Part shown: positions 1 to 64,000 of the stretch, one piece after another
Layout: every line of letters begins with the position of its first letter
Numbering within the stretch: the stretch's first letter is position 1
From: Octopus vulgaris
Taxonomy: Eukaryota
Reading direction: 5' to 3'
Assembly (NCBI GenBank): GCA_951406725.2
Contig: OX597832.1
Span: 71,672,001 to 71,736,000, forward strand
Length of the DNA stretch: 64,000 nt
Translations under genes and position numbers: made by a program
The notes under the pieces: generated by a model
What the model was told of the DNA's origin: nothing
The model's input: the letters and a program-made list of their open reading frames with translations, nothing else
The model's database searches: none

Positions 1-4
1 ATAT

Positions 5-65
<61 letters not shown>

Positions 66-560
66 TACACACATATATATATACATATACATATATATTG
101 TATTGTATTGTATTGTATTGGCATCCTTTCTGTCTCGGGAGACAATGGAGTTGCGCATGAAGTAGTCTAGTCCGGCTTTTATATTTCATGTCCTGATACA
201 TTTCCTGCTGTGGCTGTGTAGTCCTATCCTGGACACTCCCTCTGGCAGGTACCGCAAATGTAGCGAAGACTGTTCCTGGCTGGAACAGTCTTCGCTACAT
301 ATATATATATATACATACATATACATATATATACATATATATATATTCCTATGCATACATATACATACATATACATATATATATATATATATCTTTATAT
401 ATATATATATACATATATATATGTATACATATATATACATACACATATATACATATACATACATATATATACATATGCATACATATATATATGTATATAT
501 ATATATAGATAGATATATATATATGTGTGTGTGTACACACAAACACACACACACACACAG
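1..560. repeat. (TA)n/(TACA)n/(CA)n microsatellite field
   Basis: Direct dinucleotide runs at 1-100 and 300-560; source of several spurious Y/I/C/V ORFs. Confidence 0.95.
98..298 (-). mobile_element. 3' end of RTE-clade (BovB-like) LINE with (CAATA)n tail
   Basis: Minus strand encodes [12 protein letters not shown] (RTE C-terminal motif), then a short 3' UTR GCGCAACTCCATTGTCTCCCGAGACAGAAAGGATGCC and pentamer tail. Confidence 0.75.
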
Positions 561-1369
561 TCACACTTACATGATGGACATCTTTAAGTTTGTGCCTTTC
601 AAATCCATTCACAAGGCTTTGGTCATTCTTGTGTGTATGTGTATCTCACTAATGTATATCCTTGGACAGATGTACAAACAGTGGGAAAAGTGGTAAACTC
701 GTGCCTTCAAAGAGAAATAAAGTGGATATAATATGTTGTGGCAGAGTTGTACTGACTTCCCTTGTCACTCCTCCTATTGGAAATACAGCAAAACATTGGA
801 GTGGTTCGCAGGAAACTCATAACAATACTATTGTTCATAAAATGAACAAATAAATAAAACACAATAAAGATATGAATATTAAAAAATACAAAAACATACA
901 AAAAGCTCCCTTTCATCTCTGTCATCTGTAAAGTTAAGGTTAATAGAGTAAAAAATTATTGTCGTGTTAATAACAATTCATCACAAAGATTTAGATATTT
1001 AAGAAATTTTGTTTTTTAAAGAAGCATAAAAATAAAAAAATAACTTTAACTTATTTAAGTTAATTGATCAATTAATTGATTTATTGACTCCATAATTGTG
1101 TTAGAAATTGTCAAGATGTTGTTTTAGCATATCTTTGAATAACAATGAATTCCTGCATCTGCACCAGTCTTTGTTTTGGTTGAAAGGAATGGTAGGTGGT
1201 GGGGAGGGTCTATCTTGACTTATGGTATGTCTTCCGCATTAAAATCTTAGGAAGCCCATCCTTCTCCAACTCTGACCACCATTGATACACTCAAACAGGA
1301 TATGTATGAATACAGACACAAAAACACCCATACATATAGTTTTATATATATAGGTATATATATATATAT

Positions 1370-1500
1370 CATCAACATTTAACATCCATTTTCCAAGCTG
1401 GAATGGTTTGGATGGCTTGACAGGAAATGGTAAATCCAGGGGCCACACCAAATTCCATAGTCTGTTTTGGCTTGCTTTCTACTGCCGGATGCCCTTCATA
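1370..1500 (-). mobile_element. Octopus RTE-LINE-related 3' fragment
   Basis: catcatcaacatttaacatccattttcca..gctggaatggtttggatgg..ggatgcccttc; same family as 43210-43455 (+) and 48175-48940 (-). Confidence 0.5.
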
Positions 1501-2415
1501 AGTGATCAATACTTATGCAACTGTCCTCATCTATCCACATCACATGATCAAACCAGCACAGTCTCCTCTCTTGCACTCTGCATACAATTCCTTTTATGCT
1601 AACCAATGCTCCATCACACATGCACACTGACACCTCACACCCAGCAGTATATCAATTTTAAGAAACGCCCCCACCACCACCACCTCCAGCAGCAAGAGCA
1701 ACTGCAGAATCACACCCAGAAATACCAGAACTGGGACCAAAGATAGAAACACCAATGGTAGTGAGACATCCAGTGCAGAGATATGGAAATATATTAGTTC
1801 ATCCAGAACTCCATTTAAGCCATGCCTGTACAACCACAGACTCTCATTTAGGATACCAGAGAGGTACAACATCATGCCCCTGGCACCTAAAAGAGGAATA
1901 AACCACATACATAATCAAATGTAAGTTCCTTGAGTAACCAGGGCCTTATATAAATGGAAGAAAATGTTGTAAGCTTTGCTTGACAGAGAGAACAAGAATC
2001 CTAAAATCTCACCTGACATGGGAACCGTTTTAAACTAAACTTTTTAGGTAGTGTCTGCATCTTAAACATGCTTTTTTGCCACTTGCAAACCACCACCCAC
2101 CCACCCCCACCAGATGTTGAATAAAACAAGTACATCACAACAGATGGGGTCAGAACATTTGATAGATTAACAATAGCATCAACTTAGAAGCCTGCAAGCT
2201 TCAAAATCCCCAGATGTCAAATACAGCACCAGCAGTGACAACAACAGCATCTTAGAACACCACAGCACCAGAATCTGAGATGCTGGGCTAAAAAAATAAA
2301 ACAACACAAGCATCTTAGAATATCAACACACGTGATGGTGATAAAGAGGATATAACCACGTACCGCATATGGCAAACAAAATCGAACATTTTGTTTATAT
2401 ATTTATATATGTGTA

Positions 2416-2977
2416 TCTCTTATGATAAAAGGCAGATTTTCTCTGCCTGTTCCCATGTTCGTTTTTAATACAATTCTACAATATAGAATTTCTTCAATTG
2501 GAATTTACCTACGATTTTTACAAGTAGATTCGATTGGGTCGTGGCAAAATACGAGAAAAGTAAATATCTTACGATTTGCCTCTCTAATTTCAACTGCTTC
2601 ACTCGTGCTATTACCATAATTTCTCCTACTTTCTCTTTGCAAATGTACCTTAAACCACTACTCAAAAAAAATACAGAGCAAACAGAAACAAATAAATACA
2701 TAACGATTTACTCCTCACACAATTTCTTCAATTAGAGTTTACCTATGATTTTTCCAAGTACATTCCATTCGGTCATCGCATATAAATTTCTTTCAATTTG
2801 ACACCCAATTAAGCAAAAATTCGAGAAAACTCAATATTTTACGATTTCTCTCTCTCACTTCAAAGGCTTTACTCCGCCTATTACTCCCACTTCCTCTTTA
2901 CACACATAGACAAGCAAACATATACATATATGACAGTGTCAATTGTTGAAAGAAAATTGTAAGCTAAGGTGTGTGTG

Positions 2978-3029
<52 letters not shown>

Positions 3030-5121
3030 TGACAGGGATGAGCCATTAATAGTGGTCATCCTTTTTGCTAGAGGAAGATCCGCTATGGTCTTATATGCTA
3101 CACCACTGGTTTTCAATTCATATTAATCAAATTAATATTCAAGTTTTCACCCTTATTATGTGTGTGTGTATTAGCAATTCGTATAAAATTGCATCAATGA
3201 CTTGAACTTGAATAAGTGGTTTCACATAAATGGGGATAAATTAAAAAGGTTTGTTGTTATTATTATTACTGTTTGACTATTGTAATCACGTTAGTTGGTT
3301 CCTCGTCAGAGAAACGTTGTTGTGTTGCATTTGTTAAATAATTGTAAACCGTAACCCTCCCCCTTTCGGAGGAGGGGCTTTGGTTATTGTTTCAAAATTG
3401 AATTGTGTCCCTGTTTGGAAAAATTGACAATATTTTCACCGTCTTTACGGAAGCATTTTTGTTAAAATGCCTTCGATAGAAGAAAGTCCAAAAATGAATT
3501 TCGCTGCAGCCGTACACTTCTATATAAGAGGGAGGACAAGATACAATTGATCGAAATTGCAAGAGATAGGCCTACAATTCCAGTCTGTTATATATTTTGA
3601 GTATTGTTATCACTAGCGATATCAAGATATAACTTTGTATTTTGTATTTTATGTGTAGATGTATATATATATAGATGTACATGTAATATGTACACATATA
3701 TATACACACATATATACATGCATAATATATCTACCCATACACACACACGCACACACACACACACACACACATACATAGGGGCAGGCAGGTGTGGCTGTGT
3801 GGTAACAAACTACGTTCGAAGATACTGTACTTGATATGGGCGGTAGTGCCTTGCCGGTCTATGGCCTACCTTCAACAAACCGGGAAGGCACAAACACTCT
3901 GTCTTCACATTTGCTGCGTCAGACATGTTTTAATGTTGACGAACTTGCCGAGTACATAGCCGACAATGAGCCAAAGCTCCTTCCACAGCAGAAGTTCGCT
4001 TACAACTCCGTTGTTAATTCAGTCCGGGCCAAAGCTGGGGGGGATTTTTTTCCTGGACGCTCCTGAGGGCACTGGGAAAACTTTTGTCAACAAATTAATA
4101 TTGGCTGAGATTAGGCGAACACAAGGCATTGCCCTAGCTGTGGTATCATCTGGTATTGCGGCTACTTTGTTGCCAGGCGGCAGGACAGCTCACTTCACTT
4201 TCAAGCTTCCGCTTGACTTAGCGAAGACTGAGACACCAACTTGCAACATCAGTAACAGCTCCGATCAGGCAGAAGTCTTCAGACGATGCAAGCTTATCGT
4301 TTGGGATGAATGCACGATGGCCCACAGAGGTGCTCTTGAGGCACTAGATAGATCTCTCAGAGACATCAAACACTCTTCAGCTCCCATGGGAGGCATAACA
4401 CTTCTTCTTTAAGGGGACTTCCGACAAACACTTTCCGTTATTCCCAAAGGGACTAGAGCTGATGCAGTAAGTGCGTGTCTTAAGTCATCCACATTGTGGC
4501 CACTGGTGAAGACTCTCAAACTTCACACCAATATGCGTGCTCATATGCGACGTAATATCACATCAGCAGCATTTTCTCACACCCTCCTTGCACTTGGCGA
4601 TGGCAAAATACCAGGGGATGAAAATGGTAATATTGCCATCGATTTCATTTGTACCATTGTTAAAACGCCTTCTGATCTCAGAGATACAGTGTTCCCAGAT
4701 CTACAAGCTAATTATCAGAATATGGATTGGATTGGCCAAAGGGCTATTCTGGCCCCGAGGAATAAAACTGTTCACCATATTAATGATGAAATGCTAAAAC
4801 TCATTCCTGGGGATGTCTATGTATATAAGTCTATCGATACAACTCCTGACCCAGAGGACGTCATCAACTATCCAATAGAGGTACTCAATTCCTTTGAGCC
4901 CCCCGGACTACCACCACAAACTTAAAGTTGGTGCCCCTATAATGATCATTAGAAATTTGGTTCCCCCAAAACAATGCAATGGCACACGTTTGATCGTTAA
5001 GTCCTTATCTCCCACCGTAAACTTATATCAATATTTGCCTGAATAATCATCATAATTCAGTGCAATCATTAACAGTACTTTCAAGCAATTCAGCCCCGAG
5101 CATCGCGGGGCAATTCTGCTA

Positions 5122-5122
<1 letters not shown>
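2416..5122 (+). mobile_element. Helitron (non-autonomous, internally deleted, probably with nested inserts)
   Basis: Candidate 5' A|TC start at 2416 (TCTCTTATGATAAAAGGCAG); helicase relic inside; 3' GC hairpin GCCCCGAG-CAT-CGCGGGGC at 5093-5111 followed by CTAG|T at 5119-5122. The 3' end is clear, the 5' end less so. Confidence 0.7.
3836..5030 (+). pseudogene. Helitron RepHel PIF1-family helicase fragment, frameshifted and stop-interrupted
   Basis: FFLDAPEGTGKT (Walker A), VSSGIAATLLPGGRTAH, IVWDECTMAH (Walker B), GDFRQTL, ILAPRN, PPGLPP and LKVGAPIMIIRNL spread over ORFs 3836-4066, 3966-4412, 4494-4925. Confidence 0.93.
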
Positions 5123-5215
<93 letters not shown>

Positions 5216-5220
5216 GGGGA

Positions 5221-5260
<40 letters not shown>

Positions 5261-5449
5261 GCGCGCACACATACATACATACATGCATACATGCGTGCCT
5301 GTGGGGTTGGCTTTGTTTCGAGCGTACGTCGGTGCGCATGTGTGTGTGCCTGTGGATTCGCATGCGCCCGCACCGGAAGAATTTTTTTTCCATCAATCTT
5401 TCAGTTGTGAAGTGTGTCCTTGCATGCATATATATACCCACATATAAAC

Positions 5450-6538
5450 ATATAAATACACATATAGGAAGCCCATCCCCTACATTTGTACACACACGCA
5501 CATACATACATACATCCACTCCAACGCACGTACACACACATTTACATATATATACAATACACGCACACATACATACACACGTACAAACACACACTAATTC
5601 ACATACACACCGACACATATACATACACACAACATATACCTACACGCCCACGCACACATACACATATGTACACACATATAAGCACAGACACACACATACA
5701 TACGCACACATACGCACGCACACGCGCGAAAAAAAACTCACAACCCCACGGATACACGCATATACATCCATTTACGCTTACACACACATACATACAAACG
5801 CACACACATACACACACACATACATACACACACACACACACAAATGAACCCACACATACATCCCATACACACGGCACACAACCATACATACACGCACACA
5901 CATACATACACGCACACAATTATACATACATATATATACACATACACGCACGTACAAGCACACACGCACACATACACTAAGTTAAGCACGGTTACTCGCC
6001 ACACACCCAAACTCCACGCATACACACAAAAAAACGCACACGTACACACACACATACAACAAACAAAACACACACACGATACATATACATACACGCACAC
6101 AAACATACCTCCCTGTTTTTGACCTGCCATTTTGACCTGCTAGTGTACCCACACACCACTCCTTAATTCTACTACTAGCCTGCTACCGTGTTGTTCGCCA
6201 TACACACACACGCGCGCACACACTCACACACACACACTTGTCATCATCGCACACCTTCTTTACCATTCCGTCTTTGATATAGCTCTCCTGTTTTTTAAAA
6301 ACATTTTCTTCCACTTTTACCACTTCCATCTTTTAGTATGTGACCTCGTCTGTATCACTAGCGATTTTTTTCCTCTGTCTTCCCTTCTCGGGATCTTTCC
6401 TTCTCCTATGTTTCCGACGAAGAGCTCCGCTCGAAACGTCAAACCCTCCTTCTTCCCTTCTTTCCTGAGCGTACAATAATACTTTATTTGTTCGACGTCC
6501 TTGCGTTGTTGTCTTTTTGTTTTCTTGTTTGGATTAAC

Positions 6539-6540
<2 letters not shown>
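5450..6540 (+). mobile_element. Penelope-like element 3' end (CA-rich tail plus terminal region), 5'-truncated
   Basis: Diverged reverse complement of ~6590-7650, e.g. aattcacatacacaccgacacatatacatacacacaacatatacctacacg (5596-) vs 7545-7597; ends GGATTAAC(TA)n. Left boundary approximate. Confidence 0.75.
6410..6444 (+). ncRNA. Minimal type I hammerhead ribozyme-like motif (U4C variant)
   Basis: GTTT-CCGACGA-A-GAGC(TCC)GCTC-GAAA-CG-TC-AAAC: stem I GTTT/AAAC, stem II GAGC/GCTC, palindromic ACGT in place of helix III, as in Penelope minimal hammerheads. Confidence 0.65.
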
Positions 6541-6590
<50 letters not shown>

Positions 6591-6680
6591 GTTAATCCAA
6601 ACAAGAAAGCACAAAAAAACACAACAACGCGAGGACGTGGAACAAATATAGTATTATTAGACGCTCAGGAAAGAAATAGG

Positions 6681-6715
6681 GTTTAACGTTTCGAGCAGAG
6701 CTCTTCGTCGGAAAC
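6681..6715 (-). ncRNA. Minimal type I hammerhead ribozyme-like motif (second copy)
   Basis: Reverse complement reads GTTT-CCGACGA-A-GAGC(TCT)GCTC-GAAA-CG-TT-AAAC. Confidence 0.6.
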
Positions 6716-8434
6716 GTAGGAGAAGGAAAGATCCAGAGAAGGGAAGATAGAGGGGAAAAGTCGCCAACGGTACACACGCGGTCACATTTTGAATGACCGG
6801 GAGGAAATGGGTGAAGAAAAGTTCTTTCAAAGACAGGAGAGTGGTAGAGAAGAAGGAATGTGTGTGTAAGTGTGGATATGTGCGTGCGCGGAGGTCTGCG
6901 TGTGCGTGTGTGTGTATGTGTGTATATGTGCAATGATGACACGTGTGTGTGTGTGGTTGTGGCTGTTAATATTTGCGTGTTGTAGGGCTAGTAGTGTTAA
7001 GGTCAAGGAAGAAGGAATTGGGAGTGCCTCCTTTTGTCTCTACCACAAGTCAAGTAGTAGGTACTGCTGGTTTGAAGTATGTGTGTGTGTGTGTGTGTGT
7101 GCATGTATGTATATGTATCGTGTGTGTGTTTTGTTTGTAGTGTGTGTATGCGTAGAGTCTGTGTGTGTGGTGAATAACTGTGCTTTAATTAGAGTATGTG
7201 TGAGTGTGTGCTTGTACGTGCGTATGTGTGTATACATGTATGTATAATTGTGTGCGTGTATGTATAATTCTGTGCCGTGTGTATGGGATGTATGTGTGGG
7301 TTCATTTGTGTGTGTGTGTATGTATGTGCGTACGTGTCGCATGTGCGTGTAGTTGTGTGTGCGTGTACGTGTGTGTGTGGACGTGTACGTTTGTATGTGT
7401 GTGTAAGCGTATATTGGTGTATATACGTGTATCCGTAGGGTTGTGAGTTTTGGGTGTGTGCATTCGTGTGCGTGCGTATGTGTGTGCGTGTGTGTGTGTG
7501 TGTGTCTGTGTCTATATGTGTATACGTATGTGTATGTGTGTGTGCGCGTGTAGGCATATATTGTGTGTATGTATATGTATCGGTATGTATGTGAATTTGT
7601 GTATGCGTGTGTGGGGGTGGAATTGTGTGGGCGTAATGTGCGTGCGTGTGCTTCTGTGTGTGTGTGCGCTTACGTGCGTGTATGTACGTGTGTGTCTGTG
7701 TCCATGTGTGTATAAGTGTGTGCGTATCTGTATGAGTATTGTTTGTTGGAGGTATATGTGGGCATCTGTGCTGGTCTGTGTGTGTACGTGTGTATGTGTG
7801 TGTGCGTGTATTGTGTGTGTATGTACGTGCGTGTATGTGTATGTGCGTGTGTGTGACCGTGGAGATGTGTGTCAGGTTGTGTTCATTTTATTGTGTGTAC
7901 GCGCGTGTGCTTGAGTATGTGCGTGTATGTGGCTATGTGTACGTTTATGTGTGTGTCTAAAGGTATGTGTGTGCTGGATGGGATAGGTTTCTGTGCATTC
8001 TTGTGCGTGTGTGTATGTTTGTGTACGTGTGTGTGTGCACGGGCATATGTGTGAATGCGCGTGGGTGGGTGTGGGTATGTGTATTTGTGTATGTATATGT
8101 GTGTGTATGTGTGTGGAAGTATGTGTGCGTATATGTGCATGTATGTTGTATGTGTGTGATATGTTGGAGGTATGTGTGTATTCATGAATACGTGAGTATG
8201 TGTGTGTATGTGTTTGTGTATAAGAACAATAATTTATAAAAACAATAAAATAATAAAAAAAATTATAAAACAATAAAATAATAAAATAATAAAATAAAAG
8301 ACGTAATAGCACGTAAGGAAAGAAAATGAAAAAACAATGAAAAAAGACAAAGAAAAGAAAAAAAGAAAAAGAGAAGAAGAGGGGGAAGAAATAAGAAATA
8401 AAGTTGCTTGTTGCGGGAGGTGGAGACGCAGTCA

Positions 8435-9618
8435 CTAAGAGGAGGGGGCTGTGTTGAGTCCGTGCGGGGTATTAGTCTGTAAAGTGAAAATAAACCGTTG
8501 CTCCAAGTGAAGCCTGGATTGTGGAGGTCCGTTGTGTGGGGCGAGACCAAACACAGAGATGTCACCGGGGGAATGGCTGGCCGAGCAGAAGTGACGGGCG
8601 ATGGGAGAATTGGAACGCAGCCGAACATCCCTTAGATGTTCGGCGAACCGGTCGGCCAATCGGTGGCCCGTCTGTCCTACATAAAGCATTCCGCAGAGGT
8701 TGCATTTTATGCAATATATGAGACCAGAAGAAGTGCACGTAAAAGAATGTCTAATACGTACAGTTCACTGGTTGGAGCCGATGACAGCAGTGGTGTTGGT
8801 GATGAAGGGGCAGGTGTTGCAGCGGGATCTAGAGCACGGGAAGGATCCATGTGGGGCTGAGGAGGAAGGGGAGAGGGTGCTACGGACCAGGAGATCGCGT
8901 AGATTCCGGACTCGTTTGAAGGAGGACAATGGTGGGTTGGAGAAAATTGAGGCGGGTCATGGGATCGAGCTGACGACGGAAGGCACGTAGTATCCTCCGA
9001 CGATGGGGTAGAGTGGAGGGGTGGAAAAGGAGGATAAAGAGGGTGCGGTTAGGGGGTTGATGAGAGGAAGGAGAAAGGGCGGTGGTGCGGTCGATGCGAC
9101 GAGCGCGGGCAAGGGCGTTCAAGACCTGAACAGGCGGGCCAGGTACTGAGACTGGGTCTCAAAATCCTGGTCGCGACTGCACAAGCGTCGGATGCGGAGG
9201 AACTGGGAGTAGGGGATGGCCCGTTTGGTGTGGAAGGGATGGGAGGAGGAGAAGTTGAGATAGAGGTGGGAATCCGTGGGTTTGAAGAAGGCGGAGGTGG
9301 TGAGAGAGTGGGAGGGGTGGTCGATGCTAAGAGAGATGTCAAGGAAGTTAACAGGTATTGGAGATGGTAGAAGTGAATTGGAGAGAGGGGTGGAAGTTAG
9401 AGAGGAAAGAGATGAAGTGGCAGAGTTGTTCGCGGGAGAGGGAGGTGGCGCCTATGCAGTCGTCTATGTAGCGATCGTATAGCTCTGGGGTCGGTCCGGA
9501 GAATTGGGAGAATGCTTGGGCCTCAATGTAGCCAACAAAGAGATTGGCGAAATTGGGGCCCATTCTCGTTCCCATCGCGACCCCAGACCCTGTTGGTACG
9601 TTTCCCCGGCGAACGTGG
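8435..9618 (-). pseudogene. Penelope RT C-terminal half plus GIY-YIG endonuclease, frameshifted
   Basis: ORF pieces 9348-9575, 8880-9122 and 8435-8689 carry successive RT, thumb and endonuclease motifs in different frames. Confidence 0.9.
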
Positions 9619-9795
9619 CAGCAAGTACAGTGAAGAATTCCAGGTAGAGGTAGGGGTCCACCAAGGTTCAGTCCTCAGCCCCTTCTTATTTATCATAGTC
9701 CTCCAGGCAATAACAGAGGAATTCAAGACAGGATGCCCCTCTGAGCTCCACTATGCTGATGACCTTACTGTAATTGCTGAGTCACTATCAGGAAA
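9619..9795 (+). mobile_element. RTE-clade LINE reverse-transcriptase fragment
   Basis: SKYSEEFQVEVGVHQGSVLSPFLFIIVLQAITEEFKTGCPSELHYADDL: QG..LSP and YADD motifs. Confidence 0.9.
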
Positions 9796-10108
9796 GGTTA
9801 CTCTGGTCAAAACCTCTCCAGTAAACTAAGATTAGGCAACTGGAAGATATGCAACAAGCTGTATCCCGGGGTTGTAAGAGAGTACAAATAATATTTGGGT
9901 TCAGTGAATATTATAGCAGATTCTTCAAAGAAAAAAGATTTGTAGGAAAGCAAGGAAGTGCACAGGAACAAGAAATGGAAGTAGAAATAAAGAAACACAG
10001 AAAGAACTGGTCAATGTTAGAAATAATTGTATCAGACACTAAAACTTGGAAGTTGTATGTCAATTCTACAATGCTTCCTGACTTACATAACTGAGCTGTA
10101 CCTTAGAA

Positions 10109-10198
10109 CAGTGGTTCCCAACTTTGGGTCCGTGAATAAACATATTAAAAGGGGTCTGTGGGGGAAACTCAGTTAAGTAAAAGGGTTGGGAAACACTG
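10109..10198. mobile_element. 90-bp hAT (Charlie-like) MITE
   Basis: TIRs CAGTGGTTCCCAAC / GTTGGGAAACACTG; 8-bp TSD CCTTAGAA (10101-10108) / CCTTAGAC (10199-10206). Confidence 0.85.
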
Positions 10199-10429
10199 CC
10201 TTAGACAATAACAGCCAATTTACAGGTATGCACATTGAGAATAGAAAGAATTAGGAAGTGACTCATTTTATTGATACAGCACAGTACTGCATAGTCAATG
10301 TGACTTATTGATGACATTCCAACATCGTTCTTTATGGTGACTCCCTCCACTTAATTGAGTAATAATTTTTCTTAGCAATACATCTTTTTCAAGAAATTCA
10401 TGTGTGTATGTATGCACCTGTGTGTTTGC

Positions 10430-11160
10430 ATGTAACCTTTAACAGGGAGTTGAAGACAGATAAGGGTTGTTGTCGTCTTGGAACACAACTCCTTTCCTGT
10501 TGGCTACTTCTAGCCACATCTGGTGAACTTTTATTCATTTTCTCCAGTTTGTGGCAGTACACCCCAAAAGTGTGGATGCTATTGTGTAAGCTCATAACAG
10601 AGGCCTCTGAAATCTCACAGGACACAAAATGTTTCTTTGCATGAATATTCTGCTTTGTTAGCTGTTGAGGTGGATTCTCACACAAACCACAGGTAAGTTT
10701 CCCCACTAACTTATCATAGATAACCTATTGTTTATCTCCAGCCATTATTCACTTTAAAAAATGGTTCAGTTTCATTATATTTCACAAGAACGTTGCAGAT
10801 GGATTACTGCTCAAAGCAGTTTTTCTTTGAGAGGTTATCAGGGATACATACACTCTTGCAGGAAAAGTACCCAACTTCATGAACATTACTTTTTGGAATT
10901 TCCAACATCTCAGCAGGATTTCCAACCATAATTTGTGGTTTGGCTTCAATGTTTACCTTCAAAAGATCATTGTCCAACTCTGAAGATCTTACAATGCAAC
11001 TTGAATCTTCTAATCAGAAATCCCTGCACTTGAATAATGCAAATGATCTCTAAACAGTTTTTCACCAACTGCAACTTCATACATTTCACAAATGGTTTTT
11101 AATTTCTGCTTTGCACACCAAAAATACAACTTTTGGGTTTCCATTTTTGATCTCGATACA
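10430..11160 (-). mobile_element. Degenerate mariner transposase relic
   Basis: Minus-strand fragments RSSELDNDLLKVNIEAKPQ (HTH region), CIPDNLS (WVPHEL-like), IMAGDKQ*VIYD (TGDEKW-like), KQNIHAKK; many stops and frameshifts. Confidence 0.7.
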
Positions 11161-11604
11161 GGTTGGCAAAAGAAATATACTTATTTTTGGAGTAAAATGT
11201 AACTGATAAGTTACCACACTGCAAGTGAGGCCAACATATCAGCCATACCAACATTACAGGTTTTATATAAAGCGTTTAAAGAGACAATTGCTGAAATCAT
11301 TCAGAACTTTCTGGGCAATGCAAACATGTAGCAAATACAGACACAGCATGAGAGACGCCCACACATACTTACATATATACCCAAACAGACTCATATATGC
11401 ATACATAAAACATAGAAATATACAAGCACACACACACACACACACACATGTATGTATGTATGTATGTATGTATACACATGTATATGTACACATATGTATT
11501 CCTCAAGACACAATGGCCTTGTTACCAAAGCCATTTAGCAGAATCAATAAGACTCTAATTATCATCAATAAAAATAAAACAGATGTTAATAATTCTTTCT
11601 TCTA

Positions 11605-11775
11605 TAGGCACAAGGCATGAAATTTGCTGGGAAGGGCTAGTCGATTGCATCAACCCCACTACACAAGGATGAAAGGCAAAACCAACCTCAGCAGAATTTG
11701 AACTCAGAATGCAAAAACAGAAGAAATGCTGGTAAGAAGTTTGCTATGCTGACTATTTTGCCAGCTCACTGCCTT
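11605..11775 (-). mobile_element. Octopus tRNA-derived SINE (family A)
   Basis: ggatgaaaggcaaa..cctcagcagaatttgaactcagaa..gccagctcactgcc; B-box-like GAGTTCAAATT on minus strand; other copies listed separately. Confidence 0.75.
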
Positions 11776-12619
11776 GAAAAACAGAAATTTATGAAAATAT
11801 AAAACCTACAATTAAATTTTCTTCAACTAAAAATTAAATTAAACTCTCTTAATTATATTGTTTTAGCTTCTTCTTTTAAATCAATTATTCGCTTGATTTA
11901 ACTTTTTATTTTCATGCTTAACAAAATTTCTATGTTTGTTATCTGATTAAACATCATAATTCCAAAACAAAGGAGATGTTTTAAAGCACGGTGAGTCCAT
12001 GATAAAAGCAAGTATAACTGGTATGGTTAAGAAATTTGCTTCACAATTGCAGGATCCTGAGTTCAAAACCAAAGCACAACACTCTAGGCAAGGGTCTTCT
12101 GCCTGTGGGATGCGCAACCTTCTTTTTTCCTGTTTTGATTTTGCTACAACCCAAATATTTTTATGTATCATCCTTGGCCCACTCATTTTTGTACTAATGA
12201 GGATGCTGATGATGATGACAGTGGTGAGGTGGATGGCAATGATGATGATCCTCATCATTTTACAAACTGTCAATACAAACAAAATAGAAACCACACAAAC
12301 AACACCAAAATCAACTAAACTAATGCAGTCATCCCAACCACCATCACCACCACCACCAACAACAACAACAATGAAGAAGAAAACAAGAATGGCAATACTG
12401 AAAACAACAACAATATCAATAGCCACAACAGCAACATCCAATCCTCAGTTACAATATCCTCAAAACCAGGTCCATCGTTTGTTAGTGTGATGGAAACATG
12501 GACTGATTTAGCATTAGATGACAGCAAAAGAGTTCAATTTGAAGTAGCAGTAGTGTTGTTGCTGGTCTTGGCGATTATCATGGGATGATGATGCTGACGA
12601 CGATGATGATGATGATGGT

Positions 12620-12856
12620 GACTTTCAAATTTTGGTACAGGACCAAAAATTCTAGGTGAAGTGGGTTAGTCATTTCCATTGACTCCAAAACTTCACTGGT
12701 GCTTTATTTTATTGACCCCTGAGGGATAAAGAGTAAGGTTGACCTTGGTGGAATTTGAACTCAGAATGTGAATAGCCAGAAGCGATTTATGTTCTGAGTT
12801 CAAATGCTGCTAAGCATTATATCTGATGCTTCAATGATTCTGTCAATCCACTGCCC
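12620..12856 (-). mobile_element. Octopus tRNA-derived SINE (family A)
   Basis: gttgaccttggtggaatttgaactcagaa..gctgctaagcatt..ccactgcc. Confidence 0.75.
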
Positions 12857-12937
12857 TAATAATAATAATATTAATAATATGTAAACACTACAAAATCGAT
12901 CGTCCTGCTTACTGGTATGAATATCATCCTGAGCCAG

Positions 12938-14355
12938 AAATAAATATTAAATAATAAATAATAAATAATAAATAATAAAAATAATAATAATAATAATAGT
13001 AATATTAAATAATAAATAATAATAAAAATCATGATAAAAATAAAAATAACAATAAATATAAAAATAAAAATGAAAATAATAATAATAAAATAATAAAAAA
13101 TTTTTACAAATACTTAAAAAAAAATTAAAATTAAAATAATATTAAAAATTAAAATAATAAAAATTAAAATAAAAATAAAAATAAAAATAATAATAAAAAT
13201 AAAAATAATAAAAAAAAAAAATAATAATTTTTTAAAAAATAAATAAATATAAAAATAAAATATTTTTTTACCTTATGAGAAAAAAATAAAAAGAATAAAA
13301 AAACAATGAAAAATAAGAATAATAAAAAAATTAAAAAATAAAAAAATATTAAAAAAAAGAAAAAGAAAAAGAAATATGAAAATAAAAATAAAAATAATAG
13401 TAAAAATAAAAAAGAATTTAAAAAAATAATAATAGAAAAAATGAAAAAAAATAAATAAATAAATAAAAACTCAAAAAATAAAAAACGAAATAAATATAAA
13501 AATAAATATAAAAATAAAAATAAAATAAAATAAAAATTTAAAAAAATAAGAATAAAAATACACAAAAAATTTTTTTTAAATAAAAATAAATAAATAAAAG
13601 TAAGAATAAAAAAAATAAATAAAATAAAAAAACGATGAAAAATAAAAATAAAAATAAAAATAAGAATATAAATAAATATAAAAAATTAGAATAAAAATAA
13701 ATAAAATAAAAATAAGAATAAAAATAAAAATAGAAATAAAAATAAAAGTAAAAATTAAAATAAAAAATAAAAATAAATATGAAAATAAAAATAAAATTTT
13801 AAAAATAAAAAAATAAAAATAAAAATAACAATAACAAAAAATAAAATAAAATAAAATAAAAATGAAAAAGAAATATGAAAATGAAAATAAAAATAATAGT
13901 AAAAATAAAATTTAAAAAAATAGTAATAGATAACAAAAAATGAAAAAAAAATAATAAATATAAAAATAAAGATAAAAATAAAAATAAATATGAAAATAAA
14001 AATAAAAAAAATAAAAAAATTAAAAATAAAAATAAATAAATAAAAGTAAGAATAAAAAATAAATGTAAAAAATAAAATAAAAGATGAAAAAATTTTTTAA
14101 AAAATAAAGATGAAAATAAAAAAAAATAAAAATAAACATAAAAATAAAAGTAAAAATTAAAATTAAAATTAAAATTAAAATAAAAAATAAAAATAAAAAT
14201 GAAAATAAAAATTAAAATTAAAATTTAAAAAAATTAAAATAAAATAAAAGTAAAAATGAAAGAAAAAAATAATAATAAAATAAAAATAAAATAAAAATAA
14301 AATGAAAAAAAATTAAAATTAAATTAAAAATAAAAATTAAAATAAAATACAAAAA
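12938..14355 (+). repeat. A-rich low-complexity block, copy 1
   Basis: Almost pure A/T but with ordered landmarks (aatcatgataa, ttaccttatgag, aaacgaaat, aaacgatg, gtaatagataac) repeated at 15721-17570 and inverted at ~36090-37436. Confidence 0.9.
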
Positions 14356-14789
14356 CGCACTTTGACAAGTTTACTCTCATTCTTTATGTATCTGTCTTCC
14401 TCCTTCACTCACTCTCTTTCCTCCCTTCCCATCACTTTCTATATATAACGTCGTTTTACAGCGTCTACCTCCCTTCACCTTCTCTTTATAACGTCGTTTC
14501 ACAGCGTCCTATATCCCCCTCCTCGAATTCGACAGCGCTTTCACACTCTCTCCTTCTCTCTACGTCTGTCTGCATTCATAGAGAGAATTATCATCGCCAC
14601 CACCACCACAACACAATCATGAGAACAAATATTATGAATCATATATTTATTGAGTTAATTTATACATGTGTGTGTGTGTTCTATATATAAATATGTATAT
14701 ATAATTTATATATACAAAGTGTATATATCTGTATTTATGTATATTAAACTTTTTAATACCTTTTGATAGTTATATATATACTTTTTTAA

Positions 14790-15205
14790 ATTCTCTTTTT
14801 ACTCTTTTTACTTGTTTCAGTCATTTGACTGCGGCCATGCTGGAGCACCGCCTTTAGTCGAGCAACTCGACCCAGGGACTTATTCTTTGTAAGCCCAGTA
14901 CTTATTCTATCGGTCTCTTTTGCCGAACCGCTTAGTGACGGGGACGTAAACACACCAGCATCAGTTGTCAAGCAATGCTAGGGGAACAAACACAGACACA
15001 CAAACATATTCACACACACTTATATATATATATACATATATACGACAGGCTTCTTTCAGTTTCCGTCTACCAAATCCACTCACAAGGCATTGGTCGGCCC
15101 GGGGCTATAGGAGAAGACACTTGCCCAAGATGCCACGCAGTGGGACTGAACCCGGAACCATGTGGTTGGTTAGCAAGCTACTTACCAAACAGCCACTCCT
15201 GCGCC
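14790..15205 (-). mobile_element. Full-length octopus tRNA-derived SINE (family B, OK/OR-type)
   Basis: Head GGCGCAGGAGTGGCTGTTTGGTAAGTAGCTTGCT..GGTTCCGGGTTCAGTCCC (A/B boxes), central microsatellite, 3' half ..GGCGGTGCTCCAGCATGGCCGCAGTCAAATGACTGAAACAAG. Confidence 0.88.
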
Positions 15206-15346
15206 TATAAATATAAATTAGTAATAATTTTAATTTTAAATTTAAATAATTAAGTAGAAGTAAATAATAAATATTAATATAAAAAAGATGTTAAAAATAT
15301 TTAAAATATGATAAGATATACAGACAAAAATAATGAAAATAATATC

Positions 15347-18110
<2,764 letters not shown>

Positions 18111-19911
18111 TAATAAATAATAATAATAATAATAAATAATAATAATAATAATAATAATAAATAATAATAATAATAATAAATAATAAATAATAATAATAAG
18201 TAATAAATAAATAATAATGATAATAAATAATTAAAAAAAAATAATAATAATAATGAAAATAATAAATAATAATAATGATAAATATTAAATAAAAAATAAT
18301 AATAATAATAATAATATTAAACAAAAAATAATAAACAATAATAATAATAAATAATAAATAATAAATAACAAATAATAATTAATAAATAATAATAATAATG
18401 ATAATGAAAAATAAATAATATTAATAATATTAATAAATAATAAATAATATTAAAAAATAAATAATAAATAATAATAATAACAATAATAATAATGATATTA
18501 ATAAATAATAAATAATAATAAAAATTAAAATTAAAAAAGAATAAAAGTAAAACTAAAAATAATAAAAATAAAAACAATAATAAAAAAATAAAAATATTAA
18601 TAAAAATACAAATAAGAATTAAAATAATAATGAAAATAAAAATAAAAATTAAAATAAAATTTTGTTAAATTTTGTGATTTGATTGATCTCTTGGCAAAAT
18701 ATGTTGATAATAAAATTATATATATCCAAGAGATCACTCAAATCACAAACATTTTTAGAAAAAATAACATATAAATACTGCAATTAAGTCCTAAAGAACA
18801 ACAAATTTGTTCACTTTTTACTGCTTACTTGCAATATTTTGACACATTTTGTTTACTGAAAACTTTTGCAAAATGCGTCAAAATACTGCAAATAAGGCCT
18901 AAACAACAACAAATTTTATCACATTTTATGCTTATTTGCAATATTTTAATACATTTTGTTTTGTGAAAATTTTGAGATTTTGGTTTTGTTATATATCATT
19001 AACATATTAAGCCAAGAGATCACTCAAATCAAAAAATTTTTTAAAAACAAAATGTATCAAAATAATGCAATATTTATACATATTTTGTTTTCTGAAAATT
19101 TTTGCAAATCAGTCCTAAACAGCAACAAATTTCTATAATTTTTATGCTTATTTGCATTATTTTGATATATTTTGTTTAAAGAAAATTTTGTGATTCAAGT
19201 GATCTCTTGGCTAAATATGTTAATGATTGATATTAAGATTACATATGTGAACACTAAAATCTAAAAAATTTTCACAAAAACATATATTGCAAATAAGCAT
19301 CAATTGTAATTAAATTTGTTGTTTAGGACTTATTTGCAGTAGTTTGACACATTTTGCATATGTTGACAAATTTTGTTTTCTGAAAATCTTTGTGATTTGA
19401 ATGATCTCCTGGCTAAATATGTTAACAGATTAATAATATTATCATTATCACTAAAAGTTTTGAGTAAACAGAATGTGTCAAAATATTGCAAATAAGTCCT
19501 AAACAACAAATTTAATCACTTTATATGCTTATTTGCAATATTTTGATATATTTTGTATTCTGAAATTCTGTGATTGGAGTAATCTCTTGGAAAAATATGG
19601 TAACTGATTGATTATTCAATCCAAGAATATCAATCGAAGATTATAATATATCCAAAAGATCACTCAAACCACAAAATTTTCACAAAAAACAATTACGAAA
19701 ATTTTGAGATCACTCAAATCACAAAATTTTCACAAAAAACAATTACGTAAATATTGAGATAAACATACAAAATTATTAATATTTGCATTATTTTGACAAT
19801 TATTTGCATTATTTTGACAATTATTTTAAAATATTTTATTTTCTAAAAACTTTTGCAAAATGTGTCAAAATAGCCAAGGAATCACTTAAATCACAAAATG
19901 TATCAAGGTAA

Positions 19912-22900
19912 TGCAAAAAAGCATTAAATTTGAACAAATTTCTTGTTTCAGACATGAAATTTTGTAATTGGAGTGGTCACATGGATGAATATAGTCTTAT
20001 TATTACAATCAGTTAACCAGGAGATCACTCAAATGAGTTTTAAAGAAAAAACATGTATAAATATTTCAATTAAATATTTTTATTCTTATTTGCATTATTC
20101 TGATAAATTTTGTTAAAATAAAATTTGTGATGGAAGTTATGTCTTAGTTATGTTAACTGTTAATATCTTAAAATATTACAAGTAAGCAGTAAAATGTATA
20201 TCTCAAAATTTTCACACAAAAAATATTAATAATAAGCATAAAATGTGATTAAATTTCTTGGTGTTTAGATATTATTTGCAGTATTTTAACACATTTTGCA
20301 ATTAATTTAAGAAAAATTTTATTGCAAGCAATTAGAAATAAATAAATCAATTACCAAATTTAACCAGATCACTCGGATCAAATTATGTCAACATTTAAGT
20401 CCTAAACAAATTTGTTTACTTCTCACTGCTTACTTGCAATATTTTGAAATATTTTAAAAGTGTTTTGATAACAGGAGATCACTCAAATCACAAAAGTGTT
20501 CAGAAAACAAACTAAAGAACAACATATTTGTTCACTTCGAATATTTTAAAATATTTTATTTTCTAACAACTTTTGCAAAATGTGTTCAAATACTGGAACT
20601 GATTCCTAAACAACAAAAAGTTTAGTCACATTTTATACTTATTTGCAATTTCATAAATTTTGTTTTATGAAAATTCCGGGATTTTAAATATTTTTATTCT
20701 TATTTGCATTATTCTGATAAATTTTGTTTAAAGAAAATTTGTGATAAAAGTTATTTCTTAGCTAAAATATGTTAACTGATATATATATATAAATATGTAT
20801 AAATAAAGAAAATATTGCAAGTAAGCAGTGAGAATTAAACAAATCTCCTGAATCTAGTCTTATCATCAATCACTTAACAAGTTTTCACTTCTCACTGCTT
20901 ACATAAAATATTTCAACATATTGCAATTAGGCAGTAAAAAGTGAACAAATTTGTTGTTCTAAAGTACATATAGTTATCAAAATATGTCCTAATCAATTTT
21001 CTTCACTTTCTCTGCTTACTTGCAATATTCTGAAATATTTTAAGTGTTTATATAAAATATTTCAAAATATTGCATTGAAGCAGTAAAAAGGGAACAAATT
21101 TATTGTTCTAAAGAACATATATTTATCAAAATATGTCCTAAACAAATTTGTATCGCAAAATGTATCAAAATATTACTAATAACTATCAAATGCGATTAAA
21201 TTTGTTGTTTAGAACTTATTTGCAGTATTTTCACACATTTCACAGTATTTTCACACAATTATACAAAAGAAAATATTGTAAGCAGTGAGAAGTAAACAAA
21301 TTTCTTGAATCTCATTTTATCATCAATCAGTTCACAAATTTAACCATATCACTCAGATCAAAATATGTCCACAAATTGCAGTTAAATCGTAAAAAATTTT
21401 TCACTTCTCACTGCTTAGATAAAATATTTAAAGATATTGCAATTCAGCAGTAAAAAGTGAACAAATTTATTGTTCTGAAGAACAAAATATGTCCTAAACA
21501 AATTTCTTCAGTTCTCACTGCTTACTTGCAATATTTTTAAATATTTTAAGTGTTTAGATAACATGTTTAGCCAGGAGATCACTCAAATCACAAAGGTTTT
21601 CAGAAAACAAACTAAAGAACAACATATTTGTTCACTTCAAATGCTTTAAAATATTATACTTTCTAAAAACTTTTGTATAAATAAATTTGTTCATTTTACT
21701 GCTGAATTGCAATATCTTTAAATAATAATAAAAAATAAATAATAAATAATAATAATAACAATAATAATAATGATATTAATAAATAATAAATAATAATAAA
21801 AATTAAAATTAAAAAAGAATAAAAGTAAAAATAAAAATAATAAAAATAAAAATAATAATAAAAAAAAATAATAAAAATATTAATAAAAATACAAATAAGA
21901 ATTAAAATAATAATGAAAATAAAAATAAAAATCAAAATAAAATTTTGTTAAATTTTGTGATTTGATTGATCTCTTGGCAAAATATGTTGATAATAAAATT
22001 ATATATATCCAAGAGATCACTCAAATCACAAACATTTTTAGAAAAAATAACATATAAATACTGCAATTAAGTCCTAAAGAACAACAAATTTGTTCACTTT
22101 TTACTGCTTACTTGCAATATTTTGACACATTTTGTTTACTGAAAACTTTTCAAAATGCAAAAAAGCATTAAATTTGACAAATTTCTTGTTTCAGATATGA
22201 AATTTTGTAATTGGAGTGGTCACATATAGTCTTATTATTACAATCAGTTAACCAGGAGATCACTCAAATGACAAGAACTTTTAAAGAAAAAGATATGTAT
22301 AAATATTTCAGTTAAATATTATTATTCTTATTTTGTTAAAATAAAATTTGTGATGGAAGTTATGTCTTAGTTATGTTAACTGTTAATATCTTAAAATATT
22401 ACAAGTAAGCAGTAAAATGTATATCTCAAAATTTTCACACAAAAAAATATTAATAATAAGCATAAAATGTGATTAAATTTCTTGGTGTTTAGATATTATT
22501 TGCAGTATTTTAACACATTTTGCAATTAATTTAAGAAAAATTTTATTGCAAGCAATTAGAAATAAATAAATCAATTACCAAATTTAACCAGATCACTCGG
22601 ATCAAATTATGTCAACATTTAAGTCCTAAACAAATTTGTTTACTTCTCACTGCTTACTTGCAATATTTTGAAATATTAGAAATAAACAAATTAGTTACCA
22701 AATTTAACCAGATCACTTGGATCAAATTATGTCAACATTTAAGTCCTAAACAAATTTGTTCACTTCTCACTGCTTACTTGCAATATTTTGAAATATTTTA
22801 AAAGTGTTTTGATAACAGGAGATCACTCAAATCACAAAAGTGTTCAGAAAACAAACTAAAGCAACATATTTGTTCACTTCGAATATTTTAAAATATTTTA

Positions 22901-25900
22901 TTTTCTAACAACTTTTGCAAAATGTGTTCAAATACTGGAACTGATTCCTAAACAACAAAAAGTTTAGTCACATTTTATACTTATTTGCAATTTCATAAAT
23001 TTTGTTTTATGAAAATTCCGGGATTTTAAATATTTTTATTCTTATTTGCATTATTCTGATAAATTTTGTTTAAAGAAAATTTGTGATAAAAGTTATTTCT
23101 TAGCTAAAATATGTTAACTGATATATATATATAAATATGTATAAATAAAGAAAATATTGCAAGTAAGCAGTGAGAATTAAACAAATCTCCTGAATCTAGT
23201 CTTATCATCAATCACTTAACAAGTTTTCACTTCTCACTGCTTACATAAAATATTTCAACATATTGCAATTAGGCAGTAAAAAGTGAACAAATTTGTTGTT
23301 CTAAAGTACATATAGTTATCAAAATATGTCCTAATCAATTTTCTTCACTTCTCTCTGCTTACTTGCAATATTCTGAAATATTTTAAGTGTTTATATAAAA
23401 TATTTCAAAATATTGCATTGAAGCAGTAAAAAGGGAACAAATTTATTGTTCTAAAGAACATATATTTATCAAAATATGTCCTAAACAAATTTATATCGCA
23501 AAATGTATCAAAATATTACTAATAACTATCAAATGCGATTAAATTTGTTGTTTAGAACTTATTTGCAGTATTTTCACACATTTCACAGTATTTTCACACA
23601 ATTATACAAAAGAAAATATTGTAAGCAGTGAGAAGTAAACAAATTTCTTGAATCTCATTTTATCATCAATCAGTTCACAAATTTAACCATATCACTCAGA
23701 TCAAAATATGTCCACAAATTGCAGTTAAATCGTAAAAAATTTTTCACTTCTCACTGCTTAGATAAAATATTTAAAGATATTGCAATTCAGCAGTAAAAAG
23801 TGAACAAATTTATTGTTCTGAAGAACAAAATATGTCCTAAACAAATTTCTTCAGTTCTCACTGCTTACTTGCAATATTTTTAAATATTTTAAGTGTTTAG
23901 ATAACATGTTTAGCCAGGAGATCACTCAAATCACAAAGGTTCAGTTCAAATGCTTTAAAATATTATACTTTCTAAAAACTTTTGTATAAATAAATTTGTT
24001 CATTTTACTGCTGAATTGCAATATCTTTAAATAATAATAAAAAATAAATAATAAATAATAATAATAACAATAATAATAATGATATTAATAAATAATAAAT
24101 AATAATAAAAATTAAAATTAAAAAAGAATAAAAGTAAAAATAAAAATAATAAAAATAAAAATAATAATAAAAAAATAATAATAAAAATATTAATAAAAAT
24201 ACAAATAAGAATTAAAATAATAATGAAAATAAAAATAAAAATCAAAATAAAATTTTGTTAAATTTTGTGATTTGATTGATCTTTTGGCAAAATATGTTGA
24301 TAATAAAATTATATATATCCAAGAGATCACTCAAATCACAAACATTTTTAGAAAAAATAACATATAAATACTGCAATTAAGTCCTAAAGAACAACAAATT
24401 TGTTCACTTTTTACTGCTTACTTGCAATATTTTGACACATTTTGTTTACTGAAAACTTTTCAAAATGCAAAAAAGCATTAAATTTGAACAAATTTCTTGT
24501 TTCAGATATGAAATTTTGTAATTGGAGTGGTCACATATAGTCTTATTATTACAATCAGTTAACCAGGAGATCACTCAAATGACAAGAACTTTTAAAGAAA
24601 AAGATATGTATAAATATTTCAATTAAATATTATTATTCTTATTTTGTTAAAATAAAATTTGTGATGGAAGTTATGTCTTAGTTATGTTAACTGTTAATAT
24701 CTTAAAATATTACAAGTAAGCAGTAAAATGTATATCTCAAAATTTTCACACAAAAAAATATTAATAATAAGCATAAAATGTGATTAAATTTCTTGGTGTT
24801 TAGATATTATTTGCAGTATTTTAACACATTTTGCAATTAATTTAAGAAAAATTTTATTGCAAGCAATTAGAAATAAATAAATCAATTACCAAATTTAACC
24901 AGATCACTCGGATCAAATTATGTCAACATTTAAGTCCTAAACAAATTTGTTCACTTCTCACTGCCTACTTGCAATATTTTGAAATATTTTAAAAGTGTTT
25001 TGATAACAGGAGATCACTCAAATCACAAAAGTGTTCAGAAAACAAACTAAAGAACAACATATTTGTTCACTTCGAATATTTTAAAATATTTTATTTTCTA
25101 ACAACTTTTGCAAAATGTGTTCAAATACTGGAACTGATTCCTAAACAACAAAAAGTTTAGTCACATTTTATACTTATTTGCAATTTCATAAATTTTGTTT
25201 TATGAAAATTCCGGGATTTTAAATATTTTTATTCTTATTTGCATTATTCTGATAAATTTTGTTTAAAGAAAATTTGTGATAAAAGTTATTTCTTAGCTAA
25301 AATATGTTAACTGATATATATATATAAATATGTATAAATAAAGAAAATATTGCAAGTAAGCAGTGAGAATTAAACAAATCTCCTGAATCTAGTCTTATCA
25401 TCAATCACTTAACAAGTTTTCACTTCTCACTGCTTACATAAAATATTTCAACATATTGCAATTAGGCAGTAAAAAGTGAACAAATTTGTTGTTCTAAAGT
25501 ACATATAGTTATCAAAATATGTCCTAATCAATTTTCTTCACTTCTCTCTGCTTACTTGCAATATTCTGAAATATTTTAAGTGTTTATATAAAATATTTCA
25601 AAATATTGCATTGAAGCAGTAAAAAGGGAACAAATTTATTGTTCTAAAGAACATATATTTATCAAAATATGTCCTAAACAAATTTGTATCGCAAAATGTA
25701 TCAAAATATTACTAATAACTATCAAATGCGATTAAATTTGTTGTTTAGAACTTATTTGCAGTATTTTCACACATTTCACAGTATTTTCACACAATTATAC
25801 AAAAGAAAATATTGTAAGCAGTGAGAAGTAAACAAATTTCTTGAATCTCATTTTATCATCAATCAGTTCACAAATTTAACCATATCACTCAGATCAAAAT

Positions 25901-27530
25901 ATGTCCACAAATTGCAGTTAAATCGTAAAAAATTTTTCACTTCTCACTGCTTAGATAAAATATTTAAAGATATTGCAATTCAGCAGTAAAAAGTGAACAA
26001 ATTTATTGTTCTGAAGAACAAAATATGTCCTAAACAAATTTCTTCAGTTCTCACTGCTTACTTGCAATATTTTTAAATATTTTAAGTGTTTAGATAACAT
26101 GTTTAGCCAGGAGATCACTCAAATCACAAAGGTTTTCAGAAAACAAACTAAAGAACAACATATTTGTTCACTTCAAATGCTTTAAAATATTATACTTTCT
26201 AAAAACTTTTGTATAAATAAATTTGTTCATTTTACTGCTGAATTGCAATATCTTTAAATAATAATAAAAAATAAATAATAAATAATAATAATAACAATAA
26301 TAATAATGATATTAATAAATAATAAATAATAATAAAAATTAAAATTAAAAAAGAATAAAAGTAAAAATAAAAATAATAAAAATAATAATAAAAAAATAAT
26401 AATAAAAATATTAATAAAAATACAAATAAGAATTAAAATAATAATGAAAATAAAAATAAAAATCAAAATAAAATTTTGTTAAATTTTGTGATTTGATTGA
26501 TCTCTTGGCAAAATATGTTGATAATAAAATTATATATATCCAAGAGATCACTCAAATCACAAACATTTTTAGAAAAAATAACATATAAATACTGCAATTA
26601 AGTCCTAAAGAACAACAAATTTGTTCACTTTTTACTGCTTACTTGCAATATTTTGACACATTTTGTTTACTGAAAACTTTTCAAAATGCAAAAAAGCATT
26701 AAATTTGAACAAATTTCTTGTTTCAGATATTAAATTTTGTAATTGGAGTGGTCACATATAGTCTTATTATTACAATCAGTTAACCAGGAGATCACTCAAA
26801 TGACAAGAAATTTTAAAGAAAAAGATATGTATAAATATTTCAATTAAATATTATTATTCTTATTTTGTTAAAATAAAATTTGTGATGGAAGTTATGTCTT
26901 AGTTATGTTAACTGTTAATATCTTAAAATATTACAAGTAAGCAGTAAAATGTATATCTCAAAATTTTCACATCAAAATATTTATAATAAGCATAAAATGT
27001 GATTAAATTTCTTGGTGTTTAGATATTAGTTGCAGTATTTTAACACATTTTGCAATTAATTTAAGAAAAATTTTATTGCAAGCAATTAGAAATAAACAAA
27101 TCAGTTACCAAATTTAACCAGATCACTTGGATCAAATTATGTCAACAAACAAATTTGTTCACTTCTCACTGCTTACTTGCAATATTTTGAAATATTTTAA
27201 AAGTGTTTTGATAACAGGAGATCACTCAAATCACAAAAGTGTTCAGAAAACAAACTAAAGAACAACATATTTGTTCACTTCGAATATTTTTAAATATTTT
27301 ATTTTCTAACAACTTTCGCAAAATGTGTCCAAATACTGGAACTGATTCCTAAACAACAAAAAGTTTAGTCACATTTTATACTTATTTGCAATTTCAAAAA
27401 TTTTGTTTTATGAAAATTCCGGGATTTTAAATATTTTTATTCTTATTTGCATTATTCTGATAAATTTTCTTTAAAGAAAATTTGTAATAAAAGTTATTTC
27501 TTAGCTAAAATATGTTAACTGATATATATA
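19912..27530 (+). repeat. Higher-order tandem repeat, ~2.2-2.3-kb unit, ~3.4 copies
   Basis: Anchor aaattttgttaaattttgtgatttgattgatc at 18657, 21940, 24250, 26471; marker gaaaattccgggatttt recurs four times. Confidence 0.92.
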
Positions 27531-30500
27531 TATATTATATATATCTCAAAATATTCACAAACAAAATGCATCAAAATATTACTGAGAAGCATAAAATGAT
27601 ATTAAATTTGTTGGTGTTTAGAACTTATTTCCAGTATTTTGACACATTTTGACACATTATTTTAGAAAAGAAAATATTGCAATTAAGCAGTGACAAATCT
27701 CTTGAATCTAGTCTTACAATCAATCAGTTAACAAATTTAACCAGATCACTCAGATCAAATCATGTCAACATATAACAGTTAAGTCCTAAACAAATTTGTT
27801 CACTTCTCACTGCTTACTTGCAATACTTTAAAGTATTTAAAAAGTGTTTATATAAAATATTTCAATATTTGCAAGTAAGCAGTTAGAAGTGAACAAATTT
27901 GTTCTAATGAACAAATATTTATCAAAATATGTCTAAAAGAAATATGTTTCACAAAATAATGTGATTCAAAATTTTACAAAATAAAATATTGCAAAATCAC
28001 AAAATTTTCTTAAAACAAAATTTGTCAAATTAATGCAAAGAAGCATAAAAATTGAACAAATTTTTTGTTTCGGACTTATGAAAGTTTGTGATTAAAGTAA
28101 TCGCATACATAAATATCGTCAAAAAACCATGAGATCACTCAAATCACAAAAACTTTCAGAAAACAAAATATGTATAAATATTGCATTTAAATATTTTGAT
28201 TTTTATTTGCATTATTCTGATAAATTAGTTTTATAAAAAATTGGTTATATAACTTATCTCTTAGCTAAATATGTTAACTGATCTTATATTGTATATATCT
28301 AAAAATTTTGACAAACGAAATGTATCAAAATATTACTAATAAGCATAAATTATGATTAAATTTGTTGTTTAGAACTTATTTGCAGTATTTTAACACATTT
28401 TAACACATTTAAATTTGTTGTTGTTTAGAACTTTTAGAACACATTTAAATTTGTTGTTTAGAACTTTTTTGCATTATTTTGACACATTTTGCATTATTTT
28501 GCATTATTTTGACACATTTTACAAAAGAAAATATTGCAAGTAAGCAGTGAGAATTAAACAAATCTCCTGAATCTAGTCTTATCATCAATCACTTAACAAG
28601 TTTTGCCTGATCACCCAGATCAAAATATTATTTTATGCTTATTTGCAAATTTTTCACTTCTCACTGCTTACATAAAATATTTCAACATATTGCAATTAGG
28701 CAGTAAAAAGTGAACAAATTAGTTATCAAAATATGTCCTAATCAATTTTCTTCACTTCTCTCTGCTTGCAATATTTTGAAATATTTTAAAAGTGTTTATA
28801 TAAAATATTTCAAAATATTGCATTGAAGCAGTAAAAAGGGAAAAATTTATTGTTCTGAAAAACATATTTTTATCATAATATGTCCTAAACAAATTATTTG
28901 TTTCGGACTTATGAAAGTTTGTGATTAAAGTAATCGCATACATAAATATCGTGTTATTACCACAGTCAAAAAACCAGATCACTCAAATCACTTCAAAGTG
29001 AACAAATATGTTGTTCTTTAGTTTGTTTTCTGAAAACCTTTGACTGATCTCCTGTCTAAACATATTATCTAAACACTTAAAATATTTAAAAATATTGCAA
29101 GTAAGCAGTGAGAACTGAAGAAATTTGTTTAGGACATATTTTGTTCTTCAGAACAATAAATTTGTTCACTTTTTACTGCTGAATTGCAATATCTTTAAAT
29201 ATTTTATCTAATCAGTGAGAAGTAAAAAATTTGTTTACGATTTAACTACAATTTGTGGACACATTTTGATCTGAGTGATATGGTTAAATTTGTGAACTGA
29301 TTGATGAAAAAATTAGATTCAAGAAATTTGTTTACTTCTCAGTGCTTACAATATTTTCTTTTGTATAATTGTGTGAAAATTCTGCTTTAAAATATTATAC
29401 TTTGTAAAAACTTTTGCAAAATATGTCCAAATACTGCAACTGTCCTTAACAACAAAAACTTTAATACCATTTTATGCTTATTTCCAATCTCATAAATTTT
29501 ATTTTTGAATAATCTGGGATTTTAGTGTTCTGTTGGATGTTAATAATTTACATATGTAGCCAAGAGATTACTTAAATCATAAAATTTTCTTAAAACAAAA
29601 TGTGTTGACTTTTTACTGCTTAATTGCAATATATTGAAATATTTTATCTAAGCAGTGAGAAGTGAAAAATTTGCTTAGGACATATTTTGATCAAATTGAT
29701 CTGGTGAAATTTGTTAACTGAAAGTTTTTGTGATTTGAGTGATCTCCTGGATAACTGACGATATTTATCCATGTCATCACTCCAAACCCAAAATGTAAAT
29801 TATTAACAAGATCCAAAATATAAATTATTAACAGAACACTAAAATCCCAGATTTTTCACAAAACAAAATTTATCAGATAAGCATAAAATAATATTTTGAT
29901 TTGAGTGATCTGGTTAAATTTGTTAACTGATTGATGAGAAGACTAGATTCAAGAGATTTGTTTAATTCTTACTGCTTACTTGCAATATTTTCTTTTGTAA
30001 AATTTATTGCAAAATGTGTCAAAATAATGAAAAAAAGTTCTAAACAACAACAAATTTTATCACATTTTATGCTTATTAGTAATATTTTGATGCATTTTGT
30101 TTTTGAAAATTTTTAGATATGTGTAATATATTATTAGTTAACATATTTAGCTAAGAGATAACTTATATCACAATTCTCTTTAAACAAAATTTATCAGAAT
30201 AATGCAAAGAAGAATAAAAATATTTAATTGCAATATTTAAACATATTTTGTTCTCTGAAAGTTTTTGTGATTTGACTGACTGTGGTAATCAGACGATATT
30301 TATCGCTGCGATTACTCCAACTTTCATAAGTCCGAAACAAGAAATTTTTATGCTTCTTTGACAAATTTTGCAATATTTTATTTTGTAAAATTTATTGCAA
30401 AATGTGTCTAAATACTGCAAATAAGTTCTAAACAACAAATTTTATCATATTTGATAGTTTAATCTTATTTGCAGTATTTTAGTTCTATTGCATGTTAATA

Positions 30501-31251
30501 ATTTACATAATGTAGCCAAGAGATCACTTAAATCACAAAATTTTATTAAAACAAAATGTGTCAAATTAATGCAAAGAAGCATAAAAATTGAACAAATTTC
30601 TTGTTTTGGACTCATGAAATTTTGAGTGGAGTGATCGCATGGATAAATATCGTCTTATTACTACAGTCAGTTTACCAGGAGATCACTCAAATCACAAAAA
30701 CTTTCAGAGAAAATAAACTGAAACACATTTTATTTTCTAAAAACTTTCAGAGAAAATAAACTGAACAACATTTTATTTTCTAAAAACTTTTGCAAAATAT
30801 GTCCAAATACTGCAACCAAGTCCTAAACAACAAAAAGTTTAGTCACAATATGTAGGAAAGTTAGTCATGTCAATTGAGATGCAGGAAGCGCTACAGTGGA
30901 GGCGCATTTTGAGACGGCCGAAGCAAGGCAAATTTCGATGCAAACGTTGAAAAACGAGAATTAAATACTGCTACCCTCATATTTAGGATGCATAACAGAA
31001 AAAGTGACCCCTAGAAAATATACCAACGGGCTACGACTTGATGTGGGCGGCAACAGCGGTCATTTTGATGTTGACAACATACGGGTTTTGGTGGAAAGAC
31101 GCAGGCCCATATGTTTTTTCGCTCCGATTCTACAAAAAAAATTTAACGGGCAACGCCCCCCCCTCCATCCCCACACACCGCTGCGAAGAACGCAGTAAGC
31201 AGCTAAGTGGAAAACAAAGTAACAAATATGGAATTCAAGAACAAATTTATA

Positions 31252-31980
31252 CTACATTCTCTGGAGGAACAAGCCGATACCGTCCAGTGTTGTTGGACAC
31301 TGGACGGATAGCCCTGTTAAATTGCTCGGATTCTGGTTTGGTCCAGACTCCCAGATGGAGAAGAATTGGAGCGAGGTAACGAGCAAGGTGGATGCCAATA
31401 GTACGGAAGTCGTCCTGAAAGCATCTTTTGTGGAAAGGAGGAAAGCCACTTGTGAGACGCTCCGTGTGTTGCCAGGAACCGCTAAAGATGGAGTGGGTTA
31501 ATGAGTGGGCCTTGGCTAATGATGCGCAAGCATGCGTTGAGGCTGAGACACCTCTGGTGTTACCTTGAGGATGATAAGGTGTGGAGTTCGCTGGAGGGAT
31601 TTACACCCGGTCTCATTAAAGGATGTAAACTGACTTCATGGCAGGAGTGCCGACAGGCACTCTGGCTGATCCACAAGATGGGCAAGGCCGGGAGTGGGAA
31701 TACAACCTCAGTATTCTATAAAGGGCTGGTAGAGGGAAAAAATGACGACGTCCTAGGAAGGGCTTTGGGGTTAGATGAGGATCAACTCTCCAACCTAATA
31801 AAAAGACTTTCAGGTCAGGGTATTTGGATAATTAGCAAAATCCCTGACCTGGCAGTGCTATAGGAATGCATTACCTGTTCGCGAGAAGTTATCCAGGCAC
31901 GGAATGTCAGTGCCACCGACGTGTCCAAGATGTGGGTTGGACGATGAAACCGTTTAGCACACTTTTGTACAATGGATAAA
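31252..31980 (+). mobile_element. L1/Tx1-clade LINE ORF2 C-terminal fragment inside the satellite array
   Basis: WRNKPIPSSVVGHWTDSPVKLLGFWFGPD..EKNWSEV, PWLMMRKHALRLRHLW, and zinc-knuckle-like CPRCGLDDETV*HTF. Confidence 0.75.
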
Positions 31981-33799
31981 TATTACTTGGATAACTCGAA
32001 TCACAAAAATTTTCAGAAAACAAACAAAATTGCATTTGAAATATTTTATTTTCTAAAAACTTTTGCAATATACTGCAAATAAAATCCTAAGGAAGGACAA
32101 AATTTGTTTAATTTTTATGCTTATTTGCATTATTTTGATACACTTATTTAAAGAAAATCACAAATTTTTAAAAACTATTTTGCATTATTTTGATGTGTTT
32201 TAAGGAAATTTTGATGTGTTTTAAGGAAATTTTGTGATTTGAGTGATCAAAATATGTAAACTTGATTAATAATATGATTATATATATATATATCACTCAA
32301 ATCTCAAAATTTTTACAAAACAGAATATTGAAATAAACATAAAGTGATTAATGTTTTTAGAAAACAAAATATGTACAAATATTCCCATTAAGTCCTAAAG
32401 AACAACAAAATACATGTTATTTTCGTCAGGATCATTAAGTAATGATATTGTTAATAAGCGTGCTAAGTGAATTTTTACAAATTTTGTTTACTGAAAACGT
32501 TTGAGATTTTAGTGATCTCTTGGATAAATATAGTCTTATCATCAATCAGTTAAATTTTTAGAAACAATTCAACAATAAATGAATATTAATTTATCTTCAT
32601 GGAAACAAATGAATATATTATATTCCTACTCCCATACTTCTACTGACAAACTTAAAAGTAATGAAAAATTCATAAATTTTTAAGTAGACATACACACATT
32701 ATCTCACTTTATATCCCATTTATACTGTATGAATCTTGTGTGATATGGAGCATTTTACAAGACTAATCTGATTTCTTCTGAATTTCACAATCAACAGAGT
32801 GCAAATGAAATGATTAAATTCAGGGTTTACATAGAAAATGGAAAGGCACTATTTACTATGTAATACTAGTTAATATAATGTGATATTTTAAGGTACATAA
32901 ACGAATTGGCGATGAGACGGAAAGAGAAAATTCATAGAGTAGTACAAGAAACATTGACTTTTGAGATTTTGTTACTTGTTCAATGATGTTCATTGGAATG
33001 TGGCCATGTTGGGGCACCAACTAGATAATTTAATGACATTTTATGCTTATTTGCAATATTTTGATACATTTTGTTTTGTGAAAATTTTACGATTTTAGTG
33101 TTCTATTGGATAAATATAATCTGGTTATCACTCAAATTACAAAATTTTTTTAAAACAAAATGTATCAAAATATTGCAAATAAGCATAAAATATGATTTAA
33201 TTTGTTGTTGCTTAGGACTTATTTGCAGTATTTTGACACATTTAGCAAAAGTTTTTAGAAAATAAAATATTGCAAGTAAGCGATGAGAAGTGAACAAATT
33301 TGTTGTTCTTTAGGACATTTGTTGTTCTTTTATGCTTATTTGCATTATTTTCATACATTTTGTTTTAAGAAAATTTTGTGATTTGAGATCTCTTGTTAAA
33401 TGATTGATAACAACATCAAGTCCAAGACTTACATCAAGTCCAAGAGATCATTAAATCTCAAAATTTTCAGTAAACAAAATATTACAAGTCCTAAACAACA
33501 AATTTGTTCAATTTTTATGCTTATTTGCAATATCTTGATAAATTTTGAGATTTCAGTGATTAACCGATTTAATATATTATGTATATCCAATATACATAAT
33601 ATTATCAATCGGTTAACATATTTAGCAAAGAGATAACTCAAACCACAAAATGTTCATAAAACAAAATTTATCAAAATATTGCAAATAAGCATAAAAAGGG
33701 AACAAATTTATTGTTTAGGCCTCTTTCCAATATTTTGACACATTTTGTTTTAATGTGTTACCTCCTTTTATATTTATCAAAAATGTCTTTAATATAAAA

Positions 33800-34590
33800 T
33801 GTAAGAGAGGTAACTCAAGGAGATATCCTTGCATACATTTTGTTTTATGAAAATGTTTGAGCAACCCCTCTTCTATCGGTCTCCTTTGCCGAACCACTAG
33901 TTTACGGGGACGTAAACACACCAGCATCGGGTGTCAAGCAATGTTGTTGGCAGAAACACCCACCCACACGAACAGTAAATGTCGTAACTATACAATCGAC
34001 GGGAGGTAACTCAAAAAGATATTCTAGAGTAACCTTACATATTTTGATTCGTTTGGTTTTGTGAAAAAGCTTGGGCAACACCTTTTCTCACGCAAATCGA
34101 CCCAGGAATTATTCTTTCTAAGCCTAGTATTTATTCGATCGGACTCCTTTGCCGAACCGCTAAGTTACGGGGACGTAGACACACCAGCATCACACAAACA
34201 CACACAAACACACATTAAATGTAAAATGTCAGGGAGGTCCATTAGATTTTATAGTTACGAAATTGTTTCATTCATTTCACTGTGCCCATGCTGGAGCAAT
34301 GCCTTTTTTCAAGCAAATCTACCCCAGGACTTATTCTTTCTAAGCCTAGTATTTATTCTATCGGTCTCATCTGCCGAACCGCTAATGTTACGGATACGTA
34401 AACACACCAGTATCGGTTGTCAAGCGATGTGTTGGTGCCACAAAAAAACACACACAATAATTGTCGTATGTATAAAATCTAAGAAAGGTAACTTAAAAAG
34501 AGTTATCTCCCTTACGTATTTTGTTACGTTCTGTTTTGTGGAAATGCTGGAGCAACTGATCCCAGGAAATATTCTTTCTAAGCCTTTAAA
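33800..34590. repeat. Tandem chimeric units containing family-B SINE 3' fragments
   Basis: aggtaact..acat/gtattttg..gaaa..g(a/g)gcaac at ~33806, ~34003, ~34486 alternating with ggtctc..gccgaaccgctaag..cgtaaacacaccagca. Confidence 0.7.
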
Positions 34591-34596
34591 GTATTT

Positions 34597-37483
34597 GATA
34601 TTATTTTCATTATTTTTGTCTGTATTCATTATTTTTGTATTTTTGTATTGTCTGTATTCATTATTTTTGTCTGTATACCTTATCATAGTTTAAATATTTC
34701 TAACATTTTTTAATATTAATATTTATTATTTACTTTTTCTTATTTTTATTTTCATTTCATTTTTATATTTTATTATTTTATTTATATTTTTATTTATATT
34801 TATTTTATTTTTATTTTATTTTTTTGTTTTTTTTAATTTTTAAAAAAGTTTTTCTTCTTCTTATTTTTATTTTTATTTATACTTTTATTTTATTTTTATT
34901 TTTCGTTTTTATTTTTAATTTTATTTATATAATTTTTTTTAGTATTATTTTTCTTATTTAAAAAGAAATTTTTTTTTCATTTTTATTATTATTTTTTACT
35001 TTATTTTTAATTTAATTTTTAATTTTTATTTTTATTTTTATTTTGAATTTTATTTTCATTTTAATTTTAATATTTATATTTAATTTTATTTTTATTTTTA
35101 TTGAATTTATTTATTTTATTTTTTAAAATTTTATTCTTATTCTTATTCTTATTATTTTTATTTTTATTTTTATTTTTTAAAATTTATATAATTATTTTTT
35201 TAAATTATTATTTTATCTTTATTTTTATTTTTATTTTTATTTTTTATTTTTATTTTTATTTTTATTTTTAATATTATTTTTATATTAATATTTATTTTAA
35301 TTTTAATTTTATATTTTTTTATTCTTATTTTGTTTTTATTCTTATTCTTCATTTTATTTTTATTTTTATCTTATTTTTTTAAATTAAAATTTTTATTTTT
35401 ATTATTTTTTTTATTTAATGAAATTATTTTTTAAATTCTAATTTTGATTTTTATTAATTTTTATTTTCATTTTTATTTTTTATTTTTAATTATTTTTTTT
35501 ATTTTTAATATTATTTTTATTTTTATTTTTACTTTTATTTTTATTTTTTTATTTTTATTTTAAAAAAATTTTTTTTACTTTTATTTTTATTTAAAAAAAT
35601 TTTTGTTTATTATTATTTTTTCTTTTATTTTTTTCTTTTACTTTTTTATCTTTTTATTTTTTATTTTTTTTTCATTTTTACTTTTCATTTTTATTTTTTT
35701 TTTTTTCATTTTTATTTTTTATTTTTATTTTTTTTCATTTTTATTTTTTATTTTAATTTTAGCTTTAATTTTGATTTTTACTTTTATTTTTATTTTTATT
35801 TTTTTTCATATTTTTCAATTTAATTTTTTTTATTTTTATTTTTTATTCCTATTTTTTTATTTTTTATTTTTTATTCCTATTTTTATTTATTTATTTTTTA
35901 CTTATTTTTTTTAATTCATTTTTTATTTATTTTTATTAACATTTTTATTTTTATTTTTTTATTTTTATTTTAATTTTAATTTTATTTTTATTTTTATTTT
36001 TTATAATTATTTTAATTTTATTTTTTTAAAATTTTGATTCTAGTTTCAGCTCATGAGCTGTGGCCATGCTGAGGCACCGCCATTTAATTTTTTAAAATTT
36101 CATTTTAATTTTAATTTTTATTTTCATTTTTATTTTTATTTTTTATTTTAATTTTAATTTTAATTTTAATTTTTACTTTTATTTTTATGTTTATTTTTTT
36201 TTTTTGTTTTTATCTTTATTTTTAAAAAAATTTTTTCATCTTTTATTTTTTTTTTTACATTTATTTTTTATTCTTGCTTTTATTTATTTATTTTTATTTT
36301 TAATTTTCTTTATTTTTTTAAATTTTTATTTTCATATTTATTTTTATTTTTATCTTTATTTTTATATTATTTTTTTTTCATTTTTTGTTATCTATTACTA
36401 TTTTTTTAAATTCTTGTTTTATTTTTACTATTATTTTTATTTTCATTTTCATATTTCTTTTTCATTTTTATTTTATTTTATTTTATTTTTTGTTATTGTT
36501 ATTTTTATTTTTATTTTTATTTTTTTATTTTTTAAATTTTATTTTTATTTTCATATTTATTTTTATTTTTTATTTTAATTTTTACTTTTATTTTTATTTC
36601 TATTTTTATTATTATTTTATTTATTTTTATATTTATTTTTATTAAAATAATTTTTTTATTTTTATTTTAATTTTTTATATTTATTTATATTCTTATTTTT
36701 ATTTTTATTTTTATTTTTCATCGTTTTTTATTTTATTTATTTTTTTTATTGTTACTTTTATTTATTTATTTTTATTTAAAAAAAATTTTTTGTGTATTTT
36801 TTATTCTTATTTTTTTAATTTTTATTTTATTTTATTTTTATTTTATTTTTATTTTTATTTTTATTTTTATATGTATTTTTATATTTATTTCGTTTTTTAT
36901 TTTTGGGGTTTTTATTTATTTATTTTTTTTTCTCATTTTTTTCCTATTATTATTTTTTAAAATTCTTTTTTATTTTTACTATTATTTTTATTTTTATTTT
37001 CATATTTCTTTTTCTGTTTCTTTTTTTTCTTTTTTTAATATTTTTTTCTTTTTTAATTTTTTTATTGTTATTCTTATTTATATTATTTTTTTATTCTTTT
37101 TATTTTTTTCTCATAAGGTAAAAAAAAGTTTATTTTTATATTTATTTTTTTTTTAATTATTTTTATTTTAATTTTTTTTTTTTTAATTTTTATTATTATT
37201 TTTATTTTTATTTTTATTTTTATTATTTTTATTTTTAATATTATTTTAATTTTAATTTTTTTTAAGTATTTGTAAAAATTTTTTATTATTTTTTTATTAT
37301 TATTTTTATTTTTATATTTATTGTTATTTTTATTTTTATCATGATTTTTATTATTATTTATTATTTAATATTATTATTATTATTATTACTATTTTTATTA
37401 TTTATTATTTATTATTTATTATTTAATATTTATTTTTCATTATTATCATTATTATTAATATTGTTTTTTTATTCATTATTGTT

Positions 37484-37516
<33 letters not shown>

Positions 37517-38000
37517 TATTATTTATTATTTAATATCATTATTATTATCATTTACTATTTATTATTTATTATTATTATTATTTATTATTTATTATTATTA
37601 TTTATTATTTATTATTTAATATTATTATTATTATTGTTTATTATTTATTATATATTATTATTATCATTTATTAGTTTTATATAATATTAATATTATTATA
37701 ATTTAATATTATCATTATTTTTATTATTTATTATTTATTATTTATTATTTATTATTATTATTGTTATTATTTAATATTATCATTATTATTATTATTTATC
37801 ATTTATTATTTATTATTATTATTGTTATTATTTATTATTTATTATTTATTATCATTATTATTATTATTATTTATCATTTTTATTATTAATATTTATTAAT
37901 ATTATTATTATTATTTATTTTTTATTATTATTATTATTATTATTTATTATTTATTATTTATTATCAGTATTATTATTATTAGTAGTATTATTATTAAATG
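34597..38000 (-). repeat. T-rich low-complexity block including the inverted copy of the A-rich unit and (TTA)n tract
   Basis: ctcataaggtaaaaaa, atttcgttttt, catcgtttt, ttatcatgatt in mirrored order at ~36090-37436. Confidence 0.9.
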
Positions 38001-38282
38001 AAGATATTAACGCTCGCACACACACACGCACACACATATATCGGACAGACTGTCAAAAATACTGAAAGATTTAATCGATAAGGGAATCTCCAGCTCAATG
38101 AGAGCTCATGCCCAGATATTCTCAGAAAATAGGAAAATCACATACACTATCATTAATGGCCGATTTTGAGTTCTGTCGATTTACCAAGAACAGCCAGAAT
38201 TCACATTATTAGATCAAGTGCTATTTGTAATTGGGGCTGATAATTTAAGCAATTGGTTTGGCATTTAAATTTCGTTTTATTA

Positions 38283-38397
<115 letters not shown>

Positions 38398-39435
38398 AAT
38401 TCTATCTATATATATATATATAGCGATGGAATTTCCATTCATCACTTAGGCTCTATTGCCTTTTAGTCTCTGTTTATGCAGCTGGGTATTTAACACAAGC
38501 TTATTCTTGAGGTGCCGGGCTTATTTAACTCTTAGGCGACATCAGAGCATGTCCTCTCACGACTTCGGGCTTAAGTGATGCATGTCTAATGGCCACTGGT
38601 CCATGTTTTTGTGAGCATTATGCATAAGAGCATCTTCTGCTATTTGATTCATAACTTGGGCTCTTGGCAGGTCTTGCCAGCCGGGATCAGACCGAACTCG
38701 GGAACAGTGGTGACAAAGGAATAATGCTGTGTTCCCCAAAGCTTAATGGTGTCTATTGATTTGTCATTTTTTTTCTGACGCATAAATATCTTTCTGCCTC
38801 AATCTGAGGATATTTTAGTGGCATATTTAATACCTATAGCTAGAACTATTGACATAAACTGTTTAAATTCCATGGTATGTTGCACGGAGAGAAGTTTGAG
38901 AAGAGTTCATCATGTATAGATATTTCTTAAAGTATTTCAGTGAGGCTTGTCAAAACAAAACAAAAAAAAACAAAAAAGAAAAGAAAGAAAAAAAAAGAAA
39001 ATATGGATAAGTAAGAATGCTCCTGGCAAGATTCTTAGCTACAGTTTCTTATTGGTCATATTCCCTCCCCCCCCACATGGTATTAATTATAGAATATGAC
39101 GGTTAATAATAGAATATTATAGGTGTTAACTTATACATATATTCCACATCTTTCATAAAAAAGATATGGAATATTGTTATAAATTTTGGGTTCAAGGACA
39201 ATTTGAGAATAAAATATTGATGACATCAATCACAGATTCTCCCAGCCGTAAGTCTTTATTCTCTTTATTCTCCTTCCCGGAAGTAGTTATTTGTGGGAAA
39301 TGCCTATCCGCCTCTAGCTATTTATGTATGTATGTAGGCATGTGTGAATGTATGTATGTATGCAAATATGTATGTATGTATGTATGTATGTATAGATGGA
39401 TGGATGTATAGATGTATGGATGGATGGATGGATGT

Positions 39436-39876
39436 AAGCATAAAAAAGTGATCAAAATTGCTAATTAAAATTTGTTGTTTTTAGTAATTATTTGCAATAT
39501 TTTGACACATTTTGTAGCCTGAAAACATTTGACATTTTAGTGATCTCTTTGATAAATATAATCTTATTATCAATCAGTTAACTTATATTTACCCAAGAGA
39601 TCACTCGAGTCACAAATGTTTTCAGAAAACAAAATGTGTCAAAATATTGCATATAAGCATAAAAATGTGAACAAAATTGCTAATTCATATTTGTTGTTTT
39701 TTAGTACTTATTTGCAATATTTTGACATATTTTGTAGCCTGAAAACTTTTGACACTTTAGTGATCTCTTTAATAAATATAATCTTTCAATCTGTTAACTT
39801 ATATTTACCCAAGAGATCACTCAAGTCACAAAAGTTTTCAGAAAACAAAATGTGTCAAAGTATTGCAAATAAGCAT
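39436..39876 (+). repeat. Two clean monomers (219 and 216 bp) of the palindromic repeat
   Basis: AAGCATA anchors at 39436, 39655, 39871; each monomer = inverted ~65-bp arms alternating with two different spacers. Confidence 0.9.
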
Positions 39877-39879
39877 AGA

Positions 39880-42496
39880 AACCTAGGAAACATGAAATGA
39901 AGTGGTGATGACTTCAGTCATGAAAGAGATGATGGAAGCCAGGATTTATATCAACTTTTAAATCTCTCATATATTTTATTCCTGTTAAGTAACCACTTTC
40001 ACCTCACTTTGTTATCCTTTCATTTAATCACTTACCTTCTATCCATGCCATACACAACACTACCACCAACAACTTCATTGCAGCTGCTGCTGTCACTACT
40101 ACCACCACTGCTGCCACTACCTTGTACTCTAATTTCACTCCCTATGCAATGAGAGGTAGTACTGGATCTACCTATGTTCAACACCTTCCAACATCACCTT
40201 TCTTAACTACTAGCCATTGGACTCCCTTCTCTCTCTTCCTCTCCTATAAGCATTGAAATACGAGACAAAATAATGACAATAACTACCGCTTTATTCCTTT
40301 CAGATACACTATTTACAACTAATCTCACCACTTTAGACTATATCCTATGTTGCAGTGTCTTTTCAAAAGATGATGCATGCACTTCTGTAAGATCCACTTT
40401 CTGACATATCATAAAAGAGAAGCCGATCTCCATCTTTCTGTCCATCACAAGAAATATGTGAAGGAAAAAAAAACGGTGGAGATAACTATGTCACTAGGTA
40501 TATTTACAAGGAGGGAAGAAGGAGTGAAGAAGAAGTTGTTGATGAACGAGAAATACAGTGTGTGTGTTAGTATTTGCATGAAAGATAGATAGACAGACAG
40601 TTTTCTCACCATAGTAAGTTTTGAATAAGTGCAAATCTATCAACACAATGCAACACAACTTTCACTACATAACAATAAAGATAGTTATTGCGTGTGTGTG
40701 TGTGTCTGTGTGAATGTGCTTGTGTGTGTTTCTGTATGTCTTTCAACACAGAGATGATACAACACTGACTTTTAAAAGATTTTCACTTCACCACTAAAAT
40801 GACAGGCTGTTGTAGATGATAAGAATGAGAGAAAAAGAATTAAAATCTGTTTCAAGAAAAAAAAAACAGGTTGTTGTTGATCAGACAAACATTGTGTGTA
40901 AGAGAGAGCGTCACCTCTAATTACATGTTGACAACACTAGAAAGGTTGAGTGTCACATATAATACAGTACAGTTCACATATTTGGGATAATTTTACTATA
41001 TCATCTCACATAGAGACATATACTAAGGAACACTATTCAGTTGACCGACAAAGATTCACTACAGCCATTACTTTAAAAATGTAATTTTTTTTTATATCAC
41101 CAGCTTTTCTATTACAGTTGTTAAGTACTTAAACACTAGTGCCCAAACCCATCAATGTTTTCTGCACTGCACCTACCCCTTTGTTCCACAGGCCACCAAC
41201 AATAATTGTTTTGTTAATATCTTCTGTTCCAATCCTGTTCCAGATTTCATACTCTACATCAGAATAATACTCTGTTTTCCCTCCTGTTTCTTTATACTTT
41301 GGTGTCAAAGGGGCATTTCATTACAATACATAGTTTCTTCTTGCCAATAACTACAATATCTGGCTTGTTGTGTTCTTTTCCTTTGGTTTCTAAAGAAAAG
41401 TTCCACCTCACTTTATTATTTTTGCACTCGTTTCTGTGCATGCAAAACTGAATTTCTTGACAAAATTCCAGTGAATTATCGCAACAATTTTATCACGCTC
41501 ACGCTGTTTGTATTCGTCTTATCTAACTCTATACATTCTAATACAATGTAAACAATTGTTTCTTCTGACTCATTACACATTCTGCATTTGGGAGTGCAGT
41601 CTAGTTAATCTGTCAGCTCTTGGTCCAATTTAATCATAGGAAATATACCTGTGCTTGTTTTGTATAATTGGCAGAGAAGAGTGTAATTACAAACAAGATA
41701 GGAGAGAGGCTGTTACCTTGAAAGTTTCTGCTAATCTTTTCCTTCTGATGTTAAACTCTTACTCTCCAATCTTGTTATTGCATTTTCTATTAGGCACTGA
41801 ATGCTTTTTAAGATTTTGAACAATTCTAGAAAAGAAAAAAATAGAAAAAATGGGTGTGGGGAAAGGCAGTTAATAATTGGTGTTGAGGAATTGCTGAAAG
41901 AGATAGACAAATTTATGCATCTAATAGATCAATTATTGAAAAATATATGACTTAGTTGCACACTTGTGGATCAAGCCCACCACATTGTTTGACTCAGGAC
42001 CTGTTTTGTCAAATAGATGAAGTGTGAAAAAGCACATTTAACAAATAGTGAACACACCCGTTGTTTAACAGGTACATGTGATGTACCTGTTAAAACAATC
42101 TTTTGCACTTCATGTATGGATGGTAAGCCAATGGTCATCATCACATAATTCCTTTTTTGAAAAATTTAAGTGCTCCCACAATTACTGGTAATGTAACCAT
42201 CTTCAGATGCCACATTTTTTCAATTGCAATGAGCAAATTTTTATATTTTCTAGCTTGTCAAATTCTTTTGTCGAGACATGCAATCAATTAACAAACTTTA
42301 TTGTTTTGTTCTTTCACAACAATATCCAGTTTATTAGTTTTTATGGTTCTGTATGTATACTGGGAAGTTCTTAAAAATTGTTGTTACCATTCGACCATTT
42401 GTCAACAGTTTTGTATTTTTAATGCCGACATTACGTAAAACCAGTGTTGGCCAACTCTGTCATGTCTGGTGCTAAAACTTTTCATTCAGAAATTAA
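39880..42496 (+). repeat. Direct duplicate of 55003-58010
   Basis: Starts aacctaggaaacatgaaatg and ends cattcagaaattaa in both places; long stretches identical by eye, several internal deletions in this copy. Confidence 0.97.
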
Positions 42497-42643
42497 GTGG
42501 TCCATTGTTTCAATCTCATCATTGCAGAATTGGTACTTTGACTCTACTCCATTCATGGTTATTTTCAATATTATTATCATTAATGTTATTCTTTTTATTA
42601 TTATTATTGTTGTTGTTATTATTATTGTTATTATCATTATTAG

Positions 42644-42675
<32 letters not shown>

Positions 42676-42775
42676 GTATTAGTTATTAGTATTCTTTTAC
42701 TTTGTCTTTTTCTCATCATTATTTCTATTATCAATATTATCATTAGTCTTATTGTTATTATTAATAATATTGTTA

Positions 42776-42833
<58 letters not shown>

Positions 42834-42864
42834 CATTATTATTTTTTGTAATTATTATATTTAT

Positions 42865-43218
42865 CGAAGAGATCAATAAAATCTCAAAAGTTTTCAGAAA
42901 ACAAAATGTGTCAAAATATTGCAAATAAGTGCTATAAAACAACAAATTTGAATTAGCAGTTTTGTTCACTGTTTTATGCTTATTTGCAATATTTTGACAC
43001 ATTTTGTTTTCTGAAAACTGTTGTGATTTCGGTGATCTCTTGGGTAAATATGTTAACTGATTGATAATAAGATTATATTTATCCAAGAGATCACTAACAT
43101 CTCAAAAATTTTTAGAAAACAAAATGTGTCAAAATATAGCAAATAAGTACTAACAAACAACACATTTGAATTAGCAATTTTGTTCACTTTTTGTGCTTAT
43201 TAGCAATATTTTGACAGA
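42865..43218 (-). repeat. ~1.6 monomers of the palindromic repeat, inverted relative to 39436-39876
   Basis: Spacers read aacaacaaatttgaattagcagttttgttcac and gttaactgattgataataagattatatt, reverse complements of the spacers at 39440-39600. Confidence 0.88.
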
Positions 43219-43224
43219 TGTGTT

Positions 43225-43455
43225 AAGGTTGCATCTCCTTTGTGAAGAGGATTGGCCAGTCCCAGGTAAAATATATTCATGTTGGTGCCATGTTATAAGA
43301 ACCCAGCACACACTGTAAAGGTTTGGCATTAGCTGTAGAGATCAAGCCAAATCAGACTGGAGCCTGGTGCAGCTCTCCAGCTTGTCAGCTCTGGTGAAAT
43401 TGTCCAACCCATGTCAGCAAGGAAAATTGACATTAAAAGATGATGGTGATGATGC
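43225..43455 (+). mobile_element. Octopus RTE-LINE-related 3' end with (GAT)n tail
   Basis: cccagcacacactgtaaag..ccaaatcagactggagcctggtgcagctc..gtccaacccatg..gatgatggtgatgatg. Confidence 0.6.
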
Positions 43456-43624
43456 TTTGGTTGCTATTTCTAACAGAAATAAGAGATCTACTCCATTGTC
43501 TTAGGTCTCTCAGTCCTGAGAAGGAGTGGTGCAATCTACAAAATCAAACTCCGTATATAACTGGTACATGTTTGTATTTGTTCAGAGTGAAAGAAACTGA
43601 AATTGAAACTAAAGAGCAGAAACA

Positions 43625-43905
43625 AAATAGTTTTAGTTAGAGAATTGTTGGAGTGTCACACAAAATATCTTGTAGTTTTTATTCTGGATTTTTACATTTT
43701 GAGCTCAAATCCTGCTAAAGTCAAATTTTCCATATGGCCTGAAATTTGTTGGGGAAGCCAGATAACTGCACTGGCTCCAGTGCTTGGCTGGCACTTTATT
43801 TCAATGACCTCAAAAGAATGAAATACAACATTAACCTCAATGGTATTTGAACCCAGAACATTAGGAGCTGCCACAAACACCACTAAACACTTTGATTCCC
43901 AAAAA
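43625..43905. mobile_element. Two degenerate family-A SINE fragments in opposite orientation
   Basis: tttgagctcaaatcctgctaaagtcaa (+) followed by gaatgaaa..aacctcaatggtatttgaacccagaac (-). Confidence 0.55.
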
Positions 43906-44059
43906 ATTCTGCCTTTACTCTAACTAATATTGATGATAAAGATGTTCTATTTAAATGCCTTATTACTCTGATATAAAAAAGCAATTTTGTTATAACTGCC
44001 ACAAAAGGTGTATTTTCTGTTGTGAAAAAGTACAAAAAACTGTCAGCTGGAGGAGGGAG

Positions 44060-44400
44060 AGAATGTTAGAGGTTAGCAAGAGAGGTTTTCAGAGATTGGC
44101 CAGAAAGATTGTTGGAGGTTGGCGAGAGAGACTGTCGGAGGTTGACAAGAGAGACTGTTGGAGGTCATCGAAAGAGATTGTTGAAGGTCGTCAAGAGAGA
44201 TTGTTGGAGGTTGTTGAGAGAAGTTGTCAGAGGGAGATACATCTTTGTTCCAAAATGTTAGTCTTGCACAATGTTTTTTGGTTTTCGAGAGAGATTGTTG
44301 GAGGTTGTTGAGAGACGTTGTCAGAGGGAGAGACACCTTTGTTCCAAAATTTCAGTCTTGCAGGGCTTCATGATACACAATGTTTTTGGTTTTGCCGTTG
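44060..44400 (+). repeat. ~22-bp minisatellite plus a local ~90-bp duplication
   Basis: AGAGAGATTGTTGGAGGTTGTC-like unit repeated about 10 times; ctttgttccaaaat..agtcttgca occurs twice. Confidence 0.85.
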
Positions 44401-45322
44401 GGTGCATAGATAAATAAATTTTCCAGATTTCCAATTCTAGAACAATGAGAAAAAGCAGGATTGGGATACACTTATTAAATATCTTCTGGAATCAAAAATT
44501 TATCTATTGTCATCGAAAACGTTTAACTTGAAAAATGCAGAATTATTGGAGTTATGGGCATTCAAAGTGTAATCAAATTTAATTGAAAATCCTACATGCA
44601 TTGCCAGCATTTAGTTATTTGGAGATGTTGAAAAAATGTCTATTAATGCAATGTCTAAATTAATTACAGTAATATGTATATAATTGTTTCGATATTGAAG
44701 ACTAATTGTTTGATGTAGTAAATATCAAGTATAATGAATGGGAGACTTACTTGAGATCGCCGTTGTCGCATTAGAGCAGCTTGTGAAGTAGAAGTACCCA
44801 CTTGTACTTACTTCTCGTAGAATTTTAAAGGTTATAAATGTAAGCATTTTAAAAGTTTTAAAAGGTTAAGCACAAAAACAGTATGTATGTATATTAATGT
44901 ATGAATGAAGTTTTTAAGGTTTAAGATTCAAATCAAGAAAGTGCAATAATGAGGTTTAGTAGTCAAAACTGTGAGTAGTGAAATGCAGAGTTAAGTCTGC
45001 TGGTCGTGAGAATCAAATATTGATCGCTTCGCTAAAATCTGACAATCGTAAGTGCAGATGCTATGAGTTATTTCCCTTTAAGGCGCTATGGGTTATTTCA
45101 CTTGGGTATTTAAATAAAATATATTAGCTATATGTAGTAGATATAAGGATTCCTTCCAGGGGTCCTATTATCGATTTTTTTTTTCAACAATCTATGTATG
45201 TCACAAGGTTTCCAGACATGAGTTCTACTCATGTGTCAAGTTTCATCAAAATCGATAAAACGATGTAGGAGGAGTTGTTAGCTTAACTCTGCAAACAAAC
45301 ACTCCCAACAGACAGAATTCCG

Positions 45323-45452
45323 CTTCCCAACCACATGGTTCTGGGTTCAGTCCCACTGTGTGGCACCTTGGGCAAGTGTCTTCTACTATGGCCTTGGGCT
45401 GCCCAAAGCCTTGTGAGTGGATTTGGTATATGGAAACTAAAAAAAGCCTATC

Positions 45453-45484
<32 letters not shown>

Positions 45485-45615
45485 GTTTGGCAAAAGAGAC
45501 CAGTAAAATAAGTACTAGGCTTACAGAGAATAAATCCAAGGATCAATTTCTTCAACTAAAACCCTTTAAGGTGGTGCTCCAACATGGCTGCAGTCAAATG
45601 AATGGAACAAGAAAA
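45323..45615 (+). mobile_element. Family-B SINE, 5'-truncated and internally deleted
   Basis: gcttcccaaccacatggttctgggttcagtcccactgtgtggcaccttgggcaagtgtc..ggtggtgctccaacatggctgcagtcaaatg. Confidence 0.85.
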
Positions 45616-45884
45616 AAAATTAAAATATTGTATTCTCAGTAAATTCATCTATCTCTATCTATATATATATATTTATTCGTATCTGTATATCTATCTGTTT
45701 GATTGTCAGTCTATCTATCGATTTATCTCTCCATCCATCTATGAAGTTAGCTACCCACCTATCACTCAATCAAGTCCCTCTACCCATCCATTAACAGATG
45801 GATACATACATATGAAAAAACATGGACAGATAGACAAACAGCCGGTTGGGTCGATGGATGGACACAGATGGTTAGATAGACAGA

Positions 45885-46205
45885 CAGCAGAGAGCCACGA
45901 TAAACAGCAGCATCCCCAAGATAGTTCCCTGAGGTACTCCATTCTCTATTATCGTCTCCTTGGAGATGATTTCATCTTACTATGTTGAGTCTCCATAACT
46001 TGTGACATATCATACCATGATCAACATTATCAAAGGCCTTTGCAAAATCAAAATATATCACAAAATCAAGATATATCGCCTTTGAGCGATTCATTAGTTA
46101 TTTCAACACCCAGTGATAATGCTGCAAATGCTGTGAAAGGCAGCTTCTTCCTGAGCAGAAACCATGCTGGACAACAGGGAGCAAGCTACTATCCTTGAAG
46201 AACAC
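45885..46205 (-). mobile_element. CR1/Jockey-group LINE RT fragment
   Basis: Minus strand VIYFDFAKAFDNVDHGMICHK and GVPQGTILG. Confidence 0.75.
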
Positions 46206-46208
46206 AAC

Positions 46209-46541
46209 CAGTTATGTAAAGGATAACAAGTTCAGTTCAGTATGAGTTTCAGCACCACTTCAACACTCACCAAAATCAGGCTGTTCCCATCTGTAACATA
46301 ATCTTATGTTAGGTGGATGAACTTAGTACATGAAGTACACTAATGCATAGGAGACTGGTGGGGGCACTATGAACAGTACAGACCCCCAGAAAATGTGGAA
46401 TGCATCAGACAAGCTTTGATATGAAGTCCGAATTGCTCTGCTTGGAGACATTCCACTGAACTTGGCATCAGTAATTGATTGGTATTTCCACTGGTACAAA
46501 TTGGCCATTGGGCAAGAGTTGAAACCATGGGACTATGCACA
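46209..46541 (+). repeat. Inverted duplicate of 47630-47996 (part of the neighbouring Tc1-like element)
   Basis: Shared peptide YQSITDAKFSGMSPSRAIRTSYQSLSDAFHIFWGSVLFIVPPPVSYALVY in ORFs 46323-46508(-) and 47707-47937(+). Confidence 0.93.
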
Positions 46542-46743
46542 AACATGGGTGGTGCAAATTTTAGCATCCACTCTTCTACCTCCCTTATGGAAATACATGT
46601 GTATAAACACATATAAATGTGTGTATATATATGTGTGCGTATGCACGTGTGTGATAGATAAATACAGAGATACATGTAAAATTTTTTATGTATTGATTAA
46701 GTCTTTCCTTGTTTGATTTGCAAAATAGTGGTTTTGTCTCGAA

Positions 46744-46796
<53 letters not shown>

Positions 46797-46926
46797 CATA
46801 CATATATATATATACACACATACGTATATTCAGATACACACACACACAAACACACATATATATACATAGATACATATATACAGAGAGAGAGATAATGATA
46901 TACAAATGCATATATATGTATATATA

Positions 46927-48169
46927 CAGGATGGAGCAGAGAGGACAGACGTTTTTGAAAAATTCCCATCAGTGTGTTCATATTGAATTAGCATTTGTCA
47001 AAATCAAGTATGGAAAACAATATCCATCATAGGGTGTTCATTTTCATTGATGCATTTCTGAAGGTGTTGGAAGTTGGTCTCCACTCTCTCCAGCATTACT
47101 CTGTCGATTTGAGTGATTTCAAAGTGAATAGCTTCCTTCAAGTCATCCAATGTATGGGGCTTATGTACATACACACGTCCCTTGAGGTTTCCCCACAAGA
47201 AATATTTACATACAAACCACAGAACCAAGGGGGCCAAGGAATGTCAGCAAACCTGAAAACGAGGCAGTCACCGAAGAGAGGGCAAAGAATTTTTATTGAT
47301 GCTCTAGCTGTATGACCCATCTCTCCATCCTGCTGAAACCACACATGCCGATTAGGTATATGTTTTTGTCATAATTTGGACATCACAATAACAGCATTTC
47401 CATTGTCTTCAAAAAGGTAAGGACCAATGATGGCAGCTTTCCTAGCAGCACACCAGACTGTCACTTTTGGGCTGTGCAGTAGTCTTTCGTGCAGTTCTCT
47501 CAGATTTTCATGAGACCAATAATAACAGTTCTGTTGATGAGATGAAAATGAGCTTCATCACTCATTAACAAAATGAGGTTGTCATTTGCCTCAAATATCA
47601 CTTCCATCTGACATGCAAAGTTAAGTCACTGTGCATAGTCCCATGGTTTCAACTGTTACCCAATGGCCAATTTGTACTGGTGGAAATGCAGGCCTTCATG
47701 TAAAATATGCCTTACCAATCAATTACTGATGCCAAGTTCAGTGGAATGTCTCCAAGCAGAGCAATTCGGACTTCATATCAAAGCTTGTCTGATGCATTCC
47801 ACATTTTCTGGGGGTCTGTACTGTTCATAGTGCCCCCACCAGTCTCCTATGCATTAGTGTACCTCATGTACAAAGTTCATCCACCTAACATAAGATTATG
47901 TTACAGATGGGAACAGCCTGATTTTGGTGAGTGTTGAAGTGGTGCTGAAACTCACACTGAACTGCTGTGACAGACTTGTTATCCTTTACATAACTGTCGT
48001 AGGCAAACACACAATGCTCTATCATCCACAGCACAGCATAATGACCACCTGAAAAGAGAAAAAATACAAAGACACCACAAACCGAATGGTACCTGTCAGA
48101 CATATGTCTCTCCCCCTGGGACTGAGTAATAACCATTTCAAAAACGTCCATCCTCTCTGTCGCACCCTA
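46927..48169 (-). mobile_element. Full-span decayed Tc1/mariner-superfamily transposon
   Basis: TA-flanked TIRs CAGGATGGAGCAGAGAGGACAGACGTTTTTGAAA / TTTCAAAAACGTCCATCCTCTCTGTCGCACCCTA; transposase motifs MSDEAHFHL, WFQQDG..GHTAR, IPWPP, FLWGNLKGRVY. Confidence 0.9.
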
Positions 48170-48174
48170 TATTT

Positions 48175-48940
48175 CATCGTCATCACTATCATCTGCTTTC
48201 CATGCTGTCATGGTTTAAATGGTTTGACTGGAACTGGTAAGAGAGCTGCACCAGACACCAATCTAATTTAGCATGATTTCTATGGCTAGATGCCTTTCCT
48301 AATGCCAACCACTCTGAGAGTGTAACGGGTGCTTTTTACATGCCACCAGCACGGGTACCACTTGTGTGACACAAGTAACAGCCACAACTACAGTTTTCCA
48401 GGTGCCGTTTACATAACACTGATCATGACTACAATTTCACTTGGCTTGACAAGTTTTCTCAAGCACAGAATATCACCATAGTCTTGGTTACTTGTAGTCC
48501 CATCTGTGAGACCCAACATTTGAAGACTATATGCTTCACCACTTCATCCCTCACCTCCATGAGGCCCAACGTTCAAAGATTATTCTACCAGTAATGGCCA
48601 CAATTACGATTCCATGGTTGCCAATTACATGAGACCAGCAATGGCCATGACAATGATTTCACTTGGTTTGACAAGTCTTCTCAAGCAAAGGTCTCTGTCA
48701 CTAGTCATCATCTCCATGAGGTCCAACATTCAAAGATCGTGCTTCACCACCTCATCCCATGTCTTCCTGGATCTACCTCTTCAACAGGTTCCCACCACTG
48801 TTAGAGAGCAGCATTTCTTTATGCAGCAACTCTCATCCATATGCACCATATGAGCATACTAGCACAGTTATCTCTCTTGCACACAACACCTGATGCCTCT
48901 TATGTCCAGTTTTTCTCTCGACATGCTCTGTTGCTCATGC
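48175..48940 (-). mobile_element. RTE-clade LINE 3' portion with internal repeats
   Basis: Minus strand GTC*RGRSRKTWDEVVKHDL; 3' UTR repeats and (GAT)n-like tail. Confidence 0.75.
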
Positions 48941-49019
48941 AGTGTTTTTATAAAATGGGGTGTCTAAAACAATGACGTTGAGAATGATAATAATGAGATG
49001 ACCAACACATAATCAAAAT

Positions 49020-49164
49020 AATAGAATCACCAAACAGTTTTATTTCTGATATATTCAATAATTTAATGCACACAGCTCGCTTCACCCAGTAACGTTGTTT
49101 TTCTTTACTTCGGATTTCAGTGGTAAATACAAAGTTAGTTGAGTGACCAGTCGTTGACAAATTC
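49020..49164 (-). other. Candidate terminal exon of minus-strand transcript
   Basis: Strong acceptor ttttcctttctttctttttcag|GAATTT; phase-0 reading EFVNDWSLN*; AATAAA about 120 nt downstream. 3' boundary approximate. Confidence 0.45.
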
Positions 49165-49364
49165 CTGAAAAAGAAAGAAAGGAAAATATATTTTGATATT
49201 TTCTTTTTCTTTTATCATTGGATCAATTAGAACATGTATATTCATCCGTAGTATTTTCTATACAGTATGCTATTTAGCATAATATACAGAAGATATTAAG
49301 TGTGAAAGCCAAACCAAATATATAATACTGACTGTATATCGTGAAATAATTACTTACAACTTTG

Positions 49365-50128
49365 GGATCTTTTCCTTTTGAACGGCAGATGACAACACAA
49401 TTTCTAGTTAACCTAACACTTTTAAACTTCGCATACTGGTAGAATGTGTTTATAAAACATCATTTTTTCTTGGCTTTATTGAGAAAATTCTTTAGTTTGT
49501 AAGATATTTCGTCTGAAATTTCGAGCATTTCGGCAATTTTAACCAATCGCTCATCTCCATTTGGGGTGAAAAGATTTTGTCCCTTGTTTAAGAAACAGAT
49601 TGGGTTTATTTACATTTGCGAAGAAAAAAAGATACCCTTCCCCCACCCCTAACCCTAACCCTAATCCTAAAATAGATTGAAATGCATAGATCGATACTAG
49701 GGTTATAATTATGAGTGACAATTTCATATGACACCGCTATGGAAAACGGAAATTTTTTCTAGCAGTGTCAAATGAAAATGTCACCCATAATTATAACCCT
49801 AGTATTGATCTATGCATTTCAATCTGTTTTAGGATTAGGGTTAGGGGTAGGGGAAGGGTATCTTTTTTTCTTCGCAAATCTGTTTCTTAAACAAGGGACA
49901 TATTCATACAGCACGGAATGTTTTCCCCCCAAATGGAGGTGAGTGATTGGTTAAAATTGACGAAATGCTCGATTTTAAAAATGGAAATATGTTACAACAC
50001 AGAATTTTCTCAATAAAGCCAAGAAAAAAATGATGTTTTATAAACACATTCTACCAGTATACGATGTTTAAAAGTGTTTAGTTAACTAGAAATTGTGTTG
50101 ACATCTGCCGTTCAAAAGGAAAAGATCC
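49365..50128. mobile_element. 764-bp fully palindromic MITE, GG..CC termini, 8-bp TSD (Merlin- or MuDR-like)
   Basis: TSD CAACTTTG at 49357-49364 and 50129-50136; arms GGATCTTTTCCTTTTGAACGGCAGATG.. pair over ~370 bp; (CCCTAA)-like run in each arm. Confidence 0.9.
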
Positions 50129-50454
50129 CAACTTTGTCATTATTTATGATAATTTAGGAATTTATCAAAATCTAGTGAGCTGAACATATATTGTGGAGGA
50201 ATATAAAATATTTATTGAATTAAATGTTAATCTTAAGAAAATTATATTATAAAGTCTCTTCTCCATTCAGGTAGATATATTTTTCTCTTGACATTTGCTT
50301 TGTATGAAATAATACAGACTTTTGAACATAAGCAAAAATATATATCTTCTCACTTTGACATCTGTCATCCATTTTACTTTTAAACACTTTTGAATAGAGA
50401 GGCCAAGGTCACAATTGTGTGGATATGCAAATATGCATAATAATCCTTTCTACA

Positions 50455-50635
50455 ATTGGCACATAAGCCTGAAATTTGGGGGCAGGGAAGTAGTCGATTA
50501 TATCAACCTCAGTATTTCACTGGCACTTAACTTATCAACCCCAAACGGATGAAAGGTGAAATTTGAACTCAGAATGAATGAAATGCTGCTAAGCATTTTG
50601 CCCAGTATGCTAACAGATCTGCTAGCTCACCACCT
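50455..50635 (-). mobile_element. Family-A SINE
   Basis: gtagtcgattatatcaacctcagtatttcactgg..ggatgaaagg..atttgaactcagaa..gctagctcaccacc. Confidence 0.75.
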
Positions 50636-51289
50636 TCAATAAATTCACATAATATCATTCATGCCATTCATAACAATTGCACATATACACATGCACATGG
50701 ATGCATACACATTCACACACATTTTACACACACATGTACATGCACACACACACACACAGTTCTCCAAGAGTGAAGAAAATATTGTTTCTTGCATAATTTT
50801 CAAAATTTTGTCCTCTTCTTACTTCTCCCCCACCCCCTCTCTCTCTTTGACTCTCTCCCTATTACCCTTTCTCTTCTTTCTCTTCTTCTCTCTGTTTGTT
50901 TATTTGTGTGTCTGTATGCATGTCTGTCATGTAGACACCAGGTGATTTTTTATCAAATGGTCAGGCTGTTGGTAAGTAAACTAGCAACCTTATTAAGCAG
51001 TCTTAGGAAACTAGCAACCTTACTAAGCAGTCTTAGGAAATGAAGGGGGTTATGTTAGACATTCTGTAAACTAAAGCCTATTAAAAGCTGGATGAACTCA
51101 AAGGAGGGAGACAACAGTCATCCAGCAGTAATTGTGTATGTGTGTATTTACATACAAATGGTGAATAAACCTCATAAACCTCAATGATCACATACTAGTT
51201 TGTCCTCATGTATGGTAATCTCTCTCTCTCTCTCTCATCCACTTGTGATTGAAAATTGTTTTAAGCAAGAGGATACACCACTGCCAACA

Positions 51290-51680
51290 TTGTTTGCCTA
51301 GTAGTTTGCAATGGTTTACTTGATTTCAAGATTGCTTACATGAGATCGGCATCATACACAGAACAACAGATAGGATATCAAATATAAAATGGATTGCTGT
51401 CAAAACAATGCCTTGTCATCACTAATAAGCAAATTCCTGTATACTGACAAGTGTGATCTTGTTGCTCACTCCAAGAGGGAAATGCCATATATATGAACTC
51501 CACCAGGTAAAGCCTACTCTGAGCCAAACATTTATGTGTATGGACAGAAATGTCAGGTTGTGAATAAATTCATGTATTTAAGCAATACTCTTTCCCCCCT
51601 CTCTCTTTCTCTCTCTCTCTCTGTGAATTAAAAAAGCAAGTGATGCATTTAGAAAATGCAAGAACAGGAGATTGCTGCTA
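51290..51680 (+). mobile_element. RTE/BovB-like LINE relic
   Basis: PGKAYSEPNIYVYGQKCQVVNKFMYLSNTLS resembles the RTE post-RT region. Confidence 0.55.
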
Positions 51681-51739
51681 AATACTTAAACAACAAAAGA
51701 CACAATGGAGCCCTTGGAGTTTTAAGATACAACTGTAAA

Positions 51740-52330
51740 CGTAGATTATGTCATATTTCTGTGGAAGACACCACACGTGTGATTATCAGCTGCCCAGAAA
51801 CGTCATCAAAGTTACTACCTTCCTATGGGGTATGACATGGCTGCAAAAACAATATACAATATCATCCAGAAAAAAGACTGTCCTGGAAAATCCCCTTGTA
51901 ATTGATAGAGATAAACACAAGGAATACTACAATCCCCTTCAAAACAGCTGTCAAGTGTAAATATAATGTTTGGGGCACACAAGAAAAAGTACAATCATAG
52001 AGAACAGCTGTCCTGCTGGTGTGACTATCTTTTGGAAAATCAAAGAGAAAGAGGACAACCACAGATAAATGTTTCAAAACTTTTATATCTAGACTAAATA
52101 GTCACATTTATACCACTTGGTTTTGTGAGTAAATGCCTAAGTATCAATCTGGATGAGGTAGAGCTTTCAGAAAATAAATATTAACCAGCTACTTTGTACA
52201 ATTTGTAAGAGGAACAGTAAAAATATGCAAGACATTTTTCAAATCTAAAATGTGACGTTTTTGTTTCCAACAATGGAACTTTGTATCTTTGTTAGAAACT
52301 AACTTCTACCTATGAGGAAGATTTCAAAGA
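51740..52330 (+). mobile_element. R4/Dong-like LINE 3' relic
   Basis: Diverged homologue of 61540-62190 (shared gtcatcaaagttactacc, gctttcagaaa, aaaatgtgac). Confidence 0.55.
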
Positions 52331-54589
52331 ATTAAAAACAGCAAAGAATGAATGTAGGTATGTGCACATAAACACACACACACACAGATAATCTATGGAA
52401 ACAACAACAACAATAACATTAATTATTTAAACTTTCAGTGCAGTTTCATATTTACTTTTTATGTTAAATATTTTAATGTATTTGGCTGTTGAGAGGAAAA
52501 AATGTATCTAATGTATTTGGCAGTTGAGAGGAAAAAATGTCTGAAGGTACATGCCTGTAGTTGTGGTCAGGGGAGGGAATTACTCAAGGTGTGTGGCTGT
52601 AGTTGGGGGCTGAAGGAAATAAATCCTTGAATACACAATAAAAGTAAAATAAAAGCAAAATAAAAGCACTTCAGATCCAAAGGATAAAATGTTTTTATTT
52701 ATCAGTTTCAGTGTTTTGAAAGAACCAGATAATTTTCTTTATCTTATGGATTCTTACAAACTGAAGAATATTGTGACAGAGTCAGCTGACTGTCAAGGTT
52801 ACTATGGCTGTGTTTGTGTGTGTGTGCACGCATGTGCATGCATGTGTGTGTGTGTTTACAGTACATCAAGCAGCAATCATGATGTTAGCATTTTGATACC
52901 CAATGCAAATCATGATACAGGTAACTTTTTTCCAATATTCAGATGGTTTCCAGTCCTCTATGTCAGTTAACTTTTTATCAACTACAACTTTAATCTTTAC
53001 GCTCTCCCATGCCTTGGTATAACAGAAAAGGACACTTACAATTACCGTTTTAATGATTTGTAACCCACCTAAAGTGTTTTCTACTTCTAAACAGAAGTGT
53101 TTGGCAATAGAAGAAACTGTAGATTGAGCAGATCAGGTGAACAGTATCAAGGTAATTCTGCCAGAAATATAACTCACAAAATACTTGAGATTGATATCGA
53201 ATGTGACACTTATTATGAAAAGAATACTACTAGACAGGCTGTCCATAGACAACAGGAGATACCTGGTCATCTTCCACAAAATGCTGCCAGCCAGAGTGCA
53301 TTTAGACATCATAATTCAACAACAGCATGGACCCATTTAGAAAGCTCAAAAATCCACAACACAGAATCTAGATCCGGATGTGGAAAAGAGGAGTTCCTCA
53401 ATTATGATCCTGAACATGACTAAGTTTCAGTAAAAATGGTTTCAGTGGACACCAGGTCCAAAATTTGTGACAAGAAATTTGTGACAAAAATGAAAGTATG
53501 ACTCAAATACAACGTACTGCTCCAATAGAAAAGTTCTTGATAATCTACCAGAGTGTGCTAAAAGTTTCTAACTGCTGCCACTAAGGAACCCATGCATATT
53601 TTTTAAAGACCACTGAAGCAACAACATCAGAGGAAGGAAAATCCAAAACATTTTTTAAAGTACAAGGGCAAATCTACTATGTCACTGATTCACTTTCCAA
53701 TGAAGCGACACAATTTTTTTTTTATCTATTCTGTTGATGGCAGTAAAGGGACAGGATCAGAATAGAAATATCATCATATCAAGATTTGATTTGACTAGAT
53801 TCAAGGTTTAATTTGATTCTTAAACTTCATGATATGGTCCATGCTAAGAACAGTTATGGTATTAAGATATATCAGTCCAAGCCGACAGCCTTTCCTTTGG
53901 ATACATGCTGGTGGCATGGAGAAGAGTAACAATTTATAATTGGCAAACTTTACATCAACTTCGAACCTACCCCACCACGTTCTACTAATATACAAAGGTT
54001 GATCTGGATAAGGCCTTTGATAGATTAATATTTCCAGTAGTTTGGTGGTGGCTAAGGAAAATAAAGTTAAAGAAATGGCTCTTAATGAGATGAGAGTTAC
54101 CAATGACTTCAGTCATAAATTTAGCATGGGTAGGGGTGCATCAGAGCTCAATTTTCAGCCCCTATCCATATTTGATAGCTCTTAAAGAAGACTGATTATC
54201 TATGGAAAGCTGTGAATGCTATTGAACTAATTTTTATAGCTGTATATGAAGAAAATTTAGAGAAGAAATTCCACCCATAGAAGCAAAACCTAAAATCAAG
54301 AGTAAACTCAGCATATATTAACAATTTTAGTAAGTAGGAAAGAAGACAAGCCTTTGATGAGATCAAGGAAAGTGAGTTTGCTTGATAGGTCGAAAAGAAA
54401 TAGACAGAAATTCCATAAAGTATCCTGAGTAAACTATGGACATGCAAAAGATCTTGTGGGACCACAGCAGGCTAACAGAGACAACATACTTCGTACATGC
54501 CAAATGCACAGTAAAAATACATAAAAGATTCTTTCAAATGCTGGAAAGGCTCTCTAAAGCAACTGTTATTGAGAAAGCCTAATCAATAG

Positions 54590-55090
54590 TGAAGGTGTGT
54601 GTTCAAGAAATACAGTAGCCAGAGTGAGAACCAGGTGGGCAAAGTGGTAGGGGGGGGATTACATCTGCTAGTACCTAATGGATTCTATCTTGAGCAAAGG
54701 GTAGATTGTTTGCTGCATCAGAGTGTGATAGTGCATGTTATGAATGAAACATGTGCACTGGCTTTGCAAAAAGCTAGAATAAATGCAGATATCTGCAAGG
54801 AGCAGACAGAAATGAAGCAAGCATGCTCTGCTGGATGTGTACACAAATTTGTGTAATATTATTAATGTGCATAAATGACAAATTACAAACGAGAAGAAAA
54901 GTTGGATACAAGTGTCCAAGGAAAAAGGCAATACACATATGAATATGGTATGCAAATGGAAAATAATAATTGTAGCCTTCCCCAGAAACTGGGGAAGGCA
55001 TCAACCTAGGAAACATGAAATGAAGTGGTGATGACTTCAGTCATGAAAGAGATGACAAAGGACCAGACTGAAGGAGATGTATAACTACAA
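54590..55090 (+). mobile_element. Degenerate RTE LINE fragment
   Basis: gaagcaagcatgctctgctggatgtgt (EASMLCWMC) and a broken PRKTW.EVV..KEMTKD motif across 55003-55070. Confidence 0.55.
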
Positions 55091-55931
55091 AGAAGAAAAT
55101 AGATGTTAAAATGGTGATGGAAGCCAGGATTTATATCAACTTTCAAATCTCTCATATATTTTGTTCCTGTTAAGTAACCATCTGCCACTTTCACCTCACT
55201 TTGTTATACTTTCATTTATCACTTACCTTCTATCCATGCCATACATGTAAAAAAAAACATTGGATCTACTCATGTTCACTACACAACAACACTACCACCA
55301 CCAACACCAACAACTTCACTGCAGCTGCTGCTGCTGTCACCAAAACCACTACTACCACCACTGCTGCCACTACCTTGTTGTACTCTAATTTCATTCCCTA
55401 TGCAATGAGAGGTAGTACTGGATCTACCCATGTTCAACACCTTCCAACATCACCTTTCTTAACTACTAGCCATTGGACTCCCTTCCTCTCTTTCTCTCTC
55501 TTCCTCTCCTATAAGCATTGAAATACGAGACAAAATAATGACAATAACTACCGCTTTATTCCTCTCAGATACACTATTTACAACTAATCTCACCACTTTA
55601 GACTATATCCTATGTTGCAGTGTCTTTTCAAAAGATGATGCATGCACTTCTGTAAGATCCACTTTCTGACATATCATAAAAGAGAAGCCGATCTCCATCT
55701 TTCTGTCCATCACAAGAAATATGTGAAGGAAAAAAAAGGTGGAGATAACTATGTCACTAGGTATATGTAGAAGAAGTTGTTGTTGAATGAGAAATACAGT
55801 GTGTGTGTTAGTATTTGCATGACAGGTAGTTTTCTCCCCATAGTAAATTTTGATTAAGTGCAAATCTGTCAACACAATGCAACACAGCTTCAGAAACAAA
55901 ACTTTCACTACGTAACAATAAAGATAGTTAT

Positions 55932-55992
<61 letters not shown>

Positions 55993-56679
55993 ATGTGCTT
56001 GTGTGTGTTTCTGTATGTCTTTCAACACAGAGATGATACAACACAGACTTTTAAAAGATTTTCATTTCACCACTATAATGACAGGCTGTTGTAGGTGATG
56101 AGAGAGAGAGAGAAAAAGAATTAAAATCTGTTTCAAGAAAAAAAACAGGTTGTTGTTGTTCAGACAGAAATACAGTGTGTGTGAGAGAGAGAGAAAAAAA
56201 AAAGAAGAGTGTGTGTTTGAGTGAGTGTCCATGAAAGATGGATAGGTAGTGTTGTCACCATAATAACTAATGAAACTCTCACTATATAACTGTCTACTAT
56301 TCAATGAAGGTACATGCTTGATTAAAAATTATTTTAACAGGTCAAGGAACATTAGTTTCAAAGAATAGGCTCCTCTTCAAAGCTCAAACATTGCATCACC
56401 TCTAATTACATGTTGACAACACTAGAAAGTTTGAGTGTCACATATAATACAGTACAGTTCACATATTTGGGATAATTTTACTATATCATCTCACATAGAG
56501 ACATATACTAAGGAACACTATTCAGTTGACCGACAAAGATTCACTACAGCCATTACTTTAAAAATGTAATTTTTTTTTATATCACCAGCTTTTCTATTGA
56601 TGGGTTTGGGCACTAGTGTTTAAGTACTTAACAACTGTTAAGTACTTAAACACTAGTGCCCAAACCCATCAATGTTTTC

Positions 56680-57140
56680 TGCACTGCACCTACCCCTTTG
56701 TTCCACAGGCCACCAACAATAATTGTTTTGTTAATATCTTCTGTTCCAGTCCTGTTCCAGATTTCATACTCTACATCAGAATAATACTCTGTTTTCCCTC
56801 CTGTTTCTTTATACTTTGGTGTCAAAAGGGCATTTCATTACAATACATAGTTTCTTCTTGCCAATAACTACAATATCTGGCTTGTTGTGTTCTTTTCCTT
56901 TGGTTTCTAAAGAAAAGTTCCACCTCACTTTATTATTTTTGCACTCGTTTCTGTGCATGCAAAACTGAATTTCTTGACAAAATTCCAGTGAATTATCGCA
57001 ACAATTTTATCACGCTCACGCTGTTTGTATTCGTCTTATCTAACTCTATACATTCTAATACAATGTAAACAATTGTTTCTTCTGACTCATTACACATTCT
57101 GCATTTGGGAGTGCAGTCTAGTTAATCTGTCAGCTCTTGG
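56680..57140 (-). mobile_element. R4/Dong-like LINE zinc knuckle and restriction-like endonuclease relic (also in the duplicate at ~41170-41625)
   Basis: PKCRMCNESEETIVYIVLEC, IIHWNF, HNKPDIVVI. Confidence 0.75.
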
Positions 57141-57233
57141 TCCAATTTAATCATAGGAAATATACCTGTGCTTGTTTTGTATAATTGGCAGAGAAGAGTG
57201 TAATTACAAACAAGATAGGAGAGAGGCTGTTAC

Positions 57234-57342
57234 CTTGAAAGTTTCTGCTAATCTTTTCCTTCTGATGTTAAACTCTTACTCTCCAATCTTGTTATTGCAT
57301 TTTCTATTAGGCACTGAATGCTTTTTAAGATTTTGAACAATT
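57234..57342 (-). other. Candidate 109-nt internal exon (duplicate at ~41717-41825)
   Basis: ttttcttttctag|AATTG..TTCAAG|gtaaca; best frame IVQNLKKHSVPNRKCNNKIGE*EFNIRRKRLAETFK contains one stop. Confidence 0.5.
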
Positions 57343-57649
57343 CTAGAAAAGAAAAAAAATAGAAAAAATGGGTGTGGGGAAAGGCAGTTAATAATTGGTG
57401 TTGAGGAATTGCTGAAAGAGATAGACAAATTTATGCATCTAATAGATCAATTATTGAAAAATATATGACTTAGTTGCACACTTGTGGATCAAGCCCACCA
57501 CATTGTTTGACTCAGGACCTGTTTTGTCAAATAGATGAAGTGTGAAAAAGCACATTTAACAAATAGTGAACACACCCGTTGTTTAACAGGTACATGTGAT
57601 GTACCTGTTAAAACAATCTTTTGCACTTCATGTATGGATGGTAAGCCAA

Positions 57650-58010
57650 TGGTCATCATCACATAATTCCTTTTTTGAAAATTTTAAGTGCTCCCACAAT
57701 TACTGGTAATGTAACCATCTTCAGATGCCACATTTTTTCAATTGCAATGAGCAAATTTTTATATTTTCTAGCTTGTCAAATTCTTTTGTCGAGACATGCA
57801 ATCAATTAACAAACTTTATTGTTTTGTTCTTTCACAACAATATCCAGTTTATTAGCTTTCATGGTTCTGTCTGTATACTGGGAAGTTCTTAAAAATTGTT
57901 GTTACCATTCGACCATTTGTCAACAGTTTTGTATTTTTAATGCCGACATTAAAACCAGTGTTGGCCAACTCTGTCATGTCTGGTGCTAAAACTTTTCATT
58001 CAGAAATTAA
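57650..58010 (-). mobile_element. R4/Dong-like LINE endonuclease relic
   Basis: RHDRVGQHW, FPVYTDRTMKANKLDIVVK (frameshifted), MWHLKMVTLPVIVGAL. Confidence 0.8.
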
Positions 58011-58299
58011 AATAGATATAAGGTCAATAACCGAGAGGTTTTCAGTTCGAATCGCATGCGTCTCGAGATGGGCTAGAGAATTTCTATTTTGGATATATTT
58101 GAAGTGTTTGCTTCTGCCAAGGGTATAAATAAGTATTTCTTTTGAACTAACTCTGAAATCAGGATTTTTTAGAAATTTCTGTCGGCTTTCTTCAAAACGC
58201 ATGCTTGTAGTGATAAATTACATGGTTATTGACGTTATGTCTATTTTCGGCTATTTTGGGTAAGCTAGGAGATGAATGGCAGCCAGCAGCATAGAAATG

Positions 58300-59250
58300 G
58301 CTGGTAATGTTAGTTGTTGGGGGAGAGCACAATTGATGGCTAATCAAGATGATTGTAGAAAGAGATATACAATTAAAAAAAGTGATGTACAGAAAAGAGA
58401 ATGATAGAAAGGGAATAATGCAAACTGCAGTTTACTGTGGAGAACTAAGCAAGTTCATTTTGCTGCTCTAATTGTGTAAGAAAAAAATGTTTTGTAGATG
58501 CGGAGAGAACGCGACAGTTAGCACTAGACAGATATACATAGTGTCACAATCAAGTCCTCGGTATCATAAGCACAACACATAAGGAGAACGTGTTGTAATA
58601 GGAGAGAATAGTCAAAAGTGGAAAAGCATGGAAAAAATACTTCCAAAGGAGGGAAGGCCAGGCCTTCAAATAAAATATACGAGATAGCTGAAAGATAGAA
58701 GGGATACTGGGAGCTAGCCACAGATTTGGAAAGACTTATTATTTCCACACATAAAAACAACAAAAAGACCAGACTTAATCATATAGAACACAGAACAGAG
58801 AATTGGAATTTTACTAGATCTGACAGTGCCATGGGAAGAGTAACGGAAGGAGAAGGGGTATGGTAAATTAATTGATGAGTGTGGAGAAGAGGGATGGACT
58901 CGTCAAGTATTACCATTTGGCAGTGGTGGCTAGAGGCTTCACTGAAAGGAAAATGACGACATTATTTAAAAGAAGGTTTGCCTTTTCGAGCTCAGAGCTG
59001 AGAAAAGTAATAAGAAGGATACAGGAGGCTGTCAACAAAGCCAATTTCTATATGTGGCTGAAGTGAGAAGAACCGAAATGGTTCAAAAGCCACAACATGC
59101 TGACTAGGAGGTGGTATCGCTAGGTGAAGCTGGCTGACACTTAAGCAGCATCACTGATTGACAGGTGGGCTAAGGTAAAAGTCTTGTTCATAGTGCCCCC
59201 TCCTCCTGGTTCGAAGGCTTGTACCACCAAACAGCTGGTTGGCTCTGGCT
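58300..59250 (+). mobile_element. Hero/R2-group non-LTR retrotransposon 3' relic
   Basis: WELATDL, KRPDLII, LDLTVPWEE, VVARGF, AVNKANFYMWLK: restriction-like endonuclease signature. Confidence 0.75.
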
Positions 59251-60325
59251 GCTGGAACTAAAACTAACACAATACTGTTGGAAAGCAGGTTTAGAAAGGG
59301 CATGAGCTAAAACTACACGCCTTTCCCCTTCATTGGTCAGTTGAAGCTAGCTTAGACAGTGTCACGTGACAGCTGGTCCTGACTGGCGAGTATTTAAAGG
59401 GAAATTTGACAGGATGGTCATTTGCCTGCTTACATTCATTGACGCTGCATTGAAGAAACCAAAGAACAGAAGAAAAAAGGAGAAAAAAGAAATGCACTCA
59501 ACACCAGAGCAGAAGACACCTGAAAGGAGGGAGACCACCATGTAGAAAACGGCAGAGGAGTAGGGGCCGAAACTAGACGTGGTTCCTCCTGATGATGACT
59601 TTAGCCAGGAAACATGGTTGGAATTCGCATATGAATATGTTTTACAAAATTCCTAATGTGAAATTGTGTTGAAACAGATATTGTTATATTTGGGGATGGT
59701 ATGTTTTTCTTTTTTTAGTTCATTCTGAAGACAAAATGAGCTAAACAGGGGGGATGAAGGGTTACTGAAGAGGTCACAGGATGTGTGACAAAAGATTTCC
59801 AGAAAAGGACATAGAATAAGAACAATAATAAAGCTGAAGAGAAGAAGGAATACATATTGTGCATGTGTATTTGGCAAAAAGAAAAAAAAATACTGGTCTT
59901 TTTTTTACCTTTTTTCAGAGCTAGTATCAACTTGAAACTGTCTCTCATGAATTTGTGAGTATGGTGGAAGAGTGAGAGAGGAGGAGAACAGTGGAGGGGA
60001 TTTTAAAACTATCTTTCAAAGCAAGGGTTCTGCGTAGGATGCCAGGTGTGGAGGAAAACTTGATAGGAGCTGGTTGATAAAATGGAGAGGAAGTGAGGGA
60101 GAGATATGGGGAGAAAGATGGAGAGAGGAAGAGGGGTATAAGTTAAGGAGAGAGTGGGAATAGAGTGTCCTCTGTTTGGTTGAATGGAGAAAAAAGTGGG
60201 GAGTACAAAGTGGAGGAGGAAGAAGAGGGGAGGAGCTGTCATCCCTATCATTGCCATCATCATCATCATCATCATAATCATCATTCATCTATTCATTCTA
60301 TTCTGATTTAGAAATAATATCTTAC

Positions 60326-60404
60326 CTTCAAGTCCCACATTGCCGGAATTTTGTTCAGTAAATCCTGAAGATTTTTCTGACAAACTGCAAGAAGCCTATT
60401 ATAT
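60326..60404 (-). CDS. Candidate 79-nt coding exon, unknown product
   Basis: ggtcttttag|ATATAAT..TTGAAG|gtaaga; open frame YNRLLAVCQKNLQDLLNKIPAMWDLK. Confidence 0.55.
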
Positions 60405-61539
60405 CTAAAAGACCATTCAAAAACACATTATGTATTAAGAATTAAGTCTAGGTTGATGAAGATGAAGTGCATATAAGAAAGTGATGTATGGCTCTAAGGC
60501 CTGATATTAAAGATTGTAAAAAAATAAGGTGAAAATCTTTTGAATGTGGAATGCTAATATGAAAAGGAGAGCTTTAATCAGCTGCTAAGAAAGTGGTTGG
60601 ACATTCAAGTATAGTGAGAAGATGACTAGATTGACAGGATATATTATGTGAATAAAAAGGAAGTCATGGTGGGGACTCATTGTATATTTACTGTAAAAGA
60701 AAGGCATCTGCGGGAGAGCAAGTAAAACAGAAGACAAAGTGGTAAGATCAAATTTTTATATATTTGACCTCACAGAAAATGAGTGAGATATGCTATGTGA
60801 TAGACTCATCCAATCATACCATCAGGGAGAAACCAATGTCAAATGTCAAATCATAATCCAGCATTGGAAATTGTGAAGATGCAAGTGTAGTAAAACAACT
60901 AAGTAGTAAAGCTCAAGTCAGAAAGAAGTAGAAGGTCAATAATTGGTTATCTGTGTTGGTCAGAATTCTCAGTCATGAAGCATATATTGAGTGAGATGTT
61001 ACATTGAATGCAGATGAGCAGAGGTTAAAGAGAAGTGAGGTAAGATATGTTAATTTACAAAGAGTTGAGAACAAATGCATTAAGAGAGCAGGCAGACATT
61101 AACAACCTCGAGTAATATGAACTGAGAGAACAGACATTACAAGATCTCAAACGAATAAGTGCAGGGGAGATAACTCTGTTGGTCTAAACAAGTAATTTCC
61201 AAAATGCTACAAAATATAAAAATTCTTTATAAAACTAAAATTCAAATTTTATTTGACTATATGTTCCTAGTTTTTAGACTAAACAAGTCAATGTCACAAT
61301 AAAATTTTTCAGCTTTTGCATTCTTGGACATAAGTCCTTGTACCTTAAAAATAATAATTTTCAAATGACCCCTAGAAGCTTGAAACTTTTGTTCATTAGT
61401 ATACTGACATACTACAAAAAAAAAAGAAAGAAAGAAAAAAGAAAAAGAAAAAGAAATCAGCATTTTTGATGACAGAGTAAGTAATGTACATAGGAACAAA
61501 TATACATAGGAAAACACATGAATAGCTCTTAGGCTTATT

Positions 61540-62190
61540 TTGTGGATATCATCATGCATGTGGTTAGCAGATACCCAAAAATGTCATCAAAGTTACTACC
61601 TTCGTATGTGGTAGAACATTGTTGCTACAATAATACACAATGCCACCCAGAAAAACGAATTTCCAAGAATAAATATAGAAAATCCTCTGTTATTGAATAC
61701 ATTGAATACACACACAAACATCAACAGAAGAAATACTGGTGGAACATTCCCTTCAAAACATCTGTCAAGTCTAAACATGGCCGGCCAGACATTGTTGTTT
61801 GGGACACACAAAACAAAGTATGTACTACCACAGAGGTCAGCTGTCTTGCTGATGTGAATACCACTTTCAAAATCAAAGAGGATAACAGTTGCTTCGAAGC
61901 CTCCTGCTTCTGCATCAAGATGATAAATTCATATTTATACCAATACTAACTGGTGACCTTGGTTTGGTAAGTAAACGCCTAAGGGACAATCTAAATTAGG
62001 TAGGGTTTTCAGAAAAAAAAAACATTGACCAGCTAATTTGTACAATATAGAAACAATTTGTAAGTGGAACAATAAAAATATACAAGGCTTTTTTTCAAGT
62101 TTAAAATGTGACATTGTTTTTGTTATCTACATTCCAACATCTTTGTCAGAAACCAGCTTCTTCCTCAGAAGAAAATTTTAGATAATTAAA
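61540..62190 (+). mobile_element. R4/Dong-like LINE 3' relic
   Basis: YWWNIPFKTSVKSKHGRPDIVVWDTQNKVCTTTEVSCLADVN = PD..E restriction-like endonuclease. Confidence 0.8.
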
Positions 62191-62286
62191 AACAGAAGAG
62201 GATATACATGCAAATATGTATGTATGTAAACATACGTTAACTCTCTAATATATGTATGTATATATACATACATGTATACATACATT

Positions 62287-62317
<31 letters not shown>

Positions 62318-62639
62318 ATGTATGTATGTATGTATGTATGTATGTATGTATGTATGTGATAACTGCATTATTTCTAGTTCAATTTTAGATTCTGAGAGTA
62401 GATTCAATATATACAAAATGGTAATATTTCTATTGCTAATACACCACCAGAACTGAGTAATTGTAGAAATAATTCCACTGTCCCCTTAACAATATCAAAC
62501 TTCTCTGTCTCTCTTTCTCTCTGTAGTCAGTACCTAATTGATTGATAGCTCCTGAACACACACGCCTACTTTTTATATATTGCTCTCCACCTCTAAAACT
62601 TTACTAGTGAAAGCTAGAGTGGGAAGAAATAGTTGACTA

Positions 62640-63520
62640 AGGTGGTTTATACGGAATGTCATGTGTGTTTGGTGCAATTTCAAAGGAGTTTGGTACACTT
62701 TGAATTTCTCTCATGTTGTGAATGCTCAGCCTGTCCTGATCTGGGCGACATATTGTACCAAAACACGGCCTCGACTGGTGAAATGTGACCCCTCTCTGCC
62801 ATGGCCTTGATGGTACGATGATGCCTTTCCACCACCCCGTTTCCACTTGGCCGGTATGCCACCCTGAAGAAGCGGTTGACCTTCCACTCATCAAGCATTT
62901 CTCTCAGCACATCCGAGCGAAATGCAGTGCCGTTGTCCAGAAGCAGTTCATCAACGGGGCCTCGTTCCAGGAATATCTCATTCAACACTTTCACAATTTC
63001 TTCTGCAGTTCCCGACTTCATCTCCCTCCATATGGCGAACCTTTATGCTCATGTTGTGAATGCTAACTTTTATGCTCAACTACCGCAATGAGTATACGAT
63101 ACTTTGAAAGCCGACTGGCTGGCATTGATCAATTGAAGAAGCCCACTCCTACAGAATGACAATGCCTCAGTACACACTACCAATGTAACCAAGTGCAAAC
63201 TTCAGACATGAGGGGCTGGAAGTTCTGCCTACAGTCCACATATTGCATCATCAAATTACCAACTTTTCTGAGCCATTTCCTGAATAGAAAAAGGATCAAC
63301 AATGTGAATGAAGTTGAAAACAGGTGTAGGGAGTTTTTGCCTCTGAATCAGCCAAAAGTGTGGAATTGAGCTTCTAACACAACAATGGCAACAGACAACA
63401 GAATATGATGGTATATATTTTGATGAATAAGTGCTTTTCATATGTGATTTATTTGAATTATTAATTAAAGCTTAAAATACAAAAAAAAAAATTACAAAAA
63501 ACATTTGACTCAACCTGATA
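62640..63520 (+). mobile_element. Mariner transposase C-terminal relic with right TIR, interrupted at 62727-63047
   Basis: LLQNDNASVHT, YSPHIASSNY (YSPDLAPSD-like), EVENRCREF, EYDGIYF; ends ttgactcaacctgaTA. Confidence 0.75.
62727..63047 (-). mobile_element. Gypsy-type LTR-retrotransposon integrase core fragment
   Basis: GPVDELLLDNGTAFRS..FRVAYRPSGNGVVERHHRTIK (rve D..E core); flanked by 17-bp direct repeat. Confidence 0.9.
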
Positions 63521-63870
63521 TTCTTCACAAAAACAACATACTTGCGCAGTGCTATTTATTTATACACAAGTATACACTAAACATAAATGACACTACATCA
63601 AAGGTATTAAAATTTATATCTTACCAAGAAGTCATTATGACTTCTTGGACAAGAACTGTGTTCCTAGATTGTTCATACAATATTGGGTACTGTTCCATTA
63701 CACTTTTCAAATGAAATAAGTTAGGGAGATGCTGTATGATATCTTTGGCTGTTTCTTCTGTCACCTGTTTGGTTAAACAATATATACAAAAATAAGTATA
63801 GGGTAGTGTCGTATGAACGGTGAAAAGAGTACAACAGAAAAAGGAAGAATGGAATGTAATTGGGTCTTAC

Positions 63871-63960
63871 CTAGTCGGAGATGAACTTGGATCGCCTTTA
63901 GCCAACTCGCTCGTCTCGTCCCTTCGTCATGTCTGAGTCAACTGCTCGATGCCGCACGTG
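63871..63960 (-). other. Candidate first exon of minus-strand transcript
   Basis: CpG-rich, adjacent to promoter motifs, ends in consensus donor TAG|gtaaga; ATG at 63930. TSS position is approximate. Confidence 0.6.
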
Positions 63961-64000
63961 CGTTCTGCCTGTCACTTCCGCTTCCGCCGGCGCATGCGCC
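63955..64000 (-). promoter_or_regulatory. Housekeeping-type CpG-rich promoter (NRF1 + tandem ETS + E-box)
   Basis: GCGCATGCGC at 63990-63999, CGGAAG-CGGAAGTG on minus strand at 63973-63986, CACGTG at 63955-63960. Confidence 0.75.

Follow-up and report, generated by a model that had tools for sequence, protein, structure and literature searches.

The closest described systems to the locus reported here are gap-filled Pack-TIR transposons, palindromes rearranged at their center (PATRRs) and the Tetris foldback element. In PMC8277862, 57% of the Pack-TIRs have a donor less than 15 kb away, and the single-copy cases, formed by gap filling independent of transposition, share with our locus the presence of one copy, a donor on the same chromosome, a short microhomology and a break in a fragile repeat. 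Ssk-FB4, from the same source, combines microhomology at one end with new bases at the other, as seen here. PATRRs (PMC7999016, PMC8701086) resemble our locus in having AT-rich inverted arms of several hundred base pairs, an asymmetric center and a putatively stabilizing spacer; palindrome products are described there as mostly small central deletions, spacer inclusion being called uncommon, and PMC262683 is cited there for breakage at the center. Tetris, with its TIR-220 (PMC4079207), likewise carries AT-rich ~220-bp modules in inverted arms and is satellite-related.

The locus departs from each of these systems. Unlike those of the Pack-TIRs in PMC8277862, its flanks are satellite modules, no convincing TSD or transposase was found at it and its cargo is a pseudogene intron. 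Since the flanks are not a TIR transposon, the locus works like the single-copy Pack-TIRs (PMC8277862) but is not a member of the group. Relative to the PATRRs of PMC7999016 and PMC8701086, it has a 3-kb filler and arms that are 90% alike and 75% AT, and breakage is presumed here. Tetris as presented in PMC4079207 has defined flanking TIR domains and complete TSD-flanked copies, whereas none were found here, and the resemblance is one of outline only.

By the window we mean the whole 64,000-nucleotide stretch of octopus DNA that was analyzed, C19:71,672,001-71,736,000, which ends 56 kb short of the end of this 71.8-Mb contig in a 2.8-Gb genome. In the window sequence, a left arm is followed by a cargo, a TTA-rich filler and an inverted right arm. 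The features, in window coordinates, are the following:

18667..33751, no strand assigned: patchwork array next to the locus, 15 kb long, with modules that belong to the arm family and are more degenerate
39319..39435, no strand assigned: TATG/GATG microsatellite adjoining the left arm
39436..39877, plus strand: left arm, two 219-bp satellite-derived modules and a few bases, 75% AT
39872..39880, plus strand: left junction, where 4 bp (GCAT) are shared with the donor as microhomology and three bases then replace one
39880..40945, plus strand: part of the cargo next to the left junction, with 33 substitutions over 1027 columns and the majority of the indels
40946..42552, plus strand: distal stretch of the cargo, with 8 substitutions over 1547 columns as far as 42496
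41717..41825, minus strand: candidate 109-nt cryptic exon, cargo copy, with AG and GT both preserved and stops in every frame
42553..42858, plus strand: TTA-rich filler, 306 bp, no counterpart at donor or paralog
42859..43219, minus strand: right arm, inverted modules starting in a hairpin loop, the left arm's best match (88-90%)
48329..63806, minus strand: dynein heavy-chain pseudogene, 3' part, a segmental copy of C19:35.08-35.13 Mb
55003..58010, plus strand: donor segment, an intron of the pseudogene, ~15 kb from the cargo
57234..57342, minus strand: cryptic exon, donor copy, AG and GT present

The original prediction had described this arrangement as repeat monomers, a copy of 55003-58010, a TTA tract and monomers in the opposite orientation. 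The structure is real and is bridged by contigs from independent runs. Its order stood, and its boundaries had to be amended: the cargo is ~55 bp longer (to ~42552), the TTA tract measures 306 bp and the right arm occupies 42859-43219. One contig of run X4 (organism B) spans 39841-40130 with a single mismatch, crossing the left junction as well as several deletions specific to the cargo. A cargo-specific 202-bp deletion is spanned by contigs in both X4 and X10 (organism D), and the right outer junction (43078-43370) by contigs in X2 (organism A) and X8 (organism C), so that each of the four runs compared carries at least a piece of the arm-cargo-arm structure. It is hardly conceivable that an assembly artifact produced it, even if palindromes trouble long-read sequencing (PMC8701086) and none of the contigs listed crosses the TTA tract to bridge the inner right junction. 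Three cargo-specific junctions recur in independent runs under four organism labels, and the cargo (39880-42496) aligns with the donor with 41 substitutions in 2574 columns (98.4% identity) and 20 indels. The occurrence of cargo-specific junctions under four organism labels also suggests that the duplication is likely older than the split of organisms A-D. For the donor stretch, only cargo-type and paralog-type alleles were present among the X4 contigs listed and depth dropped at 54400-54687, although such contigs cannot show absence. The genome search returned the cargo, the donor and one old paralog only, with no second arm-cargo-arm copy, and neither flank had a paralog spanning the insertion site.

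The left junction had been read as aagcat-aga-aacctagg against aggcat-c-aacctagg in the donor, and the sequence is exactly so. A 4-bp microhomology is expected in ~6% of cases by chance for a match this long with slack and is not significant alone. At the outer ends, where no TSD had been seen by eye, we found no direct repeat of at least 7 bp; a 5-bp GATGT does lie beside both ends, the left one being the last unit of the GATG microsatellite. The 306-bp filler has no source at the donor or the paralog. At the distal end of the cargo, 42072-42382 is a fragment of a dispersed repeat present in many copies, and no clear reading frame was found in the repeat at 42072-42552. The last ~55 bp of the cargo, missing from the donor today, have their match in an older paralog at C19:35.12 Mb, which indicates that the donor lost them after copying. 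The donor also carries a specific 32-bp insertion (window 56599-56632) that is the reverse complement of adjacent sequence, as in a snap-back templated insertion.

The substitutions are unevenly spread, at 3.2% near the left junction and 0.5% distally (Fisher p 1.2e-7). The older copy at C19:35.12 Mb served as the outgroup for polarizing changes between cargo and donor. Of the 33 changes in the first kilobase, 12 are ambiguous and 21 can be polarized; 16 of these 21 arose on the cargo side (p 0.027), and the donor likewise carries derived changes there. Site 40261 is common to cargo and donor here and ancestral in the X4 cargo-type contig. Gene conversion that later affected the distal part could also have produced the gradient. 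A sister-allele test of distal conversion gave no support, with two of three distal sites sister-derived and the third not polarizable; one proximal site gives a hint of it.

Each 219-bp monomer of the arms consists of a ~55-bp asymmetric spacer and a ~165-bp predicted hairpin, the prediction for the monomer having a z score of -10.3 (0 of 200 shuffles were as good). The arms are unequal in length and pair at 90%, with 34 mismatches in 343 columns, leaving unpaired ~95 bp at the left arm's inner end and ~18 bp at the right arm's outer end. They are each other's best match, matches elsewhere reaching 78-86% and the neighboring array 74%. The window holds further structures around that array. 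Unique DNA at 15352-18106 and 38029-38932 is inverted on either side of the 15-kb module array and forms a larger mirror structure, in which the duplicate is 98.9% identical over 369 bp and long AAT/TTA tracts lie at the joins. A 1.85-kb A-rich low-complexity tract (window 15721-17572) sits between the copies of an exact 53-bp direct duplication and resembles de novo synthesized filler, and window 18661-27521 contains four tandem copies (93-99%) of a 2.3-kb unit made of an AAT tract and modules.

The locus is a one-off 2.7-kb copy of a pseudogene intron between two inverted blocks of satellite modules. It probably originated when an older imperfect satellite palindrome broke near its center and the break was healed with a copy of nearby DNA, no transposase being involved. 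The divergence of the arms (10%), compared with 1.6% between cargo and donor, suggests that the inverted pair likely predates the cargo. The two arms would once have stood nearly head to head in a ~0.8-kb palindrome; no cargo-free allele was present among the 15 joints listed of 122, and this pre-insertion palindrome is therefore one that we infer. Formation of a hairpin or cruciform may have broken it near its center, with ~95 bp lost or lacking on one side of the break. The polymerase would then have switched template to DNA 15 kb away, and the copied DNA together with the TTA-rich filler would have closed the break by joining the hairpin loop of the right arm. Error-prone early synthesis may have left the excess of changes in the first kilobase, which is consistent with PMC4937565, and the long spacer may afterwards have stabilized the palindrome. 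A template nearby in cis and a single copy, as in gap filling, are both found here. Of the two alternatives originally offered for this locus, the second, repair within a repeat array with a template 15 kb distant, agrees with the evidence. Known repair chemistry acting in an unusual host repeat would explain the locus, and the product of the repair is probably inert.

A different order of events seems rather unlikely: duplication of the cargo would have come first, or have been part of a single multi-template event, and the arms would have been patched on separately as satellite fillers without ever forming a central palindrome. The unequal arm lengths would suit it, as would five isolated 110-240-bp family fragments in unrelated DNA (C3, C14, C18, C20 and C23), which indicate that modules do get inserted as fillers. 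However, two fillers of independent origin should not match each other best and stay in register for 343 columns, and at 74% the arms were not copied from the neighboring array.

The other alternative in the original prediction was a foldback-like element capturing host DNA, analogous to Pack-MULEs. This is not supported: we found no conserved termini, no dispersed family, no transposase among 94 ORFs and no further copy, and the repeat itself is satellite DNA. As in Pack-MULEs and Pack-TIRs, the interior is non-TE sequence with a parental copy (donor 55003-58010, 98.4%), but the matching transposon ends of a TIR element are absent, the arm ends being ~18 bp out of register and the parent being a tandem satellite. 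Neither a dispersed family nor a transposase partner was found in the family loci and the window: among 94 of the 143 ORFs from these sequences, no DNA-transposase family was present, the matches being to retroelement domains and a PIF1 fragment. The same observations bear on a non-autonomous foldback DNA transposon of the FB or Tetris kind, inserted here with captured DNA and mobilizable by a transposase, which we regard as quite unlikely. The long modular inverted arms are those of such an element, their ~220-bp modules resemble the TIR-220 of Tetris (PMC4079207), the arms match each other best and GATGT stands beside both ends. Yet the GATGT on the left belongs to a microsatellite, the two arm ends do not stand in register, the family is clustered, its parent is a tandem 141-bp satellite, no transposase occurs among the 94 ORFs, and the cargo with arms has no second copy. 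A conserved outer domain and several complete TSD-flanked copies, as FB and Tetris have, were not found, and the other family loci lack common termini: in the 12 arrays read, the family array ends at arbitrary monomer positions. All 16 exact matches of a 32-mer fell at known family loci.

Capture of a Helitron or Penelope type is very improbable. A PIF1-helicase fragment does lie in the window, at 3960-4922, but it is 35 kb distant, and the TC/CTRR motif of Helitron ends was absent at the cargo and arm boundaries by reading. Introns were kept in the copy, and window 12000-60000 gave no Rfam match, hammerheads included, at the gathering score. The PIF1-like fragments at 3960-4922 are probably a Helitron relic.

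Whether other inverted pairs of the repeat enclose duplicated host DNA had been put forward as a test of a capturing element, and on the loci compared its outcome was negative. The spacer changes orientation 65 times in 9 of the 22 stretches; outside the window, seven of the flips are gapped, and in none of these is the gap filled with unique local DNA, a genome-wide search of the filler having been made for the C32 flip only. Family modules occupy three of the seven gaps. In the other four the filler is a short tandem unit, (AT)n or dispersed repeats, and these last fillers are mutually unrelated. Two further candidates for capture were rejected: a same-orientation gap on C10 had no donor, and an inverted pair 17 kb apart on C17 belongs to a nest of subtelomeric foldbacks that also contain pieces of LINEs. 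On C14 (30.232-30.240 Mb, L062-L063), a 3-kb family foldback with 99% identity surrounds a 1.5-kb (AT)n center. A ~2-kb many-copy dispersed repeat occurs at L077:4300-6150, its halves being mutually inverted in other copies, and a short rDNA-derived piece lies among the modules on C32 (L077:7103-7481).

The arms are 77-87% similar locally to a 141-bp tandem satellite with a predicted hairpin of its own (z -5.9). Judging from these alignments, the 219-bp monomer is a rearranged form of this satellite, and it looks derived from the satellite rather than the reverse. In genome searches the family was clustered and not dispersed. Arrays of at least ~1 kb occurred at one site each on at least 15 chromosome-scale contigs, plus one small contig; among the matches listed, the array contigs were C7, 10, 11, 12, 14, 16, 17, 19, 20, 23, 26, 27, 28, 29 and 30, with no family cluster on other large contigs. 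Examples of these parent-satellite arrays are:

C30:13.466-13.482 Mb
C27:15.829-15.856 Mb
C23:49.556 Mb
C17:29-48 kb

Five of the 15 chromosome clusters adjoin assembly gaps. The arrays that begin at the gap on C27 and on C30 are homogeneous (95%), and those of C27 decay outward into modules resembling the arms of our locus. A core 22-mer had 135 exact matches in the assembly, the reversed control none. Summed contig depth, which is not a copy number, was 7e4-4.5e5 in arm bins and ~3-140 in unique bins, and this excess points to a large collapsed satellite, one that would be largely collapsed in, or missing from, the assembly. Telomeric TTAGGG tracts adjoin or lie near family arrays (L047:5270-6640; C17:20-60 kb), being interstitial on C7 and C20 and accompanying nested foldbacks at the start of C17, and an 18S rRNA gene copy is next to the C14 array (L062:681-2833).

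The pattern of clusters raises a possibility that we hold tentatively and at somewhat less than even strength. The arms may come from the edge of a centromeric 141-bp hairpin satellite whose one-per-chromosome relic clusters mark centromeres, here at the end of C19, and whose palindromes would be sites of recurrent breakage, healed with fillers that include host DNA. The dyad-rich centromeric satellites of PMC5889037 and the macro-dyad satellites of Tribolium (PMC13081366) are, like this one, abundant and AT-rich, contain a hairpin and have arrays that are often inverted. Compared with the satellites in these two papers, the inversion sites here are heterogeneous and not conserved, and the centromere role is that of a candidate. 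One cuttlefish genome paper asks for centromeric satellite probes (PMC13218726). Openly accessible papers yielded no description of an octopus centromeric satellite or of the 141-bp satellite, although the repeat library in the supplement of a genome paper may already contain it. The 141-bp unit and its at least 15 mapped clusters provide predicted centromere positions and a direct basis for a FISH or CENP-A test, which makes the parent satellite a more important lead than the locus itself.

The donor lies in a decayed gene. An intact-looking dynein heavy-chain gene has six Dynein_C exons at C19:35.109-35.132 Mb, and the window holds an inverted copy in which three Dynein_C exons have no match, one lacks ~65 nt and the last is frameshifted. 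The original prediction had noted a candidate exon in the cargo. Both splice sites are indeed kept in both copies, but each of the three frames of the exon contains stops, in the donor as in the paralog, the cargo copy being identical to the donor's, and it is not a dynein exon. In the intact gene the segment sits between consecutive dynein exons for PF18199 positions 123-159 and 156-195, and from its reading frames and position the candidate is a non-coding cryptic exon. The suggested route to exon duplication is therefore weak, the donor being a pseudogene intron and the exon being non-coding and inside an intron of the intact gene. What the locus provides is a well-dated natural gap-filling duplication, with fragile flanks from a satellite palindrome and not from a transposon, and with no new coding exon.

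The cryptic exon may be spliced in RNA. Among the records listed, no RNA record contained the locus; the runs treated as putative RNA were assigned by guess, have depths of 2-4 and may hold DNA. A contig of one such run, X14 (depth 2.3), matches 57267-57344 without a difference and continues with 106 other bases past the acceptor AG at 57344. The nearest upstream exon of the pseudogene, at 60404-60326, ends in AG, which makes the donor copy the likelier source of this contig. Cargo-allele contigs in X11 and X16 are low-depth and unspliced and may be DNA. The cryptic exon may stand in for the three deleted dynein exons. The subtelomeric dynein pseudogene itself runs on to ~27 kb outside the window.
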